Assembly (NCBI GenBank): GCA_000431795.1
Contig: FR887368.1
Span: 90,291 to 154,290 of the forward strand
Direction of reading: 5' to 3'
Length of the DNA stretch: 64,000 nt
From: Clostridium sp. CAG:302
Lineage (GTDB): Bacteria; Bacillota_I; Bacilli_A; RF39; UBA660
A program made the translations under genes and the position numbers. The notes beneath the pieces are model-generated. The model searched no databases, was not told the origin of the DNA, and saw nothing but the letters and a program-made list of their open reading frames with translations. This document shows, piece after piece, positions 1 through 64,000 of this stretch; within the stretch, counting starts at the first letter, position 1; each line of letters begins with the position of its first letter.

Positions 1-592
1 CATCTAATTTAACCCAATTCTTAGTAAAATATTCTTCTTTTAAAGATTCACTAACTGCAGTACTAATACTATTAATAATTACTTTATAATCATCATTAGT
101 CATACTTTTCTTTTCACTATTATCTTCTTTTTTGTTTTCGATTTTTATATACTTACTATATAAATCACTTGAAGATAAATATATATTATTATCTTCTATA
201 TAAGTATTAATATTTATTAATTTATCTCCATAATAGTTAGTACTAATATCTATATTAGTGATGTTTTCTTTAGTATCAATGCCATAATTCATACTAAAGT
301 CTAAATTATTTAATATTTTAAATATCTTTTCCTCTTTATCAGTAGTATCTCCATTTACATTTAAAGAAAGACTACCACTAGTAGAATTATTTTTACCTAT
401 ATTTTCTTCTAACTCATTAAAATAATCATTCATAAATATTTTAATATTATTTCTTGAAGCTAAATAATATTTACCTCCAAAGAATGCTAAACCTAATAAT
501 GCAATAATTACAAATATAACTACTACTACCGGGGCTATACTACCTCTATTAGCATTTCTTAATTCTTTTTCTGTAAAAAAACTATCATCCAT
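1..592 (-). CDS. membrane-anchored protein of unknown function (N-terminal part; ORF runs off the left edge)
   Basis: ATG at 592 preceded by GGAGTGG. I checked the frame by hand and it stays open to position 2. MDDSFFTEKELRNANRGS is followed by one hydrophobic helix IAPVVVVIFVIIALLGLAFFGG. It is absent from the ORF track because no stop lies in the window. Confidence 0.5.
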   Translation of the reverse strand, partial: MDDSFFTEKELRNANRGSIAPVVVVIFVIIALLGLAFFGGKYYLASRNNIKIFMNDYFNELEENIGKNNSTSGSLSLNVNGDTTDKEEKIFKILNNLDFSMNYGIDTKENITNIDISTNYYGDKLININTYIEDNNIYLSSSDLYSKYIKIENKKEDNSEKKSMTNDDYKVIINSISTAVSESLKEEYFTKNWVKLD

Positions 593-641
593 ACTTACCA
601 CTCCTTCATATACATATCAAGTATATCATAAAATAACATCA

Positions 642-675
642 AAAAAAAGAAGAAATATTACTTTTCTTCAGTTTT
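642..675 (-). repeat. distal copy of a 34-bp duplication of the rplT 3' end/terminator
   Basis: aaaaaaagaagaaatattacttttcttcagtttt is identical to 2228..2261. Read on the minus strand it is the hairpin GAAGAAA-N7-TTTCTTC plus a U-run, so it also terminates the 715..2058 gene. Confidence 0.85.
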
Positions 676-714
676 GTATCATTGTTTTTTTATTAAGATG
701 TTTTATCTATTACT

Positions 715-2058
715 TTATTTTATTACAATCTGCCATTGACCTGTCTTATTAGAGCCTATTCTGACTATATAGTTACGTTCTATTAATTCCTTCATATTAT
801 ATCTTATCGTTCTTTCTCCAACACCTAATATTCTAGCTAATTCAAGTTGAGTTAAAGTAGAATCATCCAATAATAAATCAATAATTCCTTCTTGTATCTT
901 TGATAATCCTTTAAAATCAATATGATATTTATTCCCACTATCATACTCAAATTGATTTTGATTATATTTTATACTAACTCTTATAAAATGTGGGAAAAAG
1001 TGATAAACATCTTTATTATATTTTTTTAAAATTTTTCTAACACCTGTTCCTAAATGTTCAACAAGCTTTAAATCTCTGAATACACGCATCAATTCCGGAT
1101 TTTTAGGAGCCGAATATCCCTCCAAAAACTCATCTTCGGTAAATTCACTTTGTATACCACCGAATGAAGAAACTTCTAATCTATCACTAAAAAGCTCGAA
1201 TTTAGGAGGATATTCAGTAGTCCAATCATTGTGTACCAAAGCGTTTATAATAACTTCCCTTACTGCATTATAATCATACATTGGTTGTTCTTTTCTCTCT
1301 GGATATGTTATTTTAGTAAATATTTTATTTTCTACTCTAAACTTTTCCAGCACACGATTTGTCGCCTTTATTAATGAGCAATAACCGAATTCATAATTTT
1401 CCATTAATTCATCAACGTCAGTACCAACATACTTAGCCACTTTGATAGATATAGTGTTTTCATCAGCTAAAAGATATGCTAAATAATTATATTTATTATC
1501 AAAGGTAAAAAAATTCAATTGTTTTTCAAAATTACTTCCAACATCAAAGCCTTTTTCTTTATAGTATATTTTTAAGTCTGTAAAAGTTAAGTTTTGATTA
1601 GGTGAAACAATATTTTTTATCGAGTTTTTTGTTCTTTCTTTAAACATTTCACTTATTAAATAATCACTCATTTTTTCATTAGAACTTCCCACTCTGATAA
1701 AGCAGCTATCAGAAGTCATTCCCATTCCCTTTATATGGTAAGGCTTTTCTAAACCTCTTGCTATGATTATTTTTAAATATTTTTTATTATCTTTTTCTAA
1801 AATTTCCAAATCAAATAATCCTAAAGCAGATGGTTCTATATTAGAAATAATTCTATCCTTAACTTTTCTTTGCAGCAAATCTAAATTGCCATTTAAACCT
1901 ATGATTTTTCCCTTATCATTGATTCCAAGGTAAATTATGCCACCATCTTTACTATTTAAAAACGCAATTATAGTTTCTTCCAAATTGTCCACCATCTTTA
2001 TTTTAAACTCAATTCTTGAACTTTCAATTAAATCTAACACCATGTACCTCCTTAACAT
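715..2058 (-). CDS. AlbA_2 (Schlafen-like) DNA-binding domain protein with ATPase-like middle region and C-terminal winged-HTH
   Basis: N-terminus ESSRIEFKIKMVDNLEETIIAFLNSKDGGIIYLGINDKGKIIGL is typical of AlbA_2 domains. The C-terminus LTQLELARILGVGERTIRYNMKELIERNYIVRIGSNKTG is HTH-like. RBS AAGGAGG lies upstream of the ATG. Confidence 0.7.
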   Translation of the reverse strand: MLRRYMVLDLIESSRIEFKIKMVDNLEETIIAFLNSKDGGIIYLGINDKGKIIGLNGNLDLLQRKVKDRIISNIEPSALGLFDLEILEKDNKKYLKIIIARGLEKPYHIKGMGMTSDSCFIRVGSSNEKMSDYLISEMFKERTKNSIKNIVSPNQNLTFTDLKIYYKEKGFDVGSNFEKQLNFFTFDNKYNYLAYLLADENTISIKVAKYVGTDVDELMENYEFGYCSLIKATNRVLEKFRVENKIFTKITYPERKEQPMYDYNAVREVIINALVHNDWTTEYPPKFELFSDRLEVSSFGGIQSEFTEDEFLEGYSAPKNPELMRVFRDLKLVEHLGTGVRKILKKYNKDVYHFFPHFIRVSIKYNQNQFEYDSGNKYHIDFKGLSKIQEGIIDLLLDDSTLTQLELARILGVGERTIRYNMKELIERNYIVRIGSNKTGQWQIVIK

Positions 2059-2079
2059 AATTTATATTATTTATTATAT

Positions 2080-2115
2080 GCCGGTTATTTTGCCGGTTAT
2101 TTTGCCGGTTAATTA
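2080..2115 (-). repeat. three tandem 12-bp repeats (gccggttatttt x2 plus degenerate third copy) in the promoter/operator region of the AlbA_2 gene
   Basis: Read directly at 2080..2091, 2092..2103 and 2104..2115. They are locally GC-rich and sit 22-57 nt upstream of the start codon, abutting a TATAAT box on the minus strand. Confidence 0.8.
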
Positions 2116-2227
2116 TTTGTACTAACTCGCAAAGCACAGCTATAATAAATATTTTTTAATTGTACAATTTATTGTATCAATTTTATAAAATATGTCAACA
2201 GAATACCACAATTTCCCAAAATTGTAT

Positions 2228-2261
2228 AAAAAAAGAAGAAATATTACTTTTCTTCAGTTTT
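2228..2261 (-). terminator. rplT intrinsic terminator overlapping the stop codon (proximal copy of the 34-bp duplication)
   Basis: On the minus strand: GAAGAAA AGTAATA TTTCTTC followed by TTTTTTT. The rplT stop codon lies in the loop. Identical to 642..675. Confidence 0.8.
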
Positions 2262-2741
2262 CTTAGTACTTTTAGTAGTTGTTTTTTTAGCAGCTGGTTT
2301 CTTTTCACTAGCAGCCTTTTTAGCAGTAGTCTTAGTTTCTTTAACTTCTTCTTTAACTACTACTTTCTTTGGAGTATAAGTTTTACCATTTAATGCATCT
2401 TTAGCAATTACTACTAAATCAGCAAATGCTTTAGGATTATCTATAGCTAATTCACTAAGCATTTTTCTATTAACAGTAACTCCTGCTTTATTTAATCCAT
2501 CAATAAATCTAGAGTAAGAGATTTCATTTTCTCTACATCCAGCATTGATTCTTGTGATCCATAATTTTCTAAAGTTTCTCTTGTTTTGCTTTCTATCTCT
2601 AAATGCATAAACTCCAGAATGCATAACTTGCTCATGAGCAGTTTTATATAATCTATGTTTACTACCAAAGTAACCTTTTGCTTCTTTTAAAACTTTTTTT
2701 CTTCTAGCACGTGCAACAGTGCCACCTTTAACTCTTGTCAT
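2244..2741 (-). CDS. rplT: 50S ribosomal protein L20 with a ~47-aa Lys/Thr/Glu-rich C-terminal extension
   Basis: [42 protein letters not shown] is canonical L20. It sits in the infC-rpmI-rplT order. The tail [43 protein letters not shown] is additional. Confidence 0.95.
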
Positions 2742-2751
2742 TACTATCCTC

Positions 2752-2955
2752 CTATATTATATCTTTAATTCTCTTGTAGTCTGCTTTAGAAAGAGCTGTA
2801 CCTTTCTTCTTACTACTTGCTCTAGCAGCACTATTCTTACCAGTATTATGAAGTGTTCCTTGTCTTGATTTACTAATAGAACCACTTTGTCTAATATTTA
2901 ATACTTTTTTTGTTCCCTTATGTGTCTTCATTTTATTCTTCTTAACTTTAGTCAT
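2752..2955 (-). CDS. rpmI: 50S ribosomal protein L35
   Basis: 67-aa basic protein, [27 protein letters not shown]..., located between infC and rplT. Confidence 0.9.
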
Positions 2956-2967
2956 AATATCCTCCTT

Positions 2968-3489
2968 CTATTTTTTAGGTGCAAGCATCATATACATAGT
3001 TCTACCTTCTATTTTAGGTTTAGTTTCTATGTCTGATACATCACTAACTTTTTCATAAAATCTATCTAGAACTTCTTTAGCAAGTTCTGGATGAGCAATT
3101 TGTCTTCCTTTAAATCTAATACTTGCTTTTACTTTATTACCTTTTTCAAAAGCTTTTCTAGCGTTATTTACTCTAGTATTAAAATCATGAATATCAATAT
3201 TAACTGATAATCTAAACTCTTTAGTTTCGATCATAGTTTCTCTTTGTTTTTTCTGAGCTTCTTTAGTTTTCTTTTTCTTCTCATACTTAAACTTATTATA
3301 GTCCATAATTTTACATACTGGCATATTACCAGAATCACTCATAAGTACTAAATCAAAGCCGGCATAACCTGCTAATGTTAATGCATCTTGTTTAGACTTA
3401 ACTCCTAATTGTTCTCCATTAGGTCCAATTACCATCATTTCCTTACATCTAATTTGTTCGTTGATAGGATTATCCTTTAAAGTAGCTAT
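2968..3489 (-). CDS. infC: translation initiation factor IF-3, probable non-canonical ATA start
   Basis: INEQIRCKEMMVIGPNGEQLGV and the C-terminal domain are typical of IF-3. GGAGGTG lies 6 nt upstream of the in-frame ATA at 3489. The track's upstream ATG (3531) lies inside a terminator hairpin. IF-3 genes classically use AUU/AUA-type starts for autoregulation. Confidence 0.85.
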   Translation of the reverse strand: MATLKDNPINEQIRCKEMMVIGPNGEQLGVKSKQDALTLAGYAGFDLVLMSDSGNMPVCKIMDYNKFKYEKKKKTKEAQKKQRETMIETKEFRLSVNIDIHDFNTRVNNARKAFEKGNKVKASIRFKGRQIAHPELAKEVLDRFYEKVSDVSDIETKPKIEGRTMYMMLAPKK

Positions 3490-3502
3490 AGCTAACACCT
3501 CC

Positions 3503-3636
3503 AAAAAAATGAATACTAAAGAAGTATTCATTTATCTATAAAAAGCTAATTAAAAATATAATGTATATTCTAGGTTGGCTTTTTACCTATTACTATGTGT
3601 AATCAGGTGAGATAAATATAATCTTCTTTCCGTTTC
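3503..3636 (-). promoter_or_regulatory. L20-leader-like 5' UTR with terminator/attenuator hairpin immediately before the infC RBS
   Basis: A ~145-nt leader lies between the promoter and infC. The hairpin AATGAATACT-TCTTT-AGTATTCATT plus TTTTTT (3503..3532) sits directly upstream of GGAGGTG. This matches the known L20-mediated attenuation arrangement in Firmicutes. The L20-binding fold itself was not verified. Confidence 0.5.
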
Positions 3637-3642
3637 TAGTTA

Positions 3643-3671
3643 ATTATATTATATACTTATCTAAAAGTCAA
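3643..3671 (-). promoter_or_regulatory. sigma-A type promoter of the infC-rpmI-rplT operon
   Basis: TTGACT - 17 nt - TATAAT read on the minus strand. Confidence 0.65.
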
Positions 3672-3701
3672 CCAATTTTTATATTTTTTCTTTATTTTAT
3701 G

Positions 3702-3805
3702 CACTATAAGCCTTATTCTAAGTCTTATTAGTGTTAGATTAAGCCTTAAAAGTCTTAATCTAATGTATCTACATACCTATTATATATAAGCATAGTATAT
3801 ATACT
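3702..3805 (+). repeat. composite intergenic repeat: two hairpins with CCT..AGT loops plus a CTATTATATATAAGCA box (copy a)
   Basis: Hairpin 3702..3733 has stem CACTATAAG/CTTATTAGTG and loop CCTTATTCTAAGT. Hairpin 3734..3763 has stem TTAGATTAAG/CTTAATCTAA and loop CCTTAAAAGT. The box lies at 3777..3792. Same architecture as 27705..27805 and 34838..34930. Confidence 0.7.
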
Positions 3806-3920
3806 AAGATATTATTTATTAATTAAATATGGATTATCACTTGTTCCAGTACCTCCTACTATAGCTATTAATACTAAGAGTGATATACCAGTTATTAAAA
3901 ATATTTTCTTTTTTTATCCA

Positions 3921-4478
3921 TTACTTATCGCCACTCTTTATATCCATGCTTATATGTCCTTTATATACACTAGATAGTATTTCATTTTGATTTTGTTCAG
4001 TAACTAAATTACCATCTAACCATATATATACTGTTATTGTTTTTACTGTAGTGGTTATTGGTATATCTTTATATATTTCTATACTTTCAGCACTTGATAC
4101 TATTCCACTACCAACTGGAGTAGTACCATCTAATACTTGGTATTTTAATAATTTACCACTTAACAATGTACTTGAAGTTACGCTAGTATCGGTATTTAAA
4201 TATAATGTACCAGTACCATTAGTTATAGTACAAGTATCTTTTAAATTAACCTTTATTACTGAAGATAATCCTTCAGTATAAGTACTTGCTAACACAAAAT
4301 TAGCAGGATTACTATCACTACCTATATCTTGTCCTTTAACATAATTAACATCAAAACATTCACTGGTACCTGATATATTTACTACGCCGCTAAAAGTATA
4401 TACTGCATAAGTTACCGCTACTGATAGAATTATGATTACTGAAACTATAATAATACTATATATTACTTTCTTCTTCAT
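3921..4478 (-). CDS. small secreted/anchored protein, SipW-class-like N-terminal signal (paralog of 4480..5037)
   Basis: KKKVIYSIIIVSVIIILSVAVTYAVYTFSG, then SECFDV..., DTCTITNGTG and a C-terminal ITVYIWLDGNLV motif shared with 4480..5037 and 21306..23309. The likely start is the ATG at 4478 behind AGGTGAG; the track start at 4487 is a GTG. Confidence 0.6.
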   Translation of the reverse strand: MKKKVIYSIIIVSVIIILSVAVTYAVYTFSGVVNISGTSECFDVNYVKGQDIGSDSNPANFVLASTYTEGLSSVIKVNLKDTCTITNGTGTLYLNTDTSVTSSTLLSGKLLKYQVLDGTTPVGSGIVSSAESIEIYKDIPITTTVKTITVYIWLDGNLVTEQNQNEILSSVYKGHISMDIKSGDK

Positions 4479-4479
4479 A

Positions 4480-5037
4480 CTAATCACTCACCTGTTCTAC
4501 ACTAGCGGTTATATTACCATAATAACTTGAAAAAGCATCTTCATTTTGTACTAAATCATTACTTATCCATACATATACCGTATAATTATCGGCATCACTT
4601 ATGCTACTTACTTTCTTTAGTGTACCTACATTTATACTTTTAGTACCTGAACTAGTAATATTGCCTTCAGTTAATTTAGTACCATTTTTTAATACTACAT
4701 AATTAAGAAGTCCTGTTCTATATAAATTACTACTTGTGGTATCTAGAGTATTTAATTTGATTATACCAGTACCACTTACATTAGTACAGGTACTGCTAAA
4801 ACCTATTTTAACAGTAGACGATAATCCTCCGGTATAATCATTCGAAGGCATTAATGTAGCAGTATTTTGATCACTACCTATATCTGTTCCTTTAGCATAT
4901 AAAACATTAAAACATTCACTATTACCAGTAGTATTAATCTTTCCACTAGTCCAAGTAATATAAGCAAAAGTAATACCTACTACTGCAATAATAACTATAA
5001 CTACAATTAATATACTTGTAGTAATTTTACTCTTCAT
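4480..5037 (-). CDS. small secreted/anchored protein, SipW-class-like N-terminal signal (paralog of 3921..4478)
   Basis: KSKITTSILIVVIVIIAVVGITFAYITWTSG, SECFNV, STCTNVSGTG, YTVYVWISNDLV. Its stop lies 1 nt before the next gene's ATG. Confidence 0.6.
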   Translation of the reverse strand: MKSKITTSILIVVIVIIAVVGITFAYITWTSGKINTTGNSECFNVLYAKGTDIGSDQNTATLMPSNDYTGGLSSTVKIGFSSTCTNVSGTGIIKLNTLDTTSSNLYRTGLLNYVVLKNGTKLTEGNITSSGTKSINVGTLKKVSSISDADNYTVYVWISNDLVQNEDAFSSYYGNITASVEQVSD

Positions 5038-5091
5038 AATCATCACCATATCCTACATATAAATATTATCATATTTTTATATATAATTCAA

Positions 5092-5121
5092 GAAAAAAAA
5101 AGAAGATTTATTTTTCTTCTT
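5092..5121 (-). terminator. cotE intrinsic terminator overlapping the stop codon
   Basis: On the minus strand: AAGAAGA-loop-TCTTCTT followed by a long U-run. Confidence 0.65.
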
Positions 5122-5647
5122 TAATATAGTTAGGATCAACATTATCATCTATTTCTTTCATAGTATCATCAGTTACATCTTCTGGTATTTCATCCCATGG
5201 TTCTTCATCTTCTTCAATAGCAATTTTAACCTTAGTATCACCAACTATCTCAACACCTAATTCTTTTTCAATATCAATAACTATAGTATTATCTTTCTCT
5301 TTAGCGGATATACAACTAGGTTGTTTTAAACTTCTTACTATAATATCTTTACTTGAAGAATCAGTAGTTTCTTTTTGGGCTACTGTTACCATTTCTTTAT
5401 ATGGTATATTTTTAGTTATAACAGATGTCTTAGTATCATTATCATAAGAATACCATAAATTTACATCAAAAGAACCATCTATTTCTATTCTATCATCTAC
5501 TTCTTTACCAGAAAATCTATGATTTATTACCCAACATCCAAGCACAGTATTAGGTTTACTATCAGTATTTATAGTATAGGTATTTCTATAATACTTTTTA
5601 CCTTTACCTACTACTGCTTTTGTTACTATTTCTTTATATGCAGACAA
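5108..5647 (-). CDS. cotE: outer spore coat morphogenetic protein CotE
   Basis: MSAYKEIVTKAVVGKGKKY...GCWVINHRF...DVNLWYSY... plus an acidic C-terminus closely parallels B. subtilis CotE as I remember it (MSEYREIITKAVVAKGRKF...INHKY...INVWYSY...). Confidence 0.85.
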   Translation of the reverse strand: MSAYKEIVTKAVVGKGKKYYRNTYTINTDSKPNTVLGCWVINHRFSGKEVDDRIEIDGSFDVNLWYSYDNDTKTSVITKNIPYKEMVTVAQKETTDSSSKDIIVRSLKQPSCISAKEKDNTIVIDIEKELGVEIVGDTKVKIAIEEDEEPWDEIPEDVTDDTMKEIDDNVDPNYIKEEK

Positions 5648-5715
5648 AAGATATCACCCCTCACAATAATTTATGTTGCATATAAGAAAAAAGTACCACT
5701 TTTTATAGTAATACT

Positions 5716-6432
5716 TTATAATTTACTAAATACATTACCTAATTTATCATTTATGACAAGAGTACATCTATCATCATAACTAGTTTTATCTTTGTTAATA
5801 AGAACTAAATTACTACCATGAAAATAATCTATCAAATAAGCTGCTGGAAAAACTGTTAATGAAGTACCACCAATTATCATAGTATCAGCTTCTTTAATTA
5901 ATTTAATAGCTTCATTCCATACATCTTCCGGAAGTGATTCATTATATAATACTACATTAGGTTTTATAATACTACCACAAGTACATCTAGGTATATCTTT
6001 AGAATCAAATACATAATTAGCATCATAATATTTATGACATTTAATACAATAATTATCCATAATACTACCATGTAATTCTAATACTTTCTTACTACCTGCC
6101 TTACTATGTAATCCATCAATATTTTGTGTAATTACACCAAGTAATTTACCCTCTTTTTCTAACTCACTTAAATAATAATGAGTAACATTAGGCTTATAAT
6201 TTAAACTATTCATCTTATCTTTATAAAATTTATAAAATTCTTCAGTATCATCATAAAAGAAACTATGACTAAGTATTAATTCGGGTGGATAATCGTACTT
6301 CATATTATATAAGCCATCTTTACTTCTAAAGTCAGGTATTCCACTTTCAGTAGATACTCCTGCTCCTCCAAAAAATACTATTTTCTTACTATTATTTATT
6401 ATGTCTTTTAATTTATTAATTTTGTCTTCCAT
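5716..6432 (-). CDS. cobB: NAD-dependent protein deacylase (Sir2 family)
   Basis: GAGVSTESGIPDFRS, TQNIDGLH, and the zinc ribbon CIKC...CTCG. Confidence 0.9.
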   Translation of the reverse strand: MEDKINKLKDIINNSKKIVFFGGAGVSTESGIPDFRSKDGLYNMKYDYPPELILSHSFFYDDTEEFYKFYKDKMNSLNYKPNVTHYYLSELEKEGKLLGVITQNIDGLHSKAGSKKVLELHGSIMDNYCIKCHKYYDANYVFDSKDIPRCTCGSIIKPNVVLYNESLPEDVWNEAIKLIKEADTMIIGGTSLTVFPAAYLIDYFHGSNLVLINKDKTSYDDRCTLVINDKLGNVFSKL

Positions 6433-6509
6433 CTTACTTCACCAATAATATTATACTATGATAAATACTTACTTACAATAATTTGTTATGACTTAAAGTA
6501 TAACAAATA

Positions 6510-7175
6510 TTACTTAATTAAATCATCATTTCTAATTATAAATATATTTTTATCTTTATAAAAGGCAAAGAATACATCTTCAATATTTATATTTTTTTTA
6601 TCTAAAAAGTTATATACCCATTTTTTATCTTTCTTTAAATGTTTGATTGTATCTTCTTGTATATTACCATCTAATATTATAGGAAGTGGTAATGGGCTCT
6701 TACCATTTTCATAAGGAAATATAGATAAGGTACCACTACTTTCTAATATAGCATATTCTACTTCTTCAATACTTCTATAACCTTTATCTCTCAATTGTAC
6801 CAATAAATCATCTAAATTATATCTTTGTTTTAACATCTCATTATAATTAATTTTACCATTCTTAATAATAACTGAAGGATTACCATCTAAAAATATTCTA
6901 AACTTAGGTTTTTTTAAACCAATATATGATAATATACACTGAAGTAATACTAATATTACTATTGGTACTAAAGAATATAAAATAGATTCCTTATAATTTT
7001 CTATACTAATTATAGTAAGTTCTGCAATTAGTAAAGATACAATTAAATCAATAATACTAAGTTGTCCTAGTTCTCTTTTACCCATTATTCTATATATTAG
7101 AAATATAAAGAAATAAAAAAATACTGTTCTAATCATAACTATATACATATTATCACCATTACCATTATGTACCAA
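6510..7175 (-). CDS. DUF421 (YetF-like) membrane protein
   Basis: IMGKRELGQLSIIDLIVSLLIAEL and a C-terminal soluble domain typical of DUF421. The true start may be an internal Met (MYIVMIR...). Confidence 0.7.
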   Translation of the reverse strand: MVHNGNGDNMYIVMIRTVFFYFFIFLIYRIMGKRELGQLSIIDLIVSLLIAELTIISIENYKESILYSLVPIVILVLLQCILSYIGLKKPKFRIFLDGNPSVIIKNGKINYNEMLKQRYNLDDLLVQLRDKGYRSIEEVEYAILESSGTLSIFPYENGKSPLPLPIILDGNIQEDTIKHLKKDKKWVYNFLDKKNINIEDVFFAFYKDKNIFIIRNDDLIK

Positions 7176-7219
7176 AGTATATTTTTTTATACAAATACAT
7201 AATATTTATTGGTGATAAT

Positions 7220-7573
7220 ATGCTAATGAATTATTTAAAAAGTTTTATTTGGTCTTTAGGTATCTTTTTATCAAGTATAATAATACTTACTATTTTTAAT
7301 TATTTTAATATTCTAAATGGAACTATACTTAAAGTATTAGAATTATTTATACCATTAATTTCTATATTTATAGGTAGTTATAAATTAGGAAAAACTTCTA
7401 ATCAAAAGGGATATATTGAAGGATTAAAGTATAGTGGTATATGGATAATAATATTTTTATTATTTAACATAATTACTAAAAATATTACTTTAATAGGAAT
7501 ATTATATTTAATATTAATGATATTAATTGGAGTATTTGCAAGTATTCTAGGTATTAATAAAAGAAGAACATAA
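7220..7573 (+). CDS. small multi-pass membrane protein, unknown function
   Basis: 117 aa with 3-4 hydrophobic helices, followed by a plus-strand terminator. One of only four plus-strand genes. Confidence 0.5.
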   Translation: MLMNYLKSFIWSLGIFLSSIIILTIFNYFNILNGTILKVLELFIPLISIFIGSYKLGKTSNQKGYIEGLKYSGIWIIIFLLFNIITKNITLIGILYLILMILIGVFASILGINKRRT

Positions 7574-7575
7574 TT

Positions 7576-7597
7576 AGTGTGCAAAAGCACACTTTTT
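7576..7597 (+). terminator. intrinsic terminator of 7220..7573
   Basis: AGTGTGC-AAAA-GCACACT followed by TTTTT. Confidence 0.75.
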
Positions 7598-7610
7598 AAT
7601 TTTAAGGCAT

Positions 7611-7644
7611 AAAAAAAATATAGTAATTATAATCATTACTATAT
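7611..7644 (-). terminator. intrinsic terminator of 7661..8335
   Basis: 10-bp stem ATATAGTAAT/ATTACTATAT, U-run on the minus strand. Confidence 0.7.
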
Positions 7645-7660
7645 TTTAAATAACATATTA

Positions 7661-8335
7661 CTAAGCAGCAAATGTAGCTGAAACAGTACCACCAGCAGCT
7701 TGGAATGTAACTTTACCAACATAAGAACCAGTTGCTAGGTTATCACCAGGCTCATTTTGAGATGCATCTTTGTTTTCTAAATAAATCATTAAATAGTAAA
7801 CTACATCTGTTCCACCAGTTACACTAGCGCCACTGTGTAAGTCTACAGGAGCAGTATCAAGAACATTAAAACTTCCTGATTTTCCTTCTACTAATGCAGC
7901 AGCATCGCCCTCACCAGTAAATGTTACATATTTCCAAGCAGCTACATCAGTTGCACCTGTTTGTGTTAATGTAAGATTTAATGATGCAGTATTTAATGTT
8001 TGTCCTGATTTAGCAGTTATTTTATAAATATGACATCCTGTATAACCTTTATTTACACATTTAGCAGTCATAGCATTTTTAATATTGGTAATATTTGCAC
8101 CAGCATCTGATGGAACAAGATTATCACTAGCTACAGTTTCATCTTTATATACTCTTACCGCTTCAACAGAGAAACTTTGTTTAATATCCAAAGTACCACC
8201 TTTGATATCCTCAGCTCCAGTACTAGCTTGAGCACTAAAGTATGCAAATGTAGCACCAATTATAGCAACTACTAATGTAGCAACACCTACTACAGCGTAA
8301 AATACGCCAGGTCCCTTTCTGTTATTTTCTTCCAT
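7661..8335 (-). CDS. TasA/CalY (camelysin)-like secreted protein with SipW-class signal peptide, paralog 1
   Basis: VVGVATLVVAIIGATFAYFSAQAST...GGTLDIK parallels the TasA/CalY N-terminus (GGGTFAYFSD...AGTLDL). Shared motifs: KC..GY.GCH.YK and YYLMIYLENKDASQN. Codon usage is biased and it has its own consensus promoter and terminator. Confidence 0.7.
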   Translation of the reverse strand: MEENNRKGPGVFYAVVGVATLVVAIIGATFAYFSAQASTGAEDIKGGTLDIKQSFSVEAVRVYKDETVASDNLVPSDAGANITNIKNAMTAKCVNKGYTGCHIYKITAKSGQTLNTASLNLTLTQTGATDVAAWKYVTFTGEGDAAALVEGKSGSFNVLDTAPVDLHSGASVTGGTDVVYYLMIYLENKDASQNEPGDNLATGSYVGKVTFQAAGGTVSATFAA

Positions 8336-8363
8336 TTTATTTCAATCCTCCTTTACAATAATA

Positions 8364-8392
8364 ATTGTATCAAATATAAATTCTTTTTGCAA
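8364..8392 (-). promoter_or_regulatory. sigma-A promoter of 7661..8335
   Basis: TTGCAA - 17 nt - TACAAT with TG at the extended -10 position. The 36 nt from the -10 box to the RBS are identical to 9241..9276. Confidence 0.7.
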
Positions 8393-8437
8393 TAGTTTTT
8401 TGATATTTTTTTCATTTTCAAAATAATTATTTTTTTA

Positions 8438-8465
8438 AAATAAAAAGGAAGAACGTTTCTTCCTT
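8438..8465 (-). terminator. intrinsic terminator of 8478..9236
   Basis: AAGGAAGAA-ACG-TTCTTCCTT followed by TTTATTTT on the minus strand. Confidence 0.75.
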
Positions 8466-8477
8466 AATAAATAATTT

Positions 8478-9236
8478 TTAATTGCCTACTTTTGCTTCGA
8501 ACTTAGCATATACTTTACCACCAGCAGCATCCATAGTTATTATACCAGAATAGGTACCAGTTCCGCTTTCAGTAGCTGAAGTTTCGTTAGGATTTTGTGA
8601 AACATTTTCTTTATTCTCTAAATAAACCATTAAATAATAGGTAGTATTTCCATTTAAACTTGCATTATTATGCATATCAAATCCACTTGGAGTTCCTGCA
8701 CTATATGTATATACTCTACTAGTAGATTCTGCATCATATGCAGCAAAGCTATGATTTGTATTCTTAGCATCAGAAATTATAGTAACATTACCACTTTCAT
8801 CTAATTTATATAGATAGAATTTCCAGCTAGCATAGTCAGTAGCAGTAGTTTGTAAATCTGCTAATCTAATACTTGCACTTGTAAGTGCCTCTGAAGAACC
8901 TGCTTCAATTTTGTAAACATGGCATCCAACATATCCGCTTGTTCCTATGCACTTATTATCTATAGCATTTTTTATATCAGTTTCATTAGAAATTTCTGCA
9001 GGTACTAAATTATTATAGTTAACAGTTGTACCTTCTTCACTACTTGCTTCAACCAAATCTCTAGTTACATTTAATGACAAAGCAGCACCGACATCACTTG
9101 TGCCACCAGAGATATCGCCATCTTTGGTACTAGCTTGAGCACTAAAGTATGCAAATGTAGCGCCAATTATAGCTACTACTAATGTAGCAACACCTAATAC
9201 TACATAAAGTGTACTTCCTTTCTTATTTTCATTCAT
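8478..9236 (-). CDS. TasA/CalY-like secreted protein with SipW-class signal peptide, paralog 2
   Basis: The 25-aa VVGVATLVVAIIGATFAYFSAQAST core matches paralog 1 except for a single L/V difference at its first residue (LGVAT vs VGVAT). Motifs KCIGTSGYVGCHVYK and YYLMVYLENKENVSQN. The likely start is the ATG at 9236; the track start is a TTG. Confidence 0.7.
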   Translation of the reverse strand: MNENKKGSTLYVVLGVATLVVAIIGATFAYFSAQASTKDGDISGGTSDVGAALSLNVTRDLVEASSEEGTTVNYNNLVPAEISNETDIKNAIDNKCIGTSGYVGCHVYKIEAGSSEALTSASIRLADLQTTATDYASWKFYLYKLDESGNVTIISDAKNTNHSFAAYDAESTSRVYTYSAGTPSGFDMHNNASLNGNTTYYLMVYLENKENVSQNPNETSATESGTGTYSGIITMDAAGGKVYAKFEAKVGN

Positions 9237-9263
9237 CTTTTTCAATCCTCCTTTACAATAATA

Positions 9264-9292
9264 ATTGTATCAAATACCGACTATTTTTGCAA
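9264..9292 (-). promoter_or_regulatory. sigma-A promoter of 8478..9236
   Basis: TTGCAA - 17 nt - TACAAT, the same layout as 8364..8392. Confidence 0.7.
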
Positions 9293-9313
9293 TACTTATT
9301 TCTCATATTTTAG

Positions 9314-9344
9314 AAAAAAATAATAGTGATTTCTCACTATTATT
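9314..9344 (-). terminator. intrinsic terminator of 9352..9981
   Basis: 11-bp stem AATAATAGTGA/TCACTATTATT plus a U-run on the minus strand. Confidence 0.75.
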
Positions 9345-9351
9345 TTAATAA

Positions 9352-9981
9352 TTAGAATTGTGCTTCAAGAGTAGAACCAGTACTTGCAACTACTGTTACT
9401 GTACCTTTATATGTTTTACCAGCATCAGTACCAGTTTGATCAGAACCAGTATTCTTTAAGTATACAACAAAATATAGATCAGCAGTTCCATTTGCACTTA
9501 ATGCAGTTCCTTTTGCTAAAGAATTGTCAGTACCTTTTAATGAACCAAATGTTGTTTGATTAGTCATCTTAGCCCAAGTAACATTTGCAGCTCCTCCAGT
9601 ATTTAATGTAATTGAAGTATCTACTGTAGTGGCTGTACTACCTTCATTACTTAATGTTACCTTATAAACATGACAAACCATATAACCATTCTTATCTACA
9701 CATTTATTGGTACCACTAACTGCAGTAGTTAACTGATTAGTAGTATGGCCTGTTACTGAGCCATCATGTATAGGAATTAAACCTTTTGTTTTATCACCTA
9801 CTACTAGAGTTACTACTGGTTTTTTAATTTGAACGTCAATTGTATTACCAGAGAACTGATCACTTGTTGCTTGTGCAGTAAAGAATGCATAAGCACTACC
9901 AGATACTGCTAGTACTAATAGGGTTACTCCTAATATGGCATAGACTAATGGTCTATTTACTTTTTTCTTTTCTTCTATCAT
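9352..9981 (-). CDS. TasA/CalY-like secreted protein with SipW-class signal peptide, paralog 3
   Basis: LGVTLLVLAVSGSAYAFFTAQATSDQFSGNTIDV, KCVDKNGYMVCHVYK, LYFVVYLKNTGSDQTG. It lies 65 nt downstream of the ATPase-like operon with no intervening hairpin. Confidence 0.7.
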   Translation of the reverse strand: MIEEKKKVNRPLVYAILGVTLLVLAVSGSAYAFFTAQATSDQFSGNTIDVQIKKPVVTLVVGDKTKGLIPIHDGSVTGHTTNQLTTAVSGTNKCVDKNGYMVCHVYKVTLSNEGSTATTVDTSITLNTGGAANVTWAKMTNQTTFGSLKGTDNSLAKGTALSANGTADLYFVVYLKNTGSDQTGTDAGKTYKGTVTVVASTGSTLEAQF

Positions 9982-10007
9982 TTTTTCTTCCTCCTATCAT
10001 CATATTA

Positions 10008-10036
10008 ATTATAGCAAAACTTGATATAATTATCAA
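10008..10036 (-). promoter_or_regulatory. sigma-A promoter in front of 9352..9981
   Basis: TTGATA - 17 nt - TATAAT on the minus strand. Confidence 0.6.
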
Positions 10037-10046
10037 TATGATTTTT

Positions 10047-10883
10047 TTATTTTAGATAATCTTTTCCATCAATATCTATTGGTTTTTCTTCATCTAGACC
10101 TGGAAGTTTTAGATTATCTATTTTAATTTCTTTATATTCTTCTTTTGGAGGTACTACCTCTTTTTTTATTTCTGGAATATTATTTTTATAACTAGTAAAT
10201 GTTTTATTAGTTATAAATAATTTAGTTTTATCTACTTTACTTGGATCATATGAATTAACTATCCAAAATTCATATAATAACTTTAATATACTATCTGTCA
10301 TAACACTATCTTCAATTGAAGATAATTTATCTTTTTCTATTTTAATACTATTTTCTACTACAAATATTTTTTCTAAGATACTATCTTGTTTTTCAATAAT
10401 AATATCTTGTGAATATAAAGTATTATAAGTTTTAGGATATTTATTTTTATCTATTTTACCTTTTAATCTATCTCTTTTAATTACTAATTCACTATAATTA
10501 CTTTGTTTTTCTAGTAGTAGATATAATATATCTTGTACTTCTTTATCTTGATTTTTAATATCTTCATATAATACATTTCTATATTTACCAAAAGTATCTT
10601 CATTAAACTTAGATAAAAGAGTATCTTCAAGTAGTATATTATCTACTTCATATTCATCTTTAATTCTATTTAATTCTTCTAGCTTTTCTTTATCTAGCTT
10701 AACACTTTCTAATACTTTAAAATATCTTTCTTTAGCAGTTAAATATTTTAATATATTATTATATCTTTCTTGATATTCAGGTAATTCATCTACTAAATTA
10801 TTTTCTTTTAAATATTTTATTGTTTTTTCTACTCTTACTTTTTCTTCTTCAATAGTCGCAGTAATATAATCAAATTTATCCAT
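10047..10883 (-). CDS. coiled-coil cytoplasmic protein, last gene of the F1-like ATPase operon
   Basis: 278 aa, Lys/Glu-rich with heptad-like regions and no TM. The start overlaps the gamma-like gene by 8 nt, suggesting translational coupling. Confidence 0.6.
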   Translation of the reverse strand: MDKFDYITATIEEEKVRVEKTIKYLKENNLVDELPEYQERYNNILKYLTAKERYFKVLESVKLDKEKLEELNRIKDEYEVDNILLEDTLLSKFNEDTFGKYRNVLYEDIKNQDKEVQDILYLLLEKQSNYSELVIKRDRLKGKIDKNKYPKTYNTLYSQDIIIEKQDSILEKIFVVENSIKIEKDKLSSIEDSVMTDSILKLLYEFWIVNSYDPSKVDKTKLFITNKTFTSYKNNIPEIKKEVVPPKEEYKEIKIDNLKLPGLDEEKPIDIDGKDYLK

Positions 10884-11661
10884 TGTCAGCCTCCATATAA
10901 GATAATTTCTTATAATTATCTACTGTTTTATTAATTAGAATAGTTTTCTTTTCTTTTCTTAATTCATTACTTTGCTCTTCTTCTATTTGTTCTATTTTAT
11001 CTATTGCTTCTCTGGTTATTTGGTTTCTTATTGTGTTTTCAGCAGCTCTACTGATACATTCACACATTCTAAGTTGATACATTATATAGAAAGTAAGCAG
11101 GCTATAAATCATACTAGTTATATCTGTCTCTATAACAAAGTCTTTATTACTATAATATTCCCCTTCAAATTTTAAAGGAAATAGATTTAATTTTTTGAAT
11201 TCAAAAGATGTACTTGAGTTATAGTGGTTATAATATAAATTAATCTCACTATATGCTGCATTATGTATAGATTCATCTATAGTCTTCTCTATTCTACCAA
11301 GTTCATTATTAAAGTTATCTTTCTCTATTTTTAATAATGTTTTATCATCACTATATACTATTTTTTTACCTATAATTATTTTATAAACATCTTTATCTTG
11401 TCTTATTTGATGGGCTACCTGAGAATTAAAATTACCACAGAATCCATAATCATTAGCTATATATATATTAAGTTTAGGATTATCTGGATTTGGAGTAATT
11501 ATTTTTTTATCTAGAACTAAATTTCTATTATAGAGAATACTTCTTATTATATTAGTTATTTCATCACCAACATTTTGATAATGACTGGCTTCTCTTTTAG
11601 AAGCCTCAATTCTAAGTAAGGAGTGGAAGTTCATTACTTTAACTACGTTTTTTATTCTCAT
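10876..11661 (-). CDS. F1 gamma-like subunit
   Basis: The size and the N- and C-terminal helices (MRIKNVVKVMNFHSLLRIEASKREA...; ...CECISRAAENTIRNQITREAIDKIEQ) resemble the gamma coiled coil (canonical SRM.AM..AT.NA). The ATG at 11661 follows AAGGGTGG; the track start is a GTG. Confidence 0.55.
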   Translation of the reverse strand: MRIKNVVKVMNFHSLLRIEASKREASHYQNVGDEITNIIRSILYNRNLVLDKKIITPNPDNPKLNIYIANDYGFCGNFNSQVAHQIRQDKDVYKIIIGKKIVYSDDKTLLKIEKDNFNNELGRIEKTIDESIHNAAYSEINLYYNHYNSSTSFEFKKLNLFPLKFEGEYYSNKDFVIETDITSMIYSLLTFYIMYQLRMCECISRAAENTIRNQITREAIDKIEQIEEEQSNELRKEKKTILINKTVDNYKKLSYMEADNG

Positions 11662-12166
11662 CCTTACCACCCTTTCTTACATATTTATTTCTAATTACTA
11701 CATTCTTAATATTTTTAAGTAATGTATATGATAAATATAGTAATAAGAATATCATTAAGAATACTAATAGTAATAGCATCCATACAGAGTAATATTCATT
11801 TATAATATAATCATGAATTAAATATACTAATTTAATTCCTCCTAGTGATATTAAATCTAGTAAAAGATTTATTATTACTTTTTTATTTTTTATTAAAAGA
11901 CCACTGATAAGAGTTAATGATAAAGATATTAATGCTATATATAGATTTAAATCTATAAATGAAGCCATTATGTATAGTAAGAAGATATAACTAACAATAC
12001 TACATGATAAACTAATTATCTCAGTATTTTTCATACCTTGTAGTATTCCGTATATATTTACTTTTGATTCTTCTGGATTGAATTTTTTTATTAATATTTT
12101 TAATATTGCATATAAGGATATTAATACTATTAATCCAACACTAGCAAAATATAATACATTCTCCAT
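11639..12166 (-). CDS. polytopic membrane protein of the F1-like ATPase operon (not recognisable as subunit a)
   Basis: 175 aa with about 4-5 hydrophobic helices. No arginine occurs before the C-terminal basic tail. It lies between the epsilon-like and gamma-like genes. Confidence 0.6.
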   Translation of the reverse strand: MENVLYFASVGLIVLISLYAILKILIKKFNPEESKVNIYGILQGMKNTEIISLSCSIVSYIFLLYIMASFIDLNLYIALISLSLTLISGLLIKNKKVIINLLLDLISLGGIKLVYLIHDYIINEYYSVWMLLLLVFLMIFLLLYLSYTLLKNIKNVVIRNKYVRKGGKDENKKRS

Positions 12167-12167
12167 A

Positions 12168-15081
<2,914 letters not shown>

Positions 15082-15098
<17 letters not shown>

Positions 15099-15840
15099 TT
15101 AAACTAAAGTCATATACTTTATTCTTATAAATAATTTTAATTCCTCTATATATATTATCTGATACTTTAGTCTTGATTTTACTATCAATATAATCATAAT
15201 TAATATTTTTATTTGGTACAAGTACAGTAACAGTAGGATTATTAAGTTCAATTAATCTATTTAGATAATCTATAAAATCTACCATATTAAACTTATTACT
15301 TATCACAAATATTTCATATACTTTGTATTCTTCATCAGTTAATAATTCTTTTAAATACTTATCTCTCTCTTCAGGCAATAAAGTTTCTATCTTATATATT
15401 TCGTCAGGTGTAAATTTATTTCTAAGTTTAAGAGTAAAGTCATATTTATTATTATCTTTAATATTTGATAAAAAATCTTTAAGTAAATCTTCATAATTAA
15501 TTATAAATTTTTCTTCTATTTTTTTATTTAATTCAAATATATTCTTATCAAGATAATTTGTTTCAGTAAGCATATCAATAATACTACTATCAAAATCATA
15601 GTTAGGATTATTGATATCACCATTACCATCTTTTAATCCATTCTTTCTTTTTTCTAATTCGCTTTCTAATTCAGAAAGTTTCTTTTCTTTTTCATCTATT
15701 AGGTAATCATACTCTTGTAGTTTATCTACAAAGTATGATTTAGATTTTTTATCTACTTCTTTTACAGCATTCTTAAGTATTAAGCTCATTAATACTACAA
15801 GTAGTATAATAACAGCAAAAGAGATAATAAATAAAGTCAT
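15082..15840 (-). CDS. subunit b-like stalk protein (N-terminal TM helix plus long coiled coil)
   Basis: MTLFIISFAVIILLVVLMSLIL followed by charged helical sequence. Its position between the c-like and alpha-like genes mirrors b/delta. No delta/OSCP similarity is visible by eye. Confidence 0.5.
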
Positions 15841-15841
15841 A

Positions 15842-16832
<991 letters not shown>

Positions 16833-16858
16833 AAGATTCCTACTTTCCTACTATATAA

Positions 16859-16887
16859 AGTATACCATTTTGAAGATTTTTAGTCAA
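16859..16887 (-). promoter_or_regulatory. sigma-A promoter of the F1-like ATPase operon
   Basis: TTGACT - 17 nt - TATACT with TG at the extended -10 position, downstream of the 16906..16939 terminator. Confidence 0.65.
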
Positions 16888-16905
16888 TTACATAATCTTA
16901 TTTTT

Positions 16906-16939
16906 AGAAAAAAAGTATAACCATACTTAGTTATACTTT
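16906..16939 (-). terminator. intrinsic terminator of 16942..18132
   Basis: 10-bp stem AAAGTATAAC/GTTATACTTT followed by TTTTTCT on the minus strand. Confidence 0.75.
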
Positions 16940-16941
16940 AA

Positions 16942-18132
16942 TTATTTGCAATTTTTTTCTTCTATATTTGTCTTTTTACTCCAACCTATTCCACCAGGAC
17001 AATTTTCACTTGGACTACCTGGTCTCCATAAATACTTATCTGATGATGGGCAATAATAACAAGAATATTCATCTTTTGAATAACAACGTGAATACCCATT
17101 TTCCAATTGATCGATACAATCACCAGTAGCATTTTCTAAACAATCAGTAAAGTTAACGCCTTCTGTTAAATTACCTAAATTTATCATTAAAACTTCTACT
17201 ATCCAAGGAACTGCGAAGACAAGTACTGCGAAAACGATTCTTTTTACTAATAGTTTCATGTTTTTCTTTTGTACTCCATCATCACTAGTAACAATAGATT
17301 TTGAAAAGTCTATCATTCCCATAATTATTAATCCTATTGGAATAACAATTTTTACTATATCTACAATTAATCTACCAAAATATATGACTCTAAGTATATC
17401 TGGATTAGTACAAGCATCTACTATTGTTGTATTTCCTTTAGTACTAGTGCTACTACTACTTCCACTATTACCACCTTCATTAGGTGTTGGTGAAGGCTTT
17501 GTTTTTCCATTACATACTGTACTGGAAGTTGTGTCATAAGATGATTTTTCATATTTTTTTGCTAGTTTTTTATAATAATCTGATGTTGTATCAGAAAGTT
17601 TACTTCCAAATACATTAGTATTACTTAAAGAACTTCCCTCATAACCGAAATAAGTGTCTTCATAGCCAGGATTTTCTATATAGAACCATACTGTTCCATA
17701 TTTATTAACTATACTTTTTGATGCTTGTAATGTCATATTTTTGGGTAAATTATATTTACCAGTTAAAACAAGTTCTGCTATATAAAGCATTTCACTTTGT
17801 TTACTTTGAGCAACTTCACTACTAAAACTATTGTTTTTATATTCACTATATCCTTGATAATTTCCATCAGTCAAGTTCATTAACTTTTCATACGTAGTAC
17901 TACCTTTTTTGTTGTAAGCATTATTTAATACTATGCTTGCAGTCGTTAATCTTTGAAAAAAGTTATCATCTTTATTTTTAGCGGTATCAGCTCCAACTTC
18001 ATGATATATAATTTTTGCTAATTGCTCTGCTGTTTTTGTATCGCATTCTACTGCTAGTACATCATTCGATTTTGTAAATAAAAGTGTTAGTGATATGATA
18101 CAAAGTAGTAGCAATTTAATTTTTTTATTCAT
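16942..18132 (-). CDS. secreted composite protein: SleB/CwlJ-like cell-wall hydrolase-like N-domain, Ser/Thr/Gly linker, two TM helices, Cys-rich C-terminus
   Basis: Signal peptide ending VLA. AEQLAKIIYHEVGADTAKN...ASIVLNNAY resembles the Hydrolase_2 family. SSSSTSTKGNTT linker. TM pair IVIPIGLIIMGMIDF / IVFAVLVFAVPWIVEVLMI. The C-terminal ~70 aa carry several cysteines (about eight by eye). Confidence 0.45.
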   Translation of the reverse strand: MNKKIKLLLLCIISLTLLFTKSNDVLAVECDTKTAEQLAKIIYHEVGADTAKNKDDNFFQRLTTASIVLNNAYNKKGSTTYEKLMNLTDGNYQGYSEYKNNSFSSEVAQSKQSEMLYIAELVLTGKYNLPKNMTLQASKSIVNKYGTVWFYIENPGYEDTYFGYEGSSLSNTNVFGSKLSDTTSDYYKKLAKKYEKSSYDTTSSTVCNGKTKPSPTPNEGGNSGSSSSTSTKGNTTIVDACTNPDILRVIYFGRLIVDIVKIVIPIGLIIMGMIDFSKSIVTSDDGVQKKNMKLLVKRIVFAVLVFAVPWIVEVLMINLGNLTEGVNFTDCLENATGDCIDQLENGYSRCYSKDEYSCYYCPSSDKYLWRPGSPSENCPGGIGWSKKTNIEEKNCK

Positions 18133-18244
18133 ATATAATACACCTACATTTCACATTTATTTTATCATAACAGAGTGATATTTGCAATATTTTATTTTAT
18201 ATTGATTTATATATCATTTAAAAATACAAAACTATATAAATGCT

Positions 18245-18988
18245 TTAAAAATAGTAAATATTATATTTAATAAACAATAATTCACAATAATAAAACCAAG
18301 TTAATTGGTCAGCCAGTGGTTGACCTTTTTCGATTAATAGGTAAAACATTCTCATATACTTAAGTGTAGTTACTGAATATCTATTACCTAATTCTTTTAA
18401 AAATGATGGTATATCCTCAAGTATCAATCTTTGCAATATTTTTTCTGTTATAGATTCTTTATCTATGTTGTATTTATTTCTTATTACTATAGGATTTTTT
18501 ATAAAATCACTTACTACTGTTTCTTCTTTATTTATTAACTTTAATTTAGTATTATCATCTAGTCTTTGATACTCTTTAGACTTTATTTTTTCTCTTAACT
18601 TTCTAACACTTAAATTATAAATTTCAGTTTGCTTTATGTAATAGTTAATTTCATCAATATTATCAAATGTCAAAAGTTCTCTATAATGACTCCATGTCAA
18701 TTGGTGCCACAGTGTGGCACCTTTTTCAATAATTAAATAAAATTGTCTCATTCTTTTTAATGTAGTTATATTATATTTTCCTCCCAATTCCTCACTTAAT
18801 TTTTTTGAGTATTCTTTTATTAAGCCGTCACCATATTTAGCTCTTTCTTCACCATCTTGGGCTTCAATTAGCAATTTACCAACATTATAATAAGTACTTA
18901 GTTCATTTTTATTCTTTGAATAATCTTTTACACTTTTGTATACTTCATTATTTATTAGTTCGTTTTTTATTTCTTTATAATAATTCAT
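18245..18988 (-). pseudogene. rearranged DUF1016 (YhcG-like) gene lacking the PDDEXK nuclease domain
   Basis: The N-terminal DUF1016_N-like region (KYNITTLKRMRQFYLIIEKGATLWHQLTWSHYRELL) is partly repeated at the C-terminus (RYSVTTLKYMRMFYLLIEKGQPLADQLTWFYYCELL), directly after FLKELG, where the nuclease core normally starts. The likely ATG is at 18988. Confidence 0.5.
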
Positions 18989-19030
18989 TTCTGTGCCTCC
19001 ATAAATACACACTAGCAGGTTCTAATATAT

Positions 19031-19173
19031 ATTGCAAATGACTAAAACTTGTTTTTAAGTGTTAAAAAGATAAGAAAAAAGACCTTTAAATTTTTAAAAG
19101 TCCTTACTTTGTTTTTTTGCTACCTTCAAAAGATATTTTTGAGTAAAATTACTATTTTACATATATTTTACAC
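19031..19173 (-). repeat. ~145-bp intergenic repeat, copy A (homologous to 30890..31035), containing a bidirectional terminator hairpin
   Basis: By-eye alignment with copy B runs from attgcaaat... to ...ttacac. The hairpin GACCTTTAA..TTAAAAGTC is flanked by T/A runs. It abuts the stop of 19168..20247. Confidence 0.7.
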
Positions 19174-20247
19174 TTTATTATCTCTTTTTATAAAACTTAT
19201 TATAAATATTAACACTATTGTTAGATAAAGAATTATTTTTATATCATTAATAAAATATCCTATTAAACACATTATACTTCTTATCATACAGAATATTATT
19301 TCTACGATTAATAGATATCCTTTAATATTAGTATCTTCTTTTATACTATATATATTTTCTGAGGATACTATTTCAAATATCTTTATACCTAGTCCTTCAA
19401 ATAAAGCTATGATTAGTACTAGGTATTTATTACTTATATTTAGTTTTAATATTAATATGATACAGAATAATATATTTAAATATTTAAAGTATTTTTTATC
19501 ATCTACTTTTCTAACAAAAAAATAAATAAAGATACAAGAACTAATACCCATAATTATATTAAATATTCCTACATAACTAATAGTATTATTTATAAATAAA
19601 TATAGATATAATGGCTGAAGACTTAAGTTTATTACTTTAGCTTGTTCACATATAAAGAATAATAATTTATTTTTTTCTATTTTATCTATTTTTATTTTAT
19701 TGTTATTTGTTTTATCTTCATATTTAAATATTGGTATAACCGCTAATACTGATATTATTATTACAATGATAGCTAGTATTAACTTTGATAGTTTAGTTTC
19801 TACATAAGTACCTATTACTGAAGACAGAACTATGGCTATATTAGTATATATTAAAATACTACCTATTTCTTTTCTTTCATGATTATTTATAGATTTAATA
19901 GCATAATAATGTCTTATGGTATGATAAGTATAGGCTCCAAGTCCATAGATAATACTAAATATTATTAGATTAGTGAATGTTTTATCCATTATAGACATAT
20001 AGTAGAAACTACCACTAAAGATAATACTGGATACTATTAATATATATTTAGGTTTAATTATTTTAGTTAAATAGATTACTATAGTACTAGTTATGGCTCC
20101 AGTTAAATATACTAATGAATAAAATAGTAGTATTTCTTTTAGAGAGTAGCCCATTTTATATAGTAGTACTGAAGAAAATACTTCTACTATATTTCTAGCT
20201 AAAGTAGATAATAATATAAATATATTATATCTTTTTATATTAGACAT
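19168..20247 (-). CDS. polytopic membrane transporter (MFS-like)
   Basis: 359 aa with about 10 hydrophobic helices and short basic loops. No specific motif recognised. Confidence 0.45.
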   Translation of the reverse strand: MSNIKRYNIFILLSTLARNIVEVFSSVLLYKMGYSLKEILLFYSLVYLTGAITSTIVIYLTKIIKPKYILIVSSIIFSGSFYYMSIMDKTFTNLIIFSIIYGLGAYTYHTIRHYYAIKSINNHERKEIGSILIYTNIAIVLSSVIGTYVETKLSKLILAIIVIIISVLAVIPIFKYEDKTNNNKIKIDKIEKNKLLFFICEQAKVINLSLQPLYLYLFINNTISYVGIFNIIMGISSCIFIYFFVRKVDDKKYFKYLNILFCIILILKLNISNKYLVLIIALFEGLGIKIFEIVSSENIYSIKEDTNIKGYLLIVEIIFCMIRSIMCLIGYFINDIKIILYLTIVLIFIISFIKRDNKV

Positions 20248-20314
20248 AGTATCACCATTATTTATTATGTATTTTTTTTATTTTATGATACAATATATCA
20301 TGAGGTGACTATTA

Positions 20315-21241
20315 ATGTTTAAATATACATTAGATAATAAAAGATATCATACTTTAAATTATTATCTTAAAAATAGATTTAATTCTAAAGTATTTAAAGT
20401 TAGTTTAAATGCAGGATTTACTTGTCCTAATATTGATGGTACCAAAGGTTATGGTGGCTGTATATATTGTTCTAAGAGTGGCTCTGGAGAACATGGTGGT
20501 AATCCTAATAAGGATTTGACTACTCAGTTTTATGAAGTTAAGGATGTTATAGAAAAGAAATGGCCTAATAGTAGGTATATTGCTTATTTTCAGGCGAGAA
20601 CTAATACTTATGCTCCTCTTGAAGTATTAAAATCTAAGTATGAAGAAGTATTAAAAATAGATAATGTAATTGGATTATTTATCGCTACTAGATGTGATGC
20701 TATTACTGAAGATACTTTGGATTATTTAGAAGAACTTAATAAAAGAACTTATCTTACTATTGAACTTGGTTTACAAACTATACATGAAAAGACCTCTAAA
20801 CTAATTAATAGAGGTCATACACTTGAAGAATTTGATAGTATGGTTAAGAAATTAAGAAATAGAAATATTGATGTTGTTGTTCATATTATTAATGGTTTAC
20901 CTTATGAAACTGAAGATATGATGTTAGATACTGTTAAACATTTAAATACTTTAGATATACAAGGTATTAAAATACATATGTTAAATATTGTTAAAAATAC
21001 CCCTTTAGAAACTTTATATAATAAAGAACATTTTCATATATTATCTAAAGAAGAATATATAGATATAGTTATTAAACAGTTAGAATTATTAAATCCTAAG
21101 ATAGTAATTCATAGAATTACTTCTGATCCAGATGTATCTACTTTAGTAGAACCTACTTGGTTAATTAAGAAGTTTTGCCTACTTAATGATATTGATAAAG
21201 AAATGGTAAAAAGAGATACCTACCAAGGTAAGTATTATTAA
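20315..21241 (+). CDS. TIGR01212-family radical SAM protein
   Basis: FTCPNIDGTKGYGGCIYC cysteine cluster. The size and the ELGLQT / GIKIH segments are typical of the YtqA-like family. Confidence 0.8.
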   Translation: MFKYTLDNKRYHTLNYYLKNRFNSKVFKVSLNAGFTCPNIDGTKGYGGCIYCSKSGSGEHGGNPNKDLTTQFYEVKDVIEKKWPNSRYIAYFQARTNTYAPLEVLKSKYEEVLKIDNVIGLFIATRCDAITEDTLDYLEELNKRTYLTIELGLQTIHEKTSKLINRGHTLEEFDSMVKKLRNRNIDVVVHIINGLPYETEDMMLDTVKHLNTLDIQGIKIHMLNIVKNTPLETLYNKEHFHILSKEEYIDIVIKQLELLNPKIVIHRITSDPDVSTLVEPTWLIKKFCLLNDIDKEMVKRDTYQGKYY

Positions 21242-21305
21242 TTATAATATATATACTAAAAAAATATAAAGTATTAAATTATGTATTTTATATTTTTTAT
21301 ATTAA

Positions 21306-23309
21306 TTAAGATACTTTTAAAGTATATGGATTACTTTCAGAACCATCACCAGAATTTATTTTTAATTCCGGCTTTAAATAAAGGGTAGGCAAAATACCAA
21401 AGGTATTGTTAGCATTATTTGCATAATATATATATCCACTTAAGTTCCAAGGATAAGTTTCAGAATCAGAATAAGAACCAATGTTTAAAAACCAAAAATT
21501 ATCTACTTTTTGACTTAGCCAGTTATTATTTTTTTGACATGACATATCTATATATATATCTTCAGGTGCTGAACTTAAGAAATCATTAGAGTATAAATAA
21601 TCTGATACAGTTGGTAATGCTATTTTTCCAGACCAAGTTTTAGTTATTTCGCTAGAGTATGCAGCATTAGAAAATATGTTTCTTGAACTATAATAAGTTC
21701 CTATATTCCATTTTACACTAGTTATCATATTTCTTGTAGTTTCATTTTTTATTTTAAAATTTAATTCGTTTCCATTATAATAATTTTCATTCAGTATTTT
21801 TTGTAACGTTGATGTCGACCAAGCTGCAATGCCATTACTATCCCATGCTAGTTCACCAATTGTGCTGTTTCTAATTATTTTTAATTTACCATCAAACACT
21901 CCTATTATTCGCCATATTTCACATGTATTTGATGACGGATTGGAATAATTATTACAATTGAAATATATGTAGTTGTTTACATTACCCGGCTCTGTTGAAC
22001 TCACTTCTCTAGAGCAAAGGTATTGTTTTACACCATCAACTGATGTTGTTTCACCATTAGTTATTTGACTTATAATATTAGGTAGACCTGTTTCACATTC
22101 TGCCACACTAGAAAAGCCTAAACTGGCATAGGAAGACGTACAATTTGTGGCTTGAGAAAGTGTAGTTATACAATTTTCTTTAGAGGAAATTGCTTGGTTT
22201 GAAATGAAAAGATTTTGGCTTATTTGATAAAATATCATTGCCGTGTTATAACTATTCCATGCATATGCCTTTTGTTCGGAATTAGAAGTAATACCATAAA
22301 ATCTAATATTACCTCCATTTAGGTCTGATGTTGTTCCACCTAATCTATCATTCATAAGTCTTACTGAAGGTGCTGTATTATAAGTAATGTCATTGCTTAT
22401 TACAGTTGTTTTTGGAGCATTATTATATAAATCAGTTATATATGTTGCAGCGGTTTCAATAGTTATTTTTCCTGAAGTAAAGCCATCTTCTGATATTATT
22501 TTCAACGTGTGATATCCAGGTGATAATTTTTCCAAATAACTTTCTTTAAATGTTACTATTGTTGAACCTTCGGTTATTGTATAGTTAGAGCTGTCTACAA
22601 CTGTATCATCTACCCTTACCTCTCTAAATTTACTTAGAGGAGCTGTAGACCTAACTGCTTTTGTTCCTGAACCTGTATAGGTTGGTGTATATGTAGTACC
22701 ATCACCATTTGTTAACTGATATGTATCTGTTGGTACTATCTTAGTACTTGTACCTGTTATGTTACAGTTTAAATCAAAGTTATATGGTTGATTAGTCATA
22801 TCTAATGGATTATTACCTATAGTACCATCTATCCATAGATATAATATAAATGTGTATTCTTTATTATAATCTAATGTTTCTTTATCTGTACTTAGTGTTA
22901 TTGTAGTACCATTAGTTACATTTTCAAAACTACCTGTACCATAAGATACTCCTGTTGTGTCATTTACTAATTCATATTTAAATGATTTATGTTTTAATCC
23001 TGAAGTAGTAAGTGTTGTTTCATTTATACTATTTACTACTAAATTCCAAGTAACAAAAGCATTTGTAGCCATTTGTTGTTTAGTAGTTACTTTTAATATT
23101 CTTCCCTTTTCTCTTGTGGATGTTGGATATAATAATTTATTGTTGTCTGATAGTTTATCACACGAACCAGTACCACCTGCGACTGTTACATCTACTAACT
23201 GATCTTTGTTTTCTGCAGAGCTGCTCCAACCAAAGTATGCCATTGTTGATCCTACTAGAATAAACATAACTATTGCAATAATTAATAAAATAATATTCTT
23301 TTTTTTCAT
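21306..23309 (-). CDS. large secreted protein with SipW-class-like signal, N-domain paralogous to 3921..5037, and a C-terminal DUF6273-like region
   Basis: ILVGSTMAYFGWSSSAEN, GSCDKL, FKYELVNDTTGVSYGTG, YTFILYLWIDGTIGNNP (compare ITVYIWLDGNLV). The C-terminal CEIWRIIGVFDGKLKIIRNS...WSTSTLQKILNENYYN resembles DUF6273-type domains. Confidence 0.6.
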   Translation of the reverse strand: MKKKNIILLIIAIVMFILVGSTMAYFGWSSSAENKDQLVDVTVAGGTGSCDKLSDNNKLLYPTSTREKGRILKVTTKQQMATNAFVTWNLVVNSINETTLTTSGLKHKSFKYELVNDTTGVSYGTGSFENVTNGTTITLSTDKETLDYNKEYTFILYLWIDGTIGNNPLDMTNQPYNFDLNCNITGTSTKIVPTDTYQLTNGDGTTYTPTYTGSGTKAVRSTAPLSKFREVRVDDTVVDSSNYTITEGSTIVTFKESYLEKLSPGYHTLKIISEDGFTSGKITIETAATYITDLYNNAPKTTVISNDITYNTAPSVRLMNDRLGGTTSDLNGGNIRFYGITSNSEQKAYAWNSYNTAMIFYQISQNLFISNQAISSKENCITTLSQATNCTSSYASLGFSSVAECETGLPNIISQITNGETTSVDGVKQYLCSREVSSTEPGNVNNYIYFNCNNYSNPSSNTCEIWRIIGVFDGKLKIIRNSTIGELAWDSNGIAAWSTSTLQKILNENYYNGNELNFKIKNETTRNMITSVKWNIGTYYSSRNIFSNAAYSSEITKTWSGKIALPTVSDYLYSNDFLSSAPEDIYIDMSCQKNNNWLSQKVDNFWFLNIGSYSDSETYPWNLSGYIYYANNANNTFGILPTLYLKPELKINSGDGSESNPYTLKVS

Positions 23310-23327
23310 TTAGAGCACCCCTCTTTC

Positions 23328-24377
23328 TTAGAATAGTTTTATTACATCACTTATTGTTACAAATACCATTAATAACATTAATAGTATAAAGCCTATACTA
23401 TTTATCATTCCTTCTGTTTTTGCTTTAATTGGTTTTCTTCTTATTTTTTCTATTATTAAGAATAATACTCTTCCTCCATCAAAGGCTGGGAATGGTATTA
23501 GGTTTATTACTCCAACATTCATAGATAGATATGCTACTAGACTTAAGATACTTTCAAAACCTTTCTTAGACTGACTATCTACTACTGAGTATATTCCTAC
23601 TGGTCCTGATAAATCTTTAACTGAGAATTTTCCTGTTACTAATTCTTTTAATGTAGTAATCATTAATTTATATAGACTAGCAGTCGTTTCTACTGCATGT
23701 TTAAGTGAAACGCCTAATCCTTTTCTTACTGTGGTATCTAGTCCTATTCCTACTACATAACTTACATTTCCTTCTTTATCTTCTACTTTATCTGGTACTA
23801 ATGTTACTTCTCTTTTTGTACCTGATTTATCTTTCAATACTATATTTAATTGTTCACCTTTAGATGTTTGAATATATAATTGTACTTCACTCCAACTAGA
23901 TACTCTTTGTTTGTTTATTGATACTATGGTATCTCCTTCTTTAATACCAGCAGTATAAGCAGGATATCCTTCACTTACATTAGCTACTACTGGTTTAGTA
24001 GAAATGCTTCCATATATTAATGCTGATACAAATAGTATTACAAAGGCAAATAAGAAATTAAATGTTGCACCAGCAATCATTATTATTAATCTTTGCCATA
24101 CTGGCTTAGAATATAATTTTCTTTTATTTGGAATCTTACTATTATCATCAGCATCTTCACCCGCTAGTGATACAAAACCACCTATTGGTATAGCTCTAAT
24201 ACAGTATTCTGTTTCTCCACCTTTCTTTTTAAAATGGAATATTTTAGGTCCCATACCTATTGAAAATTCATAGACATATACTCCAAATAATTTAGAAAAT
24301 ATAAAATGTCCAAATTCATGAACTAATACTATTGCTCCTAATATTAGTACAAAATATAATAAACTTAATAAATTCAT
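23328..24377 (-). CDS. rseP: RIP zinc metalloprotease RseP/RasP (M50 family)
   Basis: HEFGHF motif in TM1, a central PDZ-like segment, and a C-terminal NLIPFPAFDGG motif. Confidence 0.9.
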   Translation of the reverse strand: MNLLSLLYFVLILGAIVLVHEFGHFIFSKLFGVYVYEFSIGMGPKIFHFKKKGGETEYCIRAIPIGGFVSLAGEDADDNSKIPNKRKLYSKPVWQRLIIMIAGATFNFLFAFVILFVSALIYGSISTKPVVANVSEGYPAYTAGIKEGDTIVSINKQRVSSWSEVQLYIQTSKGEQLNIVLKDKSGTKREVTLVPDKVEDKEGNVSYVVGIGLDTTVRKGLGVSLKHAVETTASLYKLMITTLKELVTGKFSVKDLSGPVGIYSVVDSQSKKGFESILSLVAYLSMNVGVINLIPFPAFDGGRVLFLIIEKIRRKPIKAKTEGMINSIGFILLMLLMVFVTISDVIKLF

Positions 24378-24392
24378 ACTATCCTCCTCCTA

Positions 24393-25172
24393 TTATAAAA
24401 TACTAAGTAATAAACTCATACCTAATGATACAAATATAACACTATCAAATCTATCTAATATACCACCATGTCCAGGTATTATATTTGAATAATCTTTTTT
24501 ATCATAATATCTTTTTATTGCACTAAATACTAAATCTCCCATTTCACTTAATATAGTAAGTATTAATGACATAAATATTATTTTTAGTACTGATATACTA
24601 CCTATTAATGATAAATAAAACATACTACCTATAAATGTACCTACTAGTACTCCTATAATACATCCTTCTATTGTTTTTTTAGGAGATATACTAGTAAATC
24701 TATGTTTTCCTATTAAATTGCCTCCAATAAAAGCATATGTATCGGTAATAAATGATATTATAAATATATAGATACACTTATATATATTAACTTCTCTCAT
24801 AGTACTAATATTGTTAAAAGCAAGTCCTAGTAACAATATTATACCTATAAAATACATACTATCATTGATATTGTATTTATCTTTATCATTATAGAATATT
24901 ACTGGTAATATTAATAATAATAGAGTTAATATTATCATACTGGTAATATTTAATTTATATACTATACCATTTAACATAAATATTCCAAGTAATATATAAG
25001 ATATTATTTTTATTACTGGTATATTTTTCTTTTTGTATTTGATATCTATTAGTTCTTTTAAACCTAGTATAGAGGTAATTGCCATAACTATTCTAAATAC
25101 TGTATTTCCTAATAGGAATGCTAGTAGTAGAATACCCACTACTAAGGCTCCTCCAAGTAATCTTTTCTTCAT
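24393..25172 (-). CDS. cdsA: phosphatidate cytidylyltransferase
   Basis: SPKKTIEG and [12 protein letters not shown] signature; polytopic. Confidence 0.9.
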
Positions 25173-25181
25173 AATGCCTCC

Positions 25182-27086
25182 CTATGCTATTTTATAGTCA
25201 TCTTCAAGAGAGAATATAACATTTTCTTCAATCCAATTTTTTCTTGGTTCTACAGCATCTCCCATAAGTACTGATACTCTTTTTTCAGCAAGAGCTGCAT
25301 CTGTTATATTTACTTTAATTAACTTTCTTTCTTCTGGATCCATAGTAGTTTCCCATAACTGGTTAGCATTCATTTCACCAAGTCCTTTGTATCTTTGTAC
25401 TTTATAGTTTGTTTTTCCTTTTGTTTCTTCTCTTAATTCTTCATTAGACCAAGCATATACGTGTTTACTACCACTAGTTACTTTATATAGTGGTGGCATT
25501 GCTATAAATAGATGCCCTTCTTCAATAAGCGGTTTCATATATCTATAGAAGAATGTTAATAATAAACATTGTATATGTGCACCATCATCATCAGCATCAG
25601 TCATTATTATTACTTTACCATAATTTATATCTTTTACATTGAAGTCACTACCTACTCCTGCACCTATTGTATAAATTAGAGTATTTATTTCTTCATTTTT
25701 AAATATTTCTTCCATTCTTGTTTTTTCAGTATTTAATACTTTACCACGAAGTGGAAGAATAGCTTGTACTTTTCTATCTCTACCTTGTTTAGCAGAGCCT
25801 CCTGCTGAATCTCCCTCTACTATAAATAATTCTTTTTCCATTGCTTTTTTACTTTGAGCAGGAGTTAACTTTCCTGATAATAGTCTTTCGGTCTTTTTAC
25901 TATCTTTTCCTTTTCTTGTTTCTTCTCTTGCTTTTCTAGCAGCTTCTCTAGCTTCTTTTCCTTTTACAGCTTTTCCAACTATTTTAGTAGCTACCATTTT
26001 ATTTTCTTCAAGGAAGAATTTTAACTTCTCTGTAACTATTGCTTCGACTACTGCTCTAGCAGCGGGTGTACCTAGTTTTGATTTGGTCTGTCCTTCAAAC
26101 TGAAGTATATCTTCAGGTATTTGTACAGATATAACTGCTGTTAAGCCTTCTCTTACATCAGAGCCATCAAAACTTTTATCTTTCTTTAAGTAATTATTTG
26201 CTCTAGCATAGTCATTAAGTACTTTCGTAATAGCGGTTTTGAAACCAACTTCATGACTACCACCATCACTAGTTTTTACATCATTAACAAATGATACAAT
26301 ATTTTCTGAATAACTATCAGTATATTGCATAGCTACTGATACATTAATTTTATCTTTTGAACTAGTAAAACATAATGGTTTATGTAATACTTCTTTTCCT
26401 TCATTTAAATATTCGCAAAAGGCTTCTAATCCATTTTCATAATGGTACTTTTCACTTCTTCCTTCTATTTCATCTACTACTTCAATGGTAAGTCCACTTA
26501 TTAAGAAAGCACTTTCTTGCATTCTTTCACATATAGTAGAAAAACTAAATGTTGTAACCGGAAATATTGCTGGATCGGGTTTAAATTTAACTGTTGTTCC
26601 AGTTCTATTTGTAGTTCCTACTTTTCTTAAAGGTACTACCACTTTACCACCATTTTCAAACTTTATATAGTATTCTCCGCCATCACGACGAGTTACTACT
26701 TCCATAACTGAGCTCAAAGCATTAACTACTGATCCACCTACTCCATGTAATCCACCGGATACTTTGTATCCGCCTTCACTAAATTTACCACCAGCATGAA
26801 GTACTGTATATATTACCTCAGGTGTTGATTTACCAGATGAATGCATACCTACTGGTAAACCTCTACCTTTATCAGTTACACTTACTGCCCCATCTTTATG
26901 TAAAACTATCTTTAAATGATTACCATAACCATTTAATGCTTCATCAATAGAATTATCAACTATTTCCCATACTAGATGATGTAAACCTCTTTTATCAGTA
27001 GAACCAATATACATACCTGGTCTTTTTCTTACCGCTTCTAATCCTTCTAGTATTTTAATTGAACTCTCATCATATTTTGCTGCCAT
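25182..27086 (-). CDS. parE: type IIA topoisomerase ATPase subunit (ParE-like; GyrB not excluded)
   Basis: LEGLEAVRKRPGMYIGST, HHLVWEIVDNSIDEA, the Toprim motifs EGDSAGG and MTDADDDGAHI, and a C-terminus RKNWIEENVIFS. No partner A subunit is adjacent. The ATG at 27086 follows AAAGAG; the track start is a GTG. Confidence 0.8.
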   Translation of the reverse strand: MAAKYDESSIKILEGLEAVRKRPGMYIGSTDKRGLHHLVWEIVDNSIDEALNGYGNHLKIVLHKDGAVSVTDKGRGLPVGMHSSGKSTPEVIYTVLHAGGKFSEGGYKVSGGLHGVGGSVVNALSSVMEVVTRRDGGEYYIKFENGGKVVVPLRKVGTTNRTGTTVKFKPDPAIFPVTTFSFSTICERMQESAFLISGLTIEVVDEIEGRSEKYHYENGLEAFCEYLNEGKEVLHKPLCFTSSKDKINVSVAMQYTDSYSENIVSFVNDVKTSDGGSHEVGFKTAITKVLNDYARANNYLKKDKSFDGSDVREGLTAVISVQIPEDILQFEGQTKSKLGTPAARAVVEAIVTEKLKFFLEENKMVATKIVGKAVKGKEAREAARKAREETRKGKDSKKTERLLSGKLTPAQSKKAMEKELFIVEGDSAGGSAKQGRDRKVQAILPLRGKVLNTEKTRMEEIFKNEEINTLIYTIGAGVGSDFNVKDINYGKVIIMTDADDDGAHIQCLLLTFFYRYMKPLIEEGHLFIAMPPLYKVTSGSKHVYAWSNEELREETKGKTNYKVQRYKGLGEMNANQLWETTMDPEERKLIKVNITDAALAEKRVSVLMGDAVEPRKNWIEENVIFSLEDDYKIA

Positions 27087-27118
27087 AACTATCACTCTTT
27101 CTATTAATTTCCATAATA

Positions 27119-27147
27119 ATTATACAATAAAATAAAAAGAAGAGCAA
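27119..27147 (-). promoter_or_regulatory. sigma-A promoter of the topoisomerase gene
   Basis: TTGCTC - 17 nt - TATAAT on the minus strand. Confidence 0.55.
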
Positions 27148-27239
27148 GATTCTTATCGTTATTTTAGAACAAAAAGCAAATAAATTTGTTTTTTATTGCA
27201 TATGATACTCTGAATATTTATTGCTTGCTACAAAAGTTA

Positions 27240-27268
27240 TTGCTTTTTTATTAAAAATAACATATAAT
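27240..27268 (+). promoter_or_regulatory. plus-strand sigma-A promoter of the candidate antitoxin sRNA
   Basis: TTGCTT - 17 nt - TATAAT on the plus strand in a region with no plus-strand ORF. Confidence 0.5.
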
Positions 27269-27274
27269 GTATAT

Positions 27275-27378
27275 GAAAGAGAAATTAGTCATAATAAAAA
27301 TGGCTAACACCTATTGCGAGGTGTTCTCTTCAGATTTTTGATCATCGGAGCTACCCCCCTGAGGTGCCCCGATTTTTT
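27275..27378 (+). ncRNA. candidate antisense (antitoxin) sRNA convergent with the small toxin-like ORF
   Basis: It runs from the predicted promoter to the plus-strand hairpin TCGGAGC..GCCCCGA plus TTTTTT (27345..27378), ending 3 nt from the toxin stop codon. It is fully complementary to the toxin mRNA 3' UTR. It carries CCCCCCT, complementary to the toxin RBS AGGGGGAGG. Confidence 0.4.
27294..27325 (-). terminator. terminator of the toxin-like mRNA
   Basis: AACACCT-CGCAAT-AGGTGTT followed by AGCCATTTTTATT on the minus strand. Confidence 0.5.
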
Positions 27379-27380
27379 AT

Positions 27381-27458
27381 CTATTTTCTATGGCTACCTA
27401 GCACTATTAATGCTATGGTAACAAGAATAGTTAAAGCATACGCTATAACTAATTCCAT
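27381..27458 (-). CDS. candidate type I toxin, 25-aa hydrophobic peptide
   Basis: MELVIAYALTILVTIALIVLGSHRK: one TM helix plus a basic tail. Strong RBS AGGGGGAGGAGG 10 nt upstream. Too short for the ORF track. Confidence 0.5.
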   Translation of the reverse strand: MELVIAYALTILVTIALIVLGSHRK

Positions 27459-27461
27459 GTA

Positions 27462-27506
27462 CTAATAACCTCCTCCCCCTAAGGTTAAGAAATTACTTTC
27501 TATCAT
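27462..27506 (-). CDS. 14-codon leader ORF overlapping the toxin RBS
   Basis: ATG behind GGAAGGAGAGGTG. It encodes MIESNFLTLGGGGY, and its GGGGY codons are themselves the toxin Shine-Dalgarno sequence. The stop lies one codon before, and in frame with, the toxin ATG. Confidence 0.3.
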   Translation of the reverse strand: MIESNFLTLGGGGY

Positions 27507-27578
27507 AAAATCACCTCTCCTTCCAAAGTAAAAACCTTAGAAAAAGAAGAGAACACCATAAGTATTAACCACGCCAAC

Positions 27579-27608
27579 ATTATATACTAGTTTAAATACT
27601 ATAGTCAA
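27579..27608 (-). promoter_or_regulatory. sigma-A promoter of the toxin-like mRNA
   Basis: TTGACT - 18 nt - TATAAT on the minus strand. Confidence 0.55.
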
Positions 27609-27679
27609 GCAAAATATGACTATTTTTTTAATATCTTTGTAAAGTCTTTATTTATATGTATTTATAAGATTTTTATATA
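27590..27679 (-). repeat. ~90-bp repeat, copy C (homologous to 38467..38556)
   Basis: aaaatatgactattttttta atatctttgtaaagtctttatttatatgtatttataagatttttatata aligns with 38488..38556 with few mismatches. Weaker homology continues to 27590 / 38467. Confidence 0.7.
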
Positions 27680-27704
27680 TTAAATATATGTACTAAATTA
27701 CAAT

Positions 27705-27805
27705 CAAGTATATAATACTTGCTTATATATAATAGGCATACTGATGCATTATTCTTAGACTAGGATTAGGCTAAGAATAACACTAAAAGACCTTGGCTTT
27801 TAGTG
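27705..27805 (-). repeat. composite intergenic repeat (copy b, inverted relative to a and c)
   Basis: Box tgcttatatataatag (reverse complement of CTATTATATATAAGCA) at 27720..27735. Hairpin 27749..27780 has stem TTATTCTTAG/CTAAGAATAA. Hairpin 27781..27805 has stem CACTAAAAG/CTTTTAGTG. Read on the minus strand the loops are CCTAATCCTAGT and CCAAGGT. Confidence 0.7.
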
Positions 27806-27814
27806 AAAGGAATA

Positions 27815-27844
27815 GAAAAAATTCTATTATTATTAGTAATAGAA
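27815..27844 (-). terminator. intrinsic terminator of the lipoprotein gene
   Basis: TTCTATTA-CTAATAA-TAATAGAA followed by TTTTTT on the minus strand. Confidence 0.7.
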
Positions 27845-27852
27845 CTTTAGCT

Positions 27853-28395
27853 TTATTTACATGTTAATCCACGGTCTGTATATGTTTTCTTTAGAGTATT
27901 AAAATCTCTATTTATACCAAAATTGGTTATATCAGTATCTGTTAGTTTTGTTAAATCGTAGGTGTATGTTACTGTATAATCATTATCGTTATCATTATCT
28001 ATTTTAGCAGTAAACCCTTCTGTGTTGGTATAACTTCCAAATCTAGTATTATGTCTAGTTTTTATACCTGAAATATCTAAAATTGTATCGGTTACTCCGG
28101 TTACTACATCGTCTAATGCTTCTCCTACTACACCATCTACGATACCATTACTATCAGGATCTTTATCACTCGTTGTACCGTCTGTACCTGTTCCTACTCC
28201 ATCAGTATGATTGTCTTTATAATCATAAGTTGCTGTTAGTTTTTTTACATCATTACCATCATAGTCTATCATATATTTTGTCTTTGATGTGATATTACCT
28301 GATTTTGTTTCACTAGTACAAGTTAGTGTTTTGGTATTGGCTGTACATCCTGAAAGAACTGCAATTACGGCAATTATTAGTAGTACTTTCTTCAT
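27853..28395 (-). CDS. lipoprotein of unknown function
   Basis: Lipobox LSGC after a signal peptide; Asp/Gly/Thr-rich central region. Confidence 0.65.
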   Translation of the reverse strand: MKKVLLIIAVIAVLSGCTANTKTLTCTSETKSGNITSKTKYMIDYDGNDVKKLTATYDYKDNHTDGVGTGTDGTTSDKDPDSNGIVDGVVGEALDDVVTGVTDTILDISGIKTRHNTRFGSYTNTEGFTAKIDNDNDNDYTVTYTYDLTKLTDTDITNFGINRDFNTLKKTYTDRGLTCK

Positions 28396-28503
28396 ATTTA
28401 TTACTCCTTTCCAATATTAGTATTGACAATTGTTAGTAATATAGTATTGGTATTTTTTGGTAATTTTAAAAGGTAGTTATTGCTAACTACCTTTGGTATC
28501 ATT

Positions 28504-29877
28504 TTAATAATCACAGTTTCCTGGAGTCCTAGGATATGGTATTACATCTCTTATGTTATCTACTCCTGTTAGATAGATAAGTAGTCTTTCAAAGCCCATG
28601 CCGAATCCTGCGTGAGTACATCCACCAAATCTTCGAAGATTTAGATACCACTGCATTGATTCTTCTTCCATTCCTAGTTCATTCATTCTATTTAATAATT
28701 TATCATAGTCTTCTTCTCTTTGACTACCACCCATTAGTTCTCCTGCTCCTGGAACTTCTAGGTCTACTGCAGCGACTGTTTTACCATCTTGGTTTTGTTT
28801 CATATAGAAGGCTTTGATATCTTTTGGCCAATTTTTTATGAATACTGGGCCACCAAAGTATTCTGTTATGTATTTTTCGTGTTCTCTAGCAATATCTTCA
28901 CCATATTCTGGTTCAAATTCCCATTTTACTTTGGCTTCTTTTAGTATTCTTATTACTTCTTCGTGATCTACTCTAGTGAAGTGGCTATTTATTAGTTTGT
29001 TTAATTTTTCTAATAGGCCTTTTTCGACGAATTTATCAAAAAATTCCATCTCGTTTGGACAATTATCTAGGACATATTTTACTATGTACTTTAGCATATC
29101 TTCCATGATGTCCATATCGCCTTCAAGGTCACAGAAAGCTATTTCTGGTTCTATCATCCAAAATTCTGAAGCATGGGTTTTGGTGTTAGAGTTTTCTGCT
29201 CTAAAGGTTGGTCCAAATGTATAGGTCTTTTTGTAAGCCATAGCAAATGTTTCAGCCTCTAGTTGTCCTGATACGGTAAGAGCAGACATTTTTCCAAAAA
29301 AATCTTTTGAATAGTCTACTTTTCCTGTTTCTGCTACTTTGTTTAAATCTAGTGTTGTTACTTGGAACATTTGGCCTGCTCCTTCACAGTCTGATGCTGT
29401 TATTAATGGAGCATGGAAATAAACATAATTACGCTCTTGAAAATATTTATGAATAGCATAAGCTGCTACACTTCTTACTCTAAATACAGCATTAAATAGA
29501 TTTGTTCTTGGTCTTAAATAAGCTATTTCTCTTAAAAACTCTCTTGTTGGTCTACCTTTGGCTTGAAGTGGGTAATCATCTGGGCAGTCACCTTCAAGAA
29601 CAAATGAAGTCATTGTTAATTCGAATGGTTGTCCTTCTTTTGGTGATTTTATTAATTTACCTGTTACGGTAATGGCACTACCTAACTTTAATTTTGTTAC
29701 TTCTTCAAAATCTTTTAGGTTATCATCATATACTACTTGTAATCCTTTGAAGTAAGTTCCATCGGATAAGTCTATGAATCCAAAGTGAGCCTGCTTTCTA
29801 TGATTTTTAATCCAACCATTTACGGTAATTTCTTGGTCTATATAATCTTTTAAATATAATTCTTTAATGTCTAACAT
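28504..29877 (-). CDS. asnS: asparagine--tRNA ligase
   Basis: N-terminal OB fold (VNGWIKNHRKQAHFGFIDLSDG), class II motifs (FRAENSNTKTHASEFWMIEPE, GGSQRE), and a C-terminal GFGMGFERLLIYLTGVDNIRDVIPYPRTPGNCDY typical of AsnRS. Confidence 0.9.
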   Translation of the reverse strand: MLDIKELYLKDYIDQEITVNGWIKNHRKQAHFGFIDLSDGTYFKGLQVVYDDNLKDFEEVTKLKLGSAITVTGKLIKSPKEGQPFELTMTSFVLEGDCPDDYPLQAKGRPTREFLREIAYLRPRTNLFNAVFRVRSVAAYAIHKYFQERNYVYFHAPLITASDCEGAGQMFQVTTLDLNKVAETGKVDYSKDFFGKMSALTVSGQLEAETFAMAYKKTYTFGPTFRAENSNTKTHASEFWMIEPEIAFCDLEGDMDIMEDMLKYIVKYVLDNCPNEMEFFDKFVEKGLLEKLNKLINSHFTRVDHEEVIRILKEAKVKWEFEPEYGEDIAREHEKYITEYFGGPVFIKNWPKDIKAFYMKQNQDGKTVAAVDLEVPGAGELMGGSQREEDYDKLLNRMNELGMEEESMQWYLNLRRFGGCTHAGFGMGFERLLIYLTGVDNIRDVIPYPRTPGNCDY

Positions 29878-29892
29878 AATAATTCCTTCTTT

Positions 29893-30258
29893 CTACTTTG
29901 TACTTCCTGTTAGTAATCTTTTATTTATGATACTAGCAGATCTATTAACATCTTTTAATAACTTGTTATATAGATTAGGGTAATGTCTTAATGCCAGAAT
30001 AAACTGAACATCTTCGTAGGAGATAGCCCCTATGTATGTTTTATTTTCTTCATTCATAACGGGTACTTCTCTACCTAATAGATAATCTGCAGTTGTTTCT
30101 AATACTTCAGATATTTTTACTAAATTGTCTAAAGTTGGAAGTCTTGTTCCATTTTCATAACCACAAATTGATACTTTGGTAACTCCTATTGCTGTTCCTA
30201 ATTCCTGCTGGGAAAAACCTCTTTTCATTCTTAACTCTTTTAATCTTTTTCCTATCAT
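29893..30258 (-). CDS. XRE-family HTH transcriptional regulator
   Basis: IGKRLKELRMKRGFSQQELGTAIGVTKVSICGYENGTRLPTLDNLVKISEVL. Its stop lies 15 nt before the asnS ATG. Confidence 0.85.
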   Translation of the reverse strand: MIGKRLKELRMKRGFSQQELGTAIGVTKVSICGYENGTRLPTLDNLVKISEVLETTADYLLGREVPVMNEENKTYIGAISYEDVQFILALRHYPNLYNKLLKDVNRSASIINKRLLTGSTK

Positions 30259-30455
30259 TGTATTTATTACCTTTCTTTATTAGTTATCTCCTTGTTAATA
30301 TTATTTTATAACAAAATAGGTAAAAAGTACATATTTATTTACTAAATTTTACTAAAATATATAGGTTTTATGGGAATTTACTTGTTTATTTTAATTATTA
30401 TTTTCTATATTTTTACTTTTATTATTATTTTTTAAATAAATTTAGAGAAAGTAGT

Positions 30456-30845
30456 TTACTCTTCTACTTTCTCTTCTTGATCTTCAGATAATTCTTCGAC
30501 TGATGATTCGCTTTTTCTACGTTGGGGGTTGGATGTTAGAAATGTGACTTTTTCAGCAATTATCTCTGTTTTTTTTCTTTTAGTTCCTTCGGGTGTTTCT
30601 ACTACTCTTGTCTGAAGACGTCCTTTGATACCAATCATATCACCAGTTTCACAATATTCACTAGTTGATTCTGCTACTGCAGACCATAGAGTGCAATCTA
30701 AGAAATCTGTATCGTATTCACCATTAGAATTTTTATAGTTTCTTGGGACCGCTAGTGTTAGATTGGCCATCTTTTTACCATTTTCTGTAATTCTTGTTTC
30801 GGGTGTTCTTGCTATTCTACCTACTAGAACTATTTGATTAACCAT
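30456..30845 (-). CDS. ssb: single-stranded DNA-binding protein paralog without the canonical D-D-[IL]-P-F tail
   Basis: MVNQIVLVGRIARTPETRITENGKKMANLTLAV...LWSAVAE...GIKGRLQTR is an OB fold. It ends EELSEDQEEKVEE. The ATG at 30845 follows GGAAAGGAGGAA, so the track's 17-aa N-terminal extension is unlikely. Confidence 0.8.
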   Translation of the reverse strand: MVNQIVLVGRIARTPETRITENGKKMANLTLAVPRNYKNSNGEYDTDFLDCTLWSAVAESTSEYCETGDMIGIKGRLQTRVVETPEGTKRKKTEIIAEKVTFLTSNPQRRKSESSVEELSEDQEEKVEE

Positions 30846-30889
30846 AGTATTCCTCCTTTCCAGAGTGAATATAACATACTGTGTTTTTG

Positions 30890-31035
30890 ATTGCAAATTG
30901 GTAAAAATGGTTTTTGGGGGTTAAAAAAGTTAAAAAAAAGAACCTTTAGATTTCTAAAAGTTCTTGTTTTATTTTTTTGATGCCCTCAAAAGAGGTTTTC
31001 GGGTAAATTTGCTACTTTACACAAATTTGACACTT
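30890..31035 (-). repeat. ~145-bp intergenic repeat, copy B (homologous to 19031..19173)
   Basis: Same layout as copy A. The hairpin GAACCTTTAG..CTAAAAGTTC carries compensatory differences relative to A. It abuts the stop of 31037..32314 and supplies TTGCAA-17-TATATT upstream of ssb. Confidence 0.7.
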
Positions 31036-31036
31036 T

Positions 31037-32314
31037 TTATAGTCCTAATTCTTTGATTATGGCATCTGATATGGCATTTGCTAGTTTATCTTGGCTTTTT
31101 ATTAGGATATCTAGATCACTTTGATTTGATAGATAACCTAATTCTAGTAGATATGATTCATTGGCTATGTTGTTTTTGTAGTATGGATTTACTCCTACTT
31201 TATCAGGATTACTATCATCAACATAGGCTCCGGTTAGGTAACCTCCAGTTTCTCTTATCATATATAGATAGTTAGATTTTTCGGTTACATTATATGGCTT
31301 GTATCCTTTTTCATCATAGCCTTCAAGCGATGATTCTATTTCTTTAGCAGTAAAGTTATGGGTATAGATACCATTAAATTCTTTATATAATTTATTACTT
31401 GAATATTCTAAGTCAGTATAAGAAGTAATATTATCTGCGAGTGATTTGGCTAAGTCATAGTTTATCCCTTTGGCAGTATATATTTCTATTCCTCTTACTT
31501 TCGATGACGTACTCCTATTGATATGGATAGAGAATGTGTATTTTGATTTTACTTCATTTGGTATTACTGCTCTTCCATGCTTATTGTATTCATCCATTAC
31601 TTCATTTTTAGTTAAATCGCCTTCATCATGAGTTAATTTTACTTTGATGTTTTTCTTTTCTAGATTTTCTTTTATTTTTTTACTGATATCCATAGTGAAG
31701 TCTGTTTCTTTATAATCACCTGAAGCACCACCTCCATCCATTCCTCCATGACCTGGATCAATGGTTATATCATATATATCTTTATCTTTGTTTTCTATTA
31801 TATTAAACATCATTGTTTTATAGTCATTATTTGAATTTATTAATATCTTGTTATTATATTTTGATAATGTATAATAAGTACTTTCTTTGTATTCGGTTTT
31901 ATTATCTAGAACATAGTATTTTACTATGGGTTCTTCTTTATTTTCTTCGTTTTTATATGTTAGTTTTAAGAATAAATAATAGGTATCTCTTGGTATGTCA
32001 TCTAGGTATAATCCTTCATTTATTTCTTCACTAGTATAGAAATTTATTTTATTATCTTCACTATCTACTTCTATGTCAAAGTCTTTATCTTCTCCATTAT
32101 ATAGAGTTAGTTTTATATCTTCATAACTTTTATCTGATAATTCTAGAGTGCCTTTGATATTGAAGTGATTTCCATACATGTAATACTCTTCTACTGATAC
32201 TTTTTCTGGTTCGGGGGTTATTTTGGGAACTTTGTTTATGTAATTGACATAGATAAAGTAACCTAAAAAACCTAATACTATTAATACTCCTATTGTTATT
32301 ATTATTTTTTTCAT
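31037..32314 (-). CDS. membrane-anchored N-acetylmuramoyl-L-alanine amidase (Amidase_3)
   Basis: N-terminal TM; the C-terminal half has IDPGHGGMDGGG, TFSIHINR and a LELGYLSN-type motif. Confidence 0.8.
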   Translation of the reverse strand: MKKIIITIGVLIVLGFLGYFIYVNYINKVPKITPEPEKVSVEEYYMYGNHFNIKGTLELSDKSYEDIKLTLYNGEDKDFDIEVDSEDNKINFYTSEEINEGLYLDDIPRDTYYLFLKLTYKNEENKEEPIVKYYVLDNKTEYKESTYYTLSKYNNKILINSNNDYKTMMFNIIENKDKDIYDITIDPGHGGMDGGGASGDYKETDFTMDISKKIKENLEKKNIKVKLTHDEGDLTKNEVMDEYNKHGRAVIPNEVKSKYTFSIHINRSTSSKVRGIEIYTAKGINYDLAKSLADNITSYTDLEYSSNKLYKEFNGIYTHNFTAKEIESSLEGYDEKGYKPYNVTEKSNYLYMIRETGGYLTGAYVDDSNPDKVGVNPYYKNNIANESYLLELGYLSNQSDLDILIKSQDKLANAISDAIIKELGL

Positions 32315-32317
32315 TTT

Positions 32318-33625
32318 TTAATCTCCTATATTTAATTTTAATAATCTATTTAGTTCAACAGCATATTCCATTGGTAGTTCTTCTCTAAAAGCTCCAATGA
32401 AGCCCATTATTATTAATTCTTTGGCTTTTTCACTATCTATGCCTTTACTCATCAGATAGAATAGTTTGTCTTCAGATATTTTGGATACTGTGGCTTCGTG
32501 TTCCATAAATGATGAATTGTTATTTACTATGTTGGTTGGGATGGTATCACTCTTGGATATTTCATCTAGTATTAGGGTATCACATTTTACTGAGGCTTTG
32601 GAATTTATTGCATTCTTTGATATTTTTACTGTACCACGATAAACTGCCAGTCCACCACCTGAGGCTATTGATTTGGATACAATATTACTTTTGGTATTCT
32701 TGCCTAGATGAATCATTTTGGCACCACTATCTTGAATTTGTCCCTTGCCTGCAGCTGCTACTGTAATACAACTTCCTCTTGAATAATCACCTTTTAAAAT
32801 ACAACATGGATATTTCATATTGGTTTTTGATCCGATGTTTCCATCTATCCATTCCATTAAACCATTTTCTTCAACTATTGCTCTTTTGGTAACTAAGTTA
32901 TAGACATCACTGGACCAATTTTGAATGGTAGTATAACGACATTTGGAATTCTTACCAACAAATATTTCTACTACAGCAGCATGAAGAGAATCTTCTGTGT
33001 ATGTTGGAGCAGTACATCCTTCTATATAGTGCAATTCACTATCATCGTCTACAATTATTAGTGTTCTTTCAAACTGACCCATGTTTTTACTATTTATTCT
33101 AAAGTAACTTTGGAGTGGTCTATCTAAGTGAGTATGTGGTGGTATATAGATAAATGTTCCTCCTGACCATACAGCACCATTTAAGGCAGTGAACTTATTT
33201 TCATTATATTTAACTAATGTATTAAAATATTTTTTAAAGATATCAGGATGTTCTCTTAGAGCGGTGTCTGTATCACAGAAGATAACATTTTTCTTTTTTA
33301 ATTCTTCATTCATATTGTGATATATTACTTCACTATCATACTGTGCTCCTACTCCATCTAGATATTTCTTTTCAGCGGATATTACTCCTAAATCATCAAA
33401 GAGATTTCTTACCTCACATGATATATTATTCCAATTATCAGTTAGATTATCCTCTCTTTGTTTATAATAATTTATACTATCATAATCTATATCTAGTTTT
33501 GGTCCAAAATTCGGATTACTACTTTTATTAAAAGCATCTAGGGCTGTTAATCTAAAATCTAACATCCAGGAGGGTTCTTTTTTTATCTCAGATATTTGTT
33601 TTACTACTTCTTTTGTTAACTTCAT
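32318..33625 (-). CDS. sufB: Fe-S cluster assembly scaffold SufB-family protein
   Basis: FERTLIIVDDDSELHYIEGCTAPTY..LHAAVVEIFVGKNSKCRYTTIQNWS..YNLVTKRA. No sufC, sufD, sufS or sufU is adjacent. Confidence 0.8.
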   Translation of the reverse strand: MKLTKEVVKQISEIKKEPSWMLDFRLTALDAFNKSSNPNFGPKLDIDYDSINYYKQREDNLTDNWNNISCEVRNLFDDLGVISAEKKYLDGVGAQYDSEVIYHNMNEELKKKNVIFCDTDTALREHPDIFKKYFNTLVKYNENKFTALNGAVWSGGTFIYIPPHTHLDRPLQSYFRINSKNMGQFERTLIIVDDDSELHYIEGCTAPTYTEDSLHAAVVEIFVGKNSKCRYTTIQNWSSDVYNLVTKRAIVEENGLMEWIDGNIGSKTNMKYPCCILKGDYSRGSCITVAAAGKGQIQDSGAKMIHLGKNTKSNIVSKSIASGGGLAVYRGTVKISKNAINSKASVKCDTLILDEISKSDTIPTNIVNNNSSFMEHEATVSKISEDKLFYLMSKGIDSEKAKELIIMGFIGAFREELPMEYAVELNRLLKLNIGD

Positions 33626-33720
33626 TTTTTCACCTTGTTTCTACCATTATTATAAATGAAAATATCTTTTATGTAAAGAAAAAAACGGCCTATTTACATG
33701 GATAGACAGTTTTTTTACTT

Positions 33721-34461
33721 TCACTCAACTATATTTGATTTTGCTTCAAAACCATTTAAATAATAATTTGGTATTTTTCCTTGTACTACTTTCATTCCAA
33801 TGGGAATACTGGCACTTATATTTAAATCTTCAGTGGATATTGGTAAGATTACTCTAGTGGTTACTGATATATTTACTAATACTTTTAATAAGGCATTATT
33901 TATACCATATTCTACTACTTCGGTACTGAAGTTTGTTGATACATCTCCTATTAGGGATATTTTTACTGGTATTTTAGGGCCTATATTTGATAATAGACTA
34001 GAACCTGTTGTTAGTCCAAAGGGTATTTCACATATTATCTTTTTTGATAGTAATTCCATGTTATAGTTACTTAGACTATTTTCTGGTAATTCTAACATAT
34101 CTATTTTACCTTCTTCGACTGCACGAAGATTTAATTCTACAAGACTTGTCATTGTGCTTAATGCTTTGGATGTTTTTTTGGTATCAAAATCTATTAGAAT
34201 TATTTCTCCATCTTTATTGTATGTTATTTTGAATAATTCTTCAACATCTATATTATATAACTGTTTTGTTACGGCTTTATTTATAATTAGTACTGTTAAT
34301 TTTTTTGTTTCGGATTCAGCATATGATTTTAATATGGGATATGCTTTATTTGAGTAATAATTTATAAATATAAGTGATAATATTATAACTGATGTTAATA
34401 TTAATAAAATTAATAATAATATATTATGTTTTTTATTTTTTCTTTTTAGTATCATTCTCAT
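33721..34461 (-). CDS. yunB: sporulation protein YunB
   Basis: N-terminal TM; IPFGLTTGSSLLSNIGPKIPVKISLIGDV...EYGINNALLKV is typical of YunB. Confidence 0.75.
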   Translation of the reverse strand: MRMILKRKNKKHNILLLILLILTSVIILSLIFINYYSNKAYPILKSYAESETKKLTVLIINKAVTKQLYNIDVEELFKITYNKDGEIILIDFDTKKTSKALSTMTSLVELNLRAVEEGKIDMLELPENSLSNYNMELLSKKIICEIPFGLTTGSSLLSNIGPKIPVKISLIGDVSTNFSTEVVEYGINNALLKVLVNISVTTRVILPISTEDLNISASIPIGMKVVQGKIPNYYLNGFEAKSNIVE

Positions 34462-34483
34462 ACTAAAATATATGATATTTAAA

Positions 34484-34759
34484 TTATTTTAAAGCATTTA
34501 ATCCACCTTTTATTGATTTTGTATTATAACCAAATTCATTTAATCTTTTACTTATTTCGAGACTTTGTTTTCCTTCTTCACAATAAAGATAGTATGTATT
34601 ATTTTTATTTAAATAATGTGAATAATTATTTAATAGATTATAGTATGGTATGTTTATTGAATTTTTTATATGTGAGATATTGTATGAATAGTTATCTCTA
34701 ATATCAATTATAATTGGGTTAGAAATTTTTTTTAATTCACTTAATGATATTGTATTCAT
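34484..34759 (-). CDS. rhodanese-like single-domain protein
   Basis: 91 aa with the active-site loop YCEEGKQS. Confidence 0.75.
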   Translation of the reverse strand: MNTISLSELKKISNPIIIDIRDNYSYNISHIKNSINIPYYNLLNNYSHYLNKNNTYYLYCEEGKQSLEISKRLNEFGYNTKSIKGGLNALK

Positions 34760-34837
34760 AACTTACACCTCACTATAATATATTAAAATATTATAATATT
34801 GGAAAGTTAATAAACACAATATTTTTTATTTTATTTT

Positions 34838-34930
34838 CACTTCAGATCTATGGTTCTGAAGTGTTTGTTTAAGCCTTAGATTTAAGTCTTAAACAAAGGG
34901 CTATTATATATAAGCAAAATATATATATTT
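34838..34930 (+). repeat. composite intergenic repeat (copy c)
   Basis: Hairpin 34838..34863 has stem CACTTCAGA/TCTGAAGTG and loop TCTATGGT. Hairpin 34864..34897 has stem TTTGTTTAAG/CTTAAACAAA and loop CCTTAGATTTAAGT. The CTATTATATATAAGCA box lies at 34901..34916. Confidence 0.7.
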
Positions 34931-34956
34931 AGATTATAATGGTATTTATATATTAA

Positions 34957-34984
34957 AAACCTTTAATAATGAAATTAAAGGTTT
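34957..34984 (-). terminator. probable terminator of the coupling-protein gene
   Basis: 11-bp stem AAACCTTTAAT/ATTAAAGGTTT; the downstream U-run is only modest. Confidence 0.45.
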
Positions 34985-34988
34985 TATA

Positions 34989-37175
34989 TTAGTCATCACT
35001 GAAGAAATCATCAAAGAAATCATCATCATTTGTATTATCTTCATACATATTTTGTAATTTATCTTCATTAGTATTATTTTCTTTAGGTGTAGATGTAGGT
35101 ATATTCTGATTACTTTGAGTTAAATCATTAAATGATACATTCTCTTTTTCAGTAGACTGAGTAACTGGTTCTGAAACTACATCTACTGGTTTTTGAACTT
35201 GTTCTGGTTCTTTTGTTTGTTCTTCTTCTTTTTCTATTTCTGCTATTTTAGCATCAATCTTCTTAACTAAGTCATCTATATTAAAACTATCTTCTTCAGG
35301 TTCACTTTGTCCTTGATTACCTAAGAAGGCAGGCATACCTCCACTAAATGGATTAGATGATGAGGCCACAAATGGATTGGAACTACCGAATGGACTACCA
35401 CCCATAAATGGATTTGAAGAACTAATAAATGGATTCGACATGTTTGGACTAAACTCTCCCATTGAAGCCATTTTTTCTTGTTTTTTGGCTTTAACAAATT
35501 CTCTTATATCAAATAATTGTAATTCTCTCTTTGGTCTAGCTTCTGGAGTGCTCTTTGGGTATGTTCTACCCCAGTCAACTTGGAAGTCTGTTTGAAACTT
35601 TGTTTTGTATGGAAACATTCTTCTTCTTAAAACAATTATTTCAAACTGGCTTAATCTTTGTAAGTCACTTACAGTTACTAATGGTGTTGATGCGGTTTTA
35701 TCTTTTTCTTTTGACTTTACTTCACCACACATTTTGCTTATTTCTTCAAGGGCCGCTATCTCACTACTTATTAAATATAGTAAATTACAGTTACCACGAA
35801 TAGTATCTCCGTTTTCTTTACCATATACTTGTGTTAATTGTGCGAAGTTCTGGATAATAAATGTAAATCTGATTAATCTACTTCTTGCGGCAGTAACCAT
35901 GGTTGTAACATCTTTTAAAGGCGGCATATTAGCAAACTCATCTAGAATGAAGTTTGTTCTATATGGTAATTTTCCACCACTTTCTTGAGCAACATCTATT
36001 AATGTTTCATAACACTGTTTAATAAATATAGTAGCAAGTGGATGTAATGTTTTCTTTTCATCTTGCACTATTAAGAAAACTGCTGTTTTCTTTTTTCCAA
36101 TATCGCGCATATCAAAATCACTATATGATAACATTTCTGATAAGTTTTCTCTTGATGAGAAAAGTTTTATTTTTTGTTTAAATGTTGCAATAATACCTTG
36201 CTTTGTTTCATCTGCAGTAAATACTGTACCTGATGCATTAATATAAGCTGGTTTAGAAGGATCTTTACCATTAAAGTATTCTTTTATGTAGTTATTGTTT
36301 GGTCCTCCAAATCTTTCTTCGCCTAAACTACTCATTAAGTTTATACTATTTAAGTTTACTTGTTCTGGAGTAGCATCTTCAAATAAACCTAAAGCAAGTC
36401 CTGTAAAATAGTCTGCTGCTGTTTTTCCCCAGAATGGATCACCACTACTTTTTTCTTCATATAGTATATTTAAGGCCAAATCATCAAGTAATTCTATGGC
36501 TTTATCTGTATTACCATCTTTATATAATTGATAAGGTAAGCTCATTGGATTCCATGCATTGCCATGTTGTGGATCCCTAAAATTTAATGTTATAATGTTA
36601 TATCCTTCATCTTTTAATAATGCTGCTGTTTCTTCATACAATTCACCTTTAGGGTCAGTTAGTATCATTGATTCATTATGTTTGGCTAATAATTTAATCA
36701 TTGGTTTTGCTACGATTACTGTTTTACCAGAACCAGTAGCACCCATAACTAACCAGTGATCTTCACCATTATCTACCCACATTTTACCTTTTTTACTATA
36801 AAGTGCTATACCTGCTGCAGGTATTGTTTGATCTTTTATATTAACTACTTCAAGGCCTTTTTTAAATTCGGCATCTGTAGCCCATCTTGAATATCCTTTT
36901 TCTTTCTTTGAACCAACACTTAGTCCAAATCCTTTTTCATGGTCAAAAATATATGATTTAACTGCAAGAAAAATTCCAACCAAACAAACTATGAATAAAA
37001 ATAAAGTCATTCCTATGTATTTAGAAGTAAATGCTTTAAAAGGTAAAAAGCCATAAAATTTACTATTTGATGCTAAACTACTTACATTTAATACTCCTAT
37101 TGCACATAGATATAATAAAAATACACAAAAAATTATAAATATTATTAAATCTTTTTTTTCTACTTTAATTTTCAT
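34989..37175 (-). CDS. VirD4/TraG-type type IV coupling protein with a low-complexity SNPF-repeat and acidic C-terminus
   Basis: Two N-terminal TM helices, Walker A VMGATGSGKTV, TDPKGELYEE, LDEFANM. The C-terminus has at least four SNPF motifs within ~40 aa and ends DDFFDDFFSDD. Confidence 0.75.
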   Translation of the reverse strand: MKIKVEKKDLIIFIIFCVFLLYLCAIGVLNVSSLASNSKFYGFLPFKAFTSKYIGMTLFLFIVCLVGIFLAVKSYIFDHEKGFGLSVGSKKEKGYSRWATDAEFKKGLEVVNIKDQTIPAAGIALYSKKGKMWVDNGEDHWLVMGATGSGKTVIVAKPMIKLLAKHNESMILTDPKGELYEETAALLKDEGYNIITLNFRDPQHGNAWNPMSLPYQLYKDGNTDKAIELLDDLALNILYEEKSSGDPFWGKTAADYFTGLALGLFEDATPEQVNLNSINLMSSLGEERFGGPNNNYIKEYFNGKDPSKPAYINASGTVFTADETKQGIIATFKQKIKLFSSRENLSEMLSYSDFDMRDIGKKKTAVFLIVQDEKKTLHPLATIFIKQCYETLIDVAQESGGKLPYRTNFILDEFANMPPLKDVTTMVTAARSRLIRFTFIIQNFAQLTQVYGKENGDTIRGNCNLLYLISSEIAALEEISKMCGEVKSKEKDKTASTPLVTVSDLQRLSQFEIIVLRRRMFPYKTKFQTDFQVDWGRTYPKSTPEARPKRELQLFDIREFVKAKKQEKMASMGEFSPNMSNPFISSSNPFMGGSPFGSSNPFVASSSNPFSGGMPAFLGNQGQSEPEEDSFNIDDLVKKIDAKIAEIEKEEEQTKEPEQVQKPVDVVSEPVTQSTEKENVSFNDLTQSNQNIPTSTPKENNTNEDKLQNMYEDNTNDDDFFDDFFSDD

Positions 37176-37286
37176 ATAAAAATCTTTCCTTCCAATTAAC
37201 TACCAATATTATAGCATTAATAATTTGAATTGTAAATAAGTTTATTGGAAAAGAAAAGGCATTCTTGTTAGAGTGCCTTTTAACTA

Positions 37287-38468
37287 TTATATAGTTTCTT
37301 TTCTACTTTTGAAATAGTATACTGAGTATGTTAATGCTCCAATACCTGCAGTCCAAGCGATGAATATTAATATATCACCTGTTTTACTATTTTTATCTAC
37401 ATCTTCATTAGTTTTATCGCCTATTTTACTCCAGTAAGCATATAAACTAATATCTGATGTTACTTCTTTAGTAAAGTCATATTCTTTTCCATTTTCTTTT
37501 TTGTCATACCATCCATCAAATGTATAACCTTCTCTCGTTGGATCTTCAGGTTTTACTACTTTATCACCTTTATTAACCACTTTAGTACTTTTTTCAGTTG
37601 TACCATCGTTTGTATAGAAAGTTATTGTATACTTTGTTTCTTCTTCATTTAATTCTTTTTCGTATTGAGCATATAATGTAACACTTGCTTCTGTTGTATA
37701 TTTAGATCCAGCATTATACGAAGTTCCTGTTCCGTCTTTTTTTGTATTCCAATTTACAAATTTATAACCTTCTTTTGTTGGCACAGTTGTACTTAATACC
37801 AATTCTTTACCTTTTGTCTTAGTTTGATTAGATGGTGCTCCAGTACCACCATTAGCATCATATTTTACTGTATATGTAATAGTATTTTCTTTATATTGAG
37901 CATATAAAGTAACATCACTATCTGTTGTATATGAAGCACCTATATCATACTTTGTTCCTGTTCCATCTTTCTTTGTATTCCAACTTGTAAATGTATAACC
38001 TGTTTTAGTAGGTTTTGCAGTACTAATAGTTAAAGATTCTCCTTGTTTTTTTGTTTGATTACTAGGTGCGCCAGTTCCTCCATTAGCATCATATTTTACT
38101 GTGTAAGTAGTAGGTGTTGGGTTTTCTCCTCCACCAGTTTCTCCGCCTGAAGAACTACAATTCCAATTTGCATAAAAACTTTGATTACCATTAGTTCCAA
38201 AATATTGTCTGTAAACTGTTCCTGTAGGACTACCATCATGCCATCCATCTGCAGTACATCCTGACTTAGTTAATGTTGGTATCCCCATTTGGCTATAATA
38301 GTTTGTTGCACCGCTATAAATTGTTTTAGACCATGTTGTTGAACCATCACTGAATGTTCCACCATTAGCATAGAATGTTGCCGTATAAGTAGTTGTTGTT
38401 GGAGCTACGCAATTTGCAGCTGATGTAATTGTACTTGATTTATACCAACTACCTGAAGAACAAGATGT
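37287..38468 (-). pseudogene. 5'-truncated surface protein with Listeria-Bacteroides (Flg_new) repeats and a C-terminal membrane anchor
   Basis: Three YTVKYDANGGTGAPSNQTK...GY.F..W repeats. The frame is open with no possible start from 38468 to the first ATG at 38288, and there is no signal peptide. The upstream boundary coincides with repeat copy D. Confidence 0.6.
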
Positions 38469-38556
38469 TCAAGTACCATAGCGGGGGAAAATATAACTAT
38501 TTTTTTTATATCTCTGTAAAACCTTTATTTATAAGTGTTTATAAGATTTTTATATA
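38467..38556 (-). repeat. ~90-bp repeat, copy D (homologous to 27590..27679)
   Basis: See copy C. In D the position of the TTGACT box is occupied by CCCCCGC. Confidence 0.7.
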
Positions 38557-38687
38557 CAATACAAATGTATGTTAATATAATTGTACTAAAAAAATAATGG
38601 CTTAAATAACCATTATTTTAAACATAGCAATATATTAATTATTAATAATTAACTTTTTTATATCTAAATAGTTAAAAGAAAATAACT

Positions 38688-40076
38688 TTAGTTCAAGTTA
38701 CTTTCTAATATTTCTTTAAACTTAACACAGTCATCTATACTATAATTATTAATTAAACTCATAGTTACTGCATCATCTATACTTATATTATTCTTGTTAG
38801 AATTATTTTTTATTTCTTTTAACATTTCTACTATCTTCTTATAATCATTTAAAGAATATGATTCATCATTAATAGTATCTATTACTTTAGATGTTTCTTT
38901 TATTTCATCATCTTGTTTTATTAAATCATTAAGTGAAATAGTATTACTAATAAGATTCTTTTCCATATTTTCTTTCTTTATCTTTAATGTTTTATCTTCT
39001 ACTGTATCTAAATTAATATTTAAAGTATCATTATTAATAATATCTTTTGCTTTAATAATATTAACTTTAATTTCTGGTACTTTTTCTATTTTTTCTATTT
39101 TAACTTTAGGTACCTCTTCTACTCCTCTAACTTCAGGTACCTTCTCTATAATTGGTTTTACTTTTTTGATAGTATCTTTTTCTAATTCTAACTTTAAGTT
39201 ATTATAATTACCTTCATATATTTCTTGAGGATTAGTAATATTATAATTTTGATTATTTATTTCATTATCATAATATGTTACTGGTACTAAACCATTTAAT
39301 ATATCATTAAATGTTACTCTATCATTAGTTTCTATATTTATATCAGTAGGTATTTCTTCTTTAGTTTGAATAACTTCAGGTATCTTAGTAACATCTTCAT
39401 TAAATACAATTTTTTCTTTCGGTAATAACTCTTTAGTAGTAGATATCTCTTCAGTAACTGGTTCTATATCTTTAATAGTTACTTCTTCTTTAACTGTCTT
39501 TTTAGAAGTTATTTTATCACATATAGTATTGGTTATATAAACTACACTTAAGGCAGTTACCCAAAGTATAAATAATCCCATATTTAATTCTAATATAGCC
39601 ACTAAAGAATTATTGGTGTATAGTGATGACATTTCAAATACATTTATACTATTTTTAGCTATAATATTTAATATTATAACAAAGAAAATATTATTTATAA
39701 TAAAAGTTATACTATTAATTATTTTATATATTTTCTTCTTATTAGAACTTAATATACTAGTAATAAAAGCTAATGATATTATTAATAATACACTTATATA
39801 AATATATATAGATGGAAAATAAATACCATTAAAAAATATTGTTGTAAAATTATCAAAAGTATTAAATAGTACTTTATGATTTCTTATAATACTAATTATA
39901 AAGGTTAAAATCATTGATAAACTCATAAATATTACATACTTTTTATTACTTAACTTTTTACAAGTAAATAATATTGTTAAAATAAGCATTAAAATTACTA
40001 GTACAAATATAAACTTAAATGACATTAAGGTATCAAATAATATCTTAAACTTTTCTAATATTGATAAGTATTTCAT
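38688..40076 (-). CDS. polytopic membrane protein with a long Glu/Lys/Val/Pro-repeat C-terminal region, unknown function
   Basis: About 6 N-terminal TM helices, then EKVPEVRGVEEVPKVKIEKIEKVPEIKV-type repeats. Followed by the terminator AATAATGG..CCATTATT plus a U-run. Confidence 0.5.
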   Translation of the reverse strand: MKYLSILEKFKILFDTLMSFKFIFVLVILMLILTILFTCKKLSNKKYVIFMSLSMILTFIISIIRNHKVLFNTFDNFTTIFFNGIYFPSIYIYISVLLIISLAFITSILSSNKKKIYKIINSITFIINNIFFVIILNIIAKNSINVFEMSSLYTNNSLVAILELNMGLFILWVTALSVVYITNTICDKITSKKTVKEEVTIKDIEPVTEEISTTKELLPKEKIVFNEDVTKIPEVIQTKEEIPTDINIETNDRVTFNDILNGLVPVTYYDNEINNQNYNITNPQEIYEGNYNNLKLELEKDTIKKVKPIIEKVPEVRGVEEVPKVKIEKIEKVPEIKVNIIKAKDIINNDTLNINLDTVEDKTLKIKKENMEKNLISNTISLNDLIKQDDEIKETSKVIDTINDESYSLNDYKKIVEMLKEIKNNSNKNNISIDDAVTMSLINNYSIDDCVKFKEILESNLN

Positions 40077-40098
40077 ATCATCACCCCTTCCTTTTTTA

Positions 40099-40725
40099 TT
40101 ATATTAATTCTGCTATATATATAGTTTGATGATAATTATCACCATTGGTACAAGTAATTAAAGTTAAACTTGTTTTATTTCTATTTCTTAATATTCTTAC
40201 TATACCTGTCTTTTTTTCATTGTATATTTTAGTTATCTTATATATATAATCTTTTCCCTGATAATGAACTGTTACAGTATCATCTATACTTAGTTTATAT
40301 AAATCATTAAAATAACTATTGCTATAATTACCTGAATGTCCGGCAATTATTAAATTACCATTTACTACATCAGGATAATCTGACTCTTTTAAAACAAACA
40401 AATTAAATTGAACATTATTTAAACTTGATGTTTTACTATAAAAGCCTTTATAAAAGTTTATCTTTGGAATATCTAATACTCCTAAATATTCTTCATAAAT
40501 ATAATTATTATTATCTTCTTTTACTTCTTCAGTAGGTTCTTCTACTGCTGGTTCTTCTTCAACATTTTCTATATCTCTAGTATTTATCTCTGATAAAACT
40601 AAATTCATTTCGCTAAATACAACATCCCTTTTTTCTTTTATATAGTTTGAAAGTAAAAGCGGGATTCCGCTTATTATTAGTATTACTCCCGCTGCTACTT
40701 GAAATTTTAAATTATTTTTCTTCAT
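40099..40725 (-). CDS. sortase (transpeptidase) with N-terminal membrane anchor
   Basis: IIAGHSGN, TLITC catalytic cysteine motif, and a downstream conserved basic region. The start overlaps the adhesin gene end by 14 nt. Confidence 0.8.
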   Translation of the reverse strand: MKKNNLKFQVAAGVILIISGIPLLLSNYIKEKRDVVFSEMNLVLSEINTRDIENVEEEPAVEEPTEEVKEDNNNYIYEEYLGVLDIPKINFYKGFYSKTSSLNNVQFNLFVLKESDYPDVVNGNLIIAGHSGNYSNSYFNDLYKLSIDDTVTVHYQGKDYIYKITKIYNEKKTGIVRILRNRNKTSLTLITCTNGDNYHQTIYIAELI

Positions 40726-42271
40726 TCTTTTTATAATTTCTGTATATCATAAATGATCCAAGACCAATAATGATAACACCTATTAAGGATGCTGTTATAG
40801 TTTTAAATGATGAAGTATTTGGAACTTCAATTGTTTCAGGTTTATTATACATAATAATTTCTCCATCAACTGTTCCATCTTCTTTTACAACAAATGTAAC
40901 TGTTTCAGTAGATAATTCATATCCTTCTGGAGCAATCATCTCACTTAATGTATATTTACCTGGTTTTAATCCATCTTTAATTATAAATGGTTCATTAGTT
41001 GATACCCAAGCATATATAACTTCTCCAGTTTCATCTTTTAATTCAAGATGTGCTCCTGGTAACTCTTCACCTGTAGTAATATCTCTCTTACTAATGCTTA
41101 CTGGTATAGGTTTATCTTCAAGATAGTTCTTCATAACTACCTTAGTTACTGTACCATCATTTTTTACTTCAAAAGTAATAGTTTCAGTACTTAATACGTA
41201 TCCTTCTGGAGCAATAGTCTCAGTTAAAGTATATTTACCGGGATTTAATCCTTTAATAACATATACTTCTTCAGTAGATGTCCATTCTTTTATTACTTTA
41301 CCATTGGCATCTTTAACTACTAAATGTGCTCCTGGTAATTCCTTATTAGTAGTAGCATCTATTTTACTAATTTGTACTTCAGTTACTATATTTAACTTTA
41401 ATTCTAAACTAGTATTAATATTCTTATAATCATAATATAATCCAGATGTACCTTGATATCTTGAATCACTTGGTTTATATTCATATACTTTAGCAATACC
41501 ACCTTCAGCAGCAGCATTTACTTTAAAGTTTAATGTTGTACCTTTAATACTAGATACTGGTACTTTTACTATAAATTTTTCATTTTTACTAAATGTATTT
41601 TGTTCTTTACCATTAACATTAGTAATTATTGTTCCACTAGGTGCTCCTTCTAAAGAAACAGTATAACTATCTTTAACATTACCAGTAGTAGTTATACCAA
41701 GATTTGAACTAACATAGTATTTACCATCACTAGATAATGTTAAATTAGTATTTCCATTTAACTTAATAGTAGGTTCTGCTTGTTTATAGTTATTAGCACC
41801 ATTTACAAGTTTTGCCATTTCTCTTACAATGTCAGAATCTTTACCACGATACGTTCCTTTTTCTAAATCAAAATGTTGAAATGAATAATCATTAGGATTT
41901 ATTAAGTACCATACAGCTAATCCTGTAGTTAAATAATCTTTATCTGCATTACCAAATATTGTTTTATTTGGATAACCATTTTGGAAAAGATATACAATTC
42001 TTTGATCCATCTCACCAATTAAATAATATTTTGCTCTACCAGTATAAAACGTTTTACTTCTTTCAGTACAATAAACAATTTGTCCATCAGTAGTTTTCTT
42101 AAATTCCATATTTATTGTACTATTACTCAAATAATATGAAACATCAATTTTATGTAGATTAGAACCATCTAACTCATAATAACTAGGAGCAGTAGTTTCA
42201 GCTTTTGCAGTAACAGCAAAAAAACTTAAAACAATTGCCACCAAACTAAATAAAATATTTTTTAATTTCAT
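40712..42271 (-). CDS. cell-wall-anchored adhesin/pilin: thioester-type (TQXA-like) N-domain plus two SpaA/CnaB-type domains and a sorting signal
   Basis: Signal peptide; IVYCTERSKTF...NGYPNK...DYLTTGLAVWYL; two repeats of KIDATTNKELPGAHL...LKPGKYTL.E..APEGY; C-terminal VPNTSS plus a hydrophobic stretch plus YRNYKKNEEK. Confidence 0.75.
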   Translation of the reverse strand: MKLKNILFSLVAIVLSFFAVTAKAETTAPSYYELDGSNLHKIDVSYYLSNSTINMEFKKTTDGQIVYCTERSKTFYTGRAKYYLIGEMDQRIVYLFQNGYPNKTIFGNADKDYLTTGLAVWYLINPNDYSFQHFDLEKGTYRGKDSDIVREMAKLVNGANNYKQAEPTIKLNGNTNLTLSSDGKYYVSSNLGITTTGNVKDSYTVSLEGAPSGTIITNVNGKEQNTFSKNEKFIVKVPVSSIKGTTLNFKVNAAAEGGIAKVYEYKPSDSRYQGTSGLYYDYKNINTSLELKLNIVTEVQISKIDATTNKELPGAHLVVKDANGKVIKEWTSTEEVYVIKGLNPGKYTLTETIAPEGYVLSTETITFEVKNDGTVTKVVMKNYLEDKPIPVSISKRDITTGEELPGAHLELKDETGEVIYAWVSTNEPFIIKDGLKPGKYTLSEMIAPEGYELSTETVTFVVKEDGTVDGEIIMYNKPETIEVPNTSSFKTITASLIGVIIIGLGSFMIYRNYKKNEEK

Positions 42272-42301
42272 AACAAAAACCTCCCTTTGAAATTGCTTTA
42301 T

Positions 42302-42330
42302 ATGATAACACTTTTTATACCATTTGTCAA
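42302..42330 (-). promoter_or_regulatory. sigma-A promoter of the adhesin-sortase operon
   Basis: TTGACA - 17 nt - TATCAT on the minus strand. Confidence 0.6.
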
Positions 42331-42354
42331 TATCATGACATTTTTTATATATAG

Positions 42355-42378
42355 AAAAAATCTAGAACTAATTCTAGA
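42355..42378 (-). terminator. terminator downstream of tRNA-Arg
   Basis: TCTAGAA-TTAG-TTCTAGA followed by TTTTTT on the minus strand. Confidence 0.7.
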
Positions 42379-42404
42379 CTTCTATACATAATCTATACAT
42401 AAAA

Positions 42405-42481
42405 TGGCGTCCTCGGACAGAATCGAACTGTCGACCTATTGCTTAGGAGGCAATCGCTCTATCCTACTGAGCTACGAGGAC
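42405..42481 (-). tRNA. tRNA-Arg (anticodon CCT), CCA encoded
   Basis: I folded it by hand: acceptor GTCCTCG/CGAGGAC, D arm GCTC/GAGC, anticodon arm ATTGC-CTCCTAA-GCAAT, T arm GACAG-TTCGATT-CTGTC, discriminator G, CCA. 77 nt. Confidence 0.9.
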
Positions 42482-42551
42482 ACAACATAATTATAGCAGA
42501 TTTTTTAATAAAGTTAAAGAAATTTATTATATATAATAAATAAAATACACT

Positions 42552-42637
42552 CATAAGATAGACTACAGGCTATCTTATGCTTCTTAAGACTTACAGGCTT
42601 AAGAAGAAAGACAAGATAAACTACAGGTTATCTTGTC
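42552..42637 (-). repeat. three tandem hairpins with different stems but nearly the same loop (CCTGTAGT / CCTGTAAGT / CCTGTAGT) downstream of obg
   Basis: 42552..42579 has stem CATAAGATAG/CTATCTTATG. 42580..42606 has stem CTTCTTAAG/CTTAAGAAG. 42610..42637 has stem GACAAGATAA/TTATCTTGTC, and this last one overlaps the obg stop codon. Confidence 0.8.
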
Positions 42638-43899
42638 CATTCAAATTCAAAATCAAGTATTCTAACAGTATCTCCTTCTTCAATACCATTTTTTATAAGT
42701 TCTTCATCAAGGCCCATTTTTCTAAGTTTATTAGAAAATCTTTCATAAGCCTCTTCAGTATTAAAATTAGTCATTCTAAATAATTTTTCAATAGAATCTC
42801 CTCTTACTACAAAGACATCTTTATCTTTAGAAATAGTAAATGGTTTTTCTTTCTTAAATTTATATAGAACATGACTTTCTTGAACATCATCAGTATATAA
42901 TACTTCTCTATCTATTTCTTTTACTAAAGTAGATAATCTATCTATTACTTTATCAAGACCATCATTTATTAAAGCAGTTACTTCATATATATCTTCATTC
43001 CTAATCTTTTCTTTAAACTTCTTTAAATTCTCTTTAGCTTCTTCACCATCCATTTTATTAGCTATAATTATTTCTTTCTTAGTTAATAATTTAGGACTAA
43101 AATCCTCAAGTTCTTTTCTTATAGCAACATAATCTTCATATGGTTCTCTTCCTTCAGTACCTGCCATATCTATAACATGAGCAATAATCTTAGTTCTCTC
43201 TATATGTTTTAAAAACTTATGACCAAGTCCTACACCTTCACTAGCGCCTTCAATTAAACCAGGAAGATCCGCTACTACAAAAGTATTATCTTTTGTTTTT
43301 ACTACTCCTAAATTTGGTGATAAGGTAGTAAAATGATAATCTGCTATTTTAGGATTAGCATTTGATATCATAGATAGAATAGTACTCTTACCTACAGAAG
43401 GCATACCCACTAGGCCAACATCAGCAATCATACGTAGTTCAACTTTAATATTTCTTACTTCGCCAGGTTCTCCCTTTTCAGCATATGATGGACAAGGATT
43501 ACTTCTAGTGGCTAGACTAACATTACCTCTTCCACCCCTTCCACCATAAGCTATCGTAGCCATTTCACCTTGCTTAGTTAAGTCTGCTATTACTACACCA
43601 GTATCGGCATCTTTAACAGTAGTTCCTACTGGTACTTTGATAATAACATCTTCACTATTACTACCAAACTTATTTTTACCTTCACCATTTTCACCATTGT
43701 TACCTTTAATTTTCTTTTGGTATCTTAAATCAATTAGTGTCTTTAGGCCTTCATCAGCTTTAAATATTATATCTGATCCTTTACCCCCATTACCACCGAA
43801 TGGTCCCCCCATTGGTACGCAGGCTTCTCTCCTAAAGGCCATACAGCCATTACCACCAGTACCGGCTTCTACTTTCATTACCACTTCATCGACAAACAT
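42628..43899 (-). CDS. obg: GTPase Obg
   Basis: MFVDEVVMKVEAGTGGNGCMAFRRE, Gly-rich Obg fold, GMPSVGKST, DLPGLIEGA, NKMD, and a C-terminal OCT domain. Confidence 0.95.
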   Translation of the reverse strand: MFVDEVVMKVEAGTGGNGCMAFRREACVPMGGPFGGNGGKGSDIIFKADEGLKTLIDLRYQKKIKGNNGENGEGKNKFGSNSEDVIIKVPVGTTVKDADTGVVIADLTKQGEMATIAYGGRGGRGNVSLATRSNPCPSYAEKGEPGEVRNIKVELRMIADVGLVGMPSVGKSTILSMISNANPKIADYHFTTLSPNLGVVKTKDNTFVVADLPGLIEGASEGVGLGHKFLKHIERTKIIAHVIDMAGTEGREPYEDYVAIRKELEDFSPKLLTKKEIIIANKMDGEEAKENLKKFKEKIRNEDIYEVTALINDGLDKVIDRLSTLVKEIDREVLYTDDVQESHVLYKFKKEKPFTISKDKDVFVVRGDSIEKLFRMTNFNTEEAYERFSNKLRKMGLDEELIKNGIEEGDTVRILDFEFEWTR

Positions 43900-43991
43900 A
43901 TTATCACTATCCTTCGTATTCTACTTTATACTTAACTACTAAATATAATATTATAATTAACATTACATATATTCCTGTTACCCATATTATC

Positions 43992-46313
43992 CTAAGATAA
44001 TTTATTTTTTTCTTTTCCTTTTTTTCTTTCATTTTTTAAATTCCTTACTTTATTCACTATTTTATCGTATAATTCTCTAAAGAAATCTATAACATAAGTA
44101 TCTACAAAGCCAAGAACTAAAATAAAGATGATACTTACTATACCAAATTTTGAGACTAAAAACAAGTCTGGAAGTAAAATTAGTAGTTCAAAAAATGATA
44201 TACTACAGAATATTAAGAGAATTTTACGCCATAAGTTAAGTGGTTTACATATCGTATATAGTAATCTTAGAGTTATTAATCCTGTTAGGGATACTACTAC
44301 CAGTCTATAGTTATTGAAGTCTTGGCCAAAGATACTACAGAACATTATTATTATGAATATATTTAACATTACCATTATTCCATTTGGTAGGGCATTTCTA
44401 AAGACATTTACTATGAAATCTTTACCTACTTTGTTATAGTTTGGTTCTAATGCTAGAAAGAATGATGGTATTCCTACACAAATAGCACTAATTAGTGATA
44501 ACTGAATTGGATAGAATGGATATTCATATGATAATATTATTGATGATAGGGATAGTAATAAGGAGTATGTTGTTTTAATTAGATACATTGAGGCTACTCT
44601 TTCAATATTATTTACTACTCTTCTTCCTTCATTTACTATTTCAGGTAATGTACTAAAATCATTATTAGTTAGAACTACTTCACTAACACTTTTAGCGGCC
44701 CCAACACCACTTCCTAGAGCAATACCACAGTCAGCCTCTTTTAGAGCCAGGATATCATTTACACCATCACCAATCATACTAACAGTATTATTTTCTTTTA
44801 GAGCTTTGATTACTTTTTGTTTATCATTCGGAGTCATTCTACCAAAGATAGTTATTTCTTTGACAATTTTTACTAATTCATCATAATCTTTTGGTAAGTC
44901 TTTACCTTCAATAAATCTATCATAGCCATCAAACTCTAACTGTCTTAAAATATTAGATACAGTAACAGGGTTATCTCCAGATATTATTTTTATTTCAACA
45001 TCCTGCTGCTTGAAATAATTTAAAGTATCTTTAGCACTTGCTCTAACATTATCTTTTAAAATAATAAAGGCATCTACTTTAATATTGGTATTACCACTAG
45101 CAAGAGTAATTATTCTATAGCCCTTTAATATATATTTAGTTAATTCCTCATAGTCAGTTAATTTTTTATCAGTAATATATTCTAAAGCTCCAAGATAGTA
45201 CTTAGTATCATTTATAGTGGTAATACTACACTTTTTACTTGAAGAAAAAGCTGTTCTATCAGTTACATTTAAACTAGTCTTAATACCATATTTTTTCTTT
45301 AGAGCAATATCAGTAGCATTATTTCCTTCTTCAGTATTAATATTAGCTATTATTTCATCTACATTTATCTTATTATTAAGTACTACGGTATCCACTACTT
45401 CCATAGTTCCATCAGTTATGGTACCCGTTTTATCTAGACATAGTACATCAGTACATGATAGTATTTCAATACCATGTAACTTTTGTATTAGAACTTTCTT
45501 TTTAGCCATCTTTAATACACCCGCAGTTAAAGCTATTGAAGTAAGTAAAACTAAGCCTTCAGGCATCATACCTATTATACCCGCTACTGTGGATAGTATA
45601 GCTTCTTTATAGGTTAGCCCACTACGAAAATACTGACTTATAAATAATAGAATACCTACTGGTACAATTAAAAATGTTATTATTTTTAGTATTTTATTAA
45701 TAGTATTTTGTAAGTATGAAGTGTTATCTTTTACTGAGGCAGCATCTTTTACTAAAGAACTAGCATAACTATCTTTGGTTAGGCCTATTACTTTGGCATA
45801 AGCAGTACCACTAGTAACTATTGATCCAGACATTATTTTATCATCTTTCTTTTTCTGAATAGCATTTGATTCACCAGTAATAATACTCTCATCTACCTCA
45901 AGTGAACCACTCTTTATTACTTCAAGGTCAACAAGAATATTATCTCCTGATGATAGATAAAGAGTATCACCTAATACAATTTCTTCTTTTGGTATTTCTT
46001 CCTTTTTGCCATCACGAACTACTGTTACTTTTTCCTGATTAGTAACTCTAATATTATCTAGAGTTCTCTTAGCTTTTAATTCCTGATAGATAGCTATTAT
46101 AGTATTAAATACTGCCGTTCCTATAAAAGTAGCATTTTGTATAGAACCTGTAGTTAGTGTTAAAACCATTAGAGCTATATTTAAAATATTAAATAGCGTT
46201 ATGGTATTAGATAATACTATTTCTTTAGTAGTTCTTGTATATTTTACTTTTTCATCATTGGATAGTCCATTATTCTTCCTATATTCTACTTCTTGTTTAG
46301 TTAAACCTTCCAT
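43992..46313 (-). CDS. cation-translocating P-type ATPase
   Basis: CLDKTGTIT phosphorylation motif, TGES-like ITGES, MIGDGVNDILAL hinge, and about 8-10 TM helices. Confidence 0.85.
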   Translation of the reverse strand: MEGLTKQEVEYRKNNGLSNDEKVKYTRTTKEIVLSNTITLFNILNIALMVLTLTTGSIQNATFIGTAVFNTIIAIYQELKAKRTLDNIRVTNQEKVTVVRDGKKEEIPKEEIVLGDTLYLSSGDNILVDLEVIKSGSLEVDESIITGESNAIQKKKDDKIMSGSIVTSGTAYAKVIGLTKDSYASSLVKDAASVKDNTSYLQNTINKILKIITFLIVPVGILLFISQYFRSGLTYKEAILSTVAGIIGMMPEGLVLLTSIALTAGVLKMAKKKVLIQKLHGIEILSCTDVLCLDKTGTITDGTMEVVDTVVLNNKINVDEIIANINTEEGNNATDIALKKKYGIKTSLNVTDRTAFSSSKKCSITTINDTKYYLGALEYITDKKLTDYEELTKYILKGYRIITLASGNTNIKVDAFIILKDNVRASAKDTLNYFKQQDVEIKIISGDNPVTVSNILRQLEFDGYDRFIEGKDLPKDYDELVKIVKEITIFGRMTPNDKQKVIKALKENNTVSMIGDGVNDILALKEADCGIALGSGVGAAKSVSEVVLTNNDFSTLPEIVNEGRRVVNNIERVASMYLIKTTYSLLLSLSSIILSYEYPFYPIQLSLISAICVGIPSFFLALEPNYNKVGKDFIVNVFRNALPNGIMVMLNIFIIIMFCSIFGQDFNNYRLVVVSLTGLITLRLLYTICKPLNLWRKILLIFCSISFFELLILLPDLFLVSKFGIVSIIFILVLGFVDTYVIDFFRELYDKIVNKVRNLKNERKKGKEKNKLS

Positions 46314-46351
46314 AGTTAGCCTCCTTATAAGTTAAAAGAGCTATATAGCTC

Positions 46352-47548
46352 TTATCTACTGAAATATCCTCCGCCACTATAATATAGAGCAGGGAAATTT
46401 ATTATGTTTCTTGGATTAAATGAATTAGCATTAAAATTATAAGCATTATGTCCATAAGCCATACCAAAGTGTAAGTGAGCTCCTGTTGTACAATTATCAT
46501 ATGACTGAGTAGAATATCCTCCTACCTCACCTATCTTTGTCTGTGGAGTTACTACTTGATCTACAGATACTGATATTCTAAGTAAATGTAGGTATACTGT
46601 AGTATAAGGAATACCATTAACATTATGATATACCCATACTTGGTTACCACCACAACTTGAATAATTAACTATTCTAGCTACTACTCCGTTAGCAGCAGGA
46701 TATGCTGTTGTTCCTTCACTGACACAGTCTAAGTCAATACCATGGTGTCCACCACCACCAGACCAGTCTTCTCTAATGTTGTATCCCGTGTATTCACTAG
46801 TTACACAACCCCAATTAAGTGGGTAACTCCAACCTGTTGCTGTTATAGTAACATTACCACTATTATATTTTCTACCACAAGTAGATATTTCTTCATTATT
46901 TTTACATCCTTTAGCGGTTAATCTAGATATCTCAGCTTTCATGTCCCTTATATCTTCTTCAATAGTAGTTCCCTCTTCTTTATAATTTGATAAATTAGCT
47001 CTTAAAGTGATTAGTTTTGAATTTAAACTATTACTTTCTGTTTCAAGATTACTTCTTTTTGTAGATAATTCTGATTTCTTTTTTTCTAATTCTTCTACTA
47101 ATTTAGTTAATTCATTCATTAGATTATCATTATACTCAGTAAGCTGAGAAGCTACAGAATATCTATATATAAAATCGGTGTAAGAGTCTGCTTGAAAGAT
47201 ATATTCTAAATAAACATTTTCTCCCGATGATACTTGAAGAAATTTTAGTAGTTCATCTGTTTCATCTTTCTTTTCTTCTATCTTTTTTTGATTAGTATTA
47301 ATATCATCTTCAGTTTTTTTAATATCACTCTTAATACTATTTACCTTACCAGTAATAACATTAATCTCACTAGTTAATGATACTATTTGTTCATCAGTTA
47401 ACTTCTTATTATTTTTATTTTCTTCATACTTAGCTTCTAGGTTAGATAATTCTTTTCTTAAGTCTCCTAGTGTCTTAGCCTCTACTTTATATGTTGGTAT
47501 AAGTACTATTATAAATAATGTTATAAAAATTATTATCTTCTTATTCAT
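46352..47548 (-). CDS. secreted coiled-coil M23 family metallopeptidase
   Basis: Signal peptide, about 200 aa of coiled coil, and a C-terminal GGGHHGIDLD ... GAHLHFGM (HxxxD / HxH). Confidence 0.8.
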   Translation of the reverse strand: MNKKIIIFITLFIIVLIPTYKVEAKTLGDLRKELSNLEAKYEENKNNKKLTDEQIVSLTSEINVITGKVNSIKSDIKKTEDDINTNQKKIEEKKDETDELLKFLQVSSGENVYLEYIFQADSYTDFIYRYSVASQLTEYNDNLMNELTKLVEELEKKKSELSTKRSNLETESNSLNSKLITLRANLSNYKEEGTTIEEDIRDMKAEISRLTAKGCKNNEEISTCGRKYNSGNVTITATGWSYPLNWGCVTSEYTGYNIREDWSGGGGHHGIDLDCVSEGTTAYPAANGVVARIVNYSSCGGNQVWVYHNVNGIPYTTVYLHLLRISVSVDQVVTPQTKIGEVGGYSTQSYDNCTTGAHLHFGMAYGHNAYNFNANSFNPRNIINFPALYYSGGGYFSR

Positions 47549-47638
47549 TCATATCACATCTTTCATTATAATTATATATTAAATATTTTTTTTAGTCAAT
47601 TAATTTGATTTATTTTACATTATTTAACACTAGCATAG

Positions 47639-47676
47639 CAAAAAATGATTTTTAGTATTTATAACCAAAAATCATT
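47639..47676 (-). terminator. topA intrinsic terminator
   Basis: 10-bp stem AATGATTTTT/AAAAATCATT followed by TTTTGC on the minus strand. Confidence 0.65.
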
Positions 47677-47707
47677 CTTATTTTAATAAATCCCTATTAA
47701 TTACAGC

Positions 47708-49750
47708 TTAGCCATTATCTTTTTCATAATCACAGTTCATACACTTAATTTTATCTTTCTTTTCAACTAAAGTTCCATGACAATTAGGACATTTTTCTTC
47801 AAGAGGTTTATCCCAAGTAGCAAAATCACACTTAGGATAGTTCAAGCAGCCATAAAATATTTTACCTCTTTTAGTCTTCTTCTCAACTACTTTACCATCA
47901 CATTTAGGACAGTCCATTATTTCTACTACTTTTTTCTCTTCTTTGTCATTTTTTATATACTTACAAGTAGGATAGTTCGAGCAGGCAACAAACTTACCAT
48001 ATCTACTTTGTTTTATAACTAACTCACTACCACAATTAGGACATATCTCTCCAGTCTTTTCAGGAGCCTTCTTTTCCATCTCCTTGAAGGCGACTTCCAC
48101 TTTAGGTTCAAAGTCATCATAAAACATTTTAAGTAGTTTATACCACTCCATATCACCTTCAGCAATCTTATCAAGATCATCTTCCATATTCTTAGTATAT
48201 TCAACATTAATAATATCTTTAAAGAATTCTTGTAACTTATCAGTAGTTTCAATACCAATTTCGGTAGGAATAAACTTCTTATCTTCTACTTTAACATAAT
48301 TTCTTTCTTTAATAGTATCAATGGTTTTAGCATAAGTAGAAGGTCTACCAATACCAAGTTCTTCCATTTCTTTAATTAATTTACTTTCTGTGTATCTAGC
48401 AGGAGGTTTAGTAGTATGTGAAGAATATTCTATCTTATTAGATACAATAACATTACTATTATAAGTACTAAAGTCAGGAAGTACTGTATCTTCACTATCT
48501 TCATAAATATTATATACTTTTAAATATCCATCAAAAATAAGTACTTGACCAGTAGTTTTAAACTGATAATTATTATTATCAAGTATAACAGTAGTAGCCT
48601 CTACCTTAGCGTCTTTCATTAGTGATGCTAAAGCTCTATAATAAATAATCTTATATAGTTTATATTCATCATTAGATAAATATTCTTTTATCTTATCAGG
48701 ATGTCTATTAATTGATGTTGGTCTAATAGCCTCATGAGCATCTTGAACATTCTCAGTCTTAGTACTTTTCTTTACATAACCAACATATTCACTACCAAAG
48801 TTATCTTTAATATATCCATAAGTTTCTTTAACAAATTCATCAGAAAGTCTTACCGAATCTGTTCTCATATAAGAAATCAAACCGACAGTCTCACTACCTA
48901 AATCAATACCTTCATATAACTTTTGAGCAATACTCATAGTCTTTTTTGAAGTAAATCCCAGTTTATTAGAGGCCTCCTGCTGTAGTGTACTCGTAGTAAA
49001 AGGAAACTTACTCTTCTTAGCCTTTTCTTTTTTATCAACACTCTCTATCTTAAAAGCATTAGATAGCTTACTTAATATTTCTTTAGCCTCTACTTCTTTC
49101 TTAATCTCAATCTTTTTATGATTATAAGTATCAAGCTTAGCGCTAAAGTCATTAAAATAAGCATCTATCTCAAAATATTCTTCTGGTATAAAAGCTTCAA
49201 TTTCTCTTTCTCTATCTACGATTAACTTAAGAGCCACTGACTGAACTCTACCCGCAGACTTTCCACCAGTCTTAGACTGCATAAGTTTACTAAGTCTAAA
49301 ACCAATAATTCTATCTAGAATTCTTCTTGTCTCCTGTGACTTAACTAAATTATCATCTATTTTTCTAGCTTTAGCAAAAGAATCTAAAACAGCCTTCTTA
49401 GTTATTTCATTAAATACTATACGATCATAATCTTTATCCGTAAGACCTAAAGTATCATATAAATGCCAACTAATAGCCTCTCCTTCACGATCGGGGTCGG
49501 TTGCTAAATAAACAAAGTCTGAATCTTTAACATCTTTCTTTAATTCTTTTACTATTTTATTTTTACCCTTTATAATTTGATAATCAGGTTTAAAATTATT
49601 ATCAATATCAACACCAAAACCAAACTTCCCAGAAGTAGATAAATCTCTAATATGTCCTACTGAAGATACTACTTTATATTCACTTCCTAAATATTTTTCT
49701 ATTGTTTTACTCTTATGTGGGGACTCCACTATTACTAATTTCTTTGCCAT
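47708..49750 (-). CDS. topA: DNA topoisomerase I
   Basis: MAKKLVIVESPHKSKTIEKYLG, Toprim DPDREGEAISWH, active-site region SYMRTDS, and C-terminal CxxC zinc ribbons. The ATG at 49750 follows AAAGGAAAGGA. Confidence 0.95.
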   Translation of the reverse strand: MAKKLVIVESPHKSKTIEKYLGSEYKVVSSVGHIRDLSTSGKFGFGVDIDNNFKPDYQIIKGKNKIVKELKKDVKDSDFVYLATDPDREGEAISWHLYDTLGLTDKDYDRIVFNEITKKAVLDSFAKARKIDDNLVKSQETRRILDRIIGFRLSKLMQSKTGGKSAGRVQSVALKLIVDREREIEAFIPEEYFEIDAYFNDFSAKLDTYNHKKIEIKKEVEAKEILSKLSNAFKIESVDKKEKAKKSKFPFTTSTLQQEASNKLGFTSKKTMSIAQKLYEGIDLGSETVGLISYMRTDSVRLSDEFVKETYGYIKDNFGSEYVGYVKKSTKTENVQDAHEAIRPTSINRHPDKIKEYLSNDEYKLYKIIYYRALASLMKDAKVEATTVILDNNNYQFKTTGQVLIFDGYLKVYNIYEDSEDTVLPDFSTYNSNVIVSNKIEYSSHTTKPPARYTESKLIKEMEELGIGRPSTYAKTIDTIKERNYVKVEDKKFIPTEIGIETTDKLQEFFKDIINVEYTKNMEDDLDKIAEGDMEWYKLLKMFYDDFEPKVEVAFKEMEKKAPEKTGEICPNCGSELVIKQSRYGKFVACSNYPTCKYIKNDKEEKKVVEIMDCPKCDGKVVEKKTKRGKIFYGCLNYPKCDFATWDKPLEEKCPNCHGTLVEKKDKIKCMNCDYEKDNG

Positions 49751-49937
49751 AGAATCCTTTCCTTTCTGTAACATTATATACTACTTTATTAGTAAATTGC
49801 AAGTACTTTTTTTATTTTCACACAATATAACATAAATAGCTTCCTTATAAAGGAAGCTACTATATATATAAACACAAGCTAATGCTCATGACACTATATA
49901 TTATGCTATTTATTATGAAATAGTTCATATTTTTAAT

Positions 49938-50738
49938 CTATTCTGTAAGTAATTCTTCTATAGGTACAATCATATATCCTTTACTATTAATATACTTAAC
50001 TATAATATCAAGATTATTCATATCATTAAGAAGTATTATGCTACCATTAGTTAAATTATTCTTAATATCCAAATAATCGCCAACTATACTAGGTATTACA
50101 ACATACATCTTCTTCTTATTACAAATACTCAAAGTATCATTATTTTTCTCCATACTTAGACAATATATAGATTTATTCTTACTAATTCTATTAATAATTG
50201 TATTATCGTTATCAAGTATTTCTTCACTATATATACCATTATTACCATAAGTATAAATACTATTCTTATTAATCTTTTTAATATTATTTATAGATACATC
50301 TTTATGATTTAAAAATATTGTAATATTATTATTCTTAATCTTATCAATATTATCATAATTAGTAATAACAAGTAAGGACACTCTATTACTGGAGGTATTA
50401 CCTCCTATAATATATTTATCCATATTATTAGATAACATCTCACTAGGTAATATATCATTATATACAAGATAATCCTCTCTAAAGATACCACTTACTTTCA
50501 TATTCTCATAACTCTTATCAAGATCTACACTTTTTCCCTTAACTCCAGGAATAATAGTATTACTATCAAGTACTGCATTAACAGGAAGGACTTCATATTT
50601 ATCTTTTAATAAGTCTATCTTATTCATAAGTGGATCTTTCTTATTAATAAAATTCATTACTCTATCTGTATAAAAAAAACTAAATAGTACAAGTACTAAT
50701 AACGATACCATTTTAAATATATTCTTCAAGATAATCAC
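49938..50738 (-). CDS. membrane-anchored protein of unknown function
   Basis: N-terminal TM plus about 230 aa of soluble domain. There is a vague resemblance to a degenerate polysaccharide-deacetylase fold, not supportable by motif. Confidence 0.4.
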   Translation of the reverse strand: MIILKNIFKMVSLLVLVLFSFFYTDRVMNFINKKDPLMNKIDLLKDKYEVLPVNAVLDSNTIIPGVKGKSVDLDKSYENMKVSGIFREDYLVYNDILPSEMLSNNMDKYIIGGNTSSNRVSLLVITNYDNIDKIKNNNITIFLNHKDVSINNIKKINKNSIYTYGNNGIYSEEILDNDNTIINRISKNKSIYCLSMEKNNDTLSICNKKKMYVVIPSIVGDYLDIKNNLTNGSIILLNDMNNLDIIVKYINSKGYMIVPIEELLTE

Positions 50739-50789
50739 CTAATAATATATATGAATTAAAAAATAAAAGTACTACTTAAAATAGCACTT

Positions 50790-51236
50790 TTATTTCTTTG
50801 CTTGTTTTAAAGCATTGCTTGCAGCTTCATATAAAGCATCAATTTTAATAGTACAACCACTTACTGCGTCAGTTTTACCATCTTCATCTAACTTTAGACT
50901 ATCAATACCTTGGTTTTTAACAATATAGTCCTCAAGAGCCTTAACCTGAGTATCCCATTCACCAATAGTACTTCCATAAGGATTATTATACATACCATAT
51001 TCACTGCCTAAAGCTTTTTTAGTAGTCTTAACACCATCTTTAGTATAAGTAGTATCAAGTTCTACACTAGTAATCTTACCATTACTATCAACAGTAACAG
51101 TAGCAGTAGCAGTATTATCTTGTCCACCATAACTATCAGTAGCAGTACCAGTATATATACCTTCTTTATATCCCTTTGCACAGCCTCCTAGTAGTAGTAG
51201 ACTAACCATACTAAGTACAATTATCTTCTTTTTCAT
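50790..51236 (-). CDS. FMN-binding domain lipoprotein
   Basis: Lipobox LGGC; GIYTGTATDSYGG...VTVDSNGKITSVELD...DAVSGCT resembles FMN_bind with the flavinylation Thr in an S-G-x-T context. Confidence 0.6.
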   Translation of the reverse strand: MKKKIIVLSMVSLLLLGGCAKGYKEGIYTGTATDSYGGQDNTATATVTVDSNGKITSVELDTTYTKDGVKTTKKALGSEYGMYNNPYGSTIGEWDTQVKALEDYIVKNQGIDSLKLDEDGKTDAVSGCTIKIDALYEAASNALKQAKK

Positions 51237-51295
51237 ATTTCCTCCTACTATCTAATTATAAAACATTTTAATTACTTTGACTAGTATTTTTTATT

Positions 51296-51604
51296 TTATT
51301 TATTAAATTTGTTTCTAATAAATATTCTTATTCTATTACTAATACTAGGCTTTCTATATATAATAGTTAACACTAGTATCAAAAGGCAAAAGATAAATTC
51401 AGTAGTAGTAACCACTTTAAGCATAAATTCATTACTACATAAAATAGCATATAAAAAGTATGACAAACTACTTATTACCCATAATATCCATGAAGAAATA
51501 CTAAGATCACTAGCAGTTTTATTTCTAAGTATTTTTATAGTCTGAGGTAAATAAGAAAAGAAAGTGCTAATCGTAGCTATTCCAAGTAAAATATTAACTA
51601 ACAT
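51296..51604 (-). CDS. PQ-loop / SemiSWEET-like small transporter
   Basis: 102 aa, three TM helices, and a FFSYLPQTIKILRNK PQ motif. Confidence 0.65.
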   Translation of the reverse strand: MLVNILLGIATISTFFSYLPQTIKILRNKTASDLSISSWILWVISSLSYFLYAILCSNEFMLKVVTTTEFIFCLLILVLTIIYRKPSISNRIRIFIRNKFNK

Positions 51605-51612
51605 AACTTCGC

Positions 51613-52077
51613 CTACACTACTTTTTTTAACATATTAGTAACCATATCAATTACTAATTTCTTATTATCTTCTCTATTATCACAAATAGCCTTTACTATT
51701 TCATTATAATAGTTATTATTATCTCTATCATAAATACTAATATAAACAATATTATCTTCACCATATAAATTAAATTTATCTACTCTATTTAATTTGCCAG
51801 TAACACCAATACCATAATTAGAATTAGTATAATTACTAATATTTTTACTCATTTCATTACTAGTCTCAGCACTATAGACAGTATATTTATCAATAATATT
51901 ACTACTTACTCCCATTTTAATTTTATATTCATTAGAATAAGTAACTGCTCCAAACTTAAATACTTCACTAGATCCCTCGATATTAGTAATAGCATTAGCT
52001 ATACCACCGCCAGTACAAGATTCCATTGTACTAATAGTTTTATTCTTTTCAGTTAATAATTTAATAACTTCATTCAT
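51613..52077 (-). CDS. pncC: CinA C-terminal domain protein (nicotinamide-nucleotide amidohydrolase PncC-like)
   Basis: TISTMESCTGGGIANAITNIEGSSEVF..GAVTYSNE. Confidence 0.8.
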   Translation of the reverse strand: MNEVIKLLTEKNKTISTMESCTGGGIANAITNIEGSSEVFKFGAVTYSNEYKIKMGVSSNIIDKYTVYSAETSNEMSKNISNYTNSNYGIGVTGKLNRVDKFNLYGEDNIVYISIYDRDNNNYYNEIVKAICDNREDNKKLVIDMVTNMLKKVV

Positions 52078-52080
52078 ACT

Positions 52081-52581
52081 CTAATTCCTTCCTATATTCT
52101 TTGTATTATCTATAAGTTTTTTAGATACTATTCCCACGATTATACCCGTAGGAATAGAAAATATTAATAAATATGGTAAATAATAGGTAATATTATAATT
52201 ATTAAGTACTAATATTCCTACAAGTACTTGTCCTATACTATGAAATATACTACCTACTATTGATACACCAATTATAGATAATTTAGTTTTCTTAACTAGT
52301 ACCATAGCTATTATACTAAATAATGCTCCTGATAAAGAAAAGAAAAAATTAATACCAAAGCCTGTTCTGAGTAAGGCTACAATTAATACTCTAATAAGTG
52401 ATACCATAATTGAAGTCTTAAAGCCATATTTATATAAAACATATATTATAACAATATTTGATAAACCAAGTTTTAATCCTGGTATAAAATCACTAATAAA
52501 AGTAAAATAACTCTCTATAATAGAAATAACTACACTTATTGCGGTCATTATTCCTATTACTGTAATATCTCTTGTTTTCAT
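52081..52581 (-). CDS. Gx transporter family membrane protein (heptaprenyl diphosphate synthase component I-like)
   Basis: 166 aa, 5 TM, PGLKLGLSNIVIIYVLY. Classic neighbour of NusG_II and ApbE genes. Confidence 0.65.
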   Translation of the reverse strand: MKTRDITVIGIMTAISVVISIIESYFTFISDFIPGLKLGLSNIVIIYVLYKYGFKTSIMVSLIRVLIVALLRTGFGINFFFSLSGALFSIIAMVLVKKTKLSIIGVSIVGSIFHSIGQVLVGILVLNNYNITYYLPYLLIFSIPTGIIVGIVSKKLIDNTKNIGRN

Positions 52582-52952
52582 TAGTATACAACACCATCCA
52601 TATCACTGCTTTGTACTATCTTAATAACAACTTTATTAGGTAAGCAGATAAGAGGTTTGGTACTATCACTAATATATCCTTCTTTGCTACATATATTTTT
52701 CGGAGAGTTTTCTTTTACTACTCTAACCTTTTTGTCTTTTATTTCAATTACTACATTACCAAGAAGTCCCTCTACCGTATAAATATTATTGATAGAAAGA
52801 TCAGCACTAAGTACTAAATCATCTTTATAATATACTTCTACTGTATCTCCCTCTTTTTTATTAAGATTAATGATAAGTATAAGAATTCCTACTATAACAA
52901 GAATAACTATAATTAATTTAATATCATTTTTATTCATAATTAAAATTATCAC
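52581..52952 (-). CDS. NusG domain II-containing protein (DUF1312)
   Basis: N-terminal TM, GNVVIEIKDKKVRVVKENSPKNICSKEGYIS...LICLPNKVVIKI. Confidence 0.7.
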   Translation of the reverse strand: MIILIMNKNDIKLIIVILVIVGILILIINLNKKEGDTVEVYYKDDLVLSADLSINNIYTVEGLLGNVVIEIKDKKVRVVKENSPKNICSKEGYISDSTKPLICLPNKVVIKIVQSSDMDGVVY

Positions 52953-53946
52953 TTCTAACTATATTATCTTTATCTACATACCATATAGCCTCTATGTCAG
53001 GATTATTATTAACTATCTTTAGTCCGTCTTCTACTGGAAGTAGGAATAAATAAGTACTATAAATATCTGCCAATATTGAACTCTTACCAACTACTGTAAC
53101 AGACTTCATATAATTACTAGGATATTTAGTTATAGGATTAATAATATGATTATAATTAATACCATCTAAAGTACAATACCTTTGATAACTACCTGAAGTA
53201 ACTATTGATAAATTATTAACTTTAACCTTAGTAAACATATCATCTTTATTATCAGGACTAGTAATACCTACTAGAAAAGTATCTTTATTATAAGCCTTAC
53301 CAACCATCACATTACCACCAGCATTAATAATATAAGAATGAATATCGTTTTCTTCTAAGTATCTACCTACCAATTCAGTAACATAACCTTTAGCAATACC
53401 ACCCAAATCTAATTTAACATCATTACTCTTACTATAATTATTACCATCTAGCTTAATATCATTAATATTAGTATTAACATTAAGTTCTTCCGTACTAGGA
53501 AGGGTATTACAAGAATCAATAAACTCTTTCCATTTTATTGTTAAATTACCCGCAGCCACATTAAATAATCCATCAGTAGTGTCATAAAAATCTATACCAA
53601 GCTTAATAATATTAGCAAGTCTAGTATCTATTTCAATATTCTCATTATTATTAAGATTATTGTTTAAATAATAAACATTAACTATACCATCATAACTATC
53701 AAAAGCATCAGTAAGTTTATGATAACTATCATATAAATAATCTATATCATTAAATATATCATTCATTTCTCTTTCACTTTTAACAGTATTTACCTTAACA
53801 TTAATATAAGTATCAAAATAAAAATAATTTCTAGTATAATCTTTATAAGAACTCTTATCTATAAATAATAGTATTAAACTAACTAACACTAACAATAAAA
53901 TAACAATTAATATCTTTTTTAAACTTTTATTTTTCATATTCATCAC
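52930..53946 (-). CDS. apbE: FAD:protein FMN transferase ApbE
   Basis: LDLGGIAKGY, INAGGNV, and a TSGSYQRY-type motif. Confidence 0.85.
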   Translation of the reverse strand: MMNMKNKSLKKILIVILLLVLVSLILLFIDKSSYKDYTRNYFYFDTYINVKVNTVKSEREMNDIFNDIDYLYDSYHKLTDAFDSYDGIVNVYYLNNNLNNNENIEIDTRLANIIKLGIDFYDTTDGLFNVAAGNLTIKWKEFIDSCNTLPSTEELNVNTNINDIKLDGNNYSKSNDVKLDLGGIAKGYVTELVGRYLEENDIHSYIINAGGNVMVGKAYNKDTFLVGITSPDNKDDMFTKVKVNNLSIVTSGSYQRYCTLDGINYNHIINPITKYPSNYMKSVTVVGKSSILADIYSTYLFLLPVEDGLKIVNNNPDIEAIWYVDKDNIVRSDNFNYE

Positions 53947-53993
53947 AATATAATTGTATCAAATTATAGATAAAAAGTAAATCATATTTTATT

Positions 53994-54047
53994 CCTTTAG
54001 AGCCTGTAGTCTCTAAAGGCGCAAGAAAGCCTAAGGTCTTTCTTACG
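53994..54047 (+). repeat. two tandem hairpins with CCTGTAGT / CCTAAGGT loops (plus-strand orientation)
   Basis: 53994..54019 has stem CCTTTAGAG/CTCTAAAGG. 54020..54047 has stem CGCAAGAAAG/CTTTCTTACG with one mismatch. They lie between a terminator and the apbE start, in the opposite orientation to the 42552..42637 set. Confidence 0.75.
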
Positions 54048-54127
54048 AAGCATTATAGAATTAAAAAAGAGAAGCATAAAACACTTATGTTTCTCTTTCT
54101 CATTAATCATAATGATACTATATTATA

Positions 54128-55441
54128 TTAAGCAAATTTAGTTTTATGCTTCTTTTTCTTCATTAAAACAATTGTAAATGTAATAACGGTCGTAGCAAGT
54201 ACTACTAAAGATAGTAAGAAATATAATAAATAGCTATCAGCCTTCTCCTTATAAGCAAGCATCATATTAGTATTAAATCTCTGAATAGTGCCCTCTAGTT
54301 TATCATAAACATAAGTACTAGTTTCTCCAGTAGTTTCATTAACAGCATATAATAAGTAAAAATCACTACCTTTAACACTTTCATCAGCAGCATAAGTACC
54401 ACTCTTATCAATTAATTGATATCCATCTAACTTATTATTTTCATATTTAAATGATACTTTAGAATAACCACTTGGTATTTTATCATTTGGCATAGTAATA
54501 ATATTTAAATATAATCCTCCTATTTTATATCCATTATATGAAGTATATTTCTTAGTCTTTTCATCATAAGAATAGAACTTAGCTTCTCCCTTTTCATCCT
54601 TAAGACCTATTAATATATTATTAGTCTTAGTATTTTTATAACAAAGAATATCATCCTCTCCTATCTTAATTGAAGACTTTTCATAATTTTCTGGAATATT
54701 CTCAATTACACCTTCTTTTCTAACTATTGTATATTTCTTTTTATTAATAGTCACTTCAATTGGATCTAACTCCTTAACAGTAACATTAATAATATAAACT
54801 CTCTCATTACCATTTTCTGCAGTTACTTTTACTTCTAACTTATTAGTACCTTCACTAATACTAACTTCTCCATCACCAGATACTTTAGCTTTAGTATCCT
54901 CTAAAGAAGTTTTAATATTAACTTTTTCAGTACCATTAGGTACTTCAATACTATACTCATTAGTATCTTTATTAAAATCAATAGTATAACCTTCAATTTC
55001 CAAAGATTTTAAATAGTTATTACTACTATAAGTTTTTGGAGGTATATATACTGGTTCACTAACTTTAATACTAATTGTTTTATCTCCTAGATTTTGCCAG
55101 CTATCACTAGCCATATTCGTAATTCTACTTGAAGTAACACTACAAGATATTGTACCAGAACTACTAGGTTTAACTGTTGTACTATATGACTTAGAATAAA
55201 CACTATTACTACTATCATCAAAAGCCATATCTACTCCAGAAGATACTCCAGCCCCTTTACACATAAGTGTACCTTCGATACTTACTAGAGGACTATCACT
55301 ACTAACAGTAGCAGTTACAGTTACACTATTACCTCTAGTTATTGAAGTATTACTTGCTTTAATACTAACACTCGCAGCATTAACTACACTGCTAAATAAT
55401 ATAAAACTAATTAAACTAACAATAATATATTTCTTTTTCAT
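54128..55441 (-). CDS. secreted, C-terminally anchored protein with a cadherin-like beta-sandwich domain
   Basis: Signal peptide; NNYLKSLEIEGYTIDFNKDTNEYSIEVPNGTEKVNIK...VKVTAENGNERVYIINVTV; C-terminal TM plus KKKKHKTKFA. Confidence 0.6.
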   Translation of the reverse strand: MKKKYIIVSLISFILFSSVVNAASVSIKASNTSITRGNSVTVTATVSSDSPLVSIEGTLMCKGAGVSSGVDMAFDDSSNSVYSKSYSTTVKPSSSGTISCSVTSSRITNMASDSWQNLGDKTISIKVSEPVYIPPKTYSSNNYLKSLEIEGYTIDFNKDTNEYSIEVPNGTEKVNIKTSLEDTKAKVSGDGEVSISEGTNKLEVKVTAENGNERVYIINVTVKELDPIEVTINKKKYTIVRKEGVIENIPENYEKSSIKIGEDDILCYKNTKTNNILIGLKDEKGEAKFYSYDEKTKKYTSYNGYKIGGLYLNIITMPNDKIPSGYSKVSFKYENNKLDGYQLIDKSGTYAADESVKGSDFYLLYAVNETTGETSTYVYDKLEGTIQRFNTNMMLAYKEKADSYLLYFLLSLVVLATTVITFTIVLMKKKKHKTKFA

Positions 55442-55451
55442 TTTTACTCCT

Positions 55452-57890
55452 TTACTGTACTATCTTTTTATATCCATAATAGTCTCTAAGTACTGCTAAA
55501 TAATCAAGTTTATCTACTACACCATCTTTATTAACATCAGCAGCCTCTTTATATACTCCATCATATTTCTTATAACCATAATAGTGTCTAAGTATTGCTA
55601 AATAATCAAGTTTATCTATAACACCATCACCATTAACATCACCATATATAAGTACTTCATAATTCTTTTCTTCTTTGGAAGACTTAATATTAACTTTATC
55701 ACCAGTCTTAAATATTGAAGAATTATTACCATTATTATCTTTAATAGAAATAGATAAAGTATCACTAATCTTTTTAACATTATTAATTAAACTATCAGTA
55801 CCAGTATTTAAACTAATTCCATATATATAACTATTATTATATTTAATACCAGAATTATTAAGCGCAGTACCAATAGCTATATCACTTCTAGTAATATTTA
55901 TTGTATACTTACCAATATTAACAATATTCTTTCCTACTATTAAGTCTATTTCTTTAGTATTAATATCATTACCTATATAATATTTAATACTTAATTTACT
56001 ATTAGTAAAAGCAGTCTCAATATCATATTTTAAAGTATCTTTATTAAATACTAAATTAGTATTATCTATAACAATATTAGTAATAGTATTACTATCAGGT
56101 ATCTCAATATTTTCTTCTTTTTCTTTCTTATTAATAACCAAAACATAATTAGTTACATTACCATTTTCTGCAGTTACCTTAATACTTATTTTATTGTCAC
56201 CATTCTCTAATTTAATAGTACCAAGTCCATTAATACTTGCCTTATTATTAATTGATGTAGCCTCAATCTTAACACTGCTTACTCCAGTATCAGCTTCTAT
56301 ATTATAGTTAAGCTTATCATAAGCAAAGCCATCTACTTCTTTACCATTAATTTTAATAATCTTTAAATAACTATTAGGATTCTTATTAGAAGGTGTCTCT
56401 ACTTTAGTATTAGGCATATTTTTATATATCGGTATAATAAATACTAAAGATTCATCGAAAAGACCATTAATTCCACTATAACTATTATAAGTAGTAGAAG
56501 CCTCCGACAAAGGAGCAGTTAGGTTTTGCATATATTGATGTGTATAGTGGCCACTACTTCTTGAAACATCAAACTTTTCAAAATACAAAGTATTTTGTCC
56601 AATATTAATATAACCTTCACCTAAGAATTTAGCGCCACCAACAATAGACTTATAAGGACTATTCCAAGGTCTACCATAAGATGTTAAAGTACCATTTGCT
56701 CCACCCTTAGCCCATAATAATGCCACTGATGGATCATTACCAACAGCCTTTATATTATAAAAGTTAAATATGTTTTCATAACCCTTATAAGTACCAAGAC
56801 CTGTCGAAGAACCATTAACACCTTGTTCCTGTCTTATTCTACTTGCTAAATGAACAGGACTAACTCCATATGTACTCGCAGCATCCATAAAGGCATCTGT
56901 ATAAGGATTACTACTATATTTCTTATAAACATTTGGCATAAAAGTATTGCCAAGTACTTTATCTACAATATTACTGGTTTGAAAAGAAGACTCATAAGAT
57001 AAAGATTCAAAAGCAAATATACTTTTAGTATCTAAATAATTTCTTGGATCCATATAGTAAGCTACTGCTTCTGGCGAAGCATACCACCAATTAACCTCTT
57101 TATAATGTCTATAGTACTCATCAGTAGCATAATTATAACTATAAGATTCTTTGCTACGATAACCTTCACCATAACTATACCAAACTAAGTTTCTCCCTGC
57201 TACACTCTCATTTTCAATAACAGTATTCCAATCTAATCCAGTATTAAAAGCACGGAACTCCCAGTTGGGATACATAGCATGTAATTTCACTAAATCATCT
57301 AAATAACTTTCTGGAAATATCTTACTAAGTTCTTCACGATATTTCTTTAAATCATCAGTATTTAAATCTATACTGCTTGCATCTTTTTCAATATACTTAC
57401 CACAGACATATCCTTCTAAATTACCATATTTTATTTTATATAAACTAGTGGAACATATTTTTTTACCATCAGGGCCAGCATTTCTATCAAGTATTTTTAC
57501 CTTAGTACCACAGCTAAGTGCACCACCATTAATTTTATTTTTTCTATTTAAATCACTATACATTTGTAATGGTGAAGTATCTTCAATGCATATTACTTTG
57601 CCATCTTCTTCTACAGTTTTATTTAATTTTATATATTTTTTTGAGGCATATCCAGTTAAATCTTTATATTTTATTTGGTACCAATCACTTCCAGGATTTT
57701 CATTTAATATTTCTACAGTATCATTACAAGTAATACCACTTCCTATCAAATCACTACTTGTACTTGGTCCCTTTCTCATGTTAACAGGTTCTTCATCATC
57801 AGGACAATAAGCATATCCTGTAAGAGCATTAACACTAATACAAAAAGATAAAAATAATATAATTGTAAATAAAACTCTCTTCATATACAC
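55452..57890 (-). CDS. multidomain peptidoglycan hydrolase: two SH3b-like domains, glucosaminidase-like domain, two cadherin-like beta-sandwich domains, C-terminal dockerin
   Basis: Two SH3b-like repeats (MRKGPSTSSD..WYQIKY; LYKIKYGNLEGYV). YGVSPVHLASRIRQEQG. NSYLKIIKINGKEVDGFAYDKLNYNIE. GDVNGDGVIDKLDYLAILRHYYG plus ADVNKDGVVDKLDYLAVLRDYYG. Confidence 0.65.
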   Translation of the reverse strand: MYMKRVLFTIILFLSFCISVNALTGYAYCPDDEEPVNMRKGPSTSSDLIGSGITCNDTVEILNENPGSDWYQIKYKDLTGYASKKYIKLNKTVEEDGKVICIEDTSPLQMYSDLNRKNKINGGALSCGTKVKILDRNAGPDGKKICSTSLYKIKYGNLEGYVCGKYIEKDASSIDLNTDDLKKYREELSKIFPESYLDDLVKLHAMYPNWEFRAFNTGLDWNTVIENESVAGRNLVWYSYGEGYRSKESYSYNYATDEYYRHYKEVNWWYASPEAVAYYMDPRNYLDTKSIFAFESLSYESSFQTSNIVDKVLGNTFMPNVYKKYSSNPYTDAFMDAASTYGVSPVHLASRIRQEQGVNGSSTGLGTYKGYENIFNFYNIKAVGNDPSVALLWAKGGANGTLTSYGRPWNSPYKSIVGGAKFLGEGYINIGQNTLYFEKFDVSRSSGHYTHQYMQNLTAPLSEASTTYNSYSGINGLFDESLVFIIPIYKNMPNTKVETPSNKNPNSYLKIIKINGKEVDGFAYDKLNYNIEADTGVSSVKIEATSINNKASINGLGTIKLENGDNKISIKVTAENGNVTNYVLVINKKEKEENIEIPDSNTITNIVIDNTNLVFNKDTLKYDIETAFTNSKLSIKYYIGNDINTKEIDLIVGKNIVNIGKYTINITRSDIAIGTALNNSGIKYNNSYIYGISLNTGTDSLINNVKKISDTLSISIKDNNGNNSSIFKTGDKVNIKSSKEEKNYEVLIYGDVNGDGVIDKLDYLAILRHYYGYKKYDGVYKEAADVNKDGVVDKLDYLAVLRDYYGYKKIVQ

Positions 57891-58113
57891 TACCTCTTAT
57901 ACATTATAACATTTTTTTAGACATTTTTCTACATATTATAATTATTTTTTATTCCAAGTGTAAACCAAAATAAAAAGTGAGCTTTAAACTCACTTAAGTC
58001 ATAAGACTCCATTATAAGGAGACAATAGTATTACTATATTATTTTAATAATAGTCTGTGAATGGATACTAAGTAATACTATTTAATGTATCCATACATAT
58101 TATAACAAAAATA

Positions 58114-58920
58114 TTATTTATTATACTTAAGAGTATTGATAACAATACCAAGTACTAATATAAAACATAAAGCATAAATCCATATTAATAACACTGTTAT
58201 ACTAGATAGTCCTCCATATATAATATCATACTTACTAAAATACTTAATATAATATCCAAATATCAAAGTAAATAGTATCCATCCAATAGTGGTAATAAAT
58301 GCCCCAATAGTAGTATCACTACCCTTTACTTTAACTGATGGTGCTAGTACATATATTAATTTAACACTAAAGAATATCATTAAGAAAGTTAAAGGCCATC
58401 TAATAGCTCTATATATAAGCACCAAGTTATCAATAATATCTTTAAATAGATTATAATTTCTAAATAGTTCTAGTATCTTATCACCAAGTATTGGTACAAT
58501 AATTAAGAATAACAATATCCCAATAATAATACATAGTATCAATACAGATTTAAGTATATCTTTAACTGGCGAAGTCTTATCTATCTTATATAAATTATTC
58601 GAAGCATTAATAATTGAATAAGTACCCTTTATCGCTAAAAAGAAAGTAATAAGGTTTAAAAATCCAATAGATAAGTCATAATTCTTACCAGATATAACAT
58701 TAGTAATAGTGGTACTGACATACCCAGGAAGTACATCATTAACCAAATTAATTACTGTATCAATAGATATATTAAATCTACCAGCCACTATAACAATTAT
58801 TGTAAACAAAGGAATACTAGCCAGTACAAAACTATAGGCTAAATAAGCAGGTAAAATTCTAAGTTCTTTCAAACTTAGAATTTCAATTATCTTCTTAAAA
58901 TACTTTTTAATATTTTTCAT
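58114..58920 (-). CDS. YihY/BrkB family membrane protein
   Basis: 268 aa, 6 TM, PAYLAYSFVLASIPLF-type N-terminus. Confidence 0.65.
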   Translation of the reverse strand: MKNIKKYFKKIIEILSLKELRILPAYLAYSFVLASIPLFTIIVIVAGRFNISIDTVINLVNDVLPGYVSTTITNVISGKNYDLSIGFLNLITFFLAIKGTYSIINASNNLYKIDKTSPVKDILKSVLILCIIIGILLFLIIVPILGDKILELFRNYNLFKDIIDNLVLIYRAIRWPLTFLMIFFSVKLIYVLAPSVKVKGSDTTIGAFITTIGWILFTLIFGYYIKYFSKYDIIYGGLSSITVLLIWIYALCFILVLGIVINTLKYNK

Positions 58921-58929
58921 TTAAATCAC

Positions 58930-60957
58930 CTAATGATTTTCTTTTTTATTTCTCATATCAATTGTAGCCTCATTAATAGCGTCATCTACTGTCTTAACAT
59001 CATCCATTATCATACTATATCCAATAGTGGCTCCAAATCCATAAGGTAATTCTTTAAGTTCCTTATATATCTTTCTAGTATATGCTACAACATCTTTCTC
59101 ACTATATCCTACCATATATATTAAGAATTCTGTACCATCAGTTCTAATAATATCTGTATTAGCATCCTGATTAACTATAAGAATACTCGCAGCCTTCTTA
59201 ATAACAGTATCTCCTTCTTCATGACCTTTATTATCATTAATATATTTAATATTATTAAGGTCTACTACTACAAATCCCTGAGGATATATAACATTCTCAT
59301 CCCATTCTTTAATTTTACTATTTAAATAAGTTCTATTCTTCAAAGAAGTCATCGCATCAATATATCTTAACTTATCATTATTAGTAATAATAATATCATT
59401 TTTATTTTTCTTTTTCTTAATTATAAATACTAAGAAAATAGCTAAAAGAATAACAAATAAAGTAATAAGGAAAGTAATAAGTAGTGTATAATCATATAAC
59501 TTAGTACTAGTATTATAATTAAATCTAACTTCATCATAATTAACCGTAGATACATAATAACTAAACATATCTGCAAATAAAGTATTTTTATTAACATCTC
59601 TAATTACGAATTTATATTGATAAGGAAGTACTCCTCTATATAGTTCATTAAAATCATTAAGTTTTCTAGCCCTATAATATTCATAAGTATCTTTATCAAT
59701 TACTAATACAGTATCACTACTAACATTTCTAATTAAATCATCAGTATTATTATAAGCCTTATATTTAATACCACTCGCAGTAACTAAATCATTAATATAA
59801 CTATCTTTTAATATAGATACCTCTTTATCTCTAAGACTCTTAATAGAATTAACTACAAATTTATCTTTAGATAAAACAACATATTCTTCTTTAAATAATG
59901 AAGGAGTATATAAAGTATCAATATTCATACCATTAGTATTAAAGTTAGCAAAAGCAACATCTATAGTACCATTAGATAAATCTTTCTTTAATAGTTCAAT
60001 ACTATCATAAGCCTTAAGTTTAAAGTCCACTGCATATATATCTTCAAATCCACTTAAATAATTAGATAAAGTACCTACTAGTTCTTTCTCTTCAGTATCA
60101 GTATATGGCATATAAGTAATATAACCAACAGTATAAGAACTAGCATTATATCCCATTCTATCTGCTTCACTAATATTCTTATCTAAGAAATATTCATCTA
60201 AAAAGTGTTCTTTATAAGAATCAGTCTGCATAGTAGTACCAAATTCTTTATAAAATTTTTTCATAATATTTAAGAAAGTCTTATTTTCAATAGTAAGTAC
60301 ATACTTCTTAGCAATATCATTTAAATGATATACAATATTTAAATCATTCTCTAATATAAAATCTAAATTCATATTATAAGGTATCATTGCATATTCTACT
60401 TCTTTATTCTTAATTGAAGTTTCTATTTCTTCTAAACTATCTTTAGATACATAGATAACCTTTTTAGCATCACTCAAATAACTAGATACAAAACCAATAT
60501 CTGAAGATAATACTGCAATCTCAATACCATCAATATCAGTTATTCTATCAATATAAGCGTCATCTCTATTAGTAACCAAAACATAGCTATCTTCATAAAG
60601 TAAAATATCATTATCAGTAATTTCTGTATTACTATTTAATATTCTAAATGCTGTAGTCTTTAAATTAGAACTAGAACTACTAAGATAAGAAACTTTATTA
60701 AAATTAATTTTATATTTATCAGTAAAATCATTTAATAAATCAAATATAACTCCCTTACCTTTATTACCATAAACAGGAACATCATTATATACACTAACAT
60801 CAATAATATTACTAGTGTTATCACTTATCCATTTTTTCTCTAATATTGAAAAACTAGCATCATCTTTGCTATAGTTAAGTATAAATATACCAAATAATAC
60901 TACAAAAAATATTCCGATAACAATTAAAACTATTGTCTTATTATTTCTTTTCCTCAT
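58930..60957 (-). CDS. membrane receptor with extracytoplasmic solute-binding-like domains and a degenerate GGDEF domain
   Basis: TM - about 470 aa - TM - DAMTSLKNRTYL...VVVDLNNIKYINDNKGHEEGD...IIRTDGTEFLIYM. RTDGTEF occupies the place of RxGGDEF. Confidence 0.7.
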   Translation of the reverse strand: MRKRNNKTIVLIVIGIFFVVLFGIFILNYSKDDASFSILEKKWISDNTSNIIDVSVYNDVPVYGNKGKGVIFDLLNDFTDKYKINFNKVSYLSSSSSNLKTTAFRILNSNTEITDNDILLYEDSYVLVTNRDDAYIDRITDIDGIEIAVLSSDIGFVSSYLSDAKKVIYVSKDSLEEIETSIKNKEVEYAMIPYNMNLDFILENDLNIVYHLNDIAKKYVLTIENKTFLNIMKKFYKEFGTTMQTDSYKEHFLDEYFLDKNISEADRMGYNASSYTVGYITYMPYTDTEEKELVGTLSNYLSGFEDIYAVDFKLKAYDSIELLKKDLSNGTIDVAFANFNTNGMNIDTLYTPSLFKEEYVVLSKDKFVVNSIKSLRDKEVSILKDSYINDLVTASGIKYKAYNNTDDLIRNVSSDTVLVIDKDTYEYYRARKLNDFNELYRGVLPYQYKFVIRDVNKNTLFADMFSYYVSTVNYDEVRFNYNTSTKLYDYTLLITFLITLFVILLAIFLVFIIKKKKNKNDIIITNNDKLRYIDAMTSLKNRTYLNSKIKEWDENVIYPQGFVVVDLNNIKYINDNKGHEEGDTVIKKAASILIVNQDANTDIIRTDGTEFLIYMVGYSEKDVVAYTRKIYKELKELPYGFGATIGYSMIMDDVKTVDDAINEATIDMRNKKENH

Positions 60958-60967
60958 AATCTATCTC

Positions 60968-61441
60968 CTAATTATTTGTCCAAGTAATACTATCTAAACT
61001 ATGATGTTTATTACCAGTAACAACAGTATCCCCTTCTTCACCTTTCCATTTTAAGAAAAATGAGAAATCATAAAACTTAAGTTCATCTTCACTATAGTTA
61101 TCAAGAGTAGCACTAGCAATCTCTTTAGCCTTATCTTTTGAAGTATCACTCTTTAATGTAATAGTGGTATAAACTATCTTACCTTGTACTCTAGTACTTA
61201 CATCTTCAGTAAGTTCTGTATCAGTAACTTCCTTTTTAACACCTTCAAATGTTTCATTACTAATCTTAACTTTATCTATACCATCTAATCTATTACCATA
61301 CTTATCAGAAGAACCTCCAATTAACATTTGCAAAAATATAATTAATAATATTAATAATAATACTATTGTTAAAGCAATAATAATAGCCAATCCTTTATTT
61401 CTATTAGCCCAATTTTTAATCTTCTTAAAAAACTCTTTCAT
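60968..61441 (-). CDS. membrane-anchored protein of unknown function
   Basis: N-terminal TM plus about 115 aa of soluble domain. Its stop lies 10 nt before the next gene's start. Confidence 0.45.
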   Translation of the reverse strand: MKEFFKKIKNWANRNKGLAIIIALTIVLLLILLIIFLQMLIGGSSDKYGNRLDGIDKVKISNETFEGVKKEVTDTELTEDVSTRVQGKIVYTTITLKSDTSKDKAKEIASATLDNYSEDELKFYDFSFFLKWKGEEGDTVVTGNKHHSLDSITWTNN

Positions 61442-61518
61442 ACATATCTCCTTCTTATCTAATACAATATTATTATACTATATTGCTAAATATTTATCAA
61501 GAATTTTTATCTCATTAA

Positions 61519-61547
61519 TTTACATCTTAAAATATCCATGCTATAAT
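61519..61547 (+). promoter_or_regulatory. sigma-A promoter of mgtC-like gene
   Basis: TTTACA - 17 nt - TATAAT. The leader is short, so there is no room for an M-box. Confidence 0.6.
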
Positions 61548-61568
61548 ATTATTGATAGGAGAATAAAA

Positions 61569-62276
61569 ATGGATTATCATATTGAATTTTTACTAAAAAT
61601 ATTAGTTTGCTTTTTACTTAGTGCTTGTATTGGTGTTGAAAGGCAGTTTAGAGGAAGAAAGGCCGGACTTAGAACTGTTATATTAGTTAGTTTAGGTTCT
61701 TTCTTATTTGTAAACTTCTCTTTTGAGTTTCCTAAGAGTGATACTACTAGAATAGCGGCTCAAGTAGTTGCCGGTATTGGTTTTCTAGGAGCAGGAGTAA
61801 TTATAAAAGACTCCAAAAATGTTAAAGGACTAACCACTGCTGCTACGCTTTGGTGTAGTGCGGCTATTGGTATTCTTTGTGCGGCAAATCTTCTTTTTGA
61901 AGCCGCTACTGGTACACTATTCATTCTATTTACCAATATTGTTTTAAGAAGTCTCAATCGTCGAATTAATCTTTTAAGCGGTAAAGGAACTTATAATGTA
62001 TATCACTTTAGTATTACTTGTGATAAAAAAGACTTAGATAAATTACAAGAATTAACTAAAGAAGTAATTAAAGATAATGAAGGAAGAATAGATAGTACAG
62101 AAATAACTACTCTTGATAATAATGATAAAAAACTAAGTATCTATATACTAGATAATGCTTTAAATGATAAACTAACTAAAAATCTAATGAATGAATTATC
62201 TAGTAAGAAAGAAGTATTATCAATTAGTTTAAATAAAGAAAGTAAAAAATCTATATATGAAGATGAAGAACTATAA
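61569..62276 (+). CDS. mgtC: MgtC/SapB family protein
   Basis: CIGVERQFRGRKAGLRTVILVSLGS and a C-terminal ACT-like domain. Confidence 0.85.
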   Translation: MDYHIEFLLKILVCFLLSACIGVERQFRGRKAGLRTVILVSLGSFLFVNFSFEFPKSDTTRIAAQVVAGIGFLGAGVIIKDSKNVKGLTTAATLWCSAAIGILCAANLLFEAATGTLFILFTNIVLRSLNRRINLLSGKGTYNVYHFSITCDKKDLDKLQELTKEVIKDNEGRIDSTEITTLDNNDKKLSIYILDNALNDKLTKNLMNELSSKKEVLSISLNKESKKSIYEDEEL

Positions 62277-62297
62277 AAAGAGCCTAGGCTCTTTTTT
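62276..62297. terminator. bidirectional terminator between mgtC and sigE
   Basis: Palindrome AAAGAGCCTAGGCTCTTT flanked by A and T runs. Confidence 0.7.
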
Positions 62298-62976
62298 ATA
62301 ACTTAATAATACTAGATAATTTCTTAATAACTTTCTTTTCTATTCTTGAAATGTAAGACTGTGATATACCAAGCATATTAGCTACTTCCTTTTGAGTCAT
62401 TTCTTTCTTACCATTAAGACCATATCTAAGTTCAATAATTTCTTTATCTCTCTTACCTAATTTAGATACTTCTTTGTACATAAGTTTCTTATCAAGTTCA
62501 TCTTCAATAGGCTTAGTAACAATATTATCATCAGTACCAAGAACATCCTCTAAGTGAAGTTCATTACCTTCAGAATCAAAAGATAAAGAATCCTCAAAAG
62601 AGACTTCAGTTCTCTTTTTCTTCGTCTTTCTAAGATACATAAGTATTTCATTATCAATACATCTTGAAGCATAAGTAGCTAGTTTAATATTCTTATCATT
62701 TTGATAAGTGTTAACTCCTTTAATAAGACCTATAGTACCAATAGATACTAAGTCTTCTAAATCAATCTTCGTATTTTCATACTTCTTAGCTAAAAATACT
62801 ACTAATCTAAGATTATGTTCAATAAGTTTATCTCTTGCGGTCATATCACCATTTAAAAACATATTAACATATCTTTCTTCTTCTTCTTTACTTAAAGGTT
62901 CTGGTAATATATCAGTACTACCTACAAAAAACAAATAATTAAGTCTAGCAATAATTCTTTTAAGTAATTTTAACAT
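62296..62976 (-). CDS. sigE: sporulation sigma factor SigE precursor (pro-sigma-E)
   Basis: Pro-sequence then GSTDILPEPLSKEEEERYV...ARDKLIEHNLRLVVFLAKKY, parallel to B. subtilis pro-sigma-E. It lies immediately downstream of spoIIGA. Confidence 0.85.
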   Translation of the reverse strand: MLKLLKRIIARLNYLFFVGSTDILPEPLSKEEEERYVNMFLNGDMTARDKLIEHNLRLVVFLAKKYENTKIDLEDLVSIGTIGLIKGVNTYQNDKNIKLATYASRCIDNEILMYLRKTKKKRTEVSFEDSLSFDSEGNELHLEDVLGTDDNIVTKPIEDELDKKLMYKEVSKLGKRDKEIIELRYGLNGKKEMTQKEVANMLGISQSYISRIEKKVIKKLSSIIKL

Positions 62977-62980
62977 ATTA

Positions 62981-63721
62981 TCATCCTTTCATTATATCTT
63001 TATGTAGTATTACATCTACTCCATCACCAAAATTAAAACTATCAGAAAACCCAATTAGAACATTACCTTTATATCCTATACCATCAATAAAAATAATATC
63101 AGGTTTAATACATTTAAGTAGTCCATTACCATTTATTGTATGATATGGAACTAAAATATATTTATCTTCTTTAATATACTTATTAGGAACTATAATAACA
63201 GGTCTTTTTTTATATGGATCATATAAATTATTACCAGTATCAACAAATCCTATTAAAGATAATTTTTCTCTATCTTTAAAATATATGTCTACCTTATAAT
63301 AATTATTATAAATACTTCTCATTTTCTTATTTTCTTTTATATATAGAATCATAATCTCTATACTAATAACTATAATAATTAAATAAGTAAGAAACATACT
63401 ATTAGATACTTTAATATTAAACAAATATATAATACCTCCGAGTAAGGTACTAAGAATATACATATATAAAATATTATTAATTAAATATCTAATACCTTTA
63501 TATCCAAAAGAAATAAGTACCATAATAACAATACTAACAATTTCTATAACTATCTTATTAAGAGAAGTAAATAGTACTAGTGAAGATATACCTCCTATTA
63601 GAGAAGATAATATCATTCTAATATGATTAGTTCTTCTTTTAAGTAAAATATTCGTAGACATAATAATAATATAGTCCATAATAACATTAAATATAAAAAA
63701 TAAATCAATATACATTTTCAT
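62981..63721 (-). CDS. spoIIGA: sigma-E processing peptidase SpoIIGA
   Basis: Five N-terminal TM helices and a GFVDTGNNLYDP aspartic-protease motif. Confidence 0.85.
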   Translation of the reverse strand: MKMYIDLFFIFNVIMDYIIIMSTNILLKRRTNHIRMILSSLIGGISSLVLFTSLNKIVIEIVSIVIMVLISFGYKGIRYLINNILYMYILSTLLGGIIYLFNIKVSNSMFLTYLIIIVISIEIMILYIKENKKMRSIYNNYYKVDIYFKDREKLSLIGFVDTGNNLYDPYKKRPVIIVPNKYIKEDKYILVPYHTINGNGLLKCIKPDIIFIDGIGYKGNVLIGFSDSFNFGDGVDVILHKDIMKG

Positions 63722-63771
63722 ATATTAATTATAAAAAAAAGAACATAAATACTATGTCGATTTATATTCTA

Positions 63772-63990
63772 TTATTCAAATAATTTATTTTCGTCTCCAG
63801 CACAGTAGGCACCACCTACTTTTTCACCTTCAACATACTCTTTACCGGATATATTACATCCAACCTTAGTTATTGCATCTTGAAGATATCCTCCAAATAT
63901 TTTAACTGCTCCTATTGCAACAACAGTAATTAAAACTATTATAAGTACATATTCAACTAAAGTTTGACCTTTTCTGTTTAATTTTATCAT
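63772..63990 (-). CDS. Flp-family (type IVb) pilin-like protein
   Basis: MIKLNRKGQTLVEYVLIIVLITVVAIGAV matches the Flp motif G-x-x-x-x-E-Y followed by a hydrophobic helix. Confidence 0.6.
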   Translation of the reverse strand: MIKLNRKGQTLVEYVLIIVLITVVAIGAVKIFGGYLQDAITKVGCNISGKEYVEGEKVGGAYCAGDENKLFE

Positions 63991-64000
63991 TCTATATCCT

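Follow-up and report, generated by a model that had tools for sequence, protein, structure and literature searches.

Three tandem genes for predicted TasA/CalY-type exported proteins adjoin an unusual F1-like ATPase operon in uncultured gut Bacilli

Three paralogous genes lie on the minus strand directly after an operon encoding an F1-like ATPase. All positions refer to the window, the whole 64-kb stretch of DNA that was analysed.

7661..8335, minus strand: paralog 1, open reading frame of 224 aa
8478..9236, minus strand: paralog 2, 252 aa from the ATG at 9236 (extended to a TTG at 9245 in the ORF list)
9352..9981, minus strand: paralog 3, 209 aa, the first gene past the ATPase operon (family HMM, E 2e-44)

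The original prediction described three tandem paralogs with shared motifs, and these open reading frames and motifs were all seen. The three proteins have in common a hydrophobic N-terminus followed by (A/S)(T/A)(F/Y)A(Y/F)F(S/T)AQA and G(G/N)T.D(I/V), as well as the motifs KC..GY.(G)CH.YK and Y(Y/F)(L/V)(M/V)(I/V)YL(E/K)N. The most likely start of paralog 2 is the ATG at 9236, located 10 nt after AGGAGG, rather than the TTG at 9245. Identity is 49% between paralogs 1 and 2 and 32% between paralogs 1 and 3, with paralog 3 the most divergent of the three. In paralog 1, a predicted SipW-type signal (residues 1-31, window 8335-8243) precedes a flexible segment near the N-terminus (residues 32 to ~50) and a beta-sandwich body that has a conserved pair of Cys residues (C93 and C101). 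The family HMM revealed no members in the window beyond these three; a pair at 3921-5049 only gave E-values of 0.015 and 1.8.

Each gene is flanked by its own putative transcription signals:

8364..8392, minus strand: promoter-like site of paralog 1, TTGCAA-17-TACAAT with an extended -10 (TG)
9264..9292, minus strand: promoter-like site of paralog 2, TTGCAA-17-TACAAT with TG
10008..10036, minus strand: promoter-like site of paralog 3, TTGATA-17-TATAAT (11/12 matches) with an extended -10
7576..7593, minus strand: terminator-like hairpin after paralog 1, found by the scan; palindromic and called on the plus strand too
8445..8465, minus strand: terminator-like hairpin after paralog 2, found by the scan
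about 9314..9341, minus strand: AT-rich hairpin and T run after paralog 3, found by eye and not called by the scan

The near-consensus promoter and the terminator proposed for each gene were thus all present, that of paralog 3 reading AATAGTGA-GAAA-TCACTATT and then a T run by eye. The -35 box of the paralog 3 promoter falls within the palindrome TTGATAATTATATCAA. The hairpin at 7576-7593, being palindromic and called on both strands, may have a second role as the end of the convergent gene at 7220-7573. No terminator-like site was found by scanning the minus strand between the stop of the ATPase operon (10047) and paralog 3 (9981), as originally reported. Biased codons, also put forward as a sign of high expression, were not evident at fourfold sites, where the T-ending fraction (0.48-0.56) was within the range of the other genes in the window (0.26-0.67), and this argument was rejected. 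An Rfam scan of the window found no RNA elements other than one tRNA.

The three genes belong to a lineage-restricted family that has no name and consists of small exported proteins (about 210-260 aa) with a predicted beta-sandwich fold. The family has no Pfam domain and counts 1,169 database relatives and 1,574 representative clusters (50% identity), all carried by uncultured gut Bacilli with small genomes that form one group of related lineages. A phage or plasmid origin was rejected, as tblastn gave no match to the family in collections of either kind. Conservation among 158 representatives is highest in the N-terminal 40 residues (2.5-3.2 bits per position vs about 1 in the body); strong selection on the signal region across the family is supported at the sequence level. 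The AF2 model of paralog 1 had a pLDDT above 90 for residues 50-224 and below 50 for residues 1-47; a confident beta-sandwich was predicted, and the first ~20 residues of the mature protein were disordered in both monomer models.

The N-terminus had been assigned to the SipW-cognate signal class of TasA and CalY. This assignment held, on the combined evidence of profile matches that are sub-threshold but consistent, motifs aligned by hhalign and SipW-type genes adjoining the arrays of relatives. All three paralogs fell under the thresholds of the two profiles proposed for comparison. Against PF12389 (gathering score 22.5), paralogs 1 and 3 scored 16.2 and 18.4 bits, with matches limited to the N-terminal ~55 residues, and paralog 2 had no match; against TIGR04088 (cut-off 19), paralogs 1 and 2 scored 15.4 and 16.7 bits and paralog 3 had no match. 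Across the family, 27 of 64 members matched PF12389 at E <1 (best E 1.3e-4). Alignment of the family with 35 TasA-family sequences using hhalign (probability 8.7%, E 0.0038) was limited to family residues 1-77, which were paired with TasA residues 1-64 through the signal, TFAYF/TWAAF, GTLD and NLVPxD/NLKPGD. Profile similarity to TasA was not detectable past residue ~80, and a profile search of PDB sequences did not find TasA. The structural comparison with TasA gave the beta-sandwich and a match that was weak: in the Foldseek ranking, the TasA fibre 8aur_A came fifth (TM 0.34) when the full-length model was the query and thirteenth when the mature-only model was used (TM 0.42, the highest of the top 50 and still <0.5), amid generic beta-sandwiches.

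The likeness to TasA and CalY extends from the hydrophobic helix and T-(F/W)-A box to the following G-T-L-D strand and N-L-x-P-x-D, and includes a small predicted beta-sandwich body, tandem paralogs and a SipW-type gene adjoining some family relatives. The T-(F/W)-A-x-F box and its spacing to GT.D fit TasA in the alignment and also fit CalY. Residues 28-38 of TasA are its donor strand (PMC9674648). The flexible N-terminal segment of the family occupies the same place. Unlike TasA and CalY, the family has a conserved Cys pair and scores under both family thresholds. A camelysin-type metalloprotease was rejected, since the proteins have no metal-binding motif and resemble the profile in the signal region only. 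A tapA-like gene was not recognised, and a search of the 64-kb window found no gene for a signal peptidase of the SipW (archaeal/ER) type. In six related lineages, genes for such peptidases lie directly after or inside family arrays (loci L023, L069, L062, L014/L015, L016 and L063), with TIGR02228 scores of 94.7-96.9 bits vs a cut-off of 51.85.

Upstream of paralog 3, the ATPase operon contains the following genes:

10047..10883, minus strand: last gene of the operon, 278-aa coiled-coil protein without TM segment or family match
10876..11670, minus strand: gamma-like subunit, 264 aa (PF00231, E 1.8e-21; TIGR01146, 45.8 bits vs cut-off 194)
11639..12166, minus strand: 175-aa membrane protein with about 5 hydrophobic segments, system-specific, unnamed and without Pfam domain
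12168..12416, minus strand: 82-aa protein in the epsilon position, no family match
12404..13774, minus strand: beta-like catalytic subunit, 456 aa, with Walker motif and EELSEED
13752..15098, minus strand: alpha-like subunit, 448 aa, profile match, C-terminus shortened
15082..15840, minus strand: 252-aa protein with N-terminal TM segment and coiled coil, candidate b-like stalk
15842..16087, minus strand: c-like subunit, 81 aa (PF00137, E 5e-8), TM2 carboxylate absent
16098..16832, minus strand: single-pass membrane protein of 244 aa with an external domain, encoded by the first of the conserved genes in the type-A operon
16942..18132, minus strand: 396-aa protein with signal peptide, TM segments and Cys-rich tail, lying upstream of the operon in about half of type-A loci

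In the type-B operon, a coiled-coil protein of ~600 aa replaces the 278-aa last gene, and Pfam scans of the type-B accessory proteins (1,850, 470, 244 and ~600 aa) returned nothing useful.

Comparisons with profiles indicated that this ATPase is, as judged from its subunits, neither a normal ATP synthase nor a mycoplasma Type 2 or Type 3 enzyme. The beta-like subunit keeps the catalytic motifs and scored just under the atpD cut-off (459.2 vs 462.85 bits), and the alpha-like subunit was below NCBIfam equivalog cut-offs (372.5 vs 484.45 and 420.4 vs 554). Scores of the alpha and beta subunits against the cut-offs for the mycoplasma Type 2/3 proteins (MSC_0618/0619 and MMOB1660/1670) were 414.7/570, 313.4/520, 371.6/850 and 373.1/600. 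No protein of the operon matched the a subunit (ATP-synt_A) or the delta subunit (OSCP). In the c-like subunit, S, A or T replaces the TM2 carboxylate in 24/24 distinct orthologues, in an alignment with reference AtpE sequences that has its register fixed by the RQPE/RNPE loop. The lack of an a subunit and of the carboxylate in the c-like subunit shows a putative motor without ion-pumping features, and argues that it is not an ion pump.

The original prediction linked the family to the ATPase and proposed looking for the same flanking genes beside orthologous operons. In agreement with this linkage, a scan anchored on the gamma subunit found a family gene at most 3.5 kb downstream and on the same strand in 37 of 38 loci. 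The exception (L086) is a contig that stops matching the window 46 nt into the last operon gene; its lack of family genes is explained by the contig being broken inside the operon. Altogether, family arrays adjoin the operon in about 38 species-level loci, in two gene arrangements. The ATPase subunits are 96-99% identical between genomes whose family proteins share 33-36% identity, and in one strain the motor is 100% identical and paralog 2 only 46% identical. The outer flanks of the loci differ between genomes. Genes for SOD, a two-component system, DUF1016 and radical SAM proteins recur as flanking genes in several loci.

We favour, with a probability of roughly 55%, an explanation in which the family proteins are hypervariable, SipW-processed surface or fibre subunits working with a new kind of F1-like motor; their cleavage, their polymerisation and a physical or energetic coupling to the motor are steps that we infer. 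The N-terminus would act as a TasA/CalY-type signal, with a positively charged start, a hydrophobic helix of ~21 residues and a T-(F/W)-A cleavage box, and is predicted to be cut, probably after A31, by a SipW-type signal peptidase. The mature protein would then consist of a flexible N-terminal segment as the counterpart of the TasA donor strand and a disulfide-stabilised sandwich with a fast-evolving surface. Each family gene would be transcribed from its own predicted strong promoter, with possible read-through from the operon into paralog 3, and the products would be abundant extracellular subunits of a fibre or coat that vary antigenically. The upstream machine would be an F1-like rotary ATPase (alpha, beta, gamma and the small protein in the epsilon position) seated on a c-like ring unable to bind ions, devoid of an a subunit and completed by a b-like stalk, the 5-TM protein and single-pass proteins that carry an external domain. 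Through ATP hydrolysis, this machine would perform mechanical work across the membrane for the export, assembly, anchoring or movement of the family proteins, by analogy with the mycoplasma Type 2 and Type 3 F1-like ATPases, which serve the gliding legs and the MIB-MIP proteins.

The alternative that survives best, which we nevertheless regard as unlikely, is that the genes are neighbours only: independent, highly expressed surface-protein cassettes inherited beside a conserved operon with an ATPase of unrelated role. This would account for the separate promoter and terminator of each family gene and for about 19 loci, such as those between polC and aspS, where no ATPase lies within 10 kb of the family arrays. 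The recurrence of the SOD, two-component system, DUF1016 and radical SAM genes also fits, as does the confinement of all carriers to one group of related lineages; given the relatedness of all these genomes, some of the synteny may come from common descent alone. Further points weigh against the favoured explanation itself: TasA fibres need no energy input to form outside the cell and do not obviously call for an ATPase, the homology to TasA is weak and limited to the N-terminus, and the window has no sipW. Against the neighbours-only reading, the adjacency is kept at 37 of the 38 ATPase-anchored loci and down to about 60% gamma identity, it persists in both arrangements of the operon, where type B can have arrays to either side, and it outlasts complete replacement of the cassette while the outer flanks differ.

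An uncleaved, pilin-like N-terminus is less probable still. The helix would be kept as a membrane anchor or filament core and the motor would extract or rotate the subunits, as in a type IV pilus or archaellum. No part of the family is more conserved than the N-terminal helix, which has invariant small residues 3-4 apart (Y13, G17, L21, A24, G27 and A31) and is preceded by a nearly invariant G8; a marginal match in the PDB was the N-terminal helix of 8fk7 (E 0.52), an archaeal filament protein entered there as 'Flagellin'. The signals of the TasA family are similarly conserved, however (G17, L20, G24, T25 and A27 are invariant), AF2 gave no helix for the N-terminal segment, the SipW-type peptidase genes of relatives adjoin the arrays, and paralog 3 lacks G8. 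The G/F..E prepilin motif is absent, and a type IV pilin proper was rejected, as no paralog has a prepilin-peptidase site (G, then F/M, E at +5).

We give little credence to the proteins being part of the spore coat or exosporium, an idea suggested by a window from a spore-former with cotE about 2 kb away (5108-5647), by genes at 62296-63721 read by eye as sigE and spoIIGA and by TasA itself, first described as spore coat-associated protein N, a name that some sources still give to its relatives; cotE is not a conserved neighbour in related loci, the promoters fit the sigma-70 type rather than a sporulation sigma factor, and the replacement of cassettes at the strain level is in keeping with proteins exposed on the surface of vegetative cells. 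That the operon is the organism's divergent housekeeping ATP synthase, with the family genes as unrelated cargo, is highly improbable: the near-threshold beta-like subunit with its catalytic motifs and the c-, b- and gamma-like genes agree with it, but the operon has no a or delta subunit, the essential carboxylate is missing from all 24 c-like orthologues, and there are extra system-specific membrane and coiled-coil genes of no known family.

The favoured association of a motor with surface subunits has its closest parallel in mycoplasmas. The Type 3 F1-like X0 ATPase has genetic and functional ties to the surface proteins MIB and MIP encoded beside it, and its cluster has seven genes, including one for a 12-TM protein, and no b- or c-like genes (PMC12994834). 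As at our locus, F1-like alpha, beta, gamma and epsilon subunits form an additional set, sit on a non-canonical membrane sector and are encoded directly beside tandem surface-protein paralogs, some of them scattered elsewhere in the genome, in reduced-genome, host-associated relatives of Bacilli (PMC12994834; PMC3369863). The operon described here differs in having 9-10 genes, in keeping the c-like and b-like subunits, in encoding a 5-TM instead of a 12-TM protein and in partner proteins that are TasA-type and not MIB/MIP. The Type 2 (G1) gliding ATPase of Mycoplasma mobile is also F1-like and is thought to deliver mechanical force to surface proteins. In comparison, the alpha- and beta-like subunits here score under the MMOB1660/1670 cut-offs, the beta-like subunit has no N-terminal dimerisation domain, and the Gli proteins are absent; a motility role for the locus in the window is pure speculation. 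Archaeal bundling pili (AbpA) polymerise TasA-like beta-sandwich subunits by donor-strand exchange without a dedicated pilus motor. By description, these distant subunits may resemble the family, with the difference that they are archaeal and have no ATPase linkage. For tasA and calY, a position behind an ATPase operon like that of the family arrays is not known. In CPR bacteria, the operon for the Sec-exported pilin of Pam donor-strand pili is consistently co-localised with ATP synthase genes, which are ordinary subunits read as metabolic coupling (bioRxiv 10.64898/2026.03.03.709456). Here too, genes for exported subunits lie consistently beside ATP synthase-type genes; Pam pilins differ in being two-domain, in having membrane-anchored chaperones and in belonging to an unrelated phylum. 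We found no paper joining 'F1-like ATPase' with TasA, and for F1-like or atypical F-type ATPases in RF39/Bacilli a second literature search gave mycoplasma work only.

More tentatively, we propose a fourth, undescribed type of F1-like rotary ATPase, in which an ion-blind c-ring and accessory proteins might do mechanical work on the TasA-type subunits of a hypervariable surface fibre or coat, to extrude, anchor, remodel or move them. The uncultured gut Bacilli that carry the locus are relatives of mollicutes. If true, the locus would represent a cell-surface machine of a new class and possibly an evolutionary step towards the gliding and MIB-MIP motors of mycoplasmas; a related motor-plus-surface-protein idea would now be found in common uncultured Bacilli of the human and animal gut, with a different parts list and a different client family. 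A form in which c-ring and stalk can still be recognised might help to explain how the mycoplasma motors are coupled. The large dark family is also a candidate for, and likely, the main strain-variable surface antigen of these gut bacteria, of relevance to phage, immune and colonisation studies, and the TasA/SipW secretion theme would reach far beyond Bacillus.

The signal region finally carries a local signature in paralogs 1 and 2. The original prediction noted identical nucleotides upstream of the two genes; the shared segment was found, and its length was 37 consecutive nucleotides, from the -10 region through the RBS, instead of 36. Both proteins have the identical 23-residue core GVATLVVAIIGATFAYFSAQAST. 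Identical codons were used for 21/25 identical residues in the shared 5' segment vs 38/78 in the body, a pattern that shows, at the level of codon usage, probable local gene conversion. Gene conversion or strong selection had been offered as alternatives for this region; both now seem to apply, selection family-wide and conversion locally. Concerted evolution of the signal region across the family was rejected (identical-codon fraction of 0.61 within loci vs 0.52 between loci, with the body similar), and local conversion was seen in the paralog 1/2 pair only.

Paralogs 1, 2 and 3, three genes of an unnamed family of secreted proteins, formed a head-to-tail series on the minus strand, downstream of the last gene of an F1-like ATPase operon. 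Paralog 1 was 49% identical to paralog 2 and 32% identical to paralog 3, and the shared motifs listed in the original prediction were all found in the three proteins.

7661-8335, minus strand: paralog 1 (ORF)
8478-9245, minus strand: paralog 2 as an ORF; in the raw sequence the likelier start is the ATG at 9236, 10 nt after AGGAGG
9352-9981, minus strand: paralog 3 (ORF)
First gene upstream of paralog 3: last operon gene, 278-aa coiled-coil protein
Second upstream: gamma-like subunit (PF00231)
Third upstream: 175-aa protein with approximately 5 TM segments
Fourth upstream: 82-aa protein in the epsilon position
Fifth and sixth upstream: beta-like then alpha-like subunits (PF00006)
Seventh upstream: 252-aa coiled-coil protein, single TM segment
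15842-16087, minus strand: c-like subunit, 81 aa (PF00137)
Upstream of the c-like gene: 244-aa single-pass protein
Next upstream, often present: 396-aa exported protein

The check suggested with the original prediction, whether orthologous ATPase operons are also flanked by this family, gave a positive result in searches started from the family and from the ATPase. In the family-anchored search, the operon lay beside an array, on the same strand, at approximately 38 of 76 species-level loci. For the ATPase-anchored search, 18 aligned gamma-like proteins served as the query against metagenome contigs, with no selection for the family. Sequence reaching 3.5 kb or more downstream was available at 38 loci, and at 37 of these a family gene began within that distance on the same strand. 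The loci compared are phylogenetically related, so inheritance may account for part of the adjacency in both counts. The usual distance in the ATPase-anchored loci was approximately 0.9 kb, directly after the coiled-coil gene. In the sole exception, the contig diverged from the window within the coiled-coil gene, after its first 46 nt. Two operon arrangements were distinguished: type A, as in the window, and type B, in which a coiled-coil protein of approximately 600 aa replaces the 278-aa protein and membrane proteins of 1,850, 470 and 244 aa are added. Type-B arrays were found downstream of the operon at some loci and upstream at others.

Approximately 19 family arrays were located elsewhere than the operon, for example between polC and aspS (both assigned from their N-terminal sequences), and some of them shared a MAG with an operon-linked array. 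They resemble the mycoplasma Type 3 system, in which MIB and MIP genes are scattered off the ATPase cluster (PMC12994834). At approximately 14-16 species-level loci (e.g. L001 13445-16140 and L004 10738-13421), arrays were followed by a gene for superoxide dismutase and by a response-regulator/histidine-kinase pair; this set was absent after the array in the window.

No a or delta subunit was found in the operon. The beta-like subunit retained the Walker A motif, GERSREG and the EELSEED loop; it scored 459.2 bits, slightly below the atpD cut-off and far below those of the mycoplasma Type 3 and Type 2 enzymes. The alpha-like subunit fell below all cut-offs (ATP synthase, mycoplasma Type 3 and Type 2). 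When 24 distinct orthologues of the c-like subunit were aligned, all 24 had S, A or T at the position of the essential carboxylate, with no acidic residue found in TM2, and the cytoplasmic RNPE loop was retained. Since TM2 lacks the carboxylate, this is an F1-like motor on a ring incapable of ordinary ion transport. The 175-aa protein had 222 relatives, all unnamed, and neither the family nor the accessory proteins of the ATPase carry any annotation. In L035 (CP091726.1, a 1.46-Mb MAG chromosome), the entire ATPase operon was present as fragmented ORFs, reflecting either frameshift errors of long-read assembly or a decaying operon.

Comparison of related loci showed that the motor and the cassettes evolve at very different rates. 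All motor proteins of L090 were 99-100% identical to those of the window, with paralog 2 at only 46%; at L095, L042 and L052, the ATPase subunits were 96-99% identical and the best family matches 33-36%. The hypervariable cassettes are thus swapped at the strain and species level, with the operon upstream of them frozen. Replacement of this sort next to a machine that hardly changes is typical of exposed, abundant surface structures under phage or immune pressure, a pattern that may apply to the family cassettes. Selection or gene conversion had been proposed to act on the signal region, and we found signs of each: mainly purifying selection family-wide, and local conversion in the paralog 1/2 pair. 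Across the family, the fraction of identical codons in the signal region was 0.61 within loci versus 0.52 between loci, like the body. The conversion tract in paralogs 1 and 2 ran from the -35 box to approximately codon 42, with identical codons at 21 of 25 identical residues in the tract versus 38 of 78 in the body.

Searching a 5.8-billion-protein collection with paralog 1 returned 1,169 relatives at E <= 1e-3, none with a Pfam domain or a name, and a 64-member family profile matched 1,574 representative clusters at 50% identity. No relatives were found in phage or plasmid collections. Nearly all matches in the species-representative genome collection were human and animal gut MAGs, labelled as uncultured Bacilli, 'Tenericutes', 'Firmicutes CAG' or Clostridiales; a few matching bins were labelled Muribaculaceae, Paludibacteraceae, Oribacterium or Methanobacteriaceae. 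The carriers probably belong to reduced-genome orders related to mollicutes. Family genes formed tandem arrays of 1 to 14 copies. The array of 14 was uninterrupted (L018 5794-16774), its first ten genes forming alternating pairs of approximately 245 and 239 aa.

Conservation was measured on a set of 158 representatives with pairwise identities below 70%. The N-terminal helix followed by G-A-T-F-A-Y-F-x-A was the most conserved stretch (2.5-3.2 bits per position), and the body averaged approximately 1 bit except for the Cys pair and the last strands. This N-terminal module was fused in one genome to a DUF285 repeat region (L061 17142-19016, plus strand), DUF285 being a 'Mycoplasma protein of unknown function'. 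A variant (hydrophobic helix and GSTMAYFGW) headed a 667-aa protein in the window (21306-23309, minus strand), the remainder of which had no Pfam or NCBIfam match. On the basis of these two proteins the module behaves as an export module, and the DUF285 fusion suggests that it serves these lineages as an export signal of general use.

The original prediction described the paralogs as TasA/CalY-like. This held for the signal and N-terminal module, whose type is that of TasA/SipW; for the body, homology is no more than plausible. The PF12389 search stayed below threshold and covered only the first ~55 residues (27 of 64 family members matched, best E 1.3e-4), and by PF12389's own criteria the family proteins are not members. 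TIGR04088 gave 15-17 bits against a cut-off of 19. For direct comparison, a TasA family was collected with a B. subtilis sequence (99% match to a TasA entry) and 35 members were aligned. Hhalign of the two profiles gave 8.7% probability and E 0.0038, covering only family residues 1-77 against TasA 1-64; it paired signal with signal, TFAYF with TWAAF, GTLD with GTLD and NLVPxD with NLKPGD.

AF2 predicted with confidence a beta-sandwich with a free N-terminal segment (pLDDT >90 from residue 50; mean pLDDT 90.6 for the mature-only model). After cleavage, TasA begins at residue 28, and its residues 28-38 form the fibre donor strand (PMC9674648); the corresponding family segment was disordered in both AF2 models. 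Foldseek placed the TasA fibre 8aur_A at rank 5 with the full-length model and rank 13 with the mature model. With the mature model, the 8aur_A TM-score of 0.42 was the highest of the top 50, but the surrounding matches were generic sandwiches.

The strongest support for the TasA/SipW likeness came from gene context in relatives. In six related lineages, an archaeal/SipW-type signal peptidase gene lay directly after or inside family arrays; it matched TIGR02228 at 94.7-96.9 bits (cut-off 51.85), the other leading match being the Bacillus SipW model. No such gene was found within the 64-kb window. In L014/L015 (5804-6943) and L063 (13324-14499), the peptidase carried a long fused stretch at its N-terminus, rich in hydrophobic segments, for an overall length of 379-391 aa.

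As predicted, a promoter-like site was found upstream of each paralog: identical sites, TTGCAA-17-TACAAT, for paralogs 1 and 2, and an 11/12 match with an extended -10 for paralog 3. A perfect 16-nt palindrome, TTGATAATTATATCAA (10021-10036, minus strand), encloses the -35 box of the latter and may be an operator site. The terminators were also recovered, as hairpins after paralogs 1 and 2 and, by eye, an AT-rich hairpin and T run after paralog 3; no terminator-like site was seen between the last operon gene (stop at 10047) and paralog 3. Paralogs 1 and 2 did share an identical block from the -10 box through the RBS, of 37 nt rather than the reported 36. The claim of biased codons was not borne out by a simple third-position test.

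Overall, the original prediction was confirmed as an observation and partly supported in its interpretation. The locus is akin to TasA/SipW-type secreted proteins on the one hand and to F1-like X0 ATPases that have surface proteins as clients on the other, both of them known kinds. We hypothesize that family proteins would be cleaved after A31 by a SipW-type peptidase and would polymerise or form a coat outside the cell through the N-terminal segment, and that the membrane sector might draw on rotation or conformational change powered by ATP for their export, anchoring, remodelling or movement. TasA fibres assemble without energy and each family gene has its own promoter and terminator, which disfavours strict dependence on the ATPase. 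Precedents exist: MIB-MIP function depends on the mycoplasma Type 3 ATPase, with which both proteins co-purify, and the Type 2 ATPase is a proposed driver of gliding legs (PMC12994834). A CPR donor-strand pilus operon likewise adjoins ATP synthase genes (bioRxiv 10.64898/2026.03.03.709456). Our literature search found no paper joining F1-like ATPases with TasA and, on F1-like or atypical F-type ATPases in RF39/Bacilli, only mycoplasma work. The chance that family and ATPase together constitute a new type of machine is substantial.

The window has a G+C content of approximately 25% and is nearly identical to CAKOLH010000001.1, an uncultured gut Bacilli MAG contig from a Hadza sample. The presence of cotE, together with sigE and spoIIGA identified by eye, indicates a spore-former. 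Beside cotE, two overlapping tandem genes (3921-4487 and 4480-5049, minus strand) encode proteins of 188 and 189 aa, each with an N-terminal hydrophobic helix, then T(Y/F)A, and a common SECF(D/N)V.Y.KG.DIGSD motif. They were not significant family members (E 0.015 and 1.8), and one weakly matched the TafE fimbrial adapter model (E 0.0075). A DUF1016 gene (18245-19012, minus strand) matched the N-terminal domain in two partial stretches and lacked the YhcG nuclease domain, and is probably a degenerate copy; at other loci, intact genes of the DUF1016/YhcG type recurred near family arrays. Finally, a run of surface and transfer-type genes (34989-42271, minus strand) stops close to a tRNA (42408-42481) and may be an integrated element. 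Read by eye, its products include a 728-aa protein that has Walker A GATGSGKT and looks like a conjugative coupling protein, a wall protein rich in repeats and a pilin-like protein of 519 aa; a sortase-like gene also lies in the run.
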